Assembly: GCA_963981015.1 (NCBI GenBank) | Contig: CAXCCG010000002.1 | Span: 8,291 to 72,290, forward strand | DNA length: 64,000 bases | From: an uncultured Gammaproteobacteria bacterium | GTDB lineage: Bacteria > Pseudomonadota > Gammaproteobacteria > GCF-002020875 | Direction of reading: 5' to 3' | Shown here: in pieces, positions 1-64,000 of the stretch | Layout: each line of letters starts with the position of its first letter | Position numbering within the stretch: position 1 is the stretch's first letter | Notes under the pieces: generated by a model | What the model was told of the DNA's origin: nothing | Databases searched by the model: none | The model's input: the letters and a program-made list of their open reading frames with translations, nothing else | Position numbers and translations under genes: made by a program

Positions 1-151
1 TTCCAGAGTGACTTTTTTGCAGTTGAAGAACGTGGTCAACATAGGTGAGAAAAAAATCAAAATCCTCCCTTGATGCAGCCAACGGTAGCTCTAGCTGTGC
101 TGCCAGTGACTCAGCCTGCTGTTGCGAGGTATCTCCTGCGAGGACAGCCGA

Positions 152-292
152 GAGCCTGCCCGAGAATGGAGAGCCTACTGCGGAAAAGCTGGATTTGGCC
201 ATATTTCATCATCCTTTTCGTTAAACGATGATGAAATCTGTCTCAAATCAGCTTCCCTTCGCTACGACTTCTATTCTCGGACAGGCTCTTAA
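152..292. repeat. Composite palindromic repeat element, full copy. Two roughly 45-bp arms in inverted orientation flank a perfect 11-bp inner palindrome (atttcatcatc / gatgatgaaat). It abuts the TAG stop of the 294..1556 gene.
   Basis: The left arm gagcctgcccgagaatggagagcctactgcggaaaagctgg (152-192) is a near reverse-complement of the right arm ending ...cgctacgacttctattctcggacaggctcttaa (250-292). Related copies occur at 18744-18828, 24915-24945 and 45510-45557. Confidence 0.6.
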
Positions 293-293
293 A

Positions 294-1556
294 CTACCCA
301 GGCTTTTTGATCTCGTTGTGACTGCTGAACTGATAGTCCTTAAAGACATGCTCTGCAGCTGGCTGCTGATAACTACCATCCTCCGCCTGTTTGACGGTAT
401 CTTTCAGGCGATAGGTGTAATGACCGCAAGTCCACACCTTGTATTTACGCATATGAGTACAGAGGCAGATTTTCTCCTCTACAGAGATCTTTTTCTCATC
501 GGGGTGGGCGGCAACAGCCTCATTATAGGCCTCGATATAACTACATTTTCCTTTGCCGTCCAACACATAACCATACGACTCACAGTTGGGACGAATCCCG
601 GAATTGATTGCAGGGCTGCTCTTGAGCATACGCATCGGATATCCGGTTGGAGAGAGGGTATTGACCTCAATATCCTCCTCTTCTGCTGCAAAATAGGCCT
701 TTTTAGCGACCTCCGTCAGACCACACTCTTCAGTGATCGTGAAGCGGGTTGAGACCTGAATTGCCGATGAACCAGACTCCAGATACTCCACACCATCGGT
801 ACCGGTAAAGATACCACCGGCTGGAATCACCGGAATGGTGAGGTCACTCTCACGCAGGTAGGCGATCACCTCTTGAGTAATCGTTGCCAGATCATACTGG
901 GCCCAATCCAACCCAAAACCGAGATGTCCTCCCGCCAGAGGCCCCTCGACCACCACAAAGTCCGGCAGCCGATCCAGACGCGCTGCACGCTTGAGAAATA
1001 GTTTCAATGCACGCACCGAGGAGACGATAATACCGATCGGTGCCTCACGGAATCGAGGGTTCTCTTTAATTAGATCCAGCGACCCCAGATGGAGGCCTGC
1101 ACTCAGGGTGATACCATCAATCCCTGCATCTAGGGCCGCATTGAGGCGTACCTTGAGGGTCTCCTTTGGGTTATTCATGGTGAGCTTCTCCATACAATTG
1201 ATGAAGACCCCCCCATCACCACGCTTGGCTGACATCGCCTCATCAACATGGCGAGTCTGTGCTTCACGCAACTCGCCCAGATCAAACTGGGCAATCGACT
1301 TGTCCGGATTACCGACATTAGCCTTGAACTGCTTCAGTCGATCCCCCACATAGCGGGTCTTGAACTGCTTGTCGATCACGGTCGGCACCATTGCATCGGA
1401 GAGGTGTCCAATGCCGCCCTGTTCAGCAAATACCAGCGCCAGTTCACGCGTAGAGATGTCGACTCCCATACCCCCCAGCATCAGCGGGACATACTCCTTC
1501 CCTCCCAGAGACAGGCGATAGTCATCGATACGTTTGGAGAGCGTTGAGTCAGTCAT
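294..1556 (-). CDS. Nitronate monooxygenase (NMO / 2-nitropropane dioxygenase) family FMN-dependent oxidoreductase with a roughly 100-aa C-terminal Cys-containing extension
   Basis: 420-aa ORF. It has a TIM-barrel NMO-like core (GGMGVDIS, VVEGPLAGGHLG, IPAGGI motifs). The C-terminal tail carries C..C.C....C. Confidence 0.6.
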   Translation of the reverse strand: MTDSTLSKRIDDYRLSLGGKEYVPLMLGGMGVDISTRELALVFAEQGGIGHLSDAMVPTVIDKQFKTRYVGDRLKQFKANVGNPDKSIAQFDLGELREAQTRHVDEAMSAKRGDGGVFINCMEKLTMNNPKETLKVRLNAALDAGIDGITLSAGLHLGSLDLIKENPRFREAPIGIIVSSVRALKLFLKRAARLDRLPDFVVVEGPLAGGHLGFGLDWAQYDLATITQEVIAYLRESDLTIPVIPAGGIFTGTDGVEYLESGSSAIQVSTRFTITEECGLTEVAKKAYFAAEEEDIEVNTLSPTGYPMRMLKSSPAINSGIRPNCESYGYVLDGKGKCSYIEAYNEAVAAHPDEKKISVEEKICLCTHMRKYKVWTCGHYTYRLKDTVKQAEDGSYQQPAAEHVFKDYQFSSHNEIKKPG

Positions 1557-1602
1557 GATCGTTCGATCCGTTACGGATTATTTTAATAAAAGTTACAGTG
1601 AA

Positions 1603-2166
1603 TCATACCGCATTATTCTCTTCTTCGTTTCCAAAAAACGAACCCCAGATGAGGATCATCGCACCAATCGCAATCGCACTATCGGCGATATTAAAAGTGG
1701 GCCAGTGCCATCCCATGGCATGAAAATCCAGAAAGTCGATCACATAACCATACTGTACCCGGTCAATCAGGTTACCAACAGCCCCGCCAATAATCAGGGA
1801 GATGGCAACCGCCTCCCCTTGAGCGCTCTCCGGTAGTGAGCGCAGCCAACGCAGTAAAAAGACTGTAATCACCAGTGTCAGCACCACAAAAAACCAGCGC
1901 TGCCAACCATCCTGATCGGCCAAAAAACTGAAGGCGGCTCCATGATTTTGCATCAGGGTGAGATTCATAAACGGCAGCAATTCGACCCGCTGATAGAGTT
2001 CCAGCGAGTACTCTGCCAGAATTTTGGTAGCCTGGTCCAGGAACAGTACCAAGGCAGAGAGACGTAGCCATATCAACAGTGGGCTACCGCGATCTTCCTC
2101 CTCTTGAACAGAAGATTCTGGCTCACCATTATGCATAGTCGCGCTGTTCGCCATCGCCCGCCACAT
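1603..2166 (-). CDS. lspA: Lipoprotein signal peptidase II
   Basis: Conserved LspA motifs ([19 protein letters not shown]). Four TM segments. Lies downstream of and overlapping ileS as in the canonical ribF-ileS-lspA operon. The true start is probably a few codons inside the ORF (MANSATM). Confidence 0.85.
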
Positions 2167-4975
2167 TCTCTACACAACGACCACACAGCTCTGGATGGTC
2201 GCTATTACTACCCACATCCTCACGATGGTGCCAGCAGCGTACGCATTTCTCATACCCGGAGGCACTGACCTTCACTTTCAACGAATCCAGTTCACTACTC
2301 TCCGCATCCTCAGGTGCATCACCCATTGGATAAATTCGTGCATAGGAGGTGATCAATACAAAACGCAGTTCATCTTCCAGTTTAGATAACAACGCATAAA
2401 GTGTTTCATCACAATAGAGATCGACTTCAGCATCCAGGCCGGAGCCAATGGTTTTGCTGCTACGTAACGCCTCCAGTGGACGAGCCACCTCGGTACGCAC
2501 CGCCAGTATTTGCCCCCATGACTCGGCATCCAGGTGTCCATCCTCCATCCTGAACAGCCCCTTGTAGAAGGTCTCAAGAAAGACACTATCACTCCGTTCG
2601 CCCGGCAGGAAGCTCCAAATCTCATCAGCAGTAAAGCTGGTGATTGGGGCCAGCCAACGCACCATCGCCTCAACAATGTGATACATCGCCGTCTGGGTAG
2701 AGCGACGCGCCCGACTCTCGCTCTGGGTGGTGTATTGACGATCCTTGATGATATCGAGATAGAAACCACCCATCTCCACCGAACAGAAGTTGTGAATTTT
2801 CTGGAAGATCAGATGGAAGTTGTACTCCTCATAGGCTTCAATAATCTCCTGCTGCAGACGGACTGCATGGTCGACCGCCCAGCGGTCCAGCGACAACATC
2901 TGCTCTGGCTTCAATACATCCACTGCAGGGTCAAAACCATTGAGATTGGATAACAAGAAACGGGTGGTATTGCGGATTCGGCGATAGGCGTCAGCCATCC
3001 GGTGCAAAATCTCGTCAGAGACTGTCATCTCCCCCCGGTAATCGGTTGATGAGACCCAAAGACGGATAATATCAGCACCCAGCTGCTGAATCACCTTCTG
3101 CGGTGCAACCACATTACCAAGCGATTTGGACATCTTCTTACCATCTTTATCGACGGTAAAGCCGTGGGTCAGCACCTGCCGGTAGGGTGCCTCACCATAC
3201 ATTGCTACCGAGGTGAGCAGTGAAGACTGGAACCAGCCACGGTGCTGATCAGACCCCTCCAGATAGAGGTCGGCAGGGCGCGACAGTTGGTTATGACGAT
3301 CCAGTACTGCACGATGAGTGACACCCGAGTCAAACCAGACATCCAGCGTATCCGTCACCTTCTGGTACTGCTCCACCTCATCCCCCAGCAGCTCTGACGG
3401 TTCCATCTCAAACCAGCCATCGATTCCTTGCTGTTCAACACGTTGCGCTACCTCTTCGATCAAACGCACGGTATCAGGATGCGGATTACCACTCTCTTTA
3501 TCAATAAACAGTGCAATCGGCACACCCCAGGTACGCTGACGCGAGATACACCAGTCAGGGCGATTCTCTACCATTCCCTCAATTCTTGCCTGCCCCCAGT
3601 CTGGCATCCAGCGCACCCCCCGAATCGACCTCATTGCATCGCTTCTCAACGCAGCCTGATCCATACCAATAAACCACTGTGGTGTTGCGCGAAAGATGAT
3701 TGGGGTCTTGTGACGCCAGCAGTGTGGGTAACTGTGACGGATCTTCTCCATACAGAGCAGTGCACCCTGCTCATTTAATACCTCCAACACATGGTCATTG
3801 GCCTTAAAGACATGCTCCCCCGCGAAGATTTCAGTACTATCGATAAAACAGCCGTTAGGGCCAACTGGATTATGGACCGGTAAATCGTATTTCATGCCCA
3901 CCACGTAGTCTTCCTGGCCATGACCCGGAGCTGTATGGACTGCGCCGGTACCCGCTTCGAGGGTCACATGGTCACCGAGGATGACCGGTACTTGTCGATC
4001 ATAGAACGGGTGGTTGAGCTGTACCCCTTCCAGAGCCGCGCCACTACAACGCCCAAGAACTTGCGACTCACCAAGATCAGCGCGCTGTAACACCTCTTCA
4101 TATAGCGCTTCAGCCAGCAACAGACGCTCTCTTGCTGCACCGGAACCAATCTGCAGTAACAGATATTCAAAATCGGGATGGAGTGCCACCGCCTGGTTGG
4201 CCGGCAGAGTCCACGGAGTGGTGGTCCAGATCACCATGGAGAGCGGGCCATTTCCCTCAGCCTGCAGATTGCAACGCTGAAGGAATCCGCTTTCATCAAC
4301 CACCTTAAAGCGGACATCAATCGCCGGTGAGGTCTTGTCTTCATGCTCCACCTCCGCCTCTGCCAACGCAGAGCCGCAGTCCGTACACCAGTGGACCGGT
4401 TTCTCTCCCTTGTGTAGATGACCATTTTCAACAATCTTGCCCAGCGCGCGGATGATGTCCGCCTCAAACTGGAAATCCATGGTCAGATAGGGGTTCTCCC
4501 AGTCACCCAGCACACCGAGACGCTGAAAATCTCTCTTCTGCCCATCAACCTGACGTGCCGCATACTCTCGCGCCTTCTGACGGAAGGCCTTGGCATCCAG
4601 CTTACGCCCCGGTTTACCCCATTTTTTCTCCACATTGAGTTCAATCGGTAGACCGTGGCAATCCCAACCCGGTACATAGGGGGTATCAAACCCCATCTGT
4701 GCGCGTGATTTGAGGATCATATCCTTGAGAATTTTATTGACCGCATGACCGATATGAATATCGCCATTGGCGTAGGGAGGCCCATCATGGAGAATGAACT
4801 TTGGCTTATCAGCGCCCTGTTCCCGCATCTTGCGGTAGAGGTCGATCTTCCCCCAGTTCTTCAGGAAGTTGGGTTCACGATTGGCGAGGTTCGCCTTCAT
4901 CGGGAAGCCGGTCTTGGGGAGGTTAAGTGTCTCTTTGTAATTATTTGCCACTGCGTTGATCCGTAAAACTACCAA
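2129..4975 (-). CDS. ileS: Isoleucine--tRNA ligase
   Basis: 948 aa. HIGH-type signature ([12 protein letters not shown]), KMSKS, and a C-terminal zinc finger CxxC...CxxC. Confidence 0.97.
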
Positions 4976-5143
4976 TAGTTCATTCCACTTTGGGGGGAAT
5001 GGGCCTGAAAGGAGTCCATTTTACCAGTAATTTCACTTTATCAGGGGTTCCTTAGGCAGAGATCATCGATTGCAGGTCTGGAAACAAGGCGCTCAACCCA
5101 TCCAATTGGTTCGAGTGCTATAGCTACGCTCCAGTAGTGGTCA

Positions 5144-6082
5144 TCACATGGCATAACGGGCCGTAAAATAATCCCGAGCCTGTGTGGCATCGATCAGGAT
5201 CTGCTCCTTCAATAGCTCAAAGGAGTCAAACTTCTGCTCATTGCGAATCTTCTTGAGAAAATCAACCGAGACATGACTTCCATAGATATCCCTTTCAAAA
5301 TTGAGCAGATGAACCTCCAGTACGGTCCGGGTTCCATTTACAGTCGGACGCGTTCCGACATTGGCAACACCGGATACCGGCTCACCCTCAACCCCGAACA
5401 TTTCGACCGCAAACACCCCCTCAATCGGCGAGACCTTACGGTGAAGATGGATATTGGCGGTTGGAAAACCGATCTGTCGCCCCCGCTTGTGTCCATGGGC
5501 AACGCGCCCGCACATCCGATAGGGACGACCCAACAGAATCTCTGCATGGTCAAGATCTCCCTCTTTCAATGATTGGCGAATCAGCGTGCTACTGACCCGC
5601 TCCCCCGCCAGCTGAAAGGTGTGCATGTTGACCACCTGGAAACCGTGTTCTTGCCCCGCTTGCTGCAACATTTCAAAGCTACCTCGGCGCTTCTGCCCGA
5701 ACCGGAAATCATCCCCTACCACCAGGTAACGCACACCCAACCCATCAACCAAAACCTGCTGAATAAAATCTTCCGGCTCCATCGCAGCCAGCTTCTGACT
5801 GAAGTGGAGGGTAAAGACCCGATCAACAGCCAGACGTCGCAACGCCTTGATCTTCTCCCGGAAACGGGTGAGACGTCCAGGACAACGGTCTGGGATAAAA
5901 AACTCCTGCGGCTGTGGTTCGAAGGTGATGACCACTGCCGGCAACTTCATCTCTTCTGCCTTCTCAGCCAGCTCACCCAAGACATGTTGATGCCCCAGAT
6001 GGACCCCATCAAAATTGCCTATGGTAGCAACGCAGCCATGATGGTGCGCCTTGAGGTTGTGCAGTCCGCGAATCAGTTCCAT
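5144..6082 (-). CDS. ribF: Bifunctional riboflavin kinase / FMN adenylyltransferase
   Basis: 312 aa. N-terminus GNFDGVHLGHQ, riboflavin kinase C-terminus, sits upstream of ileS. Confidence 0.93.
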   Translation of the reverse strand: MELIRGLHNLKAHHHGCVATIGNFDGVHLGHQHVLGELAEKAEEMKLPAVVITFEPQPQEFFIPDRCPGRLTRFREKIKALRRLAVDRVFTLHFSQKLAAMEPEDFIQQVLVDGLGVRYLVVGDDFRFGQKRRGSFEMLQQAGQEHGFQVVNMHTFQLAGERVSSTLIRQSLKEGDLDHAEILLGRPYRMCGRVAHGHKRGRQIGFPTANIHLHRKVSPIEGVFAVEMFGVEGEPVSGVANVGTRPTVNGTRTVLEVHLLNFERDIYGSHVSVDFLKKIRNEQKFDSFELLKEQILIDATQARDYFTARYAM

Positions 6083-6086
6083 CGTA

Positions 6087-7652
6087 CTATTCTACCGTAT
6101 CGTATCGCAGTTGCGCAGACCGCATTCCGAATAGATAGAGCACAGTAAAATAGATCCCGGCAGCAGCTACAATGACCCCGCTCAACAGGGCAATTCGGTA
6201 CCAGAGCAGCTCATCCAACCACCCCTCAAACAGCCCGCCACTCCAGTAGAGAAAGAGGGACATCGCAGTCAACGCCAGCACCACCTGCAGCAGATGATGC
6301 CGCCAGCCCGCTAGCGGTCGATAGACTTGCCGCTGTTGCAAACCACGATAGAGCAGCCATGCATTGAGCAGAGAGGACCCTGCTGTGGCCAGCGCCAAAC
6401 CGGCATGGGGTGCACCATACTCTGCCTGCACCATCAACCCGACGAAGAGAATATTAAGCCCCATATTGGAGACCATTGCCACCAGCCCGTATTTGACCGG
6501 TGTACGGGTATCCTGACGTGAAAAATAGCCATTAATCAGCACCTTTACCAGAATAAACCCCACCAGACCAAGTGAATAGGCCATCAAGCTAACAGCCGCC
6601 ATATCAACATCGTAGGCCGTAAATTCGCCACGCTGAAACAGCAGAGCCAACATCGGTTCAGCCAGTAGAAAAAGCCCTGCACTGGCGGGGAGCGCAATCA
6701 GCACTACCAACCTTAATGCCCAATCCATGGTGCGGTTAAAGGCTTCATGGTTCTCTTCCGCAAAGTGCCCTGAAAGTTTGGGAAGGATCACTGTAGAGAG
6801 GGCGATACCGAAGACTCCCAATGGAAACTCCATTAAGCGGTCGGAGTAGTAGAGCCAGGACATACTGCCTGCGGTAATCAATGAGGCGATCACCAGATCC
6901 AACAGCAGATTGATCTGTGCCACTGAGGCACCGAACAGCGTAGGAATCATCAGTTTGATGATTTTGCGTACCCCGGAGTCGTGCCAGCGAAAACGGGGGC
7001 GTGGCAACATCCCCAATTTGAGTAGTGCTGGAATCTGGAATAGCAGCTGCACCACTCCACCGACCAATACCCCCCAGGCCAGTGCGGTCACCGGCACCTC
7101 CATCATTGGGGAGAGCCAGATTGCAGCAGCAATCATCGAGAGGTTGAGAAAGACCGGCGTCACCGCTGGAATGGCAAAACGGCTATAGGTGTTGAGGATA
7201 CCACCAGCAAAGGCGGTGAGTGAGATCAGCAGCAGATAGGGGAAGGTAATGCGTAACATGCCCGTTGCCAACTCGAAACGGTCACTCTCACCGACAAATC
7301 CAGGGGCAAACAGCATGATAAAGAGTGGTGCTGCGACCACGCCGATGACCGTCACCAGCAACAGTACCCCCCCCAATGTACCGGCCACTGCATCCGTCAA
7401 CTGTCGCACCTCCAGCTCTGATCCATTAGAGCGCCTCTCCGACAGTACCGGCACAAAAGCTTGCGAGAAGGCCCCCTCGGCAAACAGTCGACGCAGGAAA
7501 TTGGGGATTTTAAAGGCGACCACAAAGGCATCCATCACCCCTCCCGCCCCAAAATAGCGGGCAAAGACAATATCACGCACCAACCCAAGAACACGGGAGA
7601 GCATGGTCATCAGGCTGACAATCAAGGTAGACTTCAGTAGTTTAGTGGTCAA
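6087..7652 (-). CDS. murJ: Lipid II flippase MurJ (MviN)
   Basis: 521 aa polytopic membrane protein. N-terminus LSRVLGLVRDIVFARYFGAG is typical of MurJ. Divergent from rpsT as in Pseudomonas. Confidence 0.9.
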   Translation of the reverse strand: MTTKLLKSTLIVSLMTMLSRVLGLVRDIVFARYFGAGGVMDAFVVAFKIPNFLRRLFAEGAFSQAFVPVLSERRSNGSELEVRQLTDAVAGTLGGVLLLVTVIGVVAAPLFIMLFAPGFVGESDRFELATGMLRITFPYLLLISLTAFAGGILNTYSRFAIPAVTPVFLNLSMIAAAIWLSPMMEVPVTALAWGVLVGGVVQLLFQIPALLKLGMLPRPRFRWHDSGVRKIIKLMIPTLFGASVAQINLLLDLVIASLITAGSMSWLYYSDRLMEFPLGVFGIALSTVILPKLSGHFAEENHEAFNRTMDWALRLVVLIALPASAGLFLLAEPMLALLFQRGEFTAYDVDMAAVSLMAYSLGLVGFILVKVLINGYFSRQDTRTPVKYGLVAMVSNMGLNILFVGLMVQAEYGAPHAGLALATAGSSLLNAWLLYRGLQQRQVYRPLAGWRHHLLQVVLALTAMSLFLYWSGGLFEGWLDELLWYRIALLSGVIVAAAGIYFTVLYLFGMRSAQLRYDTVE

Positions 7653-7792
7653 AATAGAAGATTTTTCAGAAAGTTCATCATTATTCCCATGATAACAATT
7701 GACACCCCGTTAGAAAACGAAGAAAATACGCGGCTCGTTTTTAGATACTGTTATTCTATTTAAGTAAAACCAAATTTCCTCAGGAGAGACCC

Positions 7793-8053
7793 TTGGCAAA
7801 TTCACTACAAGCTCGCAAACGTGCACGTCAGGCTGACAAAAGACGTACTCACAATCAGGGCCGCCGTTCTATGATGCGCACCAGCCTCAAGAAGGCATTG
7901 GCTGCAATCGAATCCGGCAATCGTGAAGAGGCAGAGGCTCTCTACAAGAGCGCATCCTCAGCACTGGACATCGCAGCAAAAAATGGACTCATTCACCGCA
8001 ACAAAGCGGCTCGTCACAAGAGCCGGATGAATGCCCAGATCCGTGTAATGTAA
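7793..8053 (+). CDS. rpsT: 30S ribosomal protein S20
   Basis: 86 aa, basic, MANSLQARKRARQ... Uses a TTG start codon, as in E. coli rpsT, with a GGAGAG SD upstream. Confidence 0.93.
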   Translation: MANSLQARKRARQADKRRTHNQGRRSMMRTSLKKALAAIESGNREEAEALYKSASSALDIAAKNGLIHRNKAARHKSRMNAQIRVM

Positions 8054-8080
8054 ATATTACTTTGGAAAACTGAATAAGAG

Positions 8081-8113
8081 ATGGTCGACCCTTACGGGTC
8101 GGCCATTTTTTTA
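8081..8113 (+). terminator. Rho-independent terminator of rpsT
   Basis: GGTCGACCC-ttac-GGGTCGGCC gives a 9-bp stem with one G-U pair, followed by ATTTTTTT. Confidence 0.6.
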
Positions 8114-8337
8114 CCTGTTGATTTTAATAACGATTCAGAGGTTACGAAAAAGGTTAAAGAATTTGATAGCAGCTGTTCAGGTTGCCCCTGAAATTCACCC
8201 GCTCAAGGCAGAAAATGTGAGCTTATCCTTAGGTGACCGCGAGCATAGCTCGTAGTGTTACACGTGTAAATGACCATTTTTGAACGCCGAAATGGCGGAT
8301 TTCAGGGGTGAGCTGAATCGTTACTAATTTTAAACGG

Positions 8338-9672
8338 CTACTCGCCGGCAATACTCATCTGTTCAATCAAAATAGAGCCTACCTGTATATTGCCTCTGGG
8401 ATCGATATCTGCGCCTGATTCAACAATTGAACCAAACATCTCTTTCAGATTACCCGCAATGGTGATTTCATCGACCGGGTAGGCGATCTCTCCACCCTCT
8501 ACCCAGAAACCTGCAGCACCACGCGAGTAGTCACCGGTAATGGTGTTAACCCCTTGCCCCATCAATTCGGTAACCAACAACCCTGTCCCCATTTTCTTCA
8601 ATAGCCCCTCTTGATCCAGCGTCCCGTGGGTCATTCTCAAGTTACGCACACCTCCGCCATTACCGGTGGTCTGCATCTCCAGGCGGCGCGCAGAATAGCT
8701 GTCCAGCACATAACTGGACAGGACCCCATCGGTCACAAAATTTTGAGCACGTGTAGCCACCCCGTCACTATCAAAAGGGGCACTGGCTGAGGCCCGCTTC
8801 AACAATGGCTCTTCGTAGATGGAAATCTCTTGAGGAAAAATAGGTTTCCCTAAATGGTCGAGCAAAAAAGTGGCTTTACGGTAGAGGTTTCCACCTCGAA
8901 TCGCCCCAATCAAGTGCCCTAATAACCCCCCTGCAATGGTTGCATCAAACAGGACCGGCACCTGGCAGGTCATCCCTTTTCGACTATCGAGTCGATCCAC
9001 TGCCCGCTGTGCTGCACGCCGGCCAATCTCTGCCGCATCTCCCAACTGTTCCGGGTCACGCGCCGAGCTATACCAGTAATCTCGCTGCATCTCATCAGCC
9101 CCCTGGGTCTGGGCGATCACTGAACAGCTGATTCCGTGCCGAGTCGCATCGTACCCGGATAGAAAACCGTTGCTGTTCCCATAGAACCGAATTGAGTGGT
9201 GGCTACTGACAGAACCCCCTTCTGAATTGACAATCCGTGCATCATAATCCAGTGCCGCCTGTTCACAACGCTTGGCCAGCTCCACACTCTCCTCCACCCC
9301 TGTAGACCAAGACTGGCTCAGCTCCAGATCAGGAAACTCTGTTGCCAACTGCTCAGGATCTGCCAGCCCTGCATAAGGGTCTTCCTGGGTGTAACGTGCA
9401 ATATCACAGGCCGAACGCACCGTCTGTTGCACCGCTTGCGGTGAAAAGTCACTGGTACTCGCGGTCCCTTTGCGGTTTCCAAAATAGACCGTAACCCCCA
9501 TACCGCGATCTTTATGGTGTTCAATCGTCTCCACGTCACCCATGCGCACTGAGGTGGTATACCCCTGATCCACCTGACTACCCGCCTCAGCGGCTGTTGC
9601 ACCCTGGCGCTTTGCTTCATCCAGAATCTGTTGTGTGAGTGTTTCCAGTAACTTCTGCTCTTGATCGATCAT
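8338..9672 (-). CDS. pmbA: Metalloprotease PmbA (TldE)
   Basis: 444 aa, collinear similarity to E. coli PmbA ([44 protein letters not shown]). Overlaps tldD by 4 bp. Confidence 0.88.
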
Positions 9673-11111
9673 ACTTCTGTCCCCCCTACGGTTAATTCAC
9701 TCACTTTTAACGTAGGTTGACCAACCCCAACAGGGACACTTTGCCCCTCTTTACCACACACACCAATCCCCGAATCGAGCTTAAGATCATCTCCCACCAT
9801 ACAGATATTCGACATCACCTCCGGGCCATTGCCTATCAAGGTGACCCCCCGCAGCGGCTGTTTGATCTGCCCTTTCTCAATGAGATAGGCCTCATTGGCT
9901 GAAAAGACAAATTTACCTGAGGTGATATCAACCTGCCCTCCCCCGAAATTTACCGCAAAAATACCACGCTCAACAGAAGCAATCATCTCCTCACGGGTGT
10001 GCTCACCCGGCAACATATAGGTGTTGGTCATTCGAGGCATCGGTAAATGCGCGTAGGACTCTCTGCGACCATTACCCGTTGAGGCCCCACCCATCAATCT
10101 ACCATTCACTTTATCTTGCATGTAACCCTTCAAAATTCCATTTTCAATTAATGTAGTGCTCTGTGTAGGGGTCCCCTCATCGTCAATATTAAGCGATCCA
10201 CGTCGCCCCTCCATCGCGCCATTATCCACTACGGTACAGAGTGGGTTGGCAACCTGTTCACCGATGCGCCCAGAAAATGCCGAAGTTCCCTTACGGTTAA
10301 AGTCACCCTCTAACCCATGCCCCACAGCCTCATGCAGCAACACACCAGGCCAGCCATTTCCAAGCACTACTTCCATATTCCCTGCGGGAGCATCCTCTGC
10401 CTCCAGGTTCACCAGCGCCTGCCGAACGGCCTCTTTGGCTGCCGCCTCAGCACGCCCCGAAACAAACAGTAAAGAGAGGTCTGAGCGCCCCCCAAAGCCG
10501 TAGGAACCCGTTTCTCTACGCCCCCCCTGCTCTACGATCACAGAGACGTTGAGACGTACAAGCGGACGGACATCTGCCGCCAAGGTAGCATCACTACCCG
10601 CAACCAGTACCACATCATAGGCTGCCGTCAGACTCGCCATCACCTGTATCACCCTGGGGTCTGCTCCCCGTGCCCACTGATCCAGGTTTTGCAACAGCTC
10701 AACTTTCTTCTCTGCCGTCACTGATTGCAAAGGGTTCTCTGCGGGGTAAAGAGAGCCTCCAGAGTCCTTCGCAGCTGCTACCCTGACCTCTCCCGCCTGC
10801 CCGCTACTGGAGATAATGCGTGCCGAACTCGCAGCCTGCATCAATGATGCTGCACTCATCTCATCTGAATAGGCAAAACCGGTCTTTTCACCCTGTACCG
10901 CTCGCACCCCCACCCCAGAATCGATATCGTAACTTGCATCACGCACTACCCCATCTTCCAGCGACCAGTACTCATGGGTACTTTGCTGAAAATAGAGGTC
11001 AGCATAATCCATACCTCGCTCCATAATATGGTGCAACGTGTTCTGGATCTCTTGCTGTGAAATCCCTCCGGGTACGAGTAGCTGATTTGTTGCCAACTCC
11101 AAATGGTTCAT
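9669..11111 (-). CDS. tldD: Metalloprotease TldD
   Basis: 480 aa with the [11 protein letters not shown] zinc motif. Confidence 0.9.
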
Positions 11112-11251
11112 CCTGATCTTTAACTCCTAGTATTGAGTGCTCTTCTTAGATTGTGGGCAATGGTACTCTGCAGATCCTGTTCGCGCCTCAAACATCGCAC
11201 AAGAAACTGAAAATAGAGGGGTGCATAGTGGATCTTTGGAGTGCCAGAACG

Positions 11252-14200
11252 TCAAGGGTATTCTGGCTCAAATACAGGGGCACTCACTTTTCTAATCTCT
11301 TCGAGTTGTGGATCGTCCCACTGGCCTGTCAGAGTATATCGTGTCAAGGCAATCTCATCCTCACTAAACAGTTTCTGGTAGAGCAACACCACCGATCCCA
11401 CTACAGCACCTGCCGGCCCTGCCAACAGCGCCCCTGTTGCAGGTAGCGTTTCAGAGATTTTCGGGCTCACCGCAACAATCTGATCATAATCCTGTGCAAC
11501 AATCCCGGTTCGACCCTCCACTTTAATCTTGGCTGCCGGACCGTCCAGTACAAGATTACGTGTATGAGCGTTTCCATCCAACAGGCTAAAGGTGCCGTAA
11601 ATGGTATCAAACGGAAACCCCTGATCGGTCAGGTCTGAAAAATCGAGCGTTAGGCGGCGCACCAACGTATGGATTCCCAACAAGCCGAAAACTCTACCAA
11701 TCCCCTGATCAACATCCTTCAACTGCCCTTTCTCGACAGAGAGCTCCAGCTCCCCCTCCATTGTGCTCAAGGAGAACTCGGTCGGACGGTCAGGCCACTC
11801 TGCCTTCACATGTATCGAGCTCTTGCCCCGATCAATATCTCCCCCATAACCGAACAGTGAGAGGATTGACCCCAACTGATCCCCGTACAGGTTGATATTG
11901 AATTTGGAGATCGGTTTTCCCTCTCTCTGTAACCAACTCCCCTGTGCAGAGACATTCATCACATCCGACTTGAGCACCACATCATCAAAAAACAGGCCAC
12001 TCTTCGTAGAGTGTGCCTGCAGTGCCAGGGTACCAAAATCGATACCATTAATGACCGTTTTCTGACTCGACAGATCCATTGCAGGCATTTTTGACGGATC
12101 AAACTCAACACGCTGACTCTGCACCACTACAGCACTATCTTCCTCCATTCCGGAAACCTCTTCCCCCAGCTGCAGGTGACTCAGGTCAACCACCCACTTC
12201 TCTGCCGAATCATGCGGCACCAAGATACTTCCTTCAATCTGTTCACTACTGAGTTCCACATGGATCGATTGCTGCTCTCTACGCTCCACCTTCAACACAA
12301 GCTGATCCAGTTTTTGCCCAAACAGGCTCGCTCTATCTGCTGTCAATAATAGATGCCCGAAGCGAACACTATTCAACCCATGATTGACCGCCCCCTCCTG
12401 CCGCATCAATACCGACAGATCATACCAGGCCCCCAAATCAATCTCCTCCAGCGCCCCAATCAATTCCAGGCCATCACGCAGCTCACCCGCCGGCAAGGTC
12501 TGCTCTCGATCTCCGAAAAAAAGACGCCCTTTCCACGGTGCTGCTGCCTTGCCTTTGTAGAGGGTGGCATGTAGATGTTCCGGCATCGAGACCTGCATAC
12601 TTTCAACCTCTCCGGAACGTACTTTCATCGACAGCGTCGCAGGCCATCGAGCCTCAGCACTTTTATTAAAGGGTTCTGGTGTATTTAATTGAACGCCCTG
12701 CAACTCAGAATAGAGATGAATATCGATATCTTCCCTCTGAATTTTGAGGCGCCCACTCCACTCTGTTTTACTTTCTGATTGAAACAGCGGGGCCTTCATC
12801 TCTGCCAGACCGAACCAATGCTCTAAAGCAGCCCCCTGAAGCGCCCCCTCCAAACCAATCACCACCTCCGGTTGCTGTTCAGTTTCTGAGGTAAATGCGG
12901 TAATCAGGACAGGCCCACCCAACATGACCCCTTGAACACCCTCTATCATCACTCCATCATGGTTAAACTCAACATTCCCTTTCAGCTGATCAATCTGAAG
13001 ATCCAGTGCAGCAACATTCAGTTGATTATCATGCAACTCAACTCGTCCATCGACCTGCAGCGGACTCTCATCAACAGGGATCACAACATCCAACTCCAGC
13101 AGAGCATAGCCGGACATGGTCACCACAGAGTTCAGCTGTCTTGCCTGGGCGCTTAGGGGGGTATTTTCGAGTGTGCGAAGCAGTTTGGGACTCTCACTGA
13201 CCAACTGTCCATGCACCTCAAACGGCCCATCTACAATCTTGTCACTATGGATAGAGATATTGTGGATCGGATGGCCATCCAGCTTTCCCTCCTTCAATTT
13301 TGCGCGCATCGCTCCATTGTTAAAGTGAATTTCTGCCTGACTATGGGTCACCGTTGGCCACTCATCGGCATACTTCAGATAGAGATCCTGTACTTGTAAA
13401 TCTGCCTGAAACAGCCCTTCACCCTGCTCAAACGGGAACTGATTCAGCGCTCCTTTGAGCTTAATTTTTCCATCAATCAATTTACCGGAGAGTAGTGATT
13501 CATTTAGCCAGCCAACTAATTCCGGCCTCAACTGGCGTTCAGGTAATTGCTGAATGAGATCGGCAATACGCTGTACCTGAATATGGGCATTAACATCCAG
13601 AAAGGGGGACTGCCCCCCCCCTGGTAGCAGCAACTGCCCTCCTCCCTGCAAGCGCAGCGCACCAATCTCACCTTCAATACCACGAAAGGAGAGCAACAGT
13701 GCTCTTGAGCGTCTTCTCCAACTGACCAACCCTTGCTCTAGCGTCAACTGTTGAGGATCTGGATAATAGTGCTGAAGCGAGGCAAATATGGGCTGATTAG
13801 CCGGCATAAAGAACCCCTCCTGTTCATTGAGATGGAGTTTTCCATTGACCCCCGCCACACCCAGCCCCGCCGCCTGCTTCACCCCTTGCACAGAGATATT
13901 ACTCAACACCATTTTGGATTCAATCTGATTAAAGAGACTCTCTTTATTCGGGTAGGAGCGAAACTTCACATCATGCAAATCACCGGAAACCAGCGCCCCA
14001 CTCTCGCCGTGCATGACCGTAGCATAGAGTCCTGAGAGCGCGGGGGAAGGGACCAGACGGATACGGTCAACTGCCCCCAATATCAGCTCCTGACCCGTTT
14101 TGTCCTGCAGATATTTGACCAATGCCGAGGTTGGATGGCTCTGCTTATCCGACTCTCCACCCCATGCCAGTTTCTCCATTTGCAAGCGCCACGCAACCTC

Positions 14201-15127
14201 TCCCTCTCTCTTCCAGTGGAACTCCCCTACTTTCAAACCCGGTTCATCCTTGAACGCCTCGTCCCGCCGCAGAGAAGCCCGTCCCTTTTCCAACTTCCCG
14301 GAGAGCCACTCCCCCCAAAATTCAATATGGCCCGTCCCCTGGGCCAGACCTTTCATCTGGTTGGCTTCGCCACCAATCAGGGTAACCAAATGGGTCGAAG
14401 GGGCTTCAAGATACATCAGCCCATCCCAACCATTTTCACTCAGCAGATCACCAAACCACTCCAGCTTGAGTGTAACGGGTGAAGGGTTCTCTCCATCCAG
14501 CACCAAGGTTCCCGTTGCCTGATGGCGATAACCTGAGTTGATCCAATCGAAATGAATATCTGCTAATTTCCACTGTAATCCGCTTTCACTTCCCTCTCTC
14601 TGTTCTTGTAACAACTGCAGTGTTGCATTCTCAACAACCACACTTGGTTGCCTCAATAACCAGGAGAGGAGAACAGGCATATTACCCTCCTCTGCTGTAT
14701 TGATTTGTGCCATCGCAAGAATGGATTGAAATTGATGCTCGAATGCTATCGAAGGGTTACGCAGCAGAATGCCGGTAGATATCAGCTCTCCTGCACTGAG
14801 TGAGTGCAGCAGGTCAATCTTCAAGCTTCCACCAGCCAGCGTAACCTGAGCACTACCTCCCCCCTCTTTCTGCAGGCTGACACCAACCACTTCAATCTGT
14901 AAAAACCGACCATCCAGCTGTGCAGTGACCCCCTCAAACTCAATCGGCACACCCGTTTCTGCCTGCAGCCAATCTCTGATCTCTTGCTTATAAAAAGGCA
15001 GTGCCGGAAGAGAGAGGCGTAGCAGTATCACCAACACAGCCACAACCACTAACCCTGTTGAACACAGTATCCAGAACGTACCCCAAAGTGAACGTAAAAA
15101 TTGCTGGCTAGACGGGTACAACATCAA
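11252..15127 (-). CDS. yhdP: YhdP-family (AsmA-like) inner-membrane envelope protein
   Basis: 1291 aa with an N-terminal TM anchor. It sits between rng and tldD exactly as in E. coli (rng-yhdP-tldD). Confidence 0.8.
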   Translation of the reverse strand: MMLYPSSQQFLRSLWGTFWILCSTGLVVVAVLVILLRLSLPALPFYKQEIRDWLQAETGVPIEFEGVTAQLDGRFLQIEVVGVSLQKEGGGSAQVTLAGGSLKIDLLHSLSAGELISTGILLRNPSIAFEHQFQSILAMAQINTAEEGNMPVLLSWLLRQPSVVVENATLQLLQEQREGSESGLQWKLADIHFDWINSGYRHQATGTLVLDGENPSPVTLKLEWFGDLLSENGWDGLMYLEAPSTHLVTLIGGEANQMKGLAQGTGHIEFWGEWLSGKLEKGRASLRRDEAFKDEPGLKVGEFHWKREGEVAWRLQMEKLAWGGESDKQSHPTSALVKYLQDKTGQELILGAVDRIRLVPSPALSGLYATVMHGESGALVSGDLHDVKFRSYPNKESLFNQIESKMVLSNISVQGVKQAAGLGVAGVNGKLHLNEQEGFFMPANQPIFASLQHYYPDPQQLTLEQGLVSWRRRSRALLLSFRGIEGEIGALRLQGGGQLLLPGGGQSPFLDVNAHIQVQRIADLIQQLPERQLRPELVGWLNESLLSGKLIDGKIKLKGALNQFPFEQGEGLFQADLQVQDLYLKYADEWPTVTHSQAEIHFNNGAMRAKLKEGKLDGHPIHNISIHSDKIVDGPFEVHGQLVSESPKLLRTLENTPLSAQARQLNSVVTMSGYALLELDVVIPVDESPLQVDGRVELHDNQLNVAALDLQIDQLKGNVEFNHDGVMIEGVQGVMLGGPVLITAFTSETEQQPEVVIGLEGALQGAALEHWFGLAEMKAPLFQSESKTEWSGRLKIQREDIDIHLYSELQGVQLNTPEPFNKSAEARWPATLSMKVRSGEVESMQVSMPEHLHATLYKGKAAAPWKGRLFFGDREQTLPAGELRDGLELIGALEEIDLGAWYDLSVLMRQEGAVNHGLNSVRFGHLLLTADRASLFGQKLDQLVLKVERREQQSIHVELSSEQIEGSILVPHDSAEKWVVDLSHLQLGEEVSGMEEDSAVVVQSQRVEFDPSKMPAMDLSSQKTVINGIDFGTLALQAHSTKSGLFFDDVVLKSDVMNVSAQGSWLQREGKPISKFNINLYGDQLGSILSLFGYGGDIDRGKSSIHVKAEWPDRPTEFSLSTMEGELELSVEKGQLKDVDQGIGRVFGLLGIHTLVRRLTLDFSDLTDQGFPFDTIYGTFSLLDGNAHTRNLVLDGPAAKIKVEGRTGIVAQDYDQIVAVSPKISETLPATGALLAGPAGAVVGSVVLLYQKLFSEDEIALTRYTLTGQWDDPQLEEIRKVSAPVFEPEYP

Positions 15128-16580
15128 ATTGTTCTGTCGTGTAGAAGGTCTCTACCTGCAGCCGGACTGGTTTACCGATGAACTCTTCCAGCTCAGCAAG
15201 ACTGCTCGACTCCTCATCCAGTAATAGATCAGTAATCTCCTGCGCTGCCAGAACCAGAATTTCTCTGGCATCTTCAAACTGTCGAGATTCGCGAATAATT
15301 TCACGGAAGACCTCATAACAGACAGTCTCCGGGGTTTTCAGGTAACCACGCCCTTCACAGGTTGGACAGGTCTGACACAGTACATGCTCCAGGCTTTCAC
15401 GGGTTCTTTTACGGGTCATTTCCACCAACCCCAGCGAAGAGACTACGCTGATATGGGTCCGCGCATGATCTTGATCCAGACACTTCTGTAGCAAACGCAT
15501 TACCTGCTGACGGTGCTGCTCATCTTCCATATCAATCAAGTCAAGAATAATGATCCCGCCCAGGTTTCGCAGCCGTAACTGACGTGCAATCGCCTGCGTT
15601 GCCTCCAAATTGGTCTTGAAGATGGTCTCTTCCAGGTTATGGTGCCCCACAAAAGAGCCGGTATTGACATCAATGGTGGTCATCGCCTCGGTCTGGTCGA
15701 TAATCAGATAGCCCCCTGATTTCAGCGGCACCTTTCGCTGCAGTGCTTTCTGTATCTCATCCTCCACAGAATAGAGGTCAAAGATCGGGCACTCTCCCGG
15801 ATAATACTCCACCCGAGAGGCTAGCTCCGGATTGAAACGGGCGGCAAAATCACGACACTTCTCCCAGCTACGTTTCGAGTCAATTCTAAGCCGCTCCACA
15901 CTATCCTTGAGCTGATCTCGAATGATGCGCAGCTCCAGCGGTAGGTCACTGTGGACCAGTGAACGTGATTTAAGCTGTTTACCACTCTCCTGAATCGATG
16001 CCCAGATCTTATAGAGCAATTTTGCTTCATGCAGCAGATCCTCTTGCGGAATTCCCTCCCCGGCCGTGCGCACAATAAAACCACCATACCCCCCACCGGC
16101 AACTGCAGTCTGGATCATTGTCCTCAAACGTTCACGTTCCTCCTCCTCTTCAATACGCTGCGATACCCCCATACATTGCACCATCGGCATAAACACCAGA
16201 TAGCGCGAGGGGATTGAGACCTGCATAGTCAACCTCGCTCCTTTGGTTCCCAATGGATCTTTCACCACCTGTACCAACAGCTCTTGCCCATCAGAGACCA
16301 GGTCGGTGATCTGCAGAGTCTCCTGTTCACACTCAATCTCCTCTTTCACATGCTGCGGGATAATATCCGAAACATGGAGAAAAGCAGCCCGCTCTAGACC
16401 GATATCGACGAACGCAGCCTGCATTCCAGGTAACACACGACTCACCTTTCCGTTATAGATATTGCCCACAATACCAAGGTGATTATTTCGCTCGATATAG
16501 ATCTCCTGCAACACCCCATTCTCCACCAATGCAGAACGGGTCTCTCGCGGAGTCACGTTAATCAGAATCTCTGTACTCAA
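15108..16580 (-). CDS. rng: Ribonuclease G
   Basis: 490 aa. S1 domain N-terminus (NIYNGKVSRVLPGMQAAFVDIG), RNase E/G catalytic core. Synteny maf-rng-yhdP. Confidence 0.88.
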   Translation of the reverse strand: MSTEILINVTPRETRSALVENGVLQEIYIERNNHLGIVGNIYNGKVSRVLPGMQAAFVDIGLERAAFLHVSDIIPQHVKEEIECEQETLQITDLVSDGQELLVQVVKDPLGTKGARLTMQVSIPSRYLVFMPMVQCMGVSQRIEEEEERERLRTMIQTAVAGGGYGGFIVRTAGEGIPQEDLLHEAKLLYKIWASIQESGKQLKSRSLVHSDLPLELRIIRDQLKDSVERLRIDSKRSWEKCRDFAARFNPELASRVEYYPGECPIFDLYSVEDEIQKALQRKVPLKSGGYLIIDQTEAMTTIDVNTGSFVGHHNLEETIFKTNLEATQAIARQLRLRNLGGIIILDLIDMEDEQHRQQVMRLLQKCLDQDHARTHISVVSSLGLVEMTRKRTRESLEHVLCQTCPTCEGRGYLKTPETVCYEVFREIIRESRQFEDAREILVLAAQEITDLLLDEESSSLAELEEFIGKPVRLQVETFYTTEQFDVVPV

Positions 16581-17161
16581 AGTAGCTGCACTCCCGCATG
16601 CTGTAGTAGCTGTGACGTTTCATAGAGCGGCAACCCCATTACCCCAGAGTAACTGCCTTGAAGCTGCTGGACAAAGATAGCACCCTGTCCCTGAATTGCA
16701 TATCCACCCGCCTTGTCCTGTGGCTCCCCACTCGCCCAGTATGCACGCTGTTCTGACGTGGTAATTTCACGAAAGGTGACCTGACTGACACTTAATGCGG
16801 TCTGTAGCCCTGTATCAGAGATCAGCGCAATCGCACTCATCACCTCATGCATACCACCACTCAGCAACTCCAGCATTGCCATCCCCTCTGTCTCTGAAGC
16901 GGGCTTTTGTAATATATTCTGTTGATGGACCACAATGGTATCTGCCCCCAATACAGGATAACGGTTGAGCTGTTCCTGCTCTTTCCAAATAGTACTTGCC
17001 TTCTCTTCAGCCAGCCGTAATACAGCCTGTTGTGGCGACTCATCCGCAATTGTTTCATCAATATCAGCCACCGCTATGCGGTAGCGAACACCAATCTGAG
17101 TCAATAGCTCTGAACGCCTTGGAGAGGCTGAGGCGAGAATAATGTGTGGCTGCAAATCCAT
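16577..17161 (-). CDS. maf: Maf-like nucleoside triphosphate pyrophosphatase
   Basis: 194 aa, N-terminus ILASASPRRSELL. Confidence 0.85.
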   Translation of the reverse strand: MDLQPHIILASASPRRSELLTQIGVRYRIAVADIDETIADESPQQAVLRLAEEKASTIWKEQEQLNRYPVLGADTIVVHQQNILQKPASETEGMAMLELLSGGMHEVMSAIALISDTGLQTALSVSQVTFREITTSEQRAYWASGEPQDKAGGYAIQGQGAIFVQQLQGSYSGVMGLPLYETSQLLQHAGVQLL

Positions 17162-17209
17162 CGGCTGATTTTACCTCAATACCGCCTCCTGCTCGGATAC
17201 AATCTGGGG

Positions 17210-17683
17210 TTAATCGCTACGGTGGTAGGGGTGATGATTAACCACACTCCAAGCACGGTAAAGCTGCTCTGAGAGCACCACCCGAACCAGCGGATGGGGA
17301 AATGTGAGCGCCGATAGAGACCAGCGCTGGTCTGCCCGCTGCAGACACTTCGCTGAAAGCCCATCAGCCCCACCCACCAAGAGCGAGACACCACCACCGG
17401 TATGCATCCACCTCTCCAGTTGAGTCGCCAGTTTTTCTGTTGTCCAGGTTGCACCTTGTACATCCAGTGCAACCACTTGATCACCTTTGGGGATTGCCGC
17501 CAACATCCGTTTTCCCTCTTGTTCGACCCAGCGCTGTGGAGAGCCGCTACGCCCCCGTTTCTCAGCCTCAATCTCAACCAACGCCAAAGAACACTCGCGG
17601 GGCATTCTACGGGCATACTCGGCATACCCTTGCTCAACCCAAGCGGGCATCTTGCGTCCTACGGCAATTAAGGTGATTTTCAT
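17210..17683 (-). CDS. rlmH: 23S rRNA (pseudouridine1915-N3)-methyltransferase RlmH
   Basis: 157 aa, near-collinear with E. coli RlmH (SLSALTFPHPLVRVVL.EQLYRAWS...HPYHR). Confidence 0.92.
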   Translation of the reverse strand: MKITLIAVGRKMPAWVEQGYAEYARRMPRECSLALVEIEAEKRGRSGSPQRWVEQEGKRMLAAIPKGDQVVALDVQGATWTTEKLATQLERWMHTGGGVSLLVGGADGLSAKCLQRADQRWSLSALTFPHPLVRVVLSEQLYRAWSVVNHHPYHRSD

Positions 17684-17727
17684 TCAGGAGTTGCTGAAAA
17701 GTGCGCGAAAATTTGTGTAGCGGTACG

Positions 17728-18066
17728 CTACTCTTCGCGCTTGAAGTCCGTCCAGAATTTTTCCAGATTGTAGTAGTCACGGGTCTCCGGCAACATCACA
17801 TGAACCACCACCTCTCCCAGATCAACCAATACCCACTCTCCAGAATCTTCACCTTCTCGCCCCAAAGGCTGGTAATCCGCTCTCTTCGCCTCCATCGCAA
17901 CATTCTCGGCTAAAGATCGTACATGACGATTGGAGGTTCCACTGGCAATCACCAGTTTGCTGGTAACATCCGTCATCTCGGATACATCAACCACAGTAAT
18001 CTCATTTCCCTTCAACGCCTCGAGGGCATCGACCGCCAACTGTTCCAACTGATCTACACTTAACAT
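17728..18066 (-). CDS. rsfS: Ribosomal silencing factor RsfS
   Basis: 112 aa, DUF143/RsfS motifs. Synteny nadD-rsfS-rlmH. Confidence 0.9.
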   Translation of the reverse strand: MLSVDQLEQLAVDALEALKGNEITVVDVSEMTDVTSKLVIASGTSNRHVRSLAENVAMEAKRADYQPLGREGEDSGEWVLVDLGEVVVHVMLPETRDYYNLEKFWTDFKREE

Positions 18067-18075
18067 GTGTTTACT

Positions 18076-18726
18076 CTACTCTTCTAATGGGTATTGATTA
18101 ATAACAGATGCGCGAATTGTATCAGGCAATAGAAAGCGTGGGTCCTCACCTTGTGCAACCATTTCCCGAATCACCGTTGCAGAGATCTCCAACTGCGTCA
18201 CCGGCAGTAGCAAAATTCTCCCCCCTTGCTGCTGCGGTAGCTGGTAGAGATCCGTTACCTGATTACTTTCTCGTGCAGCCAACAACTCTGCAACACGCCC
18301 CTGTTGCGGCCTCTCAAAACCGGGACGGTGAGTGACTACAATATGGGCAAGACTCAGCAGTTCATCCCAGCGGTGCCAACTCTCAACCTGCAGAAAGGCA
18401 TCCATCCCCAAAATCAGACAGAGTGGGCGCTGTGAAAATGATGTAACCAGTGACTCTAGTGTCACCACCATCCAGGAGGGAGTGTCACGCTCCACCTCGC
18501 GCAGATCAACCACAAACTGCGGCACCTCTGCAGCCACCTGCTGCAGCCACTCTACACGCTGCTCCAAAGAGGCCAACGGTTGTGATCGATGTACTGGAAT
18601 CTTACTGGGGATCAGCCGCACATGATCCATCCCCAACTGTTCACACACCTCCAGTGCAGGACGCAGATGTCCGAAGTGGACCGGATCAAAGGTGCCGCCC
18701 AGAATTCCAATGGGTCGCATCGCCAC
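18076..18726 (-). CDS. nadD: Nicotinate-nucleotide adenylyltransferase
   Basis: 216 aa with the GGTFDPVHFGH motif. Confidence 0.9.
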   Translation of the reverse strand: MAMRPIGILGGTFDPVHFGHLRPALEVCEQLGMDHVRLIPSKIPVHRSQPLASLEQRVEWLQQVAAEVPQFVVDLREVERDTPSWMVVTLESLVTSFSQRPLCLILGMDAFLQVESWHRWDELLSLAHIVVTHRPGFERPQQGRVAELLAARESNQVTDLYQLPQQQGGRILLLPVTQLEISATVIREMVAQGEDPRFLLPDTIRASVINQYPLEE

Positions 18727-18743
18727 TCAGCACCCTATGGCAT

Positions 18744-18828
18744 GAGAATAGACGAAATAACCATTCGACAAAATTTGTCTCAAATCAGCTTTCCCTCGCT
18801 ACGACTTCTATTCCCGGACAAGCTCCTA
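18744..18828. repeat. Partial/degenerate copy of the palindromic repeat element (right-arm type). It supplies or abuts the proA TAG stop.
   Basis: tgtctcaaatcagctttccctcgctacgacttctattcccggacaagctcCTA is about 92% identical to the right arm of the copy at 245-292. Confidence 0.55.
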
Positions 18829-20079
18829 ACGGATATGACCATCTCCCAGTACGATGAATTTCTGCGAGGTGAGTCCCTCCAGCCCTACAGGACCACGTAC
18901 ATGAATCTTGTCGGTACTGATACCTATCTCCGCGCCCAGCCCATACTCAAAACCATCGGCAAAGCGGGTGGAGGCATTGACCATTACAGAGCTGGAGTCT
19001 ACTTCCGCCATAAAGCGTCGCGCACGTGCATAACTCTCGGTGACGATTGATTCTGTGTGACCTGAACTGTGCTGGTGGATATGGTCCATCGCAGCGTCGA
19101 TATCTGTCACCACACGAATGGAGAGTACCGGAGCCAGATACTCTTCATCCCAGTCTGCCTCGGTTGCTACAACCACGTCCGCAAGGATCTTTTGTGTCTG
19201 TTCACAGCCACGTAGCTCTACCCCCTCACTTTGGTACTGCGCTGCCAGTGGAGGCAGCACCTCTGCAGCAATACCCTCTGCTACCAACAGTGTCTCCATC
19301 GCATTGCAGACCCCGTAACGGTGGGTTTTTGCATTAAAGGCGATATCAATCGCCTTCTGCTGATTCGCCTGATCATCAATATAGACATGACAGATCCCGT
19401 TCAGGTGTTTAATCACCGGAATACGGGCACTCTCGGAAATACGTTCAATCAACCCCTTACCACCGCGCGGGATAATCACGTCAACATAGCGACTCATGGT
19501 AATCAACTCACCGACGGCTTCACGATCTGCCGTCTCCACCACCTGCACCGCATCAGAGGGAAGCCCCGCCTCTGTCAACCCCTGATGGATCAGTTTGGCA
19601 ATCGCCTGATTGGAGTTGAATGCCTCGGAACCACCACGAAGGATTGCCGCGTTACCCGATTTGAGACAGAGTGCTGCCGCATCTGCAGTCACATTGGGGC
19701 GCGATTCGTAGATGATACCGATGACCCCGAGAGGAACCCGCATTTTACCGACCTGAATACCGGAAGGACGATAGTTGAGACCAGAGATCTCACCCACAGG
19801 GTCCGGCAGCGTCGCAATCTGACGCAACCCTTCAGCCATGCCACTGACCCGCTCCTCATTTAACGCCAGACGATCTAGCAGTGCAGCATCGAGTCCATTT
19901 GCTTTACCGGCATCCAGATCTTTCTGGTTCTCTGCCAACAGCGCACTCATTGACTGCTCCAACAGAGCTGCGGTGATCTCCAGTGCACGATTTTTATCTG
20001 TAGTCTCTGCACGAGCCATTGCACGACTCGCACTGCGGGCCTGCTCACCCACCTGTTGCATATACTGTTTGATGTCCAT
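18826..20079 (-). CDS. proA: Gamma-glutamyl phosphate reductase
   Basis: 417 aa aldehyde dehydrogenase-fold ProA. Position between nadD and holA as in Pseudomonas. Confidence 0.93.
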
Positions 20080-20157
20080 CTTCTCTAAACCTACTCAGGG
20101 TAATTGTTCATTTGGCTCTGGTCAAAGCTGCGCCCAGACCCCACTTGTTACGATACT

Positions 20158-21204
20158 CTATAGCTTAGCATGGATAGGGAGTGAGGTTGGATTGGAGAGG
20201 TTAGAGGTCGCCTTCAGAACCAGATCTTCCAAACCACTCCAGGGGTCACCTTCCCCCATCCCTTTACCGGCACGATCTATTTCACCCGCTCGGCGTATCA
20301 ACTGGTAAATCTGTTGCTGTTTAAGTCGATTCAGGCCGGAGGTGAAGAGGGGCAACCTCCGCTTCCAGAGAGGCTGAGGGATATAGTCCAGCGGCTTGTG
20401 TGCTGCCAGACGTTGCAGGTTGCCTATAGCCGCCAGTTCACGCAGGTCTCTGACGATGGCCCAGAGTATAATCTGGATGGCGACGCCTTCCTCCTTCAGA
20501 CCATAAAGAATATGTAGTGCGCGCGCACGCTCACCACCAAGGATGGCATCCGCCAGTTGAAAGGGATCATAACGTGCGCTATCGGCTACAAGGTTCATCA
20601 CCATGGTCTCATCGACCTGATCTCCCTTGTTGGTGAGAAGAGAGAGTTTTTCAATCTCCTGTACCGCTGCCAGTAGATTGCCCTCGATCCGCTCTGCCAC
20701 CAGTGCCGCCGCACCGGGAGTAGCGTTAATACCAGCTACCCGCATCCGTTGCATAATCCAGTTGGGGATTTGACGCAACTCCATAGGCCAGATCTGTACC
20801 GTTACCCCAGCCTTTTCAATCGCTTTGAACCATTTGGCTCGCTGTGAGGCTCCATCCAGTTTTCCGCTACGGATAACCAATATCTTGTCATCCGGTGGAG
20901 AGTGACTCCACTCTGTGAGCATAGCCCCCCCCTCTTTGCCCGGTTTGCCGGTGGGGAGCCTGAGATCGATAATCTTCTTTTCTGCAAACAGAGAGAGTGC
21001 CGCCCCCTCTTGCTGCAGGTCCGACCAGTGGAACCCCGCGCCTACGGAGTAGAGAGCACGCTCTTCAAAGCCGGTCTGTCGTGCGGCCTGCAGTATTTGG
21101 TCGGCAGCCTCTTGCAGCAACAGTGGCTCATCACTACTGATCAGATAAATTGGAGCCAACGCCCGCTTGAGATGGTTCGCCAGTTGATCTGGACGAAGCT
21201 TCAT
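20158..21204 (-). CDS. holA: DNA polymerase III subunit delta
   Basis: 348 aa. Synteny leuS-lptE-holA. Confidence 0.85.
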   Translation of the reverse strand: MKLRPDQLANHLKRALAPIYLISSDEPLLLQEAADQILQAARQTGFEERALYSVGAGFHWSDLQQEGAALSLFAEKKIIDLRLPTGKPGKEGGAMLTEWSHSPPDDKILVIRSGKLDGASQRAKWFKAIEKAGVTVQIWPMELRQIPNWIMQRMRVAGINATPGAAALVAERIEGNLLAAVQEIEKLSLLTNKGDQVDETMVMNLVADSARYDPFQLADAILGGERARALHILYGLKEEGVAIQIILWAIVRDLRELAAIGNLQRLAAHKPLDYIPQPLWKRRLPLFTSGLNRLKQQQIYQLIRRAGEIDRAGKGMGEGDPWSGLEDLVLKATSNLSNPTSLPIHAKL

Positions 21205-21218
21205 GAGTCGAAGGCTCT

Positions 21219-21713
21219 CTATTTCTGACGCAAACTACGCATCAGGTCTCGTGTCACTTCACGCACCATTCGCTGACGCAGGTGCTTCTCTTCCTGACTC
21301 TTGCCCAGCAGTTGGTTGGCGCTATACTGATAATTTTCACGCTGCTTCAAGGTACCTTCACGCAATACGGTACCCTGCTTGTTACTCAGTTCCCAGTCCA
21401 ACTGATAGCTCAACTGATATTCGCTTACTTTTCCATCACTACCGACAGTTGCCACCTGACGAGAAAAGGACTCATTACTGAGCAACAGTATTGCTGAAGC
21501 CTCTTTCTCTGATCGTGCAGTATCTCCATTACTGTTACGAATGGCGTTTCCAACTGAATGGGTCAAGCCACTGGATACCCCCTGCCCCGCAATCCATGTA
21601 GAGGACATCTCATTCAGCAGTGAGACTTCACCACGCAGATGGAAGCCGCACCCTTGCAACAGCGTGAGGGCCAGAAGAAGAGGAGGCAATAAAACTGTTC
21701 TAATTGATTTCAT
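21219..21713 (-). CDS. lptE: LPS-assembly lipoprotein LptE
   Basis: Signal peptide plus lipobox LLQGC. Synteny after leuS. The start was trimmed to MKSIRTVLL. Confidence 0.75.
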   Translation of the reverse strand: MKSIRTVLLPPLLLALTLLQGCGFHLRGEVSLLNEMSSTWIAGQGVSSGLTHSVGNAIRNSNGDTARSEKEASAILLLSNESFSRQVATVGSDGKVSEYQLSYQLDWELSNKQGTVLREGTLKQRENYQYSANQLLGKSQEEKHLRQRMVREVTRDLMRSLRQK

Positions 21714-21788
21714 AAAGGTACCTGTCATGGTTTAGGTGCGCCCATTAAAATGCGCCTCTTTAAATACATTTTGCGTATGTTTTGACAT

Positions 21789-24254
<2,466 letters not shown>

Positions 24255-24393
24255 TTATCGCTCTATGAAATAAGGGGAACTCTGAACAGATGCCCTGACA
24301 AAGTTGTAAAAGGGGAAAGTTTACCGCAAGGCACCTACCGTTTCGAAGAAATAGTGATACGATTAGAATATAGATGATTTTTAGGAGTTCACC

Positions 24394-24894
24394 ATGTCCA
24401 ATGAAAAAGAGTCCACACTGATCCGCCTCTATCACACTCTTCGTGATCAGCTACAGGAGATCGCAGAGGAGGGGAGAGAGCAACTACCTTCACTTCAGGA
24501 ACTGATTGCAGAGACTCGAGAGAAGAGTGCCGAACTGAGTGAGCTGACCCGGGAAGAGGTGGATGAGGTGAGTCGCTACCTACACCGAGATCTGGAGGCT
24601 ACAGGGAACTATCTGGCAGAGACTGGTGAGGATCTGGGGCGCTGGTTTCACATGGAGGAGGCGCTGGTTGAAGATCGTCTGAAAGAACTATTTACTCAAC
24701 TGGCTGACCCAACACGAATCGCACTGGAACGGCTTGATGCGGACGCGCGTGCCTCACAGAATTATCTTAGCGGTGAGGTGATTGGTATGGGACAACTCAA
24801 ATGTAGTGCGTGTGAACACACCCTGCAGTTTAATCAGACCTCTATCATCCCCAGATGTCCTGAGTGTAACGGGACTCTTTTTAAGCTCTCCTGA
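24394..24894 (+). CDS. DUF1451-family zinc-ribbon protein
   Basis: 166 aa, an acidic helical protein with a C-terminal C-x2-C ... C-x2-C (KCSACEH...PRCPECNG). Preceded by an AGGAG SD. Confidence 0.55.
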   Translation: MSNEKESTLIRLYHTLRDQLQEIAEEGREQLPSLQELIAETREKSAELSELTREEVDEVSRYLHRDLEATGNYLAETGEDLGRWFHMEEALVEDRLKELFTQLADPTRIALERLDADARASQNYLSGEVIGMGQLKCSACEHTLQFNQTSIIPRCPECNGTLFKLS

Positions 24895-24914
24895 ACCGAG
24901 ACCAGGTTTCCAGA

Positions 24915-24945
24915 AAGCAGAAGTCGTAGTGAGGACAAGCTCCTA
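24915..24945. repeat. Short fragment of the palindromic repeat family that abuts the TAG stop of the histidine kinase gene
   Basis: gaagtcgtag...ggacaagctcCTA shares the core of the 18776-18828 copy. Confidence 0.4.
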
Positions 24946-25557
24946 TGGAATCCACAGCAGTAGCTGTGCGCCACCCAACTGCTCACTGGGCTGTAATTGA
25001 ATCGAGCCGGTTTGACCTCTTCTGCGATGTGCCTTGGCAATCTCCTCCCCGAGTCGAAGCCCGACTCCAACCCCTTTCATCTCACTGAGATCAACCTGCT
25101 TACTACCCAGCCCTTTTCCATTATCGTCGATAGAGAAGCAGATGCACCGGTCCTGCTCTTCGGCTCCAAGTACAATTCGGCTCGCCCCGGCATGAATCGC
25201 ATTGAGTATCCCGTGCGCCAACACACTGACGATGAGTGGTCTGTCATAAAACCCCATTGCTGCTGCAGAACAGTCTATTTCAAGCTCGATTCCCGATGCC
25301 TTTAACAGCACCTCTTCTCGACCTGCTGCCTCTTGCAGTGCATCAGACAACGGAAGGTCATAGCGATCAACCCGCAGCTCCTGCTGCTCCAGCCGAAAAA
25401 GGGTGAGCAGTGCAATCAGGTCATCATGGATCTGCCGGCTACTCTGCTGCATCTCCAGCTTCTTTTCATCTTGACTAGAGTCTATTTGCTGCATCAAGAC
25501 CCCTAACCGATTTTTCAGGTCATGCAGGTGATTCGCAACCAGTTCAGACCACTGCAT
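24943..25557 (-). CDS. Soluble (no TM, no sensor domain) histidine kinase
   Basis: 204 aa. H-box HDLKNRLGVL, then N/G1/G2 boxes of the HATPase_c type (DDNGKGLG, GVGVGLRL). Confidence 0.65.
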   Translation of the reverse strand: MQWSELVANHLHDLKNRLGVLMQQIDSSQDEKKLEMQQSSRQIHDDLIALLTLFRLEQQELRVDRYDLPLSDALQEAAGREEVLLKASGIELEIDCSAAAMGFYDRPLIVSVLAHGILNAIHAGASRIVLGAEEQDRCICFSIDDNGKGLGSKQVDLSEMKGVGVGLRLGEEIAKAHRRRGQTGSIQLQPSEQLGGAQLLLWIP

Positions 25558-25559
25558 AA

Positions 25560-27269
25560 TCAGCTTTTTGGCAATTTATGTACAAACTGCTCAAACAGGT
25601 CTTGTAGTTTTTCGTATCTCCGGTCCTGATTCTCTGGAGGAATCCTGCTCAGACAATCATCAACCATGCCAATTCGTTCCTCTGTTACCCCCTGCTTCAC
25701 AATCAACCCCATAATCGCCTGTGCTGCATTGAGGTTGACCACACGATTCCCTGGCAAGCGATCTGCTGCCTTATAGAGAATTTCAACCGCCTCCCCTAAA
25801 TTTCCATTTTTGTAGTAACCGACCCCTTCGCTATTCAGTTTCAACACCTCTTTACGCGCAGAGTTGATCTCATCCCGCTCCTCTCCCTCGATTCCAATCT
25901 GTTCAGCCAGATCAAAAATCTCCTCATGCACTTGGGTGTCATCATGGTTGGTCTGGATCACTTGACTCAGGATCTCCTTGACCATATTTTTATTACTTTC
26001 ACGCCGTTTTTCACTCTTCTGCTTGGCCACCTTGGCGCTCAACCCCTCCAACCCTTCTGAGCGAAAATCCAACCCCTGGCTATTTTCAGTAATTTGAGTG
26101 GCTAACTTCAGTGCTGTTTGGGTATCAATGGAACCCGTTCGCTTTTTGAAACTTTCACTGGCCCGCTGCAATGACTTATCTGCCTCACGGGTATTTCCCA
26201 TATGACCATAGGTTTGATTCTCCTGCAATGCCGTCTCAATTTGAGCACCTGGGTCACCGGCAAAATTTTGTCGAGCTTTCCCCAGATTTTTCAGTGCCTT
26301 ATTGGGTTCACCACACTCCAACAATACCGCAGAATATCCAGTGTAGTCGGAGACTTCACGAAACAGTGAGTAGGTTCCCAGGCGCACCGTCTTCTCATAC
26401 GCACTGGTTGCCACCTCCAGATCGTTATTGGATTCCGCAACGGTTGCCAACAGTTTTTGTCTACGCAGCACTTTAGGGGACTGCCCGACCGCATCTTCAA
26501 GAATTTTCTGTGCCTGAGCCCCTTCACCCATCTTCACCAGTGCTTTGGCCATCCAGTCACGTGCCACATTGTAGGCATCATTCGCCTCCAGTACCTGCTT
26601 AAAATAACTCACCGACTCTTCATACTGCCCCTGTTGAAAGAGCACCCTCCCTCGCCCCAGCAAAGCCCAGAGCAGTTCACGATCCTTCAGGACATCATCA
26701 TAGATTCCTAGCGCATGGTCAAAGTTTCTGGTTTTTTCCAGAATTTCCGCCTTGATTCGCAGCAACTCCATGGGGGTTTCGGTACGTTTTGCAATTAATT
26801 GATTCAGGCAACTGAGTGCACGCTTGGTACTCTTCATCTCCAAAGCACGATCCACCTGAACCAGCCCCTCTTTCTCTGCCGCGAGGCGAAACAGTCGATC
26901 TGCCAAAACGGTACGGGAAAAAGGCTTGGTCAGATAATCATCCGGTCGATTCTCAACTACACTTAACACCATGGTACGTGCCGTTTCAGCGGTGATCATG
27001 ATAAAAATCGTGGAGTACCCCAGGATTTGTCGTGTACGACTCTCTTCCAGAACCTGCTGCCCATCTTTACCCTCTCCAAGATGAAAATCACAGAGCACCA
27101 CATCATAACGCTTACTTTCCAATAACGTTAGCGCATCTTTACCATTGGATGCGGTATCAATCTGATGACCGGGCACCCCCCCTTCGCTGATCATCGCAAC
27201 CAGAGAGGTGCGATAGTTACCAAAGTCGTCGACAACCAGAAAGTGAAAATCTTTTAGAGAATAGTCCAT
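25560..27269 (-). CDS. Response regulator with an N-terminal REC domain fused to a roughly 430-aa TPR-repeat region
   Basis: REC signature residues (VVDDF, phospho-acceptor D in VVLCDFHLGEG, T in MITAE, K in LTKPF). The remainder is helical repeats. There is a 2-bp gap to the kinase gene. Confidence 0.7.
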   Translation of the reverse strand: MDYSLKDFHFLVVDDFGNYRTSLVAMISEGGVPGHQIDTASNGKDALTLLESKRYDVVLCDFHLGEGKDGQQVLEESRTRQILGYSTIFIMITAETARTMVLSVVENRPDDYLTKPFSRTVLADRLFRLAAEKEGLVQVDRALEMKSTKRALSCLNQLIAKRTETPMELLRIKAEILEKTRNFDHALGIYDDVLKDRELLWALLGRGRVLFQQGQYEESVSYFKQVLEANDAYNVARDWMAKALVKMGEGAQAQKILEDAVGQSPKVLRRQKLLATVAESNNDLEVATSAYEKTVRLGTYSLFREVSDYTGYSAVLLECGEPNKALKNLGKARQNFAGDPGAQIETALQENQTYGHMGNTREADKSLQRASESFKKRTGSIDTQTALKLATQITENSQGLDFRSEGLEGLSAKVAKQKSEKRRESNKNMVKEILSQVIQTNHDDTQVHEEIFDLAEQIGIEGEERDEINSARKEVLKLNSEGVGYYKNGNLGEAVEILYKAADRLPGNRVVNLNAAQAIMGLIVKQGVTEERIGMVDDCLSRIPPENQDRRYEKLQDLFEQFVHKLPKS

Positions 27270-27380
27270 TTCATACCCGTTACTTATGATCCCATCTCTC
27301 TATATTATCCCCCGGAGCCACACCTTATGTTAATTTAGAGGCTTGTCTAAGGTACCCCTGAACAAGTCATCTACGATATC

Positions 27381-28607
27381 TTATAAATTTTTAACAAACC
27401 AGCGTTTCATTCGTTCCCAGATACCGATTGATCCTCCATCCAGTAAGCCGCCATATTGCTGCCTGTTCTTCGCTGCATGAATCAGCAGCCCGACACCGGT
27501 TGCATGAACTGGAGTACGTACAATATCAATCATCCCCTCAATATTCTGTGGTGCCCCGAGACGGACCGGCTTATGGAAAATCTCCTCTGCCAGCTCAACC
27601 GCACCCTCCATCTTCGAGCTGCCACCGGTCAATACAATACCTGCATTGATCATATCCTCAAAGCCACTTCGGCGCAGTTCAGCCTGCACCAGGGTAAACA
27701 GCTCTTCATAACGGGGACCAACCACTTCTGCCAGCCCTTGTCGTGCCAATCTGCGTTCAGGGCGGTCCCCAATACTGGGAACAGCAACTTCTTCATTCGG
27801 GTCAACCAGTTCAGAAATCGCACAGGCATACTTCACCTTGATCTGTTCCGCATGGTGTGTCGGTGTACGCAGAAAGACTGCGATATCATTGGTTACCTGA
27901 TCACCCGCTACCGGAATCACCGCGGTATGGCGAATAGAACCTTCGGTAAAGACTGCAATATCGGTAGTCCCACCACCAATATCAATCATACAGACCCCCA
28001 GCTCTTTCTCATCTTCGCTCAGCACTGCATAGCTTGAGGCGAGTTGCTCCAGTACAACATCTTCTGCCTCCAGACCGCAAAGACGGATACATTTGACAAT
28101 ATTTTGCGCTGCACTGATTGAACCTGTGACAATATGGACCTTGGCCTCCAGACGGACCCCGGACATCCCCATCGGCTCATGGATCCCCTCCTGGTTATCA
28201 ATAATAAACTCCTGGGGGAGAGAGTGGATGATCTTCTGGTCTGCCGGTATAGCAATTGCTTTTGCCGCATCAATCACTCGATCTACATCGATGGCGGTCA
28301 CTTCCCGGGTACGGATCGCAATGATGCCGTGTGAATTCATGCCATGAATATGGCTGCCAGCGATACCCGCAGAGACCGATCCGATCTCACACTCCGCCAT
28401 TATCTCAGCCTCTTCTACTGCACGCTGAATCGACTTTACTGTCGATTCAATATTGACCACAACCCCCTTCTTCAGCCCTTTTGAAGGATGTGTTCCAATA
28501 CCCAGTATTTCCAGCTCGCCAGAGGGCTGCATAGCCCCAACAATGGCTGCAATTTTCGTAGTCCCGATATCAAGACCAACAATCAATTCATGCTCTTTTT
28601 TTCGCAT
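27381..28607 (-). CDS. ftsA: Cell division protein FtsA
   Basis: 408 aa, collinear with E. coli FtsA (LVVGLDIGT.K.AA.VG, GVCMIDIGGGTTDIAV, GIVLTGG). Confidence 0.93.
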   Translation of the reverse strand: MRKKEHELIVGLDIGTTKIAAIVGAMQPSGELEILGIGTHPSKGLKKGVVVNIESTVKSIQRAVEEAEIMAECEIGSVSAGIAGSHIHGMNSHGIIAIRTREVTAIDVDRVIDAAKAIAIPADQKIIHSLPQEFIIDNQEGIHEPMGMSGVRLEAKVHIVTGSISAAQNIVKCIRLCGLEAEDVVLEQLASSYAVLSEDEKELGVCMIDIGGGTTDIAVFTEGSIRHTAVIPVAGDQVTNDIAVFLRTPTHHAEQIKVKYACAISELVDPNEEVAVPSIGDRPERRLARQGLAEVVGPRYEELFTLVQAELRRSGFEDMINAGIVLTGGSSKMEGAVELAEEIFHKPVRLGAPQNIEGMIDIVRTPVHATGVGLLIHAAKNRQQYGGLLDGGSIGIWERMKRWFVKNL

Positions 28608-28612
28608 TGTAG

Positions 28613-29428
28613 CTACCCGTTACTCTGACCCTGCTGGTTGAGCTCTAAAACCATTCCCCGTTCATATCGAAGATCCACTTTTCTCACACCCCGGCTAAAC
28701 TTTGCCATTATAACCGGTGATTGCGCTGCCCACCTCGTTAATCGCTGCTCCATCCATCTCCTCCCCAGCTTTAATTCCAGCTCCCCGGCAAACAACAGAG
28801 TAATTGCTCCCCGTTGATCAACCTTCATCTCAATAATCTTGCCCTTCTCTTGCGGACTGTGCTGCCCCAGAATACTGGAGAAACGGGTAAGCTGCCGATA
28901 AATGGCCTCAGTATCCTCCAGCATCGAGTCGATACGGGGTAACTCTGCCTGGCCAAGCCCTACACCGGCAGACTCAAAAAACTCTCCACTCAGGTTCAGG
29001 TAGCCATCATCTCCCCATCGTGCAGCTGCGCGTTGCTCCTCTACCCAGACTTCGACTTGATCTGGCCACACCTTTCTCACCCGTGCCCGATAAACCCAGG
29101 ACTCCTCCTCAACCGCAATACGCAGCCTCTCCGGATCCAGAGCCAGCATTCCATCCTTACCATGCGCATCCACCAATTCACTGATTCTGGTGGGCTGAAT
29201 ATAGGTTGTTTTGCCTACCAGAATCACCTTTTTAACCATCACCGGATCTGGTGCGATGTGGGCTGTTTCAACCCAGTGCATTTGATCTTTCAGTGCAAAA
29301 ACAAGTATAGCCACTCCCAGCAAAACGGCAATGACCGCTACCCGTTTGACCAGGTACTTCTGCCGCATTTGTGCCTCACTCCTGGAGCGGTTGCGCCTCT
29401 CTTTACGTTTTCTGGGTGGCAATGGCAT
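28613..29428 (-). CDS. ftsQ: Cell division protein FtsQ
   Basis: 271 aa, N-terminal TM segment, POTRA/FtsQ C-terminus. Confidence 0.85.
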   Translation of the reverse strand: MPLPPRKRKERRNRSRSEAQMRQKYLVKRVAVIAVLLGVAILVFALKDQMHWVETAHIAPDPVMVKKVILVGKTTYIQPTRISELVDAHGKDGMLALDPERLRIAVEEESWVYRARVRKVWPDQVEVWVEEQRAAARWGDDGYLNLSGEFFESAGVGLGQAELPRIDSMLEDTEAIYRQLTRFSSILGQHSPQEKGKIIEMKVDQRGAITLLFAGELELKLGRRWMEQRLTRWAAQSPVIMAKFSRGVRKVDLRYERGMVLELNQQGQSNG

Positions 29429-29433
29429 GGTCT

Positions 29434-30369
29434 TCAGCTCAGCCGGATGATCTCAAGTAACAGTTCAGGAAAACCGAACCCTGCTGCCTTGGCGGCCATT
29501 GGCACTAAACTATGGTCTGTCATACCCGGTACCGTATTGACCTCCAGCAGCCAAGGTATACCTGCTTGATCCACCATCAGATCAACACGTCCCCAACCCC
29601 TGCAACCCAGGACCGTAAAGGCCTCCAGCGCAAGCTGCTGCAGGGCTGACTCTTCGACCTTACCCAATCCACAGGGACAGAGATATTCGGTACTCTCTGC
29701 CTGGTACTTGGCCTCAAAGTCATAAAAACCGTGCGGAGTTTTCAGTTGTATCGCCGGCAGTGCCCGCTCGCCAAGGATAGCCACCGTATACTCAGCACCC
29801 TCAATCCACTGTTCTGCAATTACCTCACCAGCATAACTTTTTGCCACATCCCATGCTTGCTGAAAGGTCTGCAGTGACTCTACTTTTACCATGCCAATAC
29901 TGGATCCTTCACAGACTGGCTTCACCATCAATGGTAGCCCCATCGCTTTAACAATCTCTTGCAGATCAGCGCCTTCACTCAACACCCGAAAATCTGGAGT
30001 TGGTAATTCAACCCCCTTCCAGAGCTGCTTTGTGCGTAACTTGTCCATTGCCAATGCAGATGCCATCACACCAGAGCCGGTATAGGGAAGCTTGAGTGTC
30101 TCCAATACACCCTGAATAACACCATCTTCTCCACCCCGCCCATGCAGCACCACAAAGGCGCGGTCAAACTCTAATAATGTTGAGATTTCACGCTCCGCCG
30201 GATCAAATGGAGCCGCATCACAACCTGCAGAGAGCAACCCCTGAAGCACCGCCTTTCCGCTATTGAGTGAGACCTCTCTCTCTGAGGCACTGCCCCCCAT
30301 CAATACAGCAATCTTTCCCAACGATTCAGGAGATTGTAGCTGATTCGAAAATTCATTCACGACAAACAC
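29434..30369 (-). CDS. ddl: D-alanine--D-alanine ligase
   Basis: 311 aa ATP-grasp fold, N-terminus KIAVLMGGSASEREVSL. Confidence 0.92.
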   Translation of the reverse strand: MFVVNEFSNQLQSPESLGKIAVLMGGSASEREVSLNSGKAVLQGLLSAGCDAAPFDPAEREISTLLEFDRAFVVLHGRGGEDGVIQGVLETLKLPYTGSGVMASALAMDKLRTKQLWKGVELPTPDFRVLSEGADLQEIVKAMGLPLMVKPVCEGSSIGMVKVESLQTFQQAWDVAKSYAGEVIAEQWIEGAEYTVAILGERALPAIQLKTPHGFYDFEAKYQAESTEYLCPCGLGKVEESALQQLALEAFTVLGCRGWGRVDLMVDQAGIPWLLEVNTVPGMTDHSLVPMAAKAAGFGFPELLLEIIRLS

Positions 30370-31256
30370 CTCTCGACTTGACCTACAATTCTAACCTCTC
30401 GCTGCAGACTTACCCCAAATTTCTGCTCAACCTCTTGTGCTACATGGTCCATCAGTGCCTCGATCTCCGTGGCTGTAGCCTCTCCCTGATGGATAATAAA
30501 ATTGGCATGCTGCTCTGAGACTCGTGCCCCCCCCAGGGTAAACCCTTTAAGTCCTGCGGCCTCGATCAAACGCCCGGCATGGTCCCCCTGTGGGTTTTTG
30601 AACACTGAACCACAACTATAGTATGACATTGGCTGGGTTGCGTTACGCTGTTTCAGCTGCTGCTGCATCTTTTCATGCGTCTCCTCACGGTCCAGGTTGG
30701 ACCTTTGAAAGATTGCTGAGAGAAACCAAAAGGGTGCCGTGTCATCAATACGAATAAGCGCTCGGTAGTTGGCCTGGAAACGGTCTGCCATCAATGTCTC
30801 CACTACACCACCACGATCCACCACTTCAACAGACTCTACCCGACTCCAGATCTCTTGACCAAAGGCTCCCGCATTCATCGCCAGTGCGCCACCCACAGAG
30901 CCCGGTATTCCTGCCAGAAAATCGAGGCCACGCCACTGTTCACTCCGAGCCACACGTGCCAGACGAGAAAGCGGGGCACCCGCCTCTGCATAGAGTCGAT
31001 CATTGTCACGCCATTCCAGCCGCTCCAGCGTATTTGCAAGCAGAATAACGGTACCCCGAAACCCTCCATCCCGTACCAGCAGATTACTTCCCTTACCCAC
31101 CCACAGCAGTGGCTCAGCTCCGGGAAGCTGCTGAAGGATCTCAACCAACTGTTGCCGGGTCTCCGGGATATAGAGTCGGTCTGCCACCCCTCCAACCCGC
31201 CAACTGGTATAAGGAGCCAGCGCTACATTCTCTAATCGTTGCGCCGTTGAATTCAC
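30357..31256 (-). CDS. murB: UDP-N-acetylenolpyruvoylglucosamine reductase
   Basis: 299 aa with an FAD-binding MurB domain. Confidence 0.9.
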
Positions 31257-32704
31257 TTCGATGGCCAGGTTTCAGAGATCTGTTGCGCTGCGGTGCCAAT
31301 ACTACCGGCCCCAGAGAGTAGCAGCAGATCGCCCTCCCCCACTTGATAGGGCAGCAGCTGCACAAGCTCATCAACACCCTTCACCAGCAGAGGATCTACC
31401 TCTCCACGGCTACGAATTGTTCTGGCCAGACTACGGCTGTCAGCTCCCGCAATCGGCTCCTCTCCAGCCGGATAAACCTCTAATAGCAACAGTTGGTCGG
31501 CGCTCGAGAGTACCTCCACAAAATCGTCATAGAGATCGCGGGTACGGCTATAGCGGTGTAGTTGAAAAGCAACCACCAGCCGACGTCCCGGCCACCCCTC
31601 TCTCAAAGCAGCCAACGTTGCAGCAACCTCTCTGGGATGGTGTCCATAGTCATCCACAACCTCGACTCCCCCTTTCGGGAACTGATACCAACCATAACGT
31701 TGAAAGCGCCGTGCAATCCCCTGAAAGCTGGCGAGTGCGGTCACCATTTTCTGGTCCTCAACCCCCAGATGGCTGGCAACCGCTATGGCTGCCAACGCAT
31801 TGAGAATATTGTGCCGCCCTGGCAGCTTCAGTGTCACCGGAAGTGGCGCTCGATCCGGCCGACGCAGCAGAAACTGACTCTCACCCTCATGCAACTCAAT
31901 CTGGTCTGCACCAAAATCAACTTCACTGGAGAATCCATAGCGCAGAACGGGACGGGAGAGCCTTTCGGTAATTCCACTGACTCCAGGGTCATCGACACAG
32001 AGTACCGCACAACCATAAAAGGGGAGGTGGTGGATAAACTCAACAAAAGTGTCTTCCAGTCGGGACCAATCCCCTCCATAGGTGGACATATGATCCTCAT
32101 CAATATTAGTCACCACCGCAACCATTGGCTGCAGATGAAGAAAGGAGGCATCACTCTCATCAGCCTCGGCAACCAGGTAACGCCCCCTACCCAACTGAGC
32201 GCCTCCGCTACGGGTCCCTCCCTCTTCACTACCACGGTTAATCTTGCCACCAATGACATAGGTGGGATCGAGACCAGCCTCTTCCAGTATGGTTGCCACC
32301 AGACTGGTGGTTGTGGTCTTGCCATGGGTACCTGCTACCGCAATGCCATAGCGAAAACGCATCAACTCAGCCAACATCTCTGCACGTGGAATGACTGGAA
32401 GCCCCTGCTGCCGCGCAGCAACAACCTCTGGATTCTCTTCACCAATTGCGCTGGAGATGACCACAACATCCACCCCCTCGATCTGCGCTGCACGATGCCC
32501 AATACAAATTTCAGCCCCTTCGCTACGCAACTCCTGAACCACCACCGATTCAGACTGGTCTGAACCACTGATCTCAAACCCCAGATTGAGGAGTAACTTG
32601 GCAATTCCATTCATCCCCGCTCCACCAATACCGATAAAGTGGATACGTTGTATGGTGTGCATCGCTTCAGCAATACCCTGTTGTTGTGAATCAATTATCA
32701 TCAA
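31253..32704 (-). CDS. murC: UDP-N-acetylmuramate--L-alanine ligase
   Basis: 483 aa with [15 protein letters not shown]. Confidence 0.93.
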
Positions 32705-32707
32705 TGG

Positions 32708-33814
32708 CTACTCTCTACAAAGCATTTTACAGATCTCTTTTACTTGGCGGGTGGCCTCTGGCTCTGCTGCAGCTTTGGCCGCTCGCCCCATCTGCTCTAT
32801 TCTATCGGGTTGTTCGATAAACTGGTTTACCCGCTGAATCAATTGATCACTGCTCAGCTCACGCTGTTGAACCATCTCAGCGGCCCCCTGCTGTTGCAAA
32901 AATGCACCATTGGCTGTCTGGTGATCATCAACAGCAAACGGGAACGGGATCAAAATTGAGGGGCGCCCTACCATGGCCAGCTCTGACACTGTCATCGCAC
33001 CAGATCGACAAAGCACCAGATCAGCCCAACGATAGACCTCATCTATCTGTTGTAAATAGGGAACTACACGCACCCCCTGTGACGCATCCACCGCTACACC
33101 TTGCTGCTGGTACCCCTCCAGCGTCGCTTGCAGATTACGCGCACCACTCTGATGAACAATCTCCAGCTTTCCCGCTGTAACCAACTCTTTCGCAACAATC
33201 GGCATCAGCTCATTGAGTCGCTGTGCCCCCAAACTCCCACCCAACACCAGTAATCTTAAAGGCTGGTGGGGTTGTGCTGGCTCTATCTCAAACAGCTCTT
33301 GTCGCACTGGATTGCCTACGGTACGGGCTGCCACAGTGGCTGGAAAAGTTGATGGGAAGGCCTCCAATGCCGCCGTAGCCAGTCGTGACAACCAACGGTT
33401 GGTTAATCCGGCAATGGCATTCTGCTCATGAATCACCAGTGGTTTTCGCATGAGCCATGACGCTACCCCTCCCGGCCCCGCCACAAAGCCTCCCATCCCC
33501 AACACAACATCCGGCTGCTGACGTGAAATTATTCGATAGGCCAACCAGATCGCCTTGAGCAGTCGCAATGGTGCAACGACCAACGCCTTAACCCCTTTAC
33601 CACGTATTCCCTGAACCGGAACTGTCTCTAGTTTAAACCCTGCTTGCGGCACCAGCGTTGACTCCATCCCTTCCGGTGTCCCGAGCCAGACAACCTCGCC
33701 CCCCTCATCTTGCCACATCCGGGCTACTGCCATAGCAGGATAGATATGCCCTCCGGTACCCCCGGCCATTACCATCAGCTTTTTCACAACCCTGCCTCTG
33801 CCGGATTGGAGCAT
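32708..33814 (-). CDS. murG: Undecaprenyl-PP-MurNAc-pentapeptide GlcNAc transferase
   Basis: LMVMAGGTGGHIYPAMAVA. The ORF extends to 33835, so the start codon is uncertain. Confidence 0.9.
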   Translation of the reverse strand: MLQSGRGRVVKKLMVMAGGTGGHIYPAMAVARMWQDEGGEVVWLGTPEGMESTLVPQAGFKLETVPVQGIRGKGVKALVVAPLRLLKAIWLAYRIISRQQPDVVLGMGGFVAGPGGVASWLMRKPLVIHEQNAIAGLTNRWLSRLATAALEAFPSTFPATVAARTVGNPVRQELFEIEPAQPHQPLRLLVLGGSLGAQRLNELMPIVAKELVTAGKLEIVHQSGARNLQATLEGYQQQGVAVDASQGVRVVPYLQQIDEVYRWADLVLCRSGAMTVSELAMVGRPSILIPFPFAVDDHQTANGAFLQQQGAAEMVQQRELSSDQLIQRVNQFIEQPDRIEQMGRAAKAAAEPEATRQVKEICKMLCRE

Positions 33815-33854
33815 AGGCTTGCCGATAAAAGCCATAGACAGCTTATTCTATCTC

Positions 33855-35069
33855 TCATCGGTTGCCCCTTCTTTTGCGCTCTACGATGGGTCCCACTTCA
33901 AATTCAATCCGCATCAGTAACGCAATGGCAATCATCATCACAATCAAACTGCTGCCTCCATAACTGACCAGTGGCAGTGTCAGCCCTTTGGTCGGAGCCA
34001 AATTGACATTCACCAATAGATTGATCAGCGCCTGTAATCCAATCCAGATCCCGATTCCGTACGCCAGATAGGAGGCGAAAGGTTGATGCCCTTCACTGGC
34101 CCTTGCTGCAATTTGGAAGGCTTTCCACACCACCAGAGAGAACAGTAGTACCACCGAGAGCGTACCAAACAGTCCGAGTTCCTCGGCAATCACCGCCAGA
34201 ATAAAATCAGTATGCGCTTCCGGAAGATAGAACAATTTCTGCAGCCCCTCTCCCAACCCTAGCCCCTGCCATCCACCCCGACCATAGGCAATCAGCGCCT
34301 GTGTTATCTGATAATTCTTCCCCTTGGGGTCGACCAAAAAGGGGTCATCACCCAGAAACGAGGCCATACGCGCCATACGAAATGGTTCCATCATGATGGC
34401 AATAGAGACGAATAGAACGCCCAACAGGATAAACAGTGCAAACTGAGATGGTTTCACCCCTCCCAGCCACATCATTCCAATCACCACGGTCATCATTACA
34501 AAGGCGGCACCCAGATCAGGCTCCACAAGAATCAGTACACTCACTCCGGCAAGCAGTGCAATGGGTCTGAGGACTGCCGCTAAGTCAGTTGAGACCTTAT
34601 CGCGATGACGCACCAGATAACTGGCCAGATAGAGATAAGCTGCCAGTTTGGTAAATTCAGAGGGCTGAAGACGGAACGGTCCAATCGGAATCCAGCGTGA
34701 AGCACCATTGACCTTAACCCCGACCAATAATACCAATACCAGCAGCACGGCACTGCCCAGCAGTAGCGCCGGTGACATCTTCTCCCACAGGTGTAACGGG
34801 ATCTGCAACACTATCAGCCCCAGCAGAAAACCCAGGGTCGCAAAGATGAGTTGTCGGGTCAGATAGTGAAACGGGTCGTGATACAACCTCTCTGCAATCG
34901 GCATGGATGCCGAGGCAACCATCACCAGTCCAAACAGTAGCAGCGTCATCACCACAGGAAGTAACGCTGATTGATAGACAGAGCGGCTGATACTGCGCCC
35001 ACCGGCTGTCTGCCGCTTTTTAGCCTCGCCACTCTTTGCCCATACAAACCACTCTTGTAGAAACTTCAT
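33855..35069 (-). CDS. ftsW: Peptidoglycan glycosyltransferase FtsW (SEDS)
   Basis: 404 aa polytopic protein of the SEDS family. Position between murD and murG. Confidence 0.88.
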   Translation of the reverse strand: MKFLQEWFVWAKSGEAKKRQTAGGRSISRSVYQSALLPVVMTLLLFGLVMVASASMPIAERLYHDPFHYLTRQLIFATLGFLLGLIVLQIPLHLWEKMSPALLLGSAVLLVLVLLVGVKVNGASRWIPIGPFRLQPSEFTKLAAYLYLASYLVRHRDKVSTDLAAVLRPIALLAGVSVLILVEPDLGAAFVMMTVVIGMMWLGGVKPSQFALFILLGVLFVSIAIMMEPFRMARMASFLGDDPFLVDPKGKNYQITQALIAYGRGGWQGLGLGEGLQKLFYLPEAHTDFILAVIAEELGLFGTLSVVLLFSLVVWKAFQIAARASEGHQPFASYLAYGIGIWIGLQALINLLVNVNLAPTKGLTLPLVSYGGSSLIVMMIAIALLMRIEFEVGPIVERKRRGNR

Positions 35070-36469
35070 CTCACCACCTTTTGTAGCCGTTTCTGTACTG
35101 CCTGCTTATAGGCATCGCCTCGCGCCTCAAAGCCGGAGAATTGATCAAAACTGGCGCATGCCGGGGAGAGCAATATGGTATCACCCGGTTCGGCAATCCT
35201 GTTTGCTGTAACCACAGCCTCTTCCATCGTTGCTACATGATAGACCGGGGTGACTCCCCCCAGTGCTGACTCAATCAATTTGGCATCTTCACCCATCAAA
35301 ATAACACTACGTACATAATCTTTAACAAGCACTTTCAGGGGGGAGAAATCGGCCTCTTTTCCCTGACCACCGGCAATCAATACCAGCTTGTTTAAATGGT
35401 CTGGACGGCCAAGTCCTTTGATTGCTGCTTCGGTGGCCCCCACATTGGTTCCCTTGGAGTCATTGATCCACCGCACACCCCGGCTCTCTGCCACCCACTC
35501 CGTTCTGTGAGGCAACCCTGAAAATTGTTGTAGCGCCGCCACCATTGCAGCAAGAGGTACCCCGGCAGCCTCTGCCAGGGTCATTGCAGCGACAACATTG
35601 GTTACATTATGTGTCCCAAAAATCTGTAGCTCTGAGACAGCAATTAAGGGCTGCTCTCCCTGACAGATCCACACTGCACCAGACAGATCTTTACAGAGCC
35701 CAAACCACCCAGGTTTAACTGGTGTAGTGGAGTAATAAGGGGACAACTGTTGTGGCTGTGGTGTAATTGCCAAGGACTCCATTAGTGCGACAACAGCCTC
35801 ATCCTCTGCTGGATAGACCCAATGCACTGCGCGCAGATAAACTTGCCCTTTCACTTGCGCATAGTGTTGCAGGCTACGATAGCGGTCCAGATGGTCGGCC
35901 GAGATATTGAGTACCACTGCCGCTACTGGCTCCAGCGTCTGAATCGACTCCAGTTGAAAGCTGGAGAGTTCAAGCACATAGAGGTCGGGCTCTTCATGCT
36001 TTAGCAATTCCAGTGCAGGGGTTCCCAGATTCCCCCCGACACGGACCTTCAACCCCGCTGAGTTCGCCATCTCTCCAACCAGTGTGGTTACGGTACTCTT
36101 GCCATTGGAGCCGGTAATTGCAACTACTGGCGCCTTCGCCTGCCGCGCAAACAGCTCCACATCACCAACCACTTCAACACCCGCCTCAAGCGCCTGCTGC
36201 AACAGTGGATGATCGATAGAGATTCCCGGACTCAATACAATTTGTGCTACCGAGCAGAGCAGTGTCTGCTCTAAAGGACCCAGAACAATTTCCAGTTGGG
36301 GGAACTCACGCCGGATCTGCTCCAACCCCGGCGGGTGAGCACGCGTATCGGCAACAACACAAGGAATATTGTGTTCTGAAAAATAGCGCACAACCGACTG
36401 ACCACTCTTACCCAGCCCCAACACCAGTCTCTGTGGTCTGTTATTGCCAATAGCCGACACTGTACTCAC
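35066..36469 (-). CDS. murD: UDP-N-acetylmuramoylalanine--D-glutamate ligase
   Basis: 467 aa with GLGKSGQS. Confidence 0.92.
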   Translation of the reverse strand: MSTVSAIGNNRPQRLVLGLGKSGQSVVRYFSEHNIPCVVADTRAHPPGLEQIRREFPQLEIVLGPLEQTLLCSVAQIVLSPGISIDHPLLQQALEAGVEVVGDVELFARQAKAPVVAITGSNGKSTVTTLVGEMANSAGLKVRVGGNLGTPALELLKHEEPDLYVLELSSFQLESIQTLEPVAAVVLNISADHLDRYRSLQHYAQVKGQVYLRAVHWVYPAEDEAVVALMESLAITPQPQQLSPYYSTTPVKPGWFGLCKDLSGAVWICQGEQPLIAVSELQIFGTHNVTNVVAAMTLAEAAGVPLAAMVAALQQFSGLPHRTEWVAESRGVRWINDSKGTNVGATEAAIKGLGRPDHLNKLVLIAGGQGKEADFSPLKVLVKDYVRSVILMGEDAKLIESALGGVTPVYHVATMEEAVVTANRIAEPGDTILLSPACASFDQFSGFEARGDAYKQAVQKRLQKVVR

Positions 36470-36541
36470 TACCGGGAGCCTCTAAAAATAGTAATTTTTC
36501 TGTGGCAGCAATCGCTGAAAAAGTGCATTTTCAGAGGTGCT

Positions 36542-37624
36542 CTACCGTATTTTCAGGGTTGCCAACCCTACCAGCACCAGAATAAAGGTAATAATCCAGA
36601 AGCGGACAATGACCCTTGGCTCAGGCCACCCTTTCAGCTCAAAGTGGTGGTGTATCGGGGCCATACGAAAAACCCGTTTACCCGTCAGTTTAAACGACAG
36701 TACCTGAATCATCACCGAGACGGTTTCCAGTACAAAGATCCCCCCCATGATGACCAACACCAACTCTTGACGTACCAGTACCGCAACAATCCCCAGAGCA
36801 GCCCCGAGAGCCAATGCGCCAACATCCCCCATAAAGACCATTGCCGGATAGGCATTAAACCAGAGAAAACCAAGTCCTGCACCGACCAGTGCACCACAGA
36901 ATACCGCCAACTCTCCGGCCTCCGGTAGAGAGGGAATTGCCAGGTAGCGGGCAAACTCCACATGGCCACTGAGATAAGCAAAGACCCCTAGCGCCCCTCC
37001 TACCAATACCGTTGGCATGATCGCAAGACCATCCAGTCCATCGGTCAGGTTCACCGCATTACTTGAACCCACCACCACCAGGAATGCCAACGGCAGATAG
37101 AGTATCCCCAGATCAATCGTTACCTCTTTAAAGAAGGGAACCAACAGTGCCGTCTCTGCCGGTAGGGTCGCAGAGTAATAGATCCAACTCACTGCAACTG
37201 CTGCAACCAGAGATTGTCCCAGAAACTTGGCCTTTGCAGAGAGTCCTTTGGGATTCTGGTGGACCACTTTTCGGTAATCGTCAATCCAGCCCACCATTCC
37301 AAACCCCAAGGTGACCAGCAACACAATCCAGAGGTAGTGGTTACTCAAATCTCCCCACAACAGTGTAGCAATAGCCACTGCAACCAGTATCAGCGCTCCA
37401 CCCATGGTTGGCGTTCCCGCCTTCTTCAGATGAGTCTCCGGACCGTCATCTCGTATCGCCTGCCCCACTTTATACTGAGTCAACTTGCGGATCATCATCG
37501 GTCCAATCATAAAGGAGACGATGAGTGCTGTCAGCGCACCCAATATCGCCCGTAACGTCAAATAACGAAACACCGAAAAATGGGGTGAAATTTCCACTAG
37601 GTAATCACTGAGATAGAGCATCAT
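36542..37624 (-). CDS. mraY: Phospho-N-acetylmuramoyl-pentapeptide transferase
   Basis: N-terminus [26 protein letters not shown] matches the MraY N-terminus. Start trimmed from the ORF (37711). Confidence 0.92.
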
Positions 37625-37652
37625 GATGTTTCTGATTCCTGATAATTTATGG

Positions 37653-39041
37653 CTATTGATTCTGTACGGACGCCGTAGTGTCACCCTGATCCAACAGATG
37701 GTTGACCACACGTTCCATTCTCATAAAGCGTGAACCCTTGACCAGAATGGTGGTATCGCGACCTAACTCAAGGTCCAACTGTTCCAGAAGAGCTTCAAGA
37801 GTTACATGAGCCACCCCTCCTCCAAATCCTGCAACAAAGTCACCACCAAACTCCCCAAAGGCAAAAAGCTTGTCGATCCCAACCTTTTGGGCAAGCTGTC
37901 CTACCTCTTGATGCAGGGATGCTGCTGCCTCTCCTAACTCCCCCATATCCCCCAAGACCAATACCCGTTTTCCCGGAAAGTCAGAGAGCAGGCGAACCCC
38001 GCTTTTCATTGAGTCCGGATTGGCATTGTAACTATCATCAATCACCGTGCTGCCCAACCGGGCAGCCATCTGTTGCAATCGACCTGCAACCGGTTGCAGC
38101 GACTCCAACCCCTGTTTGACTTGTATCAACGAAGCCCCCACCTCGAGCGCAAGTGCCGCTGCTGCCACTGCATTGGTACGATTGTGTTCACCCAATAGTT
38201 TTAGCTGTACGGAGACCTCATCTCCCTGATAAGACAACAGCAACGGAGCTTTAGCTGTATCTGCAGAAAGTAACTCTGAGTTAGCGACTCTAGTGGTTGC
38301 ATAGCGCGCTATACGTTTTCCCTCTGCCAACTTCATCCAAAGTGAAGCCTGAGGGAGATTCTGGTTGATCACTGCAGTGCCGTTACCCCTCAACCCTGTA
38401 TAGATCTCTCCCTTTGCCTGTGCGATTCGCTCCATTGAACCAAATCCACCCAGATGGGCTGCCCCTATATTATTGACCAGGGCATGGGTCGGCTGGGCCA
38501 GTTTACACAGGTATTCAATATCCCCAACTGCACTGGCCCCCATCTCAACCACGGCCCACCGATCTTGAGGGGTCAACCGCAACAGTGTCAATGGAACCCC
38601 AATCTCATTATTGAAATTACCCTGGGTCACAGTCCCTTGCCCCGCCAAATGCAGTATAGATGCCACCATCTCTTTTACAGTGGTCTTTCCATTGCTTCCG
38701 GTGATTGCAACCACCGGTATCTCAAACTGTGCCCGCCACCCAGCCGCCAACTGCCCCAGTGCCTGTAACGTATCTCCAACCACAATCTGGGGGATGTCGA
38801 ACGGTTTTTGTTGTTGAACAATCGCCCCAACCGCTCCTGCAGCATGTACCTGTTGCAGAAACTGTTCACCCTCAAAGTTGGGACCTCTCAAAGCGACAAA
38901 CAGCGCACCAGATGAAATGGAACGGCTGTCTGTACTGACCGCTGAAAAGCTGGCATCTTCTCCGATGAGCCGCCCCCCCAACAGTGTTGCAACGGCAGAG
39001 AGACAACTCAGTGGGCGTTGATCAGCCACGGCTATCACCAT
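37653..39041 (-). CDS. murF: UDP-MurNAc-tripeptide--D-alanyl-D-alanine ligase
   Basis: 462 aa Mur ligase (GSNGKTT). Confidence 0.9.
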
Positions 39042-40530
39042 CCATTACCAATGATCGTGCAATCATGCGATCACTCAAGGCAATCTTCTCTTCCCCGATC
39101 CATTGAAACTGCTCATGCCCCTTACCTGCAATCAGGATCACATCCTCTGCTGCCGCCTGCTGGTAACAGTGATGAATCGCGGCTTCGCGATCTTCAATCA
39201 CAGTGACCTCTTTGGGCTCTTTAACCCCTTTAAGGATCTGTTGAAGGATCTGGGCGGCCAACTCCCGACGAGGGTTGTCATTGGTGAGCACCACCTGATC
39301 TGCCAGCTGCTCTGCCACACGTCCCATCGCAGCCCGCTTTCCTTGATCACGCTCCCCTCCACAACCAAACAGAACCCATAACCTGCTACTCGGCTCCACA
39401 TTCTGCAAGTGCTCTCTGACAGCGCTCAGGGCAGACTCCAAGGCCCCTGCAGTATGGGCATAATCAACCATCAATAGTGGCTTGCACCCTGAACTATCAC
39501 GAAATGTTTCCATTCGCCCATCCACCGCCTGAACCTGTCCCAACAGATGACAAATATGATTCAGCGAATAACCCCAACTGAGCAGCGTTGCAACCACTGC
39601 CAGCAGGTTACTACCATTAAAACGTCCGTAAAGTGGTGAGTGAATCTCTCCCTGCTCTTCCCGAAAGCGGATATTGAGCACCAGCCCTTCCCTGTTCTGT
39701 TCAACCACCTCGCCCATCAACTCTGCCCGCTCATCACCACTCAGACTATAACCCAACACCTCTATTCCGCTGCGTGGGTCAACATAGAGTTCTGTACCCA
39801 GCGTGTCATCTAGGTTGACCACTATTGACTGTAGTTCCGGGCGGTAAAAAAGCTTTTTTTTAGTTGCACGGTAGTGTTCAAGTGAACCATGGTAATCAAG
39901 GTGATCTCGCCCAATCTGGGTCAAGATTGCGGTATCAATCGAAACTGCGGAGAGACGCTGCTGTTCAATACCATGTGAAGATGCCTCCAATGCAACACTT
40001 TTCCCCGATTGCTTGACCACTTCAGCAAGCAGTTTATGCAGCTCAATTACAGGAGGTGTGGTATGGCTGAGTTCTGTATCAAACTCTACTCCACCAACCA
40101 TTCTGTTACCGAGTGTTCCGAACAGTGCCGCCCCCCCTTCGAGCCTCTCCATTGCAGCTGAAAGAAAGTGGGCCACTGAACTTTTTCCATCGGTTCCGGT
40201 AACTGCCGCCACCCGCAGTTGACGCGAGGGATCTCCATAGAAGCGACTTGCAATTTCACCTAGCTGTCTCTTCAACGAAGAGAGCTGGATTGCACAATCA
40301 CTTTGCAAGCTCCCCTGTTCCCACAGTACCGCAATCGCACCTTGATCAATGGCTTGTTGTGCATAGTCCACCCCATTCACAGTTCCACCGTCGAGTGCCA
40401 CAAAAAGGGTACCCGCCTTTACGGTTCGACTGTCTGTGGTTATTCCCTCGACTGTCTGTCTATCGAGCGGTTGCGGGACCGTTACAATTCCCTCCAGCAG
40501 GGCACCCAATGTCCACTTTCTATTACCCAT
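39022..40530 (-). CDS. murE: UDP-MurNAc-L-Ala-D-Glu--2,6-diaminopimelate ligase
   Basis: 502 aa Mur ligase (GTDGKSS). Confidence 0.9.
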   Translation of the reverse strand: MGNRKWTLGALLEGIVTVPQPLDRQTVEGITTDSRTVKAGTLFVALDGGTVNGVDYAQQAIDQGAIAVLWEQGSLQSDCAIQLSSLKRQLGEIASRFYGDPSRQLRVAAVTGTDGKSSVAHFLSAAMERLEGGAALFGTLGNRMVGGVEFDTELSHTTPPVIELHKLLAEVVKQSGKSVALEASSHGIEQQRLSAVSIDTAILTQIGRDHLDYHGSLEHYRATKKKLFYRPELQSIVVNLDDTLGTELYVDPRSGIEVLGYSLSGDERAELMGEVVEQNREGLVLNIRFREEQGEIHSPLYGRFNGSNLLAVVATLLSWGYSLNHICHLLGQVQAVDGRMETFRDSSGCKPLLMVDYAHTAGALESALSAVREHLQNVEPSSRLWVLFGCGGERDQGKRAAMGRVAEQLADQVVLTNDNPRRELAAQILQQILKGVKEPKEVTVIEDREAAIHHCYQQAAAEDVILIAGKGHEQFQWIGEEKIALSDRMIARSLVMDGDSRG

Positions 40531-42256
40531 GAGAGGCGCTCTTGAGGTCGTCTGTCACTTCAGGGGGGATCCCCAGTACACGCAGAGCCCCACCCATCAC
40601 CTCCGAGAATACCGGTGCCGCAACTGCACCGCCGGTGTAATACTTCCCCTTTGGACCATCCACCACCACCACCACTACGACTCTAGGATCTTCCACTGGT
40701 GCCATCCCTGCAAACAGGGCTGTGTGCCCAAAAGGCTTACCATCTGCATCGGCATATCGTCCACCAACCAGCTTGTCGACGGTTCCTGTTTTTCCTGCAA
40801 CACGATACTCTTTCACCCGCGCACGGCGGGCCGTTCCCCCCTCCTGTGTCACCTTCTCCATCATCAAGCGTACATCTTTTGCGGTCTTCGCCGAGAACAC
40901 CCGACGTGATTCCTGGTCTCTCTCCGCCTCTTCACTCTGTAAAAAGGTGATCGGACGAATCATGCCATCTTCTGCAATCGCTGTGTAGGCTCTTGCCAAT
41001 TGTAGTGGCGTCATACTCATGCCATAACCATAGGAGAGCGTAGCCTGTTCAACTTTACGCCAGCGGGCATAATCTCTCAAAACGCCGGTACCCTCACCTG
41101 GAAAGGTACTACCAGTCTCCTCTCCGATACCCGCCAGATCGAGTACTCGCCAAAACTGTTGCGGTTTCATCATCAGGGCAACCATTGCAGAACCGACATT
41201 GCTTGATTTCTGCAGCAGCCTGGCCATGTTTACCTCTTTATAGTTGTGATTTCTGAACTCCCGAATGGTCTTACGCCCCACTCGCAGCGTTCCAGGAGAG
41301 GTATCAATTGTTGTGCTGGTAGTCACAATACCGTTTTCCATTGCTGCTGCCACAGTGAAGGGTTTCATGGTGGAGCCCGGCTCCAGCAGATCTGTGACTG
41401 CACGGTTGCGTAACGCTCCCCCTTTACGCTGTGCAAGATCATTCGGGTTAAAGGAGGGAAGACTGACCATTGCCAATATCTCACTACGATCCGAGTCCAG
41501 CACCACTACGGTGCCCGATTCCGCATCAAACTCCTTCAGTGCCCTGTTCAAGGATCGATAGGCAAGAAACTGCAGGCGTCGGTCGAGTGTCAAATGGAGA
41601 CGTTTTCCCTCCTCTCCACGCTCAATCAAACTCAGCGTCTCAATTGATTTACCAACCGCATCACGCACCACACGTACCTGTTCCGGTTTTCCATCAAGCC
41701 AACTATCGTAGGCCAGCTCTACCCCCTCTTGTCCCACATCCTGCTGATTGGTAAATCCGATCATTGAGGCCATTGCCTCCCCTTCCGGATAGAAGCGGCG
41801 ACTGCCACGACGAAACTCAACACCCTTAATTTTTAATGCTGCGATCTTCTGTTTGGTCTCGGGTTCTACCTGTTTTTTAAGCGGTATATAGCGTTTATCC
41901 TCATACCGCTCCAATTTTTTTTTCAACCAGCGGTCCGTCTTACCCAGCAATTTAGCGAGAGCTGCGCGCTTCTCTACAGAGTCCGGGAATTTTTGCGGAT
42001 TACACCCAACAGTCACCATCGGTGTACTCAGTGCCAAAACCTCACCCGTACGATCAACAATCTCTCCGCGCCGTGCCGGAATCAACATCTTGCCAATATG
42101 CTGTTTGACCCTGTACGGCAATTTTGCACTGATCTCTTCGGGAAAAAGGTGCAGCATCATCGCTCGCCAGACCACAGCAGCTGCACCTGCTGCAAGCAGA
42201 GCAATCACAACCCGCTTACGCCACGGAGTATCCCCAGTAACGGCTTGGCGCTGCAT
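40523..42256 (-). CDS. ftsI: Peptidoglycan D,D-transpeptidase FtsI (PBP3)
   Basis: 577 aa with STMK, SSN and KTG motifs. Confidence 0.92.
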   Translation of the reverse strand: MQRQAVTGDTPWRKRVVIALLAAGAAAVVWRAMMLHLFPEEISAKLPYRVKQHIGKMLIPARRGEIVDRTGEVLALSTPMVTVGCNPQKFPDSVEKRAALAKLLGKTDRWLKKKLERYEDKRYIPLKKQVEPETKQKIAALKIKGVEFRRGSRRFYPEGEAMASMIGFTNQQDVGQEGVELAYDSWLDGKPEQVRVVRDAVGKSIETLSLIERGEEGKRLHLTLDRRLQFLAYRSLNRALKEFDAESGTVVVLDSDRSEILAMVSLPSFNPNDLAQRKGGALRNRAVTDLLEPGSTMKPFTVAAAMENGIVTTSTTIDTSPGTLRVGRKTIREFRNHNYKEVNMARLLQKSSNVGSAMVALMMKPQQFWRVLDLAGIGEETGSTFPGEGTGVLRDYARWRKVEQATLSYGYGMSMTPLQLARAYTAIAEDGMIRPITFLQSEEAERDQESRRVFSAKTAKDVRLMMEKVTQEGGTARRARVKEYRVAGKTGTVDKLVGGRYADADGKPFGHTALFAGMAPVEDPRVVVVVVVDGPKGKYYTGGAVAAPVFSEVMGGALRVLGIPPEVTDDLKSASHG

Positions 42257-42546
42257 CAGTGAAGCACAACTCTCTGGGCTGCTTGCGGATAGTTCATTTT
42301 TAATTTAGCACGTGCATGGTCCTCTATTCGGGCCAGATTCCCCCAAGATGCCTCTTCCAGACGCAGTCGCCCCTGCTCTTCCAAACTCTGCTCATACTGT
42401 TTCTTGAGTCCCTGTAACGTAATGTAGAGCTGGACCTCTCGATGTTTAATGTAGATCACTCCAACAGCACTGCCTACGGTAAAAAGAATCAATAGCATTA
42501 TTAAGACCCCCTGCATCAAAGGACTATTTTCATACCAGACACTCAT
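42256..42546 (-). CDS. ftsL: Cell division protein FtsL
   Basis: 96 aa bitopic protein with a coiled-coil segment, between rsmH and ftsI. Confidence 0.75.
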   Translation of the reverse strand: MSVWYENSPLMQGVLIMLLILFTVGSAVGVIYIKHREVQLYITLQGLKKQYEQSLEEQGRLRLEEASWGNLARIEDHARAKLKMNYPQAAQRVVLH

Positions 42547-43520
42547 GGCTGGAACCGTTTATCGATATTGCTGGTAGTTCGCTCAGCCACTCTTAATACT
42601 GCGCTTCTTGAGCGCGGATTCAGATCGATCTCCTCTGCCGTGGCGCGCTGTCGCTTGCCGACTGTTTGCAACACCCCCTGTTGCGGTTGTCCGCGAATAG
42701 GAATTTCGGGTGGCAGCTCCTGTTGCCCACCACTATTGCGACGAAAAAACTGTTTGACCATACGATCTTCAAGAGAATGAAAACTGATCACCACGACTCT
42801 TCCTCCCGCGGATAACAGAGAAAGGCTCTGCTCCAGAGCCTGTTTCAGCTCTTGTAACTCCTGATTGATATGTATTCTGATTGCCTGAAAGGTTCGGGTG
42901 GCCGGATGCTTTTTATGGTAACCGGGGATTACCCGTTGCACCAATTCTGCGAGCTGTGAAGTAGTAACCAAAGGGATCTCATCACGTGAGTGGATAATTG
43001 CACGCGCTATCTTTCTGGATTGACGCTCATCACCGTACTCCCATAAAACACGGGCAATCTCATCCTGCTCCGCACAGCGCAGCCACTCCGCCGCGGTTAA
43101 TGGCTGAGACTGGTCCATTCTCATATCAAGTGGCCCTTGGCGCATGAAACTGAAGCCACGATCCGCATGGTCCAACTGAGGGGAAGAGACCCCCAAATCC
43201 AGGAGATAACCATCCAGCTTTCGAGTCAGCCCCATTTCTGTCAGCACCTCAGGCAACTTTGAAAAGGGGTTATGGGTGATCACCACACGTGGATCTGCTG
43301 CATATAGCCGTTGAGCCTCAGTGATTGCATCCTGATCACGGTCCATCAAGAGTAATTTGCCTTGTGGCGAGAGCTGTTTAATGATTTCTGCCGTATGCCC
43401 CCCCCGCCCAAAGGTGCCATCAACATAAAAACCATCTTCTTTTATTTTAAGACCCGTTACCGCTTCACCAAGCATCACCGAGAAGTGAGCCGATAACGGG
43501 TCCGAATCAGAAGTAGACAT
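42543..43520 (-). CDS. rsmH: 16S rRNA (cytosine1402-N4)-methyltransferase RsmH (MraW)
   Basis: 325 aa with HIPVMLGE-like N-terminus, GRGGHT and DLG.SS motifs. Confidence 0.92.
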   Translation of the reverse strand: MSTSDSDPLSAHFSVMLGEAVTGLKIKEDGFYVDGTFGRGGHTAEIIKQLSPQGKLLLMDRDQDAITEAQRLYAADPRVVITHNPFSKLPEVLTEMGLTRKLDGYLLDLGVSSPQLDHADRGFSFMRQGPLDMRMDQSQPLTAAEWLRCAEQDEIARVLWEYGDERQSRKIARAIIHSRDEIPLVTTSQLAELVQRVIPGYHKKHPATRTFQAIRIHINQELQELKQALEQSLSLLSAGGRVVVISFHSLEDRMVKQFFRRNSGGQQELPPEIPIRGQPQQGVLQTVGKRQRATAEEIDLNPRSRSAVLRVAERTTSNIDKRFQP

Positions 43521-43944
43521 CCTGCAACTGCGTCAGGTCATCTTCACTCAGCTCTTCAGGTTGTGAAACATCAACCCAAGCTGCATCATCCCATAGCTCC
43601 AACTTAAACCCCACACCGGCTAGTACGGCCACTTTATCCAGTTTTGCATGATCACGAAGCTCCTGGCTCAACAAAATTCTTCCATTGCTATCCATTTCAC
43701 ACTCTTGTGAGCGTCCGATCACGACACGGCGCAGTTTGGATTGTTGACTACCCGGCAATAAACCAATTTTTGTCTCCACATCTTCCCACTCCGGCAAGGG
43801 ATAGAGATCCAGGCAGGGGGAACGAAAATTGGGGGCAACCACAACCTTTCCATCAGAGGCACCCAACAACTGAGAGCGATAGTGGGTCGGAATTGAAACC
43901 CGTCCCTTACCATCCATTTTGACTGATTTGTTTCCTCGAAACAT
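43507..43944 (-). CDS. mraZ: Transcriptional regulator MraZ
   Basis: 145 aa, N-terminus MFRGNKSVKMDGKGRVSIPT. Confidence 0.9.
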   Translation of the reverse strand: MFRGNKSVKMDGKGRVSIPTHYRSQLLGASDGKVVVAPNFRSPCLDLYPLPEWEDVETKIGLLPGSQQSKLRRVVIGRSQECEMDSNGRILLSQELRDHAKLDKVAVLAGVGFKLELWDDAAWVDVSQPEELSEDDLTQLQDVYF

Positions 43945-43965
43945 GGGTCAGCCCATAACCCGCAG

Positions 43966-45204
43966 TTAGTTAGCCTGACTTCGTAAAAAGGCGGGGATAT
44001 CGAGAAACTCCTCATCCAGCCCAGAGGCTGATGCACTGTTTACACCCGCCGCCCCATGCATTTGAGTCTCTTGTCTCTGAAAGGTAGGACGGTCCAGATC
44101 ACCACTCACTCTAGGTTGCTGAGGCATGTAGTCATCTGTACGTGGCATCTCCACTTCGACCAAAACAGGTTTTGGTCGTGGGTTTGCTTGCTCTGCAGCA
44201 ATGCTGTTCAACCCCGTTGCCACAACCGTAACACGGATCTCATCATTCATTGAAGCATCAAAACCTGCTCCAATCACAATGGTTGCGTCTTCAGAAGCGT
44301 ACTGACGTACCGCTGTTCCCACCTCATTAAACTGCCCCATGGTCAAGTCATAGCCGGAGGTGACATTGACCAGAATGCCGCGTGCACCGCGCAGGTCAAT
44401 ATCCTCCAGTAGCGGGCTGTGGAGCGCGATATCAGCAGCAATTGACGCACGATTCTCACCTGTGGCTGAGCCGGTACCCATCATTGCCATTCCCATCTCA
44501 GACATTACCGTTTTTACATCAGCAAAATCCACATTGATCATTCCCTCTCGGGTAATCAACTCAGCGATTCCCTGCACAGCACCTCGCAATACACCATCTG
44601 CCTCGCGGAACGCATCCATCACGGTCATGTCTGCACCAAAAACCGTCATTAATTTTTCATTTGGAATGGTAATAATAGAATCGACATGTTGACTCAACTC
44701 ATCAATTCCATCCAAAGCAACACTCATACGCTTTGGGCCTTCCATGGAAAATGGCTTGGTCACGACCGCTACTGTCAAGATCCCCATCTCTTTAGCAACT
44801 TCCGCAACGACCGGGGCCGCCCCGGTTCCTGTGCCACCACCCATTCCGGCTGTAATAAAGAGCATCTCTGTGCCTTCTATCGCCTCACGAATACGTTCCC
44901 GATCCTCTAGTGCAGAGTCTCGTCCAACGGTCGGCTTTGCACCGGCTCCACGACCACGTGTAGTCTGAACACCAATCTGTATTGCCGTGCTGGCAGAGGA
45001 TTTACCCAATGCCTGTGCATCGGTATTTGCACAGATGAAATCAACTCCCTCAATTTCAGAAGCAACCATATGTTCCAAGGCGTTACCACCTGCTCCCCCC
45101 ACTCCGATAACACGAATAATTGCGTTATCAGCATATGAATCGACTATTTCTTCAAACATATCTCTCCCTCGGCTTACTGGATTATTATAACCACTAGTCT
45201 CCAA
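43966..45204 (-). CDS. ftsZ: Cell division GTPase FtsZ, in a non-canonical position immediately upstream of mraZ
   Basis: 412 aa with GGGTGTG (GMGGGTGTGAAPVVAEVAKEMGILTVAVVTKPF), NTDAQAL and NVDFADV motifs, collinear with E. coli FtsZ. Its stop codon lies 21 nt upstream of the mraZ start. Confidence 0.96.
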   Translation of the reverse strand: METSGYNNPVSRGRDMFEEIVDSYADNAIIRVIGVGGAGGNALEHMVASEIEGVDFICANTDAQALGKSSASTAIQIGVQTTRGRGAGAKPTVGRDSALEDRERIREAIEGTEMLFITAGMGGGTGTGAAPVVAEVAKEMGILTVAVVTKPFSMEGPKRMSVALDGIDELSQHVDSIITIPNEKLMTVFGADMTVMDAFREADGVLRGAVQGIAELITREGMINVDFADVKTVMSEMGMAMMGTGSATGENRASIAADIALHSPLLEDIDLRGARGILVNVTSGYDLTMGQFNEVGTAVRQYASEDATIVIGAGFDASMNDEIRVTVVATGLNSIAAEQANPRPKPVLVEVEMPRTDDYMPQQPRVSGDLDRPTFQRQETQMHGAAGVNSASASGLDEEFLDIPAFLRSQAN

Positions 45205-45509
45205 AAAAACCCACTATACGCCACTTTTTCCCAATATCAACAAAATTTGAATTTTTTCCCCACACGACTCAAAACCTTCCGAAACCCCCAATTCACCTAT
45301 AACATTTTATAAATAATTTAAATATCATTGAGTTATAAGGTTTTATAGGGGTAATGACTGAACAATAATTTTCTCTGAATGATCGCCATAACCGGCCTAA
45401 CAGGACGGAGTATAGAAACATCAACTTAGCATTCAAAAATCGGGGGGGATGATGCTCAACAGCACCCTAAAATAGTATCCGGGAGCGGCCCGAACCTCAT
45501 TGACTGCTA

Positions 45510-45557
45510 GAGCTTGTCCGAGAATAGAGAATCTACTGCGGAAATCTGGGATGGTCA
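45510..45557. repeat. Half copy (left-arm type) of the palindromic repeat element, just downstream of the rnpB 3' end
   Basis: gagcttgtccgagaatagagaatctactgcggaaatctgggatggtc is about 80% identical to 152-198. Confidence 0.5.
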
Positions 45558-45610
45558 AAACAAGGTTGTCGGAGTACAAATACTCAAACATATTGTATGG
45601 AGAATTAAAA

Positions 45611-45962
45611 GAGGAAGCTGGTCGATAAGCCGGGTTCTGTCATGGACAACCATTCATCTGGGATGCGTGTCACCACACACCTCAAGCGACCTACCCGAGG
45701 ACAGAGCGAGCCACTCCATTGTCCCCCTATTTGGTCTTGCTCCGAGCGGGGTTTACCATGCCACAAGCAGTTACCTGCTGCGCGGTGTGCTCTTACCACA
45801 CCATTTCAACCTTACCGGCACGACAAGTCGTACGTAGGCGGTATATTTTCTGCTGCACTTTCCATAGGCTTTCACCTTCCAGGCGTTACCTGGCGCTCTG
45901 CTCTGCGGAGCCCGGACTTTCCTCTGTATTGCGAACAACACAGCGATTGCCTGACCAGCTTC
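45611..45962 (-). ncRNA. rnpB: RNase P RNA (bacterial type A)
   Basis: The reverse complement contains the 5' GAAGCUGGUCAGG...GAGGAAAGUCCGGGCUCC...GCCAGGUAACGCCUGG and the 3' AGAUGAAUGGUUGUCCAUGACAGAACCCGGCUUAUCGACCAGCUUCCUC, matching E. coli M1 RNA P4 and 3'-end regions. Confidence 0.85.
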
Positions 45963-45979
45963 CAGCGCAGGAGAATAAC

Positions 45980-46825
45980 CTACTCCAGCAACGACTGATA
46001 GAGCTTATTTTTCTTCACCCCTGTAATTTTTGAGGCAAGCTCTGCCGCTTTTCGTGGAGGTAACTCTTCGGCCAGCAGCTTCACAATACGTAGCGCCTCA
46101 ACGCCATCCACAACAGCCTCGCACACCCCTTCAACTATCAACACAAACTCTCCACGCAACCGATTGGGGTCTTCCCGGATCCAAACCAGCAGAGATGCCA
46201 GGGGTGCCGTATAGACCGACTCATGCATTTTGGTCAGCTCTCTGGCTACTGCAACACGACGCTCTCCACCAAAACAGCGCTCCATAGTCTGTAGAGCAGA
46301 CAGCACCCTTCGTGGTGACTCAAAAAAGATCATGGTGCGGGTCTCTTCTGCCAACGACTGCAGACGCTCTGTTCTCGCCCCCTCTTTACTGGGCAGAAAA
46401 CCTTCAAAACTAAAGCGGTGTACAGGCAAGCCTGACAAGGTCAGAGCCACCAGGGGTGCACTCGGACCGGGGATTGTCGTTACGGGTAAGCCCACTTCTC
46501 TCACCGCTGAGACAAGTCGAAAACCGGGATCATTGATCAGTGGTGTCCCCGCATCACTGATTTGAGCAATAGACTGACCTGAGCGAATCCGTTCCAGCAA
46601 AGACTCAATCCGGCTTAACTCATTATGCTCATGCATCGACAGCATTGGGGTTTCAATACCAAAGTGACGCATCAAGATCGCGCTATGACGGGTATCCTCT
46701 GCAACAATCAGATCAACTTGTGCCAGCGTACGCTGTGCTCTTGGTGAGAAATCATCAAGATTGCCAATCGGGGTTGCAACAATATAGAGTGTACCGGTCA
46801 CAACAATATCTACCTTTCCATCCAT
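45980..46825 (-). CDS. rsmI: 16S rRNA (cytidine1402-2'-O)-methyltransferase RsmI
   Basis: 281 aa tetrapyrrole-methylase fold (LYIVATPIGNLDD, AEDTR). Confidence 0.9.
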   Translation of the reverse strand: MDGKVDIVVTGTLYIVATPIGNLDDFSPRAQRTLAQVDLIVAEDTRHSAILMRHFGIETPMLSMHEHNELSRIESLLERIRSGQSIAQISDAGTPLINDPGFRLVSAVREVGLPVTTIPGPSAPLVALTLSGLPVHRFSFEGFLPSKEGARTERLQSLAEETRTMIFFESPRRVLSALQTMERCFGGERRVAVARELTKMHESVYTAPLASLLVWIREDPNRLRGEFVLIVEGVCEAVVDGVEALRIVKLLAEELPPRKAAELASKITGVKKNKLYQSLLE

Positions 46826-46837
46826 GAGTGTCCACTA

Positions 46838-47221
46838 TTGAAACAGAAAACGGTCAACCCCTCCACTATTGGGCAACATGCAGAGCAGGCTGCACTCCAG
46901 TTCCTTACTGAACAGGGACTCTCTCTAATCACCCGTAACTACCTCTTTAAAGGGGGAGAGATTGACCTGATCATGCATCACAACCAGCAACTCATTTTTA
47001 TCGAGGTGCGATTCCGTAGTCACGCCAGTTTTGGTAGTGGCGCAGAGAGTGTCACCCGAGCCAAACAACAGAAAATTTCAAAAACTGCCCTCCATTTTCT
47101 GCAAAAGCAGCCTCAATATGCAGAGCATGAGATCCGCTTCGACGTTCTCTCGCTTTCGATGGAGCATGGTCAATATAAATATCACTGGATCGAAGAGGCA
47201 TTCTGGCCTGGAGACGGTTAA
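46838..47221 (+). CDS. yraN: YraN-family (UPF0102) endonuclease-like protein
   Basis: 127 aa with GGEIDLIM...FIEVR.R. Confidence 0.85.
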   Translation: MKQKTVNPSTIGQHAEQAALQFLTEQGLSLITRNYLFKGGEIDLIMHHNQQLIFIEVRFRSHASFGSGAESVTRAKQQKISKTALHFLQKQPQYAEHEIRFDVLSLSMEHGQYKYHWIEEAFWPGDG

Positions 47222-47264
47222 ACTATACTTCAGCTTTTCGGAACATTCATAAAGTGGAATAACT

Positions 47265-47840
47265 ATGCTACAGCAACAACTCGTTTTCATTGCACTGATC
47301 ACCCTTTTGACACAGCTTTCAGGCTGTTCAACCACCGCCACAACCAATACGGGCAGGGTGGGTGCAGCAGCCACCGACCAACGCTCTGTTGGTACGGTAA
47401 TGGATGATGAAATTATTGAGATCAATGCCTCCAACGCGCTCTACCAGGACAAAACGCTGAACGAGCAGACTCATGTCAACTTCACCAGTTATAATTTTAT
47501 TGTATTAATTACTGGCGAAACGCCCAGCAAGGCACTCAAGAGCCGCATTGAGCAGATCGTCAAATCGATTCCAAAGGTGCGCCGCGTCCACAATATGCTC
47601 AATATCGCCGCACCCAGCTCAATGCTAAGCAGGACCAGTGATGCAACCCTGACACTTCGCATCAAAACAGCCATGGTTGGAGAGGGTGATCTGGCTCACC
47701 GCGTCAAGGTTGTCACAGAAAATGGAACGACCTACTTAATGGGTCTTACCAGCCGCCAGCAAGGCGCTAAAGCCGTCTCTATCACACAGCAAATCAGTGG
47801 TGTACAGAAGATCGTCAAACTTTTTGAATATGTTGATTAA
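47265..47840 (+). CDS. dolP: Division/outer-membrane stress lipoprotein DolP (YraP), dual BON domain
   Basis: 191 aa. Lipobox LSGCS and two BON-like segments. Synteny with yraN. Confidence 0.8.
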   Translation: MLQQQLVFIALITLLTQLSGCSTTATTNTGRVGAAATDQRSVGTVMDDEIIEINASNALYQDKTLNEQTHVNFTSYNFIVLITGETPSKALKSRIEQIVKSIPKVRRVHNMLNIAAPSSMLSRTSDATLTLRIKTAMVGEGDLAHRVKVVTENGTTYLMGLTSRQQGAKAVSITQQISGVQKIVKLFEYVD

Positions 47841-47993
47841 GGAACCTCTGAGCAACCAGCACTCGAACCAGAAACTCTCATCACGACAACCTCCAAAATA
47901 AAACAGTACGTTATATGACAGATCCCCACCCACGCGGGAGTGACGAGGTTAAAATGAGAATTACAGCACTCGAACAACATACCTTGCATCACT

Positions 47994-49373
47994 ATGCTCT
48001 CAGATGAACTTCAGAAGGCTTTTTTAAAGCTACTTGGCAGAGACTGTTTTCTCACCAGCAACGCTGATCGACTCACTTACAGCTATGACAACAGCCGTCT
48101 CTCGCAATTACCGGATGCAGTTCTCCTCCCAACCAGCGAAGAGCAGATCAGAGAGATCGCTACGCTCTGTTATCAACACAAGCTCCCTTTAACCACTCGC
48201 GGCAGAGGGAGTGGAACCGCAGGTGCCGCCGTTCCACTCCAACAGGGTATCGTGCTCTCCACAGAGAAGATGAATTCAATCAAGCGGATTGAACCTGAGA
48301 ATCGCTTAATCGTGGTAGAACCCGGAGTCACCAACCAGCAGGTCCAACAGGAGGCTGCGCGTTATGGATTTTTCTGGCCCCCAGACCCCGGCAGCAGTCC
48401 GTTCTGCAGTGTTGGCGGCAATATCGCCTGCGGTTCAGCTGGGCCACATGCTGTTAAGTATGGAACCGTACGAGAAAATGTCCTTGGATTACGTGTAGTC
48501 ACCGGCAAGGGTAAGATTATCCGCACCGGTACAGAGACCACTAAATGGGCTGTGGGGTATGATCTAACCCGACTGTTGATCGGCTCAGAGGGGACTCTGG
48601 CCATTACCACTGAGGCGACCTTAAAACTGATTCCCATACCACAGTCCAGAGTGATGATGCGCGCCCTCTACCAGGATATCCAGAGTGCTGCAGATGCCGT
48701 TTCTACCATCATGGGACAACCTGAAACTCCTGCGGCTTTAGAGTTTATGGATAGCGTCTGCTTGCAGCTTATTCGACATCAATTAAGCGCCGAACTTCCA
48801 GACGGTACCGGTGCAATGCTGCTGATTGAGGCCGATGGCTCCCCAAAAAGTGTGAATGAGACCTCCAGTGCGATCCAAAAAGCTGCTGAAAATAGTGGAT
48901 TAATCAACTTTCACATTGCGCAAACAGATCATGAGGCCCAACAACTGTGGCAAGCACGAAAAATACTATCCCCCCGACTACGCGAGATTGCACCCAAGAA
49001 AATTAATGAGGATGTTGTCGTTCCTGTCTCCAGAATTCCAGAACTGGTCTCAACGATTCAACAGCTTGCAGAACATCACCAGATCCGTATTGCCAACTTT
49101 GGTCATGCTGGCAATGGCAACCTTCACACCAATATACTGGTTGATCCGGACAATCTTGATGAGATGGCACGTGCAGAACTGTGCTTGAAGTCACTCTTCG
49201 AGGCTGTTCTGTCACTTAAAGGGTCCATCTCCGGGGAGCATGGAGTCGGCATTGTCAAACAACCTTATGTTGCTCAAGAGATTGGGTTAACCGAGCGCCA
49301 ACTAATGAGTGATATCAAACAGCTTTTTGACCCTCATTCGATTCTCAACCCCGGAAAGGGGCCACAAATTTAG
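47994..49373 (+). CDS. FAD-linked oxidase (GlcD / D-lactate dehydrogenase family)
   Basis: 459 aa, FAD-binding PCMH domain (RGRGSGTAGAAVP) and FAD-oxidase C-terminus (HAGNGNLH, SGEHGVG). Confidence 0.8.
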   Translation: MLSDELQKAFLKLLGRDCFLTSNADRLTYSYDNSRLSQLPDAVLLPTSEEQIREIATLCYQHKLPLTTRGRGSGTAGAAVPLQQGIVLSTEKMNSIKRIEPENRLIVVEPGVTNQQVQQEAARYGFFWPPDPGSSPFCSVGGNIACGSAGPHAVKYGTVRENVLGLRVVTGKGKIIRTGTETTKWAVGYDLTRLLIGSEGTLAITTEATLKLIPIPQSRVMMRALYQDIQSAADAVSTIMGQPETPAALEFMDSVCLQLIRHQLSAELPDGTGAMLLIEADGSPKSVNETSSAIQKAAENSGLINFHIAQTDHEAQQLWQARKILSPRLREIAPKKINEDVVVPVSRIPELVSTIQQLAEHHQIRIANFGHAGNGNLHTNILVDPDNLDEMARAELCLKSLFEAVLSLKGSISGEHGVGIVKQPYVAQEIGLTERQLMSDIKQLFDPHSILNPGKGPQI

Positions 49374-49402
49374 TGCTCTGGCAACAAGCCAGGATAGATA
49401 GC

Positions 49403-49921
49403 CTATGACTTAACCAACGTTAATGCAGGCTTCCCATCTTTCTTTACTGACTTCTTTTCAGCAGCCCCCTTGCCTGAATTATCTGAGGCTTGAGTCGTTT
49501 TCTCCGGCTTGTTACTGACTGCTGCAACAGGATGCTCTTCACGCACTGAGTCTGAATTCAGCGCGGTGGATGCCTGTTGCACATCCTCCTCTGGGAAGAC
49601 CATTCCCTGACCATTTTCACGAGCATAGAGTGCATTCACTGCACTGGGGGGGAAAGAGACTGACTCAGAGACTCCGGAAAATCGTGCACTGAAGCTAATC
49701 CAGTCATTCTCAATAGAGAGTGATGAGACCGCATCATAACCACAGTTCAGTACAATCTTGCCATCATTGATATGCGCAACTGGAACCGTCACCATAGGTA
49801 GCTCTGCATCCACAACAATATAGGGTGTTAAACCATTATCTGTGATCCAGGCATGTATTGCGCGAATCATATAGGGTCTGCTAGAACTCATCTGCAACGC
49901 ATCCACCGGCAAATCACTCAT
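49403..49921 (-). CDS. sspB: ClpXP adaptor / stringent starvation protein B
   Basis: 172 aa, N-terminus RPYMIRAIHAWITDNGLTPYIVVD. Confidence 0.88.
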   Translation of the reverse strand: MSDLPVDALQMSSSRPYMIRAIHAWITDNGLTPYIVVDAELPMVTVPVAHINDGKIVLNCGYDAVSSLSIENDWISFSARFSGVSESVSFPPSAVNALYARENGQGMVFPEEDVQQASTALNSDSVREEHPVAAVSNKPEKTTQASDNSGKGAAEKKSVKKDGKPALTLVKS

Positions 49922-50537
49922 CCAGCTCTCGCTCCTCTTCTGTCAAGCTATCCATAAATGAGTCACGATCAAACAACCGCTCCGCATAATCGGTGACCGC
50001 TTTTGCAGACAGTGGCAGAGTAATTTTAAGTGACTTCAGTCTCCATAAAATGGGGGCCAAGCTACAATCTACCAGCGAAAAATCATCACTCATAAAAAAT
50101 TGGGATTGTGCAAACAGCGGTGCCAGCATGGTAATGCTCTCCGTCAATGAGCTGCGTGCCTGAGCTGCTACCTTATCTCCCCCCTGCTCAATCTCTTCTA
50201 TTCGCTTTGACCAATCAAGATCAATACGTTCAATCATCTGACGCGCCTGGGCACGTGCTACAGGGTCTACCGGCATCAGTGGAGGGTGCGGAAAACGCTC
50301 ATCCAGATACTCCATGATTACCTTAGAACCAAATAGTGTTAAGTCTCTGTCTGCAATCGTGGGCAGTAGCTGATAAGGGCTCAGCTTCAAAAACTCTTCT
50401 TGGGGATCAGAAATATCCACACTTTCAACCTCATGGACAATTCCCTTCTCTGCCATCACAATTCTGACTCTATGACTCAAGTGATCCTGTGGTCCTGAAA
50501 ACAGAACCATAACAGAGCGCCTATTCGCAATAGTCAT
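49914..50537 (-). CDS. sspA: Stringent starvation protein A
   Basis: 207 aa GST-like with SVMVLFSGP..HLSHRVRIV. Confidence 0.92.
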   Translation of the reverse strand: MTIANRRSVMVLFSGPQDHLSHRVRIVMAEKGIVHEVESVDISDPQEEFLKLSPYQLLPTIADRDLTLFGSKVIMEYLDERFPHPPLMPVDPVARAQARQMIERIDLDWSKRIEEIEQGGDKVAAQARSSLTESITMLAPLFAQSQFFMSDDFSLVDCSLAPILWRLKSLKITLPLSAKAVTDYAERLFDRDSFMDSLTEEERELDE

Positions 50538-50615
50538 ACTTTTCCTTGTTCGCTTAAATGTAAGAAAACCCTGAACCCAAAAGGGTTCAGGGCTTATTTG
50601 AACTGCTGTATAAAA

Positions 50616-51329
50616 CTAGTGAACGTCTTTCCAATACTCTTTCTTCAGACGGTAGGCCGGAATCAGCAAAATCAACAGAAAACCAAGCACATACCAGCCT
50701 AAGGTCATACGATAAGCCTTAACAGGCTCACCCACATAGGCGAGGAAGTTCACCAAGTCGCCAACCGCCTTATCATATTCAGCTGCGGTCATTGAACCGG
50801 AACCATCCACAGTCAACGTACCATCTTCCTGCAATGTCTGTTTACCTTGTAGCCCCTGCAAAACATGAGGCATACCTACATCCTTGAAGACGACATTATT
50901 AACACCCATTGGACGGGATGGGTCAACATAGAAACCTCGCAGGTAGGTATAGAGCCAATCATCTCCACGCGCACGAGAGATCACACTCAGATCAGGAGGC
51001 GTTGTTCCAAACCATTTTGCCGCTTGCTCTGCCGGCATTGCGATCTCCATGGTGTCATGGATTTTGGCTCCGGTAAAGACCAGATTATCCAACACCTCTT
51101 GATCACTCATACCCAGATCATCCGCCATTCTCTTATAGCGCATAAACCTGGCTGAGTGACAGCTCAGACAGTAATTCATGAATAATTTGGCACCATTCTT
51201 CAGTGACTCATTATCCGATAGATCTACCGGAGCTGTGTCCAGGTGTACGCCACCCCCACCGCCCCCCATCACAAAGGAGGGGAAAAGCAGCAGCAGTAGT
51301 ACGCCGGTTTTTTTCATCATCTTTTTCAT
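50616..51329 (-). CDS. petC: Ubiquinol-cytochrome c reductase cytochrome c1 subunit
   Basis: 237 aa. Signal peptide, CLSCH heme motif, C-terminal TM anchor. Confidence 0.85.
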   Translation of the reverse strand: MKKMMKKTGVLLLLLFPSFVMGGGGGGVHLDTAPVDLSDNESLKNGAKLFMNYCLSCHSARFMRYKRMADDLGMSDQEVLDNLVFTGAKIHDTMEIAMPAEQAAKWFGTTPPDLSVISRARGDDWLYTYLRGFYVDPSRPMGVNNVVFKDVGMPHVLQGLQGKQTLQEDGTLTVDGSGSMTAAEYDKAVGDLVNFLAYVGEPVKAYRMTLGWYVLGFLLILLIPAYRLKKEYWKDVH

Positions 51330-51348
51330 CGATTTTTTCTCCTTGTCC

Positions 51349-52596
51349 TTAATGCTCTGGCAGACGCTCAGGGACCGGCTTGGTCTTGTCCATCTTCGAG
51401 TAGAAAGGCATCAACAGGAAGAAGGCAAAATAGATAACCGAGAAGATCCGTGCAAACATGGTAGCAACTGGTGTAGCCGGCTGTGTACCTAACCAGGAGA
51501 GCGCTACGAATGCGACCACAAAGATCGCCAGGGCCAACTTGGATATCATTCCCTTGTACTTGATTGACTTTACCGAACTCCGATCCAACCAAGGCAGGAT
51601 GAAAAGCATGATAATCGCACCAAACATTGCCACTACACCAAGGAACTTATCGGGGACGGCGCGCAAGATTGCGTAGAAGGCTGTAAAGTACCAGAGCGGA
51701 ACAATATGCTCGGGGGTCTTTAATGGGTCAGCAGGGACAAAGTTGTCCTTCTCCAGGAACCACCCCCCCATCTCCGGCACAAAGAACATCACTGCAGAGA
51801 AGATCATCAGGAAGACAATCACACCGACAATATCTTTCACAGAGTAGTAAGGGTGAAACGGAATACCATCCGCAGGGGCAGTCTCGCTCCAGCGATTTCC
51901 TTTCGGTCCCTCTTTAATCTCAATTCCTTCAGGGTTGTTAGAGCCAACTGCATGCAGTGCAACAATATGTAAGAAGACCAGCATCACCAGTACCAGGGGT
52001 ACCGCAATGACATGGAAGGCGAAGAAGCGGTTGAGAGTCGCATCCGCGATCACGAAGTCACCACGAATCCATAATGCAATCTCTTCACCTACGTAAGGTA
52101 CTGCACCAAACAGGGAGATAATAACCTGCGCACCCCAGTAGGACATCTGCCCCCATGGCAGCAGATAGCCCATAAAGGCTTCCGCCATCAGCGCTAGATA
52201 GAGCACCATACCAAATACCCAGATCAACTCACGCGGTTTACGGTAGGAGCCATACATCAGTCCACGGAACATGTGGAGATAGATCACCACAAAAAAGGCA
52301 GAGGCGCCGGTTGAATGCATATAGCGAATCAACCACCCCCACTCCACATCACGCATAATGTACTCTACCGAGGCAAAGGCGAGTTCTGCATCGGGCTTGT
52401 AGTTCATGGTGAGGAAAATTCCGGTCACAATCTGAATCACTAACACCAACATCGCCAGTGAGCCAAAGAAGTACCAGAAATTGAAGTTCTTCGGCGCGTA
52501 GTATTGCGCCAGATGCTCATTCCATACTTTTAGCAGTGGAAAGCGCTGGTCAAACCAGCCTACCACGCCTGTAGCTTCAGTCTCTCTCAGTCCCAT
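51349..52596 (-). CDS. petB: Cytochrome b of the bc1 complex
   Basis: 415 aa polytopic cytochrome b/b6. Confidence 0.93.
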   Translation of the reverse strand: MGLRETEATGVVGWFDQRFPLLKVWNEHLAQYYAPKNFNFWYFFGSLAMLVLVIQIVTGIFLTMNYKPDAELAFASVEYIMRDVEWGWLIRYMHSTGASAFFVVIYLHMFRGLMYGSYRKPRELIWVFGMVLYLALMAEAFMGYLLPWGQMSYWGAQVIISLFGAVPYVGEEIALWIRGDFVIADATLNRFFAFHVIAVPLVLVMLVFLHIVALHAVGSNNPEGIEIKEGPKGNRWSETAPADGIPFHPYYSVKDIVGVIVFLMIFSAVMFFVPEMGGWFLEKDNFVPADPLKTPEHIVPLWYFTAFYAILRAVPDKFLGVVAMFGAIIMLFILPWLDRSSVKSIKYKGMISKLALAIFVVAFVALSWLGTQPATPVATMFARIFSVIYFAFFLLMPFYSKMDKTKPVPERLPEH

Positions 52597-53189
52597 TATG
52601 CTGCTCCTTGATCGACGCCAATCAGGATACGGGTATCACTGACGTAGTTGTGTGGAGGAATGACCAGGTTGGTAGGTGCAGGTACACCTTGATAAACGCG
52701 ACCCGCCAAATCGAAGCGAGAGCCGTGACAGGGGCAGAAGAACCCCCCCTTCCAGTCGGGGCCGAGATCGGCAGGTGCCATCTCAGGACGGAATGTTGGA
52801 GAACAACCCAGGTGGGTACAGATCCCAACCGTTACCAGATACTCTGGCTTGATCGCACGTGCTGCATTCTGGCAGTACGCCGGCTGGTCCGACTCTGCGG
52901 AGGCTGGATCACTTAAGATACCGTCCAGTGCCTTCAGGTCATTCAGCGTCTCTTCAGTGCGGCGAACAATCCAGACTGGCTTGCCACGCCACTCCACCGT
53001 CAGCATCTGCCCCGGTTCCATCTTGCTGATATCGGCCTCAACAGGGGCGCCTGCAGCCTGTGCTCTTGCACTAGGACTCATAGACTTCACAAATGGTACC
53101 GCTACAAAAGCAGCACCTACTGCGCCCACTGCAGAGGTTGCTGCCGTCAAAAAACGACGCTTACCCAGATCTACAGTCTCTGTACTCAT
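52596..53189 (-). CDS. petA: Ubiquinol-cytochrome c reductase Rieske iron-sulfur subunit
   Basis: Tat motif KRRFLT, and Rieske boxes CTHLGC and CPCHGS. Start trimmed to MSTETVD. Confidence 0.9.
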   Translation of the reverse strand: MSTETVDLGKRRFLTAATSAVGAVGAAFVAVPFVKSMSPSARAQAAGAPVEADISKMEPGQMLTVEWRGKPVWIVRRTEETLNDLKALDGILSDPASAESDQPAYCQNAARAIKPEYLVTVGICTHLGCSPTFRPEMAPADLGPDWKGGFFCPCHGSRFDLAGRVYQGVPAPTNLVIPPHNYVSDTRILIGVDQGAA

Positions 53190-53333
53190 ACAGTCTCTCC
53201 AAAAATTGATGATGGACCCATTCAGCGTCCCCATTTAACCGCTAAACACATACACACCAAACCCAAAATTAGTGGCGGGAGATATTACCATAAACTGTTT
53301 GGGTGATTACACCCTTTTTAGGAGCGGGCTTAT

Positions 53334-55118
53334 TTAGCAACTACTCATATGACGCTGCAGCCAATATTCCGTAAGTGTCAACTGCCATAACTTGCTTCCC
53401 TGAATACGGGTAAAACTATTCTCAGCAGTTGGGTTGGCCAGCAATTTATCAATATAACTACGCTGATAAAGCCCCCGTTCACGACACGCCTGAGAACATA
53501 GAATATCTTGCATAAATTCCAGAAATTCACCACGTACATATTTAAGTGCAGGCATCGGAAAATACCCTTTGGGCCGATCAATCACCGAGTCAGGCAACAG
53601 TCCGCGAGAGATCAACTTGAGTGGCCCCTTCCCCTGATGTTTCAGTTTCAATGCCGGAGGAATCTGGGCCGCTAACTCCACCAGCTGGTGATCCAGGAAT
53701 GGTACCCTCGCCTCTAACCCCCAAGCCATGGTCATGTTATCAACCCGCTTGACCGGATCATCAACCACCAGTGTAGTGGTATCTGCCCGCAACACTTGGT
53801 CCAGATACTCATCTGCCCCAGCTCTCTCCAGCAACTCCTGCATCAGTACAGCAGTATGATCTTCACCCTGATATGGCTCTGCAAGCAGCTCCATCATCTC
53901 CGGGTGGTCTCGGTCAAAATAAAATTGACGAAAACGGTCCACCGGAGAACCTGTAGCACCCTCCATCAGCGGATACCAAAAGTAGCCTGCGAACACCTCA
54001 TCTGCACCCTGACCACTCAATACTACACTCACCTCTTGCGAAACCTGCTCCGCTAACAGATAGAAACCAATCGCATCCTGACCAAACATCGGCTCTGACA
54101 TCGCATCCACCGCCTCAGTCAATCTTGGCAATGCCTGATCATTTGGGATTATAATTTTCTGATGCCGGGTCTGGAATCGCTCCACAACCGCGTCAGAGTA
54201 CTCAAATTCACTTCCACGCTCCTCTGGCGAATCCTCAAAGCCAATCGAGAAGGTACGAATATCTCTGTGGCCCGCCTCAGCCAACATCCCCACCAACAGA
54301 CTGGAGTCGAGTCCACCCGAGAGCAAGACACCAACAGGCACATCGGAAGCGGCACGCCGCCGCTCAACCGCCTGCATCAGTGATTCACGAACCGCCTCAG
54401 CCCACTCCCATTCACTCTTTGCCTCTACAGGGCGCTGTGCTGTTAATGACCAATAACGATGCTGCTCTGTTAAGCCATCCGCATGGATGGTTTTCCAGTG
54501 GGCAGGCTCCATTTTATGAACTTCACGAAACAGTGTACGCGGTGCCGGTACCACAGCATGTAGAGAAAAATGGTGGTGCAGTGCCAGCGGATCAAATTGA
54601 GTATCCACTCCTCCCGCAGCCAGTAATGCAGGAAGCGTGGAGGCAAACAGGAGTCGTTTACCATCTTGAGTCCAGTAAAGTGGTTTGATACCCATCCGGT
54701 CACGCACCAGATGTAGCTGCTTAGCACGTTGGTCCCAAAGTGCAAAGGCAAACATTCCTGCAAAACGTTCTACACACGCCTGCCCCCAAGCATGAAAGGA
54801 TTTCAGGATAACTTCCGTATCACCCGTGGAGGTAAAGTGGTACCCAAGCCCTTTCAACTCCTCTCTGAGTTCACGAAAATTGTAGATCGTGCCATTAAAA
54901 ACGATAGTGAACGCCAGCTCAGAATCAACCATCGGTTGATGTCCTCGCTCTGAGAGGTCGAGGATTGAGAGGCGGCGATGCCCAAACTGTAACGGCCCCT
55001 GCTGCCACACCCCTTCATCATCGGGCCCTCTGGGTCGCAATGGCTGCAACATTTTCCGGATGGTCACCGAATCCGGTGCCATACCATCCAATCTTAATTC
55101 TCCACAAATTCCACACAT
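53334..55118 (-). CDS. Asparagine synthase (glutamine-hydrolysing) family amidotransferase, long form (about 595 aa)
   Basis: The N-terminal nucleophile requires Cys2, so the start was reset to MCGICGE. There is a Gn-AT-II domain plus an AsnB synthetase domain (SGGLDSS). Confidence 0.85.
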   Translation of the reverse strand: MCGICGELRLDGMAPDSVTIRKMLQPLRPRGPDDEGVWQQGPLQFGHRRLSILDLSERGHQPMVDSELAFTIVFNGTIYNFRELREELKGLGYHFTSTGDTEVILKSFHAWGQACVERFAGMFAFALWDQRAKQLHLVRDRMGIKPLYWTQDGKRLLFASTLPALLAAGGVDTQFDPLALHHHFSLHAVVPAPRTLFREVHKMEPAHWKTIHADGLTEQHRYWSLTAQRPVEAKSEWEWAEAVRESLMQAVERRRAASDVPVGVLLSGGLDSSLLVGMLAEAGHRDIRTFSIGFEDSPEERGSEFEYSDAVVERFQTRHQKIIIPNDQALPRLTEAVDAMSEPMFGQDAIGFYLLAEQVSQEVSVVLSGQGADEVFAGYFWYPLMEGATGSPVDRFRQFYFDRDHPEMMELLAEPYQGEDHTAVLMQELLERAGADEYLDQVLRADTTTLVVDDPVKRVDNMTMAWGLEARVPFLDHQLVELAAQIPPALKLKHQGKGPLKLISRGLLPDSVIDRPKGYFPMPALKYVRGEFLEFMQDILCSQACRERGLYQRSYIDKLLANPTAENSFTRIQGSKLWQLTLTEYWLQRHMSSC

Positions 55119-55144
55119 GCGATGAATTGACGGTAATCTGTGCG

Positions 55145-56035
55145 CTAGTACCGCACCAAACTCTCTACTTTGAGCCACTCATCGTAGATTTTTTTCAATC
55201 TGAGCGCCTCTTTCTTGTCGCTCGCACTGTAGTCACGGAGGAGATAGTAGGTCTTTGAACCCTGCTGAACCGTCACGATCTGAAGCTTGAAGCTGGACTC
55301 CCCTAAATCTTTAACGATAGCATCAGCTCTTTTTTTGTTGGTAAATGCACCTACCTGAACATGGTTGTGACCCAGCTTTGACTCTCTCTTTTTAGCAGCT
55401 ACCGGAGCAACCGGAGTGACCGCCTGTTTTTGAGGCTTCACATCGGCAACGGCTCTCTCTGTAATTTTAGCTACAGGCAACTCTGACTTAGAGATCGATT
55501 GTTCCATCAGAATCCGCTCTTTTTCTGACTCAACGGTTTCCATACTACCACTCACCTTCTCATCCACATGTACTGTTTCAACCATCTTCTGTTGAGGCGG
55601 TTCCGATTGTGGCACTACAGATTTTTCGGTCATGGATGCAACCGATGAACCCTGTTTAACGGACTCTATTGGCTCAACGGAATCAATCACACTCTCAACA
55701 GGGCTGGACTCCACAATCTCTTCCTGAGCAATCGTAACAGCCTCCTTTTTAAGGACAGCAACCTCATCGACCGGCTGACTCATACTCTCTGGATTCAGTT
55801 GCTTAGACTTCGCTTCACGCTGTTCACGTGTCTCCTGCAAAAGATTTTCAAGCTCTTGATACTCCTGGAGAAAAGGATCTAAGCCCTGCTCCTCGTTCTT
55901 TACTACAGAGTCCGCTGCGAGGGGATCCTTTAATGGATCTGGTCCAGAGACATCTTCAGAAAAATAGAGTGATCCACCGATAACAGCGGATAAGGCAACT
56001 GCAAAGGCAATAAACAGGGGGGCATGTTGTGTCAT
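55145..56035 (-). CDS. SPOR-domain (septal peptidoglycan-binding) bitopic protein
   Basis: 296 aa. N-terminal TM segment, an acidic/Pro-Glu-rich linker, and a C-terminal SPOR-like fold (HVQVGAFTNKKRADAIVKDL...YYLLRDYSASDKKEA). Confidence 0.75.
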   Translation of the reverse strand: MTQHAPLFIAFAVALSAVIGGSLYFSEDVSGPDPLKDPLAADSVVKNEEQGLDPFLQEYQELENLLQETREQREAKSKQLNPESMSQPVDEVAVLKKEAVTIAQEEIVESSPVESVIDSVEPIESVKQGSSVASMTEKSVVPQSEPPQQKMVETVHVDEKVSGSMETVESEKERILMEQSISKSELPVAKITERAVADVKPQKQAVTPVAPVAAKKRESKLGHNHVQVGAFTNKKRADAIVKDLGESSFKLQIVTVQQGSKTYYLLRDYSASDKKEALRLKKIYDEWLKVESLVRY

Positions 56036-56214
56036 AACGCTTGATTTCTATCCATGGTTACAAGTCATTAAGTATTATATAAAAGCACCTATAACGAATG
56101 CTTTGCTATCTGAACAACGCTGAGTCGCGCTAAGCAGAAAGGTCAGAGGCTGCTTTCTTCAACTTTCAAAGCGTATATACTACTGAACTCGAACCCGTTT
56201 GGTTACTAAAAAAT

Positions 56215-58302
56215 ATGTCTGATCCGCTTCTTCCTCCTCTTTTGCAGCTCTGCAAATTACACGGCTTCCCTCTAGCTGCGGAATCCTTGCTGGCAGGCAT
56301 TCCTCTGAAGCGTGGCTTACTGAATCCAGCACTGACCGTTCGAGCGCTACAGCGATCCGGTATCAACGGCAATATTGACAATCTTCCGCTAAAGAAGCTA
56401 TCAACCACACAGCTGCCGGCACTACTCTTTCTAAAGGAGAAGAAGGCTGTAGTGCTCAGCAAAATTGATGGAAAAACTGCCTATATCCTCGATAATGCGG
56501 GTCAAGAGGAGTCCATTGAACTCAAAAAACTCAAGCAACAGTACAATGGTCAAACACTGATCATTAATGGTGCACTGCCTCCAGCTGAAGGGGGGCAGGG
56601 AAAGCTCTGGTTCTGGAAAACCATCCTCAAGGGGTGGCCCATCTACAGCGAAAGTATATTTGCCTCTTTTATGGTCAATCTGTTTACCCTGGCCAGCCCT
56701 CTTTTCGTGATGAACGTCTATGACCGAGTGGTTCCCAACAATGCAATGGAGACCTTATGGGTGTTGGCAATTGGCGCGCTACTGGTTGCAGGATTTGATT
56801 TTCTGCTGCGTACGCTACGTGCCTACTTTATTGATGTGGCTGGAAAACGTGCTGATTTAGCTCTATCAGCCACCATCTTCGAACAACTCTTGGGTACCCG
56901 AATGGAGGCACGTGACCCGGCCTCCGGTGCCATCGCAAACCATATGCGTGAATTTGAGGGGCTTCGTGATTTCTTCACCTCTGCCTCACTCACAACTCTG
57001 ATTGACTTGCCATTTCTTGTCATCTTTCTTGCTGTCATCTGGATGATTGGCGGCCCCATTGTCTTTATTCCAATGACAGCCATTCCTATTGTGCTCATCT
57101 CTGCCCTGCTGCTGCAGATCCCGCTCCATCGCGCAGTGAGTGAAACCTTTAAAGAGGCTACACAAAAACACGCCATTCTGGTCGAGGCGATCTCTGCCGC
57201 CGAAACGATCAAAAGTGAAAATGCCGAGGGGGTCATGCAGCAGAAATGGGAAGGCTATGTCGAGAAGCTTGCCAAGTCGGGGATGAAAAGCAAGCTCTGG
57301 TCGACCCTAGCAATCAATCTGACAACCTTCACCCACCAAGCTGCAACCATCGCCATTGTGGTATTTGGTGTTCACCAGATTTCAGCAGGTGAGATGAGTA
57401 TTGGTGCCTTGATTGCCTGTACCATTCTCGCCGGTCGTGCACTGGCCCCTTTGGCAGGAATCGCCGCGCTACTGATTCGTTATCGACAATCCATGGTTGC
57501 TCTACGCGCACTTCATGGGGTAATGCAAAAACCGATCGAGCGCCCGGTCACGACCCATTTTCTACACCGTCCTCCACTACAAGGGGCTATCGAGCTACGG
57601 AAAGTCAGCTTTCAATATCCTAATCAGGAAGATCATGCTCTGCATGATCTCAATGCCACCATCCAACCGGGTGAACGGGTTGCCATTATTGGTCGTATTG
57701 GGTCGGGGAAAAGTACATTACAAAAATTGCTGCTCGGCCTCTACCAGCCACAGTCAGGCAGCCTGCTGATCGACCATACCCACTTAAATCAACTGGATCC
57801 TGCACAACTACGGCGCTCAATCGGTTATGTTTCACAAGAGATTGTCCTGTTCCGGGGCACACTTCGAGATAACATCAAACTTGGCAACCCACAGGCGAGT
57901 GATGAGGAGTTATTGGATGCCTCTCAACTGGCCGGTGTAGATACCTTTGTTCGGCAACACCCCAAAGGCTATGATCTGGAGGTTGGGGAACGGGGAGAGG
58001 GGCTCTCTGGCGGTCAACGGCAAGCGGTCGCGATGGCGCGTGCACTACTCCAAAAACCACCGATCATCCTGCTCGATGAACCCACCAGCTCGATGGATAA
58101 CAGTGCTGAACAGCAGTGGAAGGAGCGTTTCACCCCATTTCTGAAGGGGAGAACCCTGATATTGGTCACCCACCGCAGCTCTCTGCTCTCTCTGGCGGAC
58201 CGACTCATTATTCTGGATCAGGGTAAAATTGTCGGAGATGGCCCGAGAGACCGGGTTCTAGAGGCGTTAAACCAGGGTAAAGTCCTGCAAAACACAACAT
58301 AA
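56215..58302 (+). CDS. Type I secretion system permease/ATPase (ABC exporter with an N-terminal C39-like domain)
   Basis: 695 aa. A roughly 130-aa N-terminal C39-like domain, a 6-TM ABC transmembrane domain, and a C-terminal NBD (GRIGSGKST, LSGGQRQ, ILLDEPTS). Confidence 0.85.
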   Translation: MSDPLLPPLLQLCKLHGFPLAAESLLAGIPLKRGLLNPALTVRALQRSGINGNIDNLPLKKLSTTQLPALLFLKEKKAVVLSKIDGKTAYILDNAGQEESIELKKLKQQYNGQTLIINGALPPAEGGQGKLWFWKTILKGWPIYSESIFASFMVNLFTLASPLFVMNVYDRVVPNNAMETLWVLAIGALLVAGFDFLLRTLRAYFIDVAGKRADLALSATIFEQLLGTRMEARDPASGAIANHMREFEGLRDFFTSASLTTLIDLPFLVIFLAVIWMIGGPIVFIPMTAIPIVLISALLLQIPLHRAVSETFKEATQKHAILVEAISAAETIKSENAEGVMQQKWEGYVEKLAKSGMKSKLWSTLAINLTTFTHQAATIAIVVFGVHQISAGEMSIGALIACTILAGRALAPLAGIAALLIRYRQSMVALRALHGVMQKPIERPVTTHFLHRPPLQGAIELRKVSFQYPNQEDHALHDLNATIQPGERVAIIGRIGSGKSTLQKLLLGLYQPQSGSLLIDHTHLNQLDPAQLRRSIGYVSQEIVLFRGTLRDNIKLGNPQASDEELLDASQLAGVDTFVRQHPKGYDLEVGERGEGLSGGQRQAVAMARALLQKPPIILLDEPTSSMDNSAEQQWKERFTPFLKGRTLILVTHRSSLLSLADRLIILDQGKIVGDGPRDRVLEALNQGKVLQNTT

Positions 58303-58334
58303 TACTCAGCTAAACAACCCTCTTGAAACTGCCT

Positions 58335-60359
58335 CTAATTACTACGGATAATCCAGTTTCCCGTCTTACTGGAGTTGAGGTTCAGCTTATCCAGTTTGCG
58401 GTTAAAGCGCCTGAGCTGTTTTCCCAGCTCACCCTTTCTCTGACTTAACAGCTGACTCCGGTTCTTCAACTTCTGGTTATAACTGGAACCGTTATGGCTG
58501 GAGCGGTTCATTCTGCTCGCCAATAACAACCTGCGCTGCTCATGACGATTCAATTGCCCGCCACGCTCTTTCGGTTTCTGCCTTGGGGCCATCTGCGTAT
58601 TACCTTGTGACAATACCAGAGTAGGTTTAACCGGGGGCGGAGCGAGCATTGCCACTTCTGTCTGCACCACTCGACTGTCTACCACAACCGGTTTCCGGCC
58701 TCTTGCCTCATCCACTGCATTCAACACTACCCAGCCTGCATCTTTCATCTGGTCATAAGCCACATTCCAACTTGATGTTTTCTGAGTCATTGCCAAGTCT
58801 GGTGATGTAGTGGAAACTGAAGCCTCTGAGGCTGTAGCCACCGTCTCTGTCACCACAGTGCCGAACTCCGGTCCAGCCCCCCCACCATCAGTGACTATAG
58901 CGGTTTCAACAGAACTGCCGATCCCCATAATCGTGTCTGCAACCTTACCCGGTGCAGCCAGTACCCGGTCAATAAAGACCAGATCTCCAGCATCCTCTTC
59001 CGTCTCAAAACTATTCAGTATCTCTTCGGGAATATCCAAATAATTGAGCAGTACGCCAAGATGAGCAATCACCCGATAGACTCCAAGCCTTACACTGGTG
59101 TCATCTTGCAATACTGCCAACTTGGCCTGCAGTAGCGCATCATCTGCCGCCATAATCGTCATTACATCGGCTTCACCCAGCTTGAACTGCTCTTGAACCG
59201 ATTGTGCGTTTTCATGTGCGATTTGATACTGCTTTTTGCTCGTCATCAATAACTCTCGAGTAACTTCCAACCCATTCCAGTAGAGTTTTAACTGCTCTTC
59301 CATGCTGTGGCGTGCAATATTCAACTGCTCCTGACTATCAACCACGCTCTTCGCCATCTCTCTTCTGCGAGATTGATCTGCCCCCCCCCGAAACAGGTTA
59401 TATTTCATTTTCAGCAGAGCCGTATAATAGTCCTCTTGCCCCTCATTACCTCCATTATTGAGGTCACGCCCCCCTTTGAGTTCAAAATCAAGAGTTGGTA
59501 ACAAACCGGCACGGGTACCCTCAAAATCCGCCTTGATTGCATTCAGGTTCGCTCTCGCACTCTTCAAAATCGGATTATTTACCAATAACACTTCTATCGC
59601 TTGTGTATATTCAGCGGGCACCCCCCAGTCGGGGACGTCCATTGCCTTGTTCAATACTTCAGATGGCGCCAAGCCAACCACCTTGGTGTATCGTGCCAAC
59701 GCATCTCTATACTCACCTCTGGCAGAAATGAGTGCTGATTGTGCAGCCAGCAACGGAGTTTCTGCTGCAACCAGCTCTGATTTTCCAGCCCCCCCAGCCT
59801 CTACTTTCTCCTGAATCTGCATAAACAGCTTGTTATGCTGATTGACGTTCTCTACAGTCCATCGGATCACCCGTTGAAGGCGATAAATTTCATACCAGGA
59901 CTCAATCGTCTGCAATGCCACAGAGATGCGGATTTCATCCAGCTGAACGGTAGAAACCTCTAACATTTGGCCGCTACGATCTACCGCAGCTGCTGCCGCT
60001 CCTCCATCAAAAAGTGGCTGTGTTAAGGTGACTGTTGTACTTTTTTTCATCATCTTTGTAGAATCAGAGGTCGGTTTATCTCTGTATTCACGGCCTGAAT
60101 CCAGACTCACATCTAGCGTTGGAAGCCATCCTGCGACCGCTTGCCCCAGCTGTTCATCTGCAATACCCACACCATGGTAGGCTGACTTAATTTCCGGATT
60201 ATTTTGCAACGCCAAATGAATCGCTTGTGACAATGAGTGAGCATAGCTTGCCATCGGAGTTGAAAGTACCGCAACCAGAGCGGTCACTACAACCCTCTTT
60301 GCTACGTGCCGACGAGCACCTATTAATTTTACATTTCTATCATTCATCTTACTCACCAC
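58335..60359 (-). CDS. TolC-family outer-membrane efflux protein (T1SS OMF type) with a roughly 235-aa non-TolC C-terminal extension ending in a basic tail
   Basis: 674 aa. Signal peptide, a TolC-like two-repeat region to about residue 440, then a Thr/Ser/Val-rich segment and a Lys/Arg-rich C-terminus. Confidence 0.75.
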   Translation of the reverse strand: MVSKMNDRNVKLIGARRHVAKRVVVTALVAVLSTPMASYAHSLSQAIHLALQNNPEIKSAYHGVGIADEQLGQAVAGWLPTLDVSLDSGREYRDKPTSDSTKMMKKSTTVTLTQPLFDGGAAAAAVDRSGQMLEVSTVQLDEIRISVALQTIESWYEIYRLQRVIRWTVENVNQHNKLFMQIQEKVEAGGAGKSELVAAETPLLAAQSALISARGEYRDALARYTKVVGLAPSEVLNKAMDVPDWGVPAEYTQAIEVLLVNNPILKSARANLNAIKADFEGTRAGLLPTLDFELKGGRDLNNGGNEGQEDYYTALLKMKYNLFRGGADQSRRREMAKSVVDSQEQLNIARHSMEEQLKLYWNGLEVTRELLMTSKKQYQIAHENAQSVQEQFKLGEADVMTIMAADDALLQAKLAVLQDDTSVRLGVYRVIAHLGVLLNYLDIPEEILNSFETEEDAGDLVFIDRVLAAPGKVADTIMGIGSSVETAIVTDGGGAGPEFGTVVTETVATASEASVSTTSPDLAMTQKTSSWNVAYDQMKDAGWVVLNAVDEARGRKPVVVDSRVVQTEVAMLAPPPVKPTLVLSQGNTQMAPRQKPKERGGQLNRHEQRRLLLASRMNRSSHNGSSYNQKLKNRSQLLSQRKGELGKQLRRFNRKLDKLNLNSSKTGNWIIRSN

Positions 60360-60361
60360 CC

Positions 60362-60715
60362 TTAATTTGGTGAAATTACCGGTTTTCTGCGAAGAAAATA
60401 GTGCCCGTTACCATCTACACCAGATTCAGATTGATGTCTTTTTTTTGCCACAATCAATGCAGGTTTCACTATTTTTTTGGGACTCTTTTCCCCCTGCCTG
60501 CTTTTTTTATGAGCTGTGATGGGGTCACTATTGCGCCTGACCTTTCCCTCTAATAATTCACTGACCGGAATCTTTCGTGCAGGATAGGCTGCAGTAGAGT
60601 TTGATCGGGCCATCGATTGCTCCACAACACCTCTTGACTCTCTATTTTTCAACTCCTGCTCATCCAAACGAGAGTAGAGGTTCAGTGCAAAGCCCGCTAT
60701 TGATAACAGATCCAT
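60362..60715 (-). CDS. Hypothetical small basic protein
   Basis: 117 aa, no TM segment, Lys/Arg-rich. Translationally coupled position (2-bp gap) upstream of the TolC-like gene. Confidence 0.35.
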   Translation of the reverse strand: MDLLSIAGFALNLYSRLDEQELKNRESRGVVEQSMARSNSTAAYPARKIPVSELLEGKVRRNSDPITAHKKSRQGEKSPKKIVKPALIVAKKRHQSESGVDGNGHYFLRRKPVISPN

Positions 60716-60753
60716 ATCATCTCCCTATCGACTCATTATTCACTCAACCGAAG

Positions 60754-62002
60754 CTACCAACTGAGGCTCACACCACCGTTGACCAATGGCGTCCCTGCTG
60801 CACTATTCCAACTGGTTCCAAGACTGAACTGCGTAGTATCTGTCAAACTACCCTTCATCCCGACCGCCACACCTGTTTCTCCTTCATAGTAGCTAGTACC
60901 CATACCAATCGAAAAGTGACGATTCGGGGCTGGAGGTGGAAGTGCTGCCAATGCTGCCACTGAAGCAACCCCTCCATAGGCGATATCGAGCTGACTGCGG
61001 TTAACCCGCATCCATTGGATCTACACCATCTGCAACCCCCATTACACGGCTGGGAGCACCTGTTATAGGGTGGGCAAAACTGGCCCCCTTTTCGTCCAGA
61101 GTAATATAGGTACTGTTTACACCTCCAGAGAGTATTGTTTGATCATTTTGTACCACCAAGCCATGTGCAATACCGGTTGTTGGGTTATTAACTGTCAGAT
61201 TGATCGCCCCATTGGTTGCACCTGACAGGCTCAAGCCGTCAACAATTAACCCCCCTGTAATAGAAGTACCGGTACTATCGACCACCAGGGATTTCATACC
61301 ACTTTGGAGCGTAACTGCATTACCGTTGACTACAGTAGCTCCTGTGGTGTTCCCTACATTTACTGCACCCGTACCGGTACCTAAATTTGTTGTAGCGGCC
61401 GTAGTTGCATTGATGTTAGTTACCCCAATGATATTGGTTGTACTGCCGACATTATCATTACCAATATTGGTTGCCCTTGCCACACTATTATCAGTATTGA
61501 TATTGGTTGTGGTGCCTACAATATCGGTAGTCACACCTTGTACTAATGTATTGGTATCTCCAACAGTAATCTGACTGGTGCTACTGGTCACCAAACTAAT
61601 ATCTCCTGCAGTCACATTACCAATACTGACTGCTCCAGTGCCATTCACAAAATCGGTCACTGAATTGATTGAGGTCGCTCCATTCTGTCCCACTGAAAAA
61701 AGATTACTATTACTATTATTGTTGATCAAAAAGCTATCCGTTTTGGCTGTCATCGCTGTGGTATCCAGAATTACATTATTGGTACTCCTGGCCGCATCAT
61801 CTGCATAAAGACCCACTTCTGATCCACCACCTGTTCCAACATAGGTCGTCACCAAACCTGCACTTGAATCAGTCAGTGCCCAGCCACTGGCAATATTGTC
61901 ACCTTCTCCAACCAGTACCATAGGTGCTGCACTCAGCTGCATCGCAACCAGCATTCCGATCAGTACTATGTTTTTCTGCAGTGTCTCAATTTTCACGTTC
62001 AT
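60754..62002 (-). pseudogene. Trimeric autotransporter adhesin (YadA-like). A +1 frameshift separates the passenger (61001..62002) from the C-terminal beta-barrel anchor (60754..61011).
   Basis: The passenger has a signal peptide and Thr/Asn/Gly-rich head repeats, ending ...GVADGVDPMDAG*. The next frame encodes a YadA-anchor ending ...GVSLSW. Deleting one C from the CCC run at 61005-61007 restores a continuous ...DPMDAVNRSQL neck. Confidence 0.65.
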
Positions 62003-62034
62003 AATCCAAACCCCATAAAGGTGGCTATTGTTGA

Positions 62035-62760
62035 TTAACGACCACGAATACAACCGCCATTCTCAAAGCAGATCTGACTCCTCTGTTTCCTCTTTTTGAT
62101 CTGTTTTTTCTTGGCCTGCTGGATCTGGTTATCCACATTGACGCCTTGTCTTGCAAGCGCCCACTCCTGCGGGTTGTAGTTTCCAAAAATAGCTGTCGCA
62201 ATCTCTTTAGGAATATTGGTTTGTGCCGTAGAGACCACCATTCCGCTACCAATATCAATCATTCTCGCATTCACAATCACACCGCTTTGATGGTTGGTAT
62301 AGGTACCCGATAACACCAAATTAATATTGTGATGACTCCGCAACTCTTTCACTTCACGACTACGGATAAAATCTCCCAACTCACTGATCTGGATGGCAGG
62401 CATCGATTTAAAATCGGTTACCTTGAATCCCCGAATCTGCATTTCGTGAATCATGTTGTCCGCCAGCAACTCACCAAGCTTATTGGTATGTTTCAGGTTC
62501 TCCAAATTGACGAATGAGGTAATCGCAACCGGGTTGTTACTGACGTTATAGGTATCCCGGTTGAGGGATATTTGCTCTGCCAAATACTGTGTATATTCAT
62601 TAATCTGCCCCGGATTCACCTCAGGTTGCACGACCTGATATTTCAGGCTTTTCGACTGAAACATCGGTACACCGGATATACCACTACACCCCGTGAGCAG
62701 CACCGCCATCAGAGGCAACACTACGATATTCTGGATTCTCTTCTTCATTTTCTGATCCAC
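62035..62760 (-). CDS. Lipoprotein with a TolB-N/LpoB/CsgG-like C-terminal region (paralog 1)
   Basis: 241 aa. Lipobox LLTGC, paralogous to 62769..63437 (about 40% identity over about 110 aa), basic C-terminal tail. Confidence 0.5.
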   Translation of the reverse strand: MDQKMKKRIQNIVVLPLMAVLLTGCSGISGVPMFQSKSLKYQVVQPEVNPGQINEYTQYLAEQISLNRDTYNVSNNPVAITSFVNLENLKHTNKLGELLADNMIHEMQIRGFKVTDFKSMPAIQISELGDFIRSREVKELRSHHNINLVLSGTYTNHQSGVIVNARMIDIGSGMVVSTAQTNIPKEIATAIFGNYNPQEWALARQGVNVDNQIQQAKKKQIKKRKQRSQICFENGGCIRGR

Positions 62761-62768
62761 CTTTTCCT

Positions 62769-63437
62769 TTAACGTATCTTCATGACCCGTTGATCTGGCA
62801 TCGGCACATTGTGTCGAATCACCTTGACCACAGGCCGACTGATCTCCATATCTGACATCAGTCCAAAGTATTCATCGGTTGTAATAAAGGCCTGTGCAGT
62901 CGAGACCACAACGCTTGTCTCCCAATCCGTAAGACGCATGGTGATCGTCATACCATCACTATGTTCTGAGAGGGTTCCTGCCAACATGTAGGTAATATCA
63001 AAATCATTGCGCAATTCGGTGACATCATTACTGGTCACAAAGTCACCCTCATCCGTCACCTGCAACATCTTCATCAGATGGAAATCAATGGTGTCGTATC
63101 CACGTGTCTGTAATTCATGGACCAGGCCACTGCTCAATGAGCGCCCGATTCGGTTGGTCTCTTTAGGGTTATCGAGGTCAACGATAGAGGCTACCACCAC
63201 ACTATTACCATCCATTCTGAGTTTGTGGTGGTTATCCTTTAGCTGATTGGCCAAGCTATTGGTGATCTGTTTCATCCGCTTTGAATAGGCGGGCATCTCT
63301 GCCTCTGTGGTGATCGTATGCTGCGGTGACACCACATCTCCGTTAAACCCCAGGCTACTCCAGAATGTTGCCGCACTCACCTCAGTCACGAAACAGAGAC
63401 CTGCAATCAATACTGTTTTTAACTGTAAATTTTTCAT
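62769..63437 (-). CDS. Secreted (periplasmic) protein, paralog 2 of the same family
   Basis: 222 aa, cleavable signal peptide (VSA|AT), conserved VVVASIVDLDNP...MLAGTLSEHSDGMTITMRL block. Confidence 0.5.
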   Translation of the reverse strand: MKNLQLKTVLIAGLCFVTEVSAATFWSSLGFNGDVVSPQHTITTEAEMPAYSKRMKQITNSLANQLKDNHHKLRMDGNSVVVASIVDLDNPKETNRIGRSLSSGLVHELQTRGYDTIDFHLMKMLQVTDEGDFVTSNDVTELRNDFDITYMLAGTLSEHSDGMTITMRLTDWETSVVVSTAQAFITTDEYFGLMSDMEISRPVVKVIRHNVPMPDQRVMKIR

Positions 63438-63826
63438 TGTTGCCCCTTTACGACCTGCACACCTTCAACAGTTGGTTGTGATTTGCACTGACTTCCGACC
63501 CCTTCAGCACGTACAGAGACCGGATAGTCACCACAGCTACCTCCACTACACCCTGGTTGATACGGCATCTTCTTAATCTGCTTGATACATTCAGCGACCT
63601 CTAAATCCACATATTCAATCAAGGGTTCCGCCTGACACGTCGGGCAGTAGTAGTCACTACTCTGCATGGCACTCTGCCCTGCCCTATCCTGTGAATACGA
63701 TGCTGCTTGAAGCATAGGTAAGGTTCTACTTAACGAACCACAACCCGCACTGAGCAGTGCAATAAGCACTACGGAGATCGCTGTTTTTATACCTGTTCGC
63801 TTTTGACCGTCCATTCTCTTGACCAT
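63434..63826 (-). CDS. Cys-rich small lipoprotein
   Basis: 130 aa, lipobox LSAGC. There are 8 further Cys including CPTC, and CSGGSC. It overlaps the downstream gene by 4 bp (operon head). Confidence 0.45.
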   Translation of the reverse strand: MVKRMDGQKRTGIKTAISVVLIALLSAGCGSLSRTLPMLQAASYSQDRAGQSAMQSSDYYCPTCQAEPLIEYVDLEVAECIKQIKKMPYQPGCSGGSCGDYPVSVRAEGVGSQCKSQPTVEGVQVVKGQQ

Positions 63827-64000
63827 CTTTAGTTATTCCTGAGCGTCTGTTTTCTGACATTCTTATTCCACACAATTACTTAGCTACAATTATTGTGCCA
63901 ATAATAAATAAGATATTGTTTGTTATTAAATTTACAGGAATAGCGGTGTAAATTCACACCGCTTTAGCAGGAGACCGGTTACTCGGTGTAAGCCAGCATC

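Follow-up and report, generated by a model that had tools for sequence, protein, structure and literature searches.

Layout of the gene cluster

Between positions 58335 and 63826 of the window (the whole 64-kb stretch of DNA analyzed here, from an uncultured marine gammaproteobacterium) the minus strand encodes, in order of transcription, a Cys-rich lipoprotein (CysLP), two FlgO paralogs, a trimeric autotransporter (TAA), a small basic protein and a TolC-family outer-membrane (OM) channel. A check of ORFs and translations found every ORF of the original prediction in place; the intergenic distances are −4, 8–20, 32, 38 and 2–14 nt, so the predicted spacing of −4 to 38 bp holds, and we found no convincing internal terminator within 58335–63826. 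These positions and spacings bear out a single tightly packed operon. The earlier count of six genes was correct as to packing and coordinates, but the TAA occupies two ORFs; as it is split by a +1 frameshift, the cluster consists of five intact genes and one disrupted gene, and the original description thus stands for the layout and fails for an intact, single TAA gene. The same gene order, short gaps and lack of internal terminators recur in other lineages even though the DNA between the genes has diverged.

The first gene encodes CysLP (63434..63826, minus strand), a predicted OM lipoprotein of 130 residues with the lipobox LLSAG|C and seven cysteines, which carries the motif C-x2-C ... EC.K.V..V.Y...C..C..(F/Y)PV(S/T)VR...C. 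Searches of Pfam and NCBIfam with CysLP gave zero matches, and a profile of its domain retrieved 50 cluster representatives from 1.84 billion proteins, all of them unnamed; judged by these searches the family is unannotated. Further along the operon, the basic protein (60362..60715, minus strand; 117 aa, pI 10.3) lacks a signal peptide, has a conserved N-terminus, MD(L/F/I)LS(I/V)AGFALN, and a conserved C-terminus, and had zero matches in family databases; among 5.8 billion proteins it forms only three clusters, and it occurs in three lineages (that of the window, L001 and L013). The last ORF (58335–60359) likely starts at 60347, giving a protein of 670 residues. Its TolC-family channel domain (59046..60347, minus strand) matches PF02321 (4e-56) and scores 228.6 bits against TIGR01844, for which the cut-off is 225.15, and is followed by a C-terminal extension of ~230 residues (58335..59045, minus strand) composed of an acidic/Thr-rich linker, a conserved box SWNVAYDQMKDAGWVVLNAVDE and a basic tail of pI 12. 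This extension is conserved in the L002 ortholog and has zero matches in Pfam; such a tailed TolC was found in two lineages.

Convergent to the operon lies a gene for an LssB-type T1SS ABC exporter (56215..58302, plus strand; TIGR03375, 920 bits), to which the original prediction had drawn attention. The exporter is indeed present and convergent, but it is not a conserved neighbor, its place being taken by an MCP gene in a sister lineage of 76% identity, and it is probably a neighbor outside the conserved function of the operon. In the window's lineage, 1.5 kb 5' of the operon and just 5' of a flagellin gene, there is also a gene for a repetitive protein of ~1200 residues with tandem-95/Big_9 repeats; it has a weak match to the LapA retention module (22 bits, below the 50-bit cut-off), and by eye its end looks like a T1SS C-terminal signal, with zero NCBIfam matches. 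Together with the T1SS type of the TolC and of the exporter, this protein might suggest a T1SS accessory module, in which the tailed TolC and the LssB-type exporter secrete a LapA/Bap-like adhesin and the FlgO proteins and CysLP are periplasmic accessories. We consider this very improbable: we found no gene for an HlyD-type adaptor either in the window or in the next 10 kb, the sister locus keeps the tailed TolC without either the exporter or the ~1200-residue adhesin, the retention-module match falls below threshold, and we know of no role of FlgO proteins in type I secretion. Compared with the LapA/LapB/LapC/LapE system, the locus shares a T1SS-type TolC, an LssB/LapB-like exporter and a large repetitive adhesin within ~14 kb; however, it lacks a membrane-fusion protein, LapG and LapD, its components are scattered and not jointly conserved in the sister lineage, and its TolC has the unusual tail.

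A frameshift in the trimeric autotransporter gene

The TAA was originally taken to be one gene, which our analysis contradicts. The first fragment (61001..62002, minus strand; 333 aa) comprises a signal peptide and a Thr/Asn/Gly-rich passenger and ends at a premature TAA codon; the second (60754..61011, minus strand; 85 aa) is a YadA-like beta-barrel anchor (PF03895, 1.5e-9) without a signal peptide of its own. Comparison with three intact orthologs places a 1-nt insertion in a GGG run at 61005..61007 (minus strand), where the window reads GAT GCG GGT TAA C and the orthologs read GAT GCG GTG AAT, GCA GTA AAT or GCA GTC AAC, encoding a DAVN motif. In silico removal of one G restores a TAA of 415 residues. 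The passenger fragment is 41% identical to an intact ortholog of 428 residues and the anchor fragment 78% identical to that of L013; in five sister lineages the gene is unbroken.

An assembly error was considered as the cause and rejected: the same indel is present in at least six other assemblies of this abundant and widespread population (GCA_018691505.1 and GCA_018695175.1 at NCBI, ERZ4231634 and ERZ27237643 at ENA, 3300028174 and 3300003582 at JGI), and we regard the break as real. As every assembly of this population has the frameshift and leaves the other five genes intact, the trio of CysLP and the two FlgO proteins cannot exist only for TAA display.

In six related lineages the TAA gene nevertheless lies directly 3' of the lipidated FlgO paralog, 30–50 nt away, with FlgO identities of 64–78%, passengers of variable length (350–475 aa) and conserved anchors. 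This agrees with the original view that the link between the TAA and the paralogs is not accidental, and its retention across six lineages suggests more than casual co-transcription, a point against the flagellar disk reading favored below.

The FlgO paralogs and the CysLP-FlgO unit

Paralog 2 (62769..63437, minus strand; 222 aa) overlaps the CysLP gene by 4 nt and has a type-I signal peptide and no lipobox. Paralog 1 (62035..62748, minus strand; 237 aa), whose ORF extends over 62035–62760 and whose likely true start is the ATG at 62748, has the lipobox LLTG|C, a basic tail and a C-terminal CF.NG.C...R hairpin, a motif conserved in alignment A1. The two are 31% identical (BLASTP 7e-32), as befits the paralogy proposed for them, and their N-termini fit the proposal that one is lipidated and the other secreted and soluble. 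The suggested TolB-N/LpoB/CsgG-type fold was likewise correct: in an AF2 model of paralog 1 (core pLDDT 75–90), Foldseek identified LpoB (2e-6), the PelC dodecamer (2e-5), TolB-N, GNA1162 and CsgG as neighbors, with HpaA also matched (6.5e-4). The idea that the paralogs form an uncharacterized adhesin or secretion family is, however, ruled out by matches to PF17680 (FlgO; 1.1e-40 for paralog 1 and 1e-32 for paralog 2) and, by phmmer, to Vibrio cholerae FlgO (4.8e-28 and 8e-21, respectively), known from an in-situ H-ring structure (PDB 9YDS/9YFG) as an OM lipoprotein that assembles into a C58 ring. By sequence homology, both paralogs are FlgO, the distal ring component of the Vibrio flagellar H-ring.

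In 24 of 31 species-level loci a CysLP homolog lies immediately 5' of FlgO, and 24 of 31 other species-level loci have the CysLP-FlgO unit without a TAA or TolC gene within 10 kb. In Oceanospirillales the unit adjoins flgT and flgP, e.g., in Balneatrix and Pokkaliibacter an flgT encoding all three FlgT domains is divergent from CysLP-flgO-flgP (LPP20). A sigma-28 promoter, TAAAGTTT-N11-GCCGATAA, precedes the unit by at most ~140 nt in 12 loci (39 such sites in total across 1.27 Mb-strand), and the Campylobacterota loci that we found have their CysLP-FlgO units behind sigma-28 promoters. Given the FlgO identity, the TAA-less loci and these flagellar contexts, the original prediction of an uncharacterized adhesin-display or secretion accessory module does not hold as such; the paralogs map to a characterized family, and co-occurrence with a TAA is confined to a narrow clade and with TolC to two lineages. 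Its interpretation was thus right in part, for the operon, the fold, the lipidation and the TAA link, and wrong as to the novelty of the paralogs and the role of the exporter.

The same MAGs also contain another CysLP-FlgO-FlgO trio, which has no TAA; this could be the flagellar copy, leaving that of the window free for another role. One such role would be a dedicated display scaffold, the window's trio forming a PelC/CsgG-like lipoprotein ring under the OM that positions or stabilizes the barrel of the TAA and possibly also the tailed TolC, with the second trio serving the flagellum. We regard this as possible but unlikely. The conserved position of the TAA behind the lipidated FlgO and the second, TAA-less trio would fit it, as would the structural neighbors: PelC forms a ring of 12 lipoprotein subunits that serves the PelB barrel, and PelC and CsgG are lipid-anchored oligomeric rings at the inner face of the OM, beside or forming a barrel. 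TAAs with co-transcribed periplasmic helpers are also on record (SadB-SadA and TpgA-AtaA; PMC8151025), and sadBA of Salmonella and ataA-tpgA of Acinetobacter Tol5 resemble the locus in pairing a TAA gene with periplasmic or lipoprotein genes. Against this, the TAA is inactivated in a widespread population in which CysLP, both FlgO proteins, the basic protein and TolC are intact; paralog 1 is much closer in sequence to flagellar FlgO (E 5e-28, with ~45% of residues identical as judged by eye from the alignment) than to PelC (~20%, a match that only the structure search revealed); the locus lacks pel and csg genes, its sequence family being FlgO and its ring only predicted; and its proteins have no homology to SadB or TpgA, the fold differing from that of trimeric SadB and the OmpA-like peptidoglycan-binding domain of TpgA being absent. 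Unlike those helpers, the partner genes are widespread without any TAA.

Promoter, flagellar neighbors and a candidate flagellar role

At the window edge lies the 3' end of flgM, encoding anti-sigma-28 (63979..64000, minus strand), followed by a hairpin read from the sequence, AGCGGTGTGAATTTACACCGCT (63942..63963, minus strand), that is probably the flgM terminator. The rest of flgM and a gene for a 510-residue flagellin lie just outside, as read from L007, L049 and L064, which match the window at 99.96% identity or more and reach further upstream (FlgM, PF04316 at 4e-10 and TIGR03824; flagellin, PF00669 and PF00700). About 60 nt 5' of the first start codon is a sigma-54-like −24/−12 element, TGGCAC-N5-TTG(T) (63887..63900, minus strand), and four diverged lineages, namely those of the window, L002, L050 and L067, share it in the form TGGCA(C/T)-N5-TTG; the element is missing the conserved −12 C of the consensus and, with 2 matches in the 64-kb window against 1.7 expected, is not statistically unusual there. 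Beyond it, 41–43 nt past TGGCA in all four lineages, lies a conserved 5'-UTR box, GTCAGAAAACAGACG (63844..63858, minus strand), of the form GTCA(G/A)(A/T)AAA(C/T)(A/G)GAC. The flagellin gene has a similar promoter element, GGCA(T/C)-N5-TTGCAT. Sigma-54 also controls many non-flagellar genes, which, like the imperfect match of the operon's element, counts against a flagellar reading.

Flagellin and flgM are directly 5' of the operon in two lineages and fliS in a third, so that flagellar genes flank it in three of the four lineages with a visible upstream side, which also counts against a scaffold serving the TAA. A search of the window and the adjoining 10 kb revealed neither flgP nor flgT nor any other basal-body gene, which counts against such a reading; we infer solely from the flagellin, flgM, fliS and MCP genes that the organism builds a flagellum.

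A further possibility is adjacency without shared function: in a compact genome, one promoter would have come to serve three independent units that are not coupled physically or mechanistically, namely the flagellar trio, the adhesin gene, and a TolC (housekeeping or T1SS) with the small protein as its partner. The modules do separate: the trio stands alone in most genomes, L050 has a strong terminator behind the TAA and lacks both the basic protein and TolC, the TAA is dispensable in the window's population, and the ABC neighbor differs among sister lineages. We nonetheless think this quite unlikely, as order, short gaps and absent internal terminators are kept despite diverged intergenic DNA and the 117-residue protein is confined to this operon context.

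We favor, with moderate confidence, an FlgO-type flagellar OM disk module with acquired, co-transcribed surface genes. CysLP and the secreted and lipidated FlgO proteins would form a ring or disk tethered beneath the OM, a structure of the kind seen in Vibrio polar flagella as the distal H-ring and proposed for Arcobacter-type motors as an FlgO-containing disk. The candidate sigma-54-type promoter would drive the operon beside a putatively sigma-54-dependent flagellin gene and flgM, so that it may be expressed with flagellar 'ring' genes, much as flaA, flgOP and flgT of V. cholerae are sigma-54/FlrC class III genes (PMC6504787). Paralog 1, like V. cholerae FlgO, is a predicted OM lipoprotein; the locus differs from the Vibrio H-ring (FlgT, FlgP and FlgO) in lacking nearby flgP and flgT, in its duplicated FlgO with soluble and lipidated forms, in the extra Cys-rich lipoprotein preceding them, and in a transcript that extends to the genes for the TAA, the basic protein and the tailed TolC. 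In Arcobacter-type motors, too, FlgO occurs in the absence of FlgP and FlgT, and concentric rings make up an OM-associated disk in which FlgO is suspected (Chaban et al. 2018, PMC5758724), but there no TAA or TolC is linked, and the window's host is a gammaproteobacterium. Precedent for a type V autotransporter at the flagellum comes from Helicobacter pylori, where FaaA, which affects flagellar stability, and the lipoprotein HpaA, a structural neighbor of paralog 1, are both in the flagellar sheath (PMC7175336); FaaA, however, is a monomeric type Va protein outside the flagellar regulon and not in an operon with ring genes, and the window's organism has no known sheath.

On this flagellar disk reading, three envelope genes (those for the TAA, the 117-residue protein and the T1SS-type tailed TolC) would have joined the transcript in a small clade of uncultured marine Gammaproteobacteria, and the trio would not be a machine for secreting the TAA or other cargo of the operon. 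As H-ring-type genes, a surface adhesin gene and an OM channel gene share one operon, we read it as a known type of flagellar accessory module in variant form and not as a new secretion machine, with the added proteins as surface and OM cargo that may be co-expressed, and perhaps co-localized, with a flagellar OM disk.

The FlgO paralogs and their Cys-rich lipoprotein

The minus-strand genes between 58335 and 63826 are as tightly packed as originally predicted; all of the listed ORFs were present with intergenic gaps of -4 to 38 nt, and we found no convincing internal terminator in the operon. The first gene (63434–63826) encodes a 130 residue Cys-rich lipoprotein (CysLP) with the lipobox LLSAG↓C and seven cysteines, and is followed by those for FlgO paralog 2 (FlgO2, 62769–63437), a 222 residue protein with a type-I signal peptide, and FlgO paralog 1 (FlgO1, 62035–62748), a 237 residue protein with the lipobox LLTG↓C. 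The FlgO1 start at ATG 62748, which is the one called in public assemblies, is probably the true start, and a 241 residue ORF had no exact-sequence match presumably because the real start is this internal ATG. Downstream of these three genes (the trio) are the trimeric autotransporter adhesin (TAA) gene (60754–62002), the gene for a 117 residue basic protein (60362–60715; pI 10.3, no signal peptide) and, as the last of the operon, that for a TolC-family protein (58335–60347). Five of the six genes presently carry only "hypothetical" or generic annotations. CysLP and the 117 residue protein had no matches to Pfam or NCBIfam models, NCBIfam likewise gave no match to either FlgO paralog, the relatives of the 117 residue protein formed only three clusters, which is not enough to build a profile or a model, and an Rfam scan of 52000–64000 identified no RNA family.

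The two paralogs (31% identity to each other, E-value 7e-32) had been proposed as part of an uncharacterised module; instead, both matched the Pfam FlgO family PF17680 (1e-32 for FlgO2 and 1.1e-40 for FlgO1) and the "FlgO domain-containing protein" chains of PDB 9YDS/9YFG (8e-21 and 4.8e-28, respectively). Judged by these sequence matches both are FlgO, a known family, so the finding lacks categorical novelty. The 9YDS and 9YFG structures are from the in-situ Vibrio cholerae motor, where FlgO, an outer-membrane lipoprotein, lies outside FlgP in the H-ring as a ring of C58 symmetry, with its lipobox Cys16 as the outer-membrane anchor. FlgO1 is alike in this respect (LLTG↓CSG), whereas FlgO2 has a signal peptide without a lipobox, in agreement with the earlier view that one paralog is lipid-anchored and the other soluble. 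The guess of an LpoB/CsgG/TolB-N fold was also upheld, as an AF2 model of FlgO1 (core pLDDT 75–90) had LpoB, the PelC dodecamer, TolB-N, GNA1162, HpaA, CsgG and FlgT as structural neighbours. FlgO1 resembles PelC, LpoB and CsgG in structure alone (Foldseek 2e-6 to 4e-3, 10–22% identity); Pfam gave FlgO alone, and no pel or csg genes were found nearby.

Members of the CysLP family were recognised by the motif C-x2-C...EC.K.V..V.Y...C..C..FPV(S/T)VR...C, and in 24 of the 31 loci with a visible upstream side such a gene immediately precedes FlgO. A profile of the Cys-rich domain, run against 1.84 billion proteins, retrieved no more than 50 cluster representatives, each of 56–130 residues and none of them named; for ten family representatives the cluster records gave no organism more specific than 'Gammaproteobacteria bacterium'. 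An AF2 model of CysLP built on an alignment of 10 sequences was too poor for use (mean pLDDT 44.6). In a subgroup of FlgO partners (L033 3450–3716; L038 1811–2095; L044 9723–9998; L046 3955–4206; L numbers denote fetched related loci) nearly all cysteines are lost and the C-terminal FPVTVR is kept; in L033, L038 and L044 FlgO is followed by a conserved 200–218 residue lipoprotein with no known family, and L038 and L044 have divergent GGDEF-like neighbour genes.

Related loci, promoters and flanking genes

The order CysLP-FlgO2-FlgO1-TAA is kept in close relatives (64–78% identity for FlgO1), giving six lineages with this arrangement (the window, L068, L001-3/L014, L013, L067 and L050), of which the 117 residue protein was seen in three and the tailed TolC in two; L050 has a strong terminator after the TAA and lacks both. 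One of these loci, L013 (JABIFG010000022.1), is a 2.4-kb contig carrying the FlgO1-TAA-basic protein genes of the gammaproteobacterial clade inside a 'Candidatus Neomarinimicrobiota' MAG, a placement that is probably a binning error. For distant relatives, a scan of species-representative genomes yielded 36 loci. Piscirickettsiaceae MAGs have the arrangement CysLP-FlgO-FlgO; in Balneatrix and Pokkaliibacter, flgT is divergent to a CysLP-flgO-flgP unit (FlgT_N/M/C and LPP20 by Pfam); and Sulfurimonas and other Campylobacterales have CysLP-FlgO-CysLP'-Cys-rich protein-FlgO. The Campylobacterales protein encoded after the second CysLP and ahead of the second FlgO (L023 9578–9973; L024 9632–9973; equivalents in L025 and L026) is small and secreted, 113–133 residues long, Gly/Val-rich in its N-terminal half and with the motif YYC.(G/Q)CPVC.(S/T)C at the C-terminus, and had no Pfam match. 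None of the distant loci had a TAA or TolC homolog within 10 kb, and the neighbourhood co-occurrence held only in part: a TAA follows the trio in the six close lineages, and neither TAA nor TolC accompanies it farther afield. That the operon genes are merely adjacent, with nothing further in common, is to our mind unlikely.

A sigma-28 consensus (TAAAGTTT-N11-GCCGATAA) was identified in 12 loci no more than ~140 nt ahead of the CysLP-FlgO unit; the 1.27 Mb-strand of fetched DNA contained only 39 such sites in all. For Oceanospirillales and Campylobacterota, this assigns the unit to the flagellar regulon. The candidate sigma-28 promoter of the window itself (TAAAGCGG-N11-ACCGCTAT) was rejected, being a weak match that overlaps the flgM terminator hairpin. 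The window's clade has TGGCA(C/T)-N5-TTG ~60 nt before the CysLP start codon, common to four lineages in which the surrounding intergenic DNA has otherwise diverged; as this motif alone is not statistically unusual in the window and its -12 C is missing, we call the element sigma-54-like. A conserved 5'-UTR box, GTCA(G/A)(A/T)AAA(C/T)(A/G)GAC (63844–63858, minus strand), follows this element at a fixed distance of 41–43 nt in four lineages.

Directly upstream of the operon are flagellin and flgM in two lineages, with the canonical GGCA(T/C)-N5-TTGCAT before the flagellin gene in both, and fliS (PF02561) in a third. In V. cholerae, the sigma-54/FlrC class III genes include flaA and those of the H-ring (PMC6504787). 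Both flgP and flgT were absent from the window and from the 10 kb upstream of it; the flgP/flgT linkage was seen in the Oceanospirillales relatives, while in the window's clade the operon is flanked by flagellin, flgM or fliS instead. Elsewhere in the window, ftsZ (Tubulin and FtsZ_C; 43966–45204, minus strand) is upstream of the ftsI-mur-ftsW-ftsA cluster and not behind ftsA, where (25560–28607, minus strand) a response-regulator-TPR protein (25560–27269) takes its place.

The TAA gene and its tie to the trio

The original prediction treated the TAA as one gene and overlooked that it is split into two minus-strand ORFs, a 333 residue signal peptide and passenger ORF (61001–62002) and an 85 residue anchor ORF (60754–61011) with a YadA-like four-strand anchor (YadA_anchor PF03895, 1.5e-9). 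The split is due to one extra G in the GGG run at 61005–61007; this +1 frameshift leaves signal peptide, passenger and anchor on no single polypeptide in the window, which reads GAT GCG GGT TAA at the junction versus D-A-V-N in three orthologs. Deleting one G in silico gave a 415 residue TAA in which no Pfam head or stalk domains were found; the stalk-anchor junction DAVNxxQL is present, and a weak YadA_stalk match was confined to the L050 ortholog. Where the whole gene is visible the TAA is intact (428 residues in L001-3, 475 in L013 and 350 in L050), and in L068 the contig ends after 420 residues, already beyond the window's break junction; L067, whose contig ends 160 residues into the gene, gives a partial view only. 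The identical indel was found in six other assemblies (NCBI, ENA and JGI; 99.96–99.99% identical to the window, ungapped), so that the frameshift counts as fixed in an abundant population; for the CysLP sequence alone, the collection has entries in 356 blocks. Three ways around the break were considered and set aside. A programmed +1 frameshift at GGT-TAA is unlikely, with neither a slippery P-site codon nor an upstream Shine-Dalgarno-like stimulator and with unshifted orthologs; transcriptional slippage is unlikely on a run of only 3 nt; and separate translation of the 85 residue anchor from ATG 61011 would yield a barrel without a signal peptide.

As the TAA is broken while the other genes are intact, and the trio is common without any TAA, the trio is not simply a secretion accessory of the adhesin, as had been suggested. 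A related possibility is that the trio was repurposed as a PelC/CsgG-like scaffold for the TAA, and in its favour are a TAA linkage that persists across the six lineages and a second trio elsewhere in the genome; we consider such a scaffold conceivable yet doubtful. Known TAA partners offer no close parallel: TpgA has an OmpA-like peptidoglycan-binding domain, whereas an OmpA-family match was absent in all six operon proteins, and SadB is a trimeric inner-membrane lipoprotein, unlike FlgO1 with its LpoB/PelC-like fold, and both operon lipoproteins lack an Asp at +2. The second trio, found in MAGs that hold the window's locus, is without a TAA and adjoins a LuxR-type response regulator gene. 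It is divergent from this LuxR/GerE-type regulator (L004 8572–8823; L008 5097–5275; equivalents in L016 and L018), and a near-perfect sigma-54 element (TGGCAC-N5-TTGCT) facing the regulator gene is kept in the intergenic region of four lineages.

The tailed TolC and a putative flagellar disk

The TolC-family protein scored narrowly above the cut-off of the type I secretion (T1SS) TolC model TIGR01844 (228.6 versus 225.15 bits) and has a C-terminal extension of ~230 residues, ending in a pI-12 tail, that is kept in its ortholog and had no family match. Among the matches listed, a metagenome scan with the TolC alignment returned only TolCs at 21–26% identity, and the pattern NNPE[IV]KSA proved common to TolCs and not specific. 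The convergent ABC exporter gene beside the operon (56215–58302, plus strand) is LssB-type (TIGR03375, 920 bits) and stands alone, with no adjoining HlyD-family gene; it is specific to the window's lineage, and in a sister lineage of 76% identity an MCP gene, also convergent, takes its place. A repetitive secreted protein of ~1200 residues is encoded upstream of flagellin, past the high end of the window (L063 4834–8402, with assembly gaps). It combines tandem-95, Big_9 and cadherin-like repeats with a LapA retention-module match that is weak (22 bits versus a cut-off of 50) and a C-terminus resembling a T1SS signal; this protein is missing from the sister locus. A role of the operon in type I secretion would fit the T1SS-type TolC and ABC exporter and the LapA/Bap-like adhesin upstream of flagellin in the window's lineage, but the ORFs scanned, in the window and in a further 10 kb upstream, included no HlyD-type adaptor (membrane-fusion protein), both ABC exporter and adhesin are missing from the sister locus, and we regard such a role as highly improbable.

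Flagellar motors diversify through accessory rings, and their known composition is incomplete. In-situ structures from Vibrio show peripheral H-ring densities with no assigned protein, and the disks of Arcobacter-type motors, which are without FlgP or FlgT, are suspected to contain FlgO (PMC5758724). The best-supported reading of the trio is that it builds a FlgO-type ring or disk, tethered beneath the outer membrane as part of the flagellar apparatus; the assembly of the ring, its flagellar location, the RpoN dependence of the operon and any contact of the disk with the barrels are inferred. On this reading, the genes for the TAA, the basic protein and the tailed TolC are additions to the trio's transcript that are specific to the clade. 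Helicobacter pylori FaaA is a precedent for a flagellum-associated autotransporter (PMC7175336), so by analogy it is plausible that the adhesin is co-expressed, and even co-localised, with the motor's outer-membrane structures. A bolder proposal, which we rate as improbable, is that the six genes form one assembly, in which a FlgO/CysLP disk at the flagellar or sheath base organises TAA and TolC around the motor, the basic tail reaching into the disk, and that, independently, the FPVSVR-bearing CysLP is an unrecognised, widely conserved FlgO partner in disks of Gammaproteobacteria and Campylobacterota; if true, the six-gene assembly would represent a flagellar outer-membrane complex of a new type.

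What is new here is the duplicated FlgO pair, one soluble and one lipidated, a conserved and unannotated Cys-rich lipoprotein as FlgO partner, and, in a marine gammaproteobacterium that is abundant and uncultured, the joining of this module to a TAA and a tailed TolC. Accompanying FlgO across two phyla under flagellar promoters, CysLP is a concrete candidate component, with a role open to test in the cultivable Sulfurimonas, Arcobacter, Balneatrix and Pokkaliibacter. The junction of the module with a TAA and with a TolC bearing an unprecedented tail suggests that surface adhesins and channels can be wired into flagellar gene expression, and possibly into flagellar location.

Follow-up and report, generated by a model that had tools for sequence, protein, structure and literature searches.

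A single-base frameshift in the neck of a trimeric autotransporter adhesin gene of an uncultured gammaproteobacterium: probably a recent pseudogene with a rare intact allele

In a 64-kb stretch of DNA from an uncultured gammaproteobacterium of putatively marine type, hereafter the window, two overlapping reading frames on the minus strand together resemble a single surface adhesin that has been cut by one base. A preliminary description, made from the letters of the sequence, had left three options for this locus: a sequencing or assembly indel, a recent pseudogene, or an on/off switch. We asked which of these readings, or whether a fourth one, programmed recoding during translation, best accounts for the split.

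Two reading frames of one adhesin gene

The locus comprises the following features, of which the last two refer to the protein obtained after repair of the frameshift.

61001 to 62002, minus strand: passenger ORF of 333 aa, from the ATG at 62002 to the TAA at 61003-61001, the stop lying within the coordinates; it ends ...VADGVDPMDAG.
60754 to 61011, minus strand, +1 frame: anchor ORF of 85 aa, from the ATG at 61011 to the stop at 60754; it ends ...GGVSLSW.
61005 to 61007, minus strand: frameshift site, GGG on the coding strand (CCC on the plus strand), in the context GAT GCG GGT TAA.
60946 to 60999, minus strand: predicted alpha-helix, residues 335-352 of the repaired protein (DSSP on an AlphaFold2 model; aligns with the Hia helix).
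60763 to 60915, minus strand: four predicted beta-strands, residues 363-413 of the repaired protein (AlphaFold2 model).

The two ORFs overlap by 11 nt, and the passenger closes with the letters ...VMGVADGVDPMDAG directly before its stop codon. Removal of one G from the GGG at 61005-61007 gives a continuous ORF of 415 aa which ends in GVSLSW and reads ...DPMDAVNRSQLDIAYGG... across the junction, including DAVNRSQL. The corresponding codons of the intact allele are GAT GCG GTT AAC (D A V N). The stretch available for a +1 shift is the 20 nt from the TAG in the anchor frame to the TAA of the passenger. When the ORFs, their translations and the CCC run were read again, all coordinates and sequences given for the split gene in the preliminary description proved correct.

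The passenger starts with a hydrophobic, signal-like segment followed by an APMVLVG motif, a series of degenerate repeats rich in Thr, Asn and Gly, and a conserved pre-neck block (HGLVV...LSGG...ITLDEKGASF...VMGVADG). By inspection, its N-terminus has a charged start, the hydrophobic stretch IVLIGMLVAM and then QLSAAP. As a side observation, the motif A-P-M-[VIM]-L-[VI]-G right after the hydrophobic segment (residues 25-33; window about 61904-61930) is shared by the homologues P0002-P0009, and its conserved Pro follows Ala-Ala at the expected +1 position, which is unusual for a signal peptidase I site. The anchor ORF, for its part, holds the remainder of the neck motif (VNRSQL), the pore helix, the four beta-strands and the terminal GVSLSW. 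No signal peptide was found in its 85 aa, nor any Shine-Dalgarno-like sequence upstream of its ATG.

Several lines of evidence identify the family. The Pfam model YadA_anchor (PF03895) matches the 85-aa ORF with E=1.5e-9, scoring 38 bits where the cut-off is 22.7, and the repaired 415-aa protein with E=4.2e-8. A protein search with the repaired protein returned 30 homologues, every one of them a single ORF, of 303-638 aa and with the same anchor; these are uninterrupted over the junction, where they read ...G[VI]ADG....DAVN[RVM].Q[LF]..., and share with the window gene both the pre-neck block and, at the N-terminus, the motif APM[VI]L[VI]G. In an alignment of 28 sequences, D331, A332 and Q337 are invariant while V333 and N334 are at least 90% conserved; the frameshift, which falls between A332 and V333, thus lies inside the most conserved motif of the family. 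The neck motif VA.G....DAVN..QL becomes complete only after the frameshift is repaired.

The alignment profile matches known structures of Hia (3emo, 2gr7, 2gr8), YadA (2lme), BadA/Vomp (3d9x, 4lgo) and AtaA (9vnj), with E-values of 1e-10 to 8e-7 for the Hia and YadA translocators. Positions 306-337 of the profile match the BadA/Vomp neck structures 3d9x and 4lgo, and the profile search aligns DAVN..QL of the repaired protein with TDAINGSQL of Hia. In contrast, the model YadA_stalk (PF05662) gave no match to the repaired protein at E<=1 and stayed below threshold on the orthologues P0004 and P0003, and no Pfam head domain was matched in the passenger.

In an AlphaFold2 monomer model of the repaired protein, DSSP assigns the strands to residues 363-372, 375-385, 390-399 and 405-413. 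The helix at residues 335-352 is predicted to be the short coiled-coil and pore-plugging helix that joins passenger to barrel, and the four strands are predicted to form one third of a 12-stranded trimeric barrel. The pLDDT is ~70-79 over helix and strands and below 50 for residues 1-140; the model is poor for the head, as expected of an obligate trimer, and given this quality we abandoned a classification of the head from it. In a Foldseek comparison, the translocators of Hia, AtaA and YadA were the only significant PDB matches, the best being Hia 2gr8/3emo/2gr7, AtaA 9vnj and YadA 2lme; the match to Hia 2gr8 has a probability of 1.00 and a TM-score of 0.77 normalised to Hia residues 1022-1098. 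Membership of the gene in the trimeric autotransporter family (type Vc) is therefore well supported, and ORF, Pfam, alignment and fold evidence agree with the earlier reading, in which a frameshift of one base interrupts a YadA-like trimeric autotransporter in its neck.

Like the translocators of Hia from Haemophilus influenzae and YadA from Yersinia, the repaired protein has a C-terminal helix plus four strands preceded by DA[VI]N..QL. Unlike these proteins, it is much smaller (415 aa), has almost no stalk and carries a head without a Pfam match, and its gene lies among flagellar, FlgO-like and type I secretion genes.

The GGG and GG alleles and their orthologues

The split arrangement recurs in a large number of public assemblies. 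In a cluster look-up, the exact 85-aa ORF was present on 172 contigs and on 27 further JGI contigs for which a length of 68 aa is called, while the exact 333-aa passenger was present on 158 contigs, with a further 27, 4 and 2 on which its start is called elsewhere. Within the assembly collection, entries for the 85-aa ORF number 299 blocks. The sources of the GGG allele are independent assemblies, namely, ENA SPAdes assemblies, JGI, NCBI MAGs and Logan, and the contigs that we read (ENA SPAdes at 14x and 43x, JGI, and an NCBI MAG; high-coverage GGG samples include ERZ4231634 at 14x and ERZ4200985 at 43x) all had the 333 (or 331) plus 85 arrangement. The NCBI label of these MAGs is only "Gammaproteobacteria bacterium".

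Over 11-13 kb, five of the contigs (L001-L005) match the window at 99.98-100% identity, and the neighbouring proteins are found in identical form on 141-190 contigs each. Diversity in this population amounts to 0-2 SNPs per 13 kb, or about 1e-4. Such near-identity of loci and neighbours indicates that the window represents a very homogeneous and often-sampled population in which GGG is the true majority genotype. Protein variants are rare, with 4 singletons in the 333 aa of the passenger and 0-7 variants in the neighbours, counts too low for a test of relaxed selection. One unrelated indel variant (P0043), a singleton on a contig of 904 nt, points to occasional indel noise. Neither half of the gene has acquired further disabling mutations.

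Looking up the exact sequence of the repaired 415-aa protein, we found that the intact allele exists as well. The protein (P0033) is encoded on two ENA contigs from different samples and assemblers.

L008: ERZ4200974, SPAdes, 74 kb, 5.5x; GG allele.
L009: ERZ27237637, MEGAHIT, 2.1 kb; GG allele.

The missing G is the sole difference between L009 and the window over 2.1 kb. L008 also lacks this G and is otherwise identical in the adhesin gene, but has an anomaly in the gene of the Rieske iron-sulfur protein, from which about 80 nt are missing (L008 about 11740-11750; window about 52894-52970). This gap truncates an essential gene and is probably a low-coverage assembly defect, which lowers confidence in L008.

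As controls, we looked up six other ±1 variants in the same protein collection: G4 and G1 at the site itself, G6->G5 and G6->G7 elsewhere in the adhesin gene, and G9->G8 and G9->G10 in the TolC gene. None of the six was present. Since two independent contigs carry exactly the deletion that restores the ORF, noise is not a plausible explanation, and we conclude that GG is a genuine minor allele found in about 1% of assemblies (2 versus ~200), both carrier contigs being of low coverage. Should both GG contigs nonetheless be erroneous, the pseudogene would be fixed rather than polymorphic; the frequency estimate would change while the main conclusion stays.

Intact orthologues were found in the same gene order on three contigs (L010, L011 and L012), the conserved order being small lipoprotein, FlgO, FlgO, adhesin, small ORF, TolC, ABC transporter. 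At these loci, the anchor is 72-75% identical to that of the window, the ABC transporter 77%, TolC 46% and the two FlgO proteins 57% and 67%, whereas the passengers can be aligned only over their last ~66 residues, at about 40% identity. Together, the shared synteny and these identities mark the loci as orthologous, with a fast-evolving head. At the junction, the orthologues have the codons GCT GTG AAT, GCA GTT AAT or GCC GTC AAT, without a G run. Judged by these codons, the ancestral state is a single ORF, and the window lineage gained one G at a GG dinucleotide.

A scan of genome contigs with the repaired protein retrieved no species representative carrying the locus; the same scan returned only distant anchors in Brevundimonas and Rhodanobacter. 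In a scan of metagenome contigs, neither the intact allele nor any tract of 1-6 nt at the site, GGG included, gave a match, so that this collection, which lacks the organism, does not weigh on the allele counts. Sister lineages were reached through the nearby cytochrome b gene. Relatives with a 93% identical cytochrome b are labelled Thiotrichales, and in a lineage with that label (P0113) the adhesin module is absent at this position. The closest relative found (L016) has a 97% identical cytochrome b, and its DNA is 93.7% identical over window positions 41349-55366, which hold 14 kb of core genes; in the ABC transporter gene (window 56168-58194), its identity drops sharply to about 76%. The contigs of both L016 and L015 end in this ABC transporter gene. 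Divergence among sister lineages is far greater in the adhesin region than in the core genome around it, and the type I secretion, adhesin and FlgO-like genes together behave like an island that is either hypervariable or exchanged.

Gene loss, switching, recoding or error

We consider it very probable that the split reflects a genuine and recent 1-bp insertion which inactivates a trimeric autotransporter adhesin and is nearly fixed in a near-clonal population, the intact allele being rare. The reproducible split, the intact orthologues and the rare intact allele make the recent pseudogene the best supported of the three options raised at the outset. In a natural population that is close to clonal, the GGG allele prevails, and roughly 1% of assemblies have the intact one. 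Because neither half has been disabled any further and both alleles sit on otherwise identical backgrounds, the insertion appears to be recent.

From what is known of the family, the intact 415-aa product would be exported by the Sec pathway, and three C-terminal anchors, each contributing one helix and four strands, would assemble into a 12-stranded barrel in the outer membrane, through which the passenger would thread, to fold at the cell surface as a trimeric head and neck. In the GGG allele, one extra G was inserted at the GG of GCG-GTT, within the DAVN neck motif, and translation would end three residues before the anchor helix. The resulting 333-aa passenger would be devoid of both the trimerising helix and the barrel, and surface display would not be expected. 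With a passenger that lacks the barrel and an anchor ORF that lacks a signal peptide and an evident ribosome-binding site, the adhesin would be OFF in the GGG allele, as far as the family is a guide to the fate of both fragments; low-level read-through may occur. The event is, on this account, an ordinary recent gene loss which involves no special switch and no new mechanism.

The closest precedent is yadA of Yersinia pestis, of which the window gene is a new example. On plasmid pCD1, this YadA-family adhesin gene has likewise been inactivated by a small frameshifting indel and is a pseudogene common to a monomorphic lineage whose relatives have the gene intact (PMC9248902). The two cases differ in that the Y. 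pestis pseudogene is fixed and tied to a documented lifestyle change, whereas the window gene belongs to an uncultured environmental gammaproteobacterium in which a rare intact allele remains.

The best surviving alternative, although an improbable one, is ON/OFF phase variation in which slipped-strand or template-switch mutation between GG and GGG keeps the population mostly OFF with a minority ON. Both alleles do occur on otherwise identical backgrounds, as such a switch would have it, but standing polymorphism at a diversity of ~1e-4 explains this equally well. Phase variation is frequent among surface adhesins, and the locus resembles the phase-variable NadA, UspA1 and Hia of mucosal pathogens in its secretion class and in the presence of ON and OFF genotypes within one population. 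Switches of the NadA, UspA1 and Hia type depend on long tracts, homopolymeric or of tetranucleotides, which mostly lie within the promoter or close to it. The site in the window, in contrast, is a GG/GGG inside the coding neck motif which is not conserved in orthologues, the latter having no G run there.

The length of the tract weighs further against switching. A run of 2-3 nt is far below the ~7 or more nucleotides of known contingency loci, and with GG in the ON and GGG in the OFF allele there is no hypermutable tract of the kind that defines them. Other G runs in the adhesin gene (one G6, two G5 and three G4) should slip more readily, yet no such variants were seen; of the seven ±1 variants tested, only the ORF-restoring one was present, which would fit a switch. 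The ratio of GGG to GG alleles, at about 200:2, likewise speaks against it. The earlier remark that so short a tract argues against classical phase variation is thus strengthened by an ON tract of just GG, by orthologues lacking the run and by the invariance of the G4-G6 tracts.

One feature of the junction could still favour templated reversion, in that the intact sequence GCGGTTAACCGC is a perfect 12-nt palindrome which the extra G breaks. Palindromes of 12 nt, however, occur in the window at chance frequency (14 observed against 14.2 expected), for which reason we rejected this one as a mutational hotspot. A minimal-tract switch, in which the ON palindrome GCGGTTAACCGC would template the correction of the OFF quasi-palindrome and so raise the rate of reversion, seems to us even less probable than phase variation in general. 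If it were true, a small share of the cells in a near-clonal planktonic population could stay adhesin-ON, for example particle-attached ones, and the two GG assemblies would come from samples in which such cells were enriched.

Programmed +1 frameshifting is very unlikely. Here, full-length adhesin would still come from the GGG allele in regulated amounts, through a ribosomal shift either at GCG-G-GUU, in the manner of Ty3, or at GGU-UAA-C, in that of prfB. Skipping one G after GCG would indeed yield the exact consensus DAVN, and there is a zero-frame stop right at the shift site whose next base, C, makes for weak termination, as in prfB. Against this, the split lacks conservation, all orthologues and the 30 family members being single ORFs, and the intact allele occurs within the same population. 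Moreover, there is no slippery motif and no upstream Shine-Dalgarno-like stimulator, and the downstream RNA fold is not significant (z = -1.3). Re-pairing of the P-site from GGU to GUU would involve a mismatch at the central position, and a shift at the stop codon would give DAGN, changing a residue that is at least 90% conserved. Of the features of prfB, then, the adjacent stop codon alone is found; conservation, an SD-like stimulator and good P-site re-pairing are not.

The least probable reading is a sequencing or assembly artefact that hides a true GG genotype and an intact gene, for which two assemblies with GG could be cited but which, offered as one option by the preliminary description, is refuted by the same GGG on about 200 independent contigs that come from varied samples, assemblers and centres and reach 43x coverage, a 3-nt run not being error-prone in short-read data and the neighbouring genes being identical across the same contigs. 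The GG genotype in which that description would have seen the mark of an assembly error is real, but it is a minor natural allele confined to 2 of about 200 assemblies, and hence does not make the GGG of the window an error.

For annotation, gene loss by insertion means that two deposited "hypothetical proteins" are one frameshifted trimeric autotransporter gene, which should be merged and flagged but not "corrected". For the organism, it means that an abundant and almost clonal uncultured population would have the only small adhesin linked to this locus in the OFF state, with a rare ON allele. The locus thereby offers a small, concrete case of the loss of a surface structure which can be tracked in existing metagenomes by a single-base marker.

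Neighbouring genes and other features of the window

The adhesin gene is flanked by the following genes, the first three upstream and the last three downstream of it.

63826 to 63434, minus strand: Cys-rich lipoprotein of 130 aa.
63437 to 62769, minus strand: FlgO-family protein of 222 aa (PF17680).
62748 to 62035, minus strand: FlgO-family lipoprotein of 237 aa (PF17680).
60715 to 60362, minus strand: ORF of 117 aa without a family match.
60347 to 58335, minus strand: TolC-family outer-membrane protein (TIGR01844).
56215 to 58302, plus strand: type I secretion ABC transporter of the LssB/LapB type (TIGR03375).

The two FlgO-family neighbours match PF17680 with E-values of 1e-32 and 1e-40. The upstream trio is found in the same order beside the intact orthologue in L010 (L010 1915-5747), and the downstream gene order is the same in L012 (31-1792). 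The module around the adhesin, comprising the lipoprotein, two FlgO-family genes and an ORF of 117-148 aa, adjoins flgM and flagellin genes. In one of the GGG contigs (L001), the flagellin gene (about 5000-6300, upstream of the window end) is interrupted by two 100-N scaffold gaps; in another (L002), the flagellin is complete at 504 aa, its central part not matching that of L001. The central domain of this flagellin thus seems to be either variable or difficult to assemble.

Of the 670 aa of the TolC-like protein, Pfam OEP and TIGR01844 cover only about residues 40-438. Its C-terminal ~230 residues (58335-59040) form a long, low-complexity, basic extension that is unusual for TolC proteins. 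The gene also contains a G9 tract at window positions 59381-59389 (C9 on the plus strand), in codons 320-323 (F-R-G-G-A). In five cases, a public contig or gene call has one of its ends no more than about 12 codons away from this tract, with call lengths of 318 aa (P0073), 332 (P0074), 341 (P0072), 340 (P0076) and 322 (P0075). We regard the G9 as a candidate for slippage, and a far better one than the GGG of the adhesin gene; the exact truncated products expected from G8 and G10 were absent from the protein collection.

Long runs of this kind are not restricted to the TolC gene. In the 64-kb window, with a GC content of 51%, the plus strand has two C9, four C8 and eleven C7 runs, for example at 13613-13621, 7367-7374, 20925-20932, 30527-30534 and 43398-43405, which correspond to G runs in mostly minus-strand genes.
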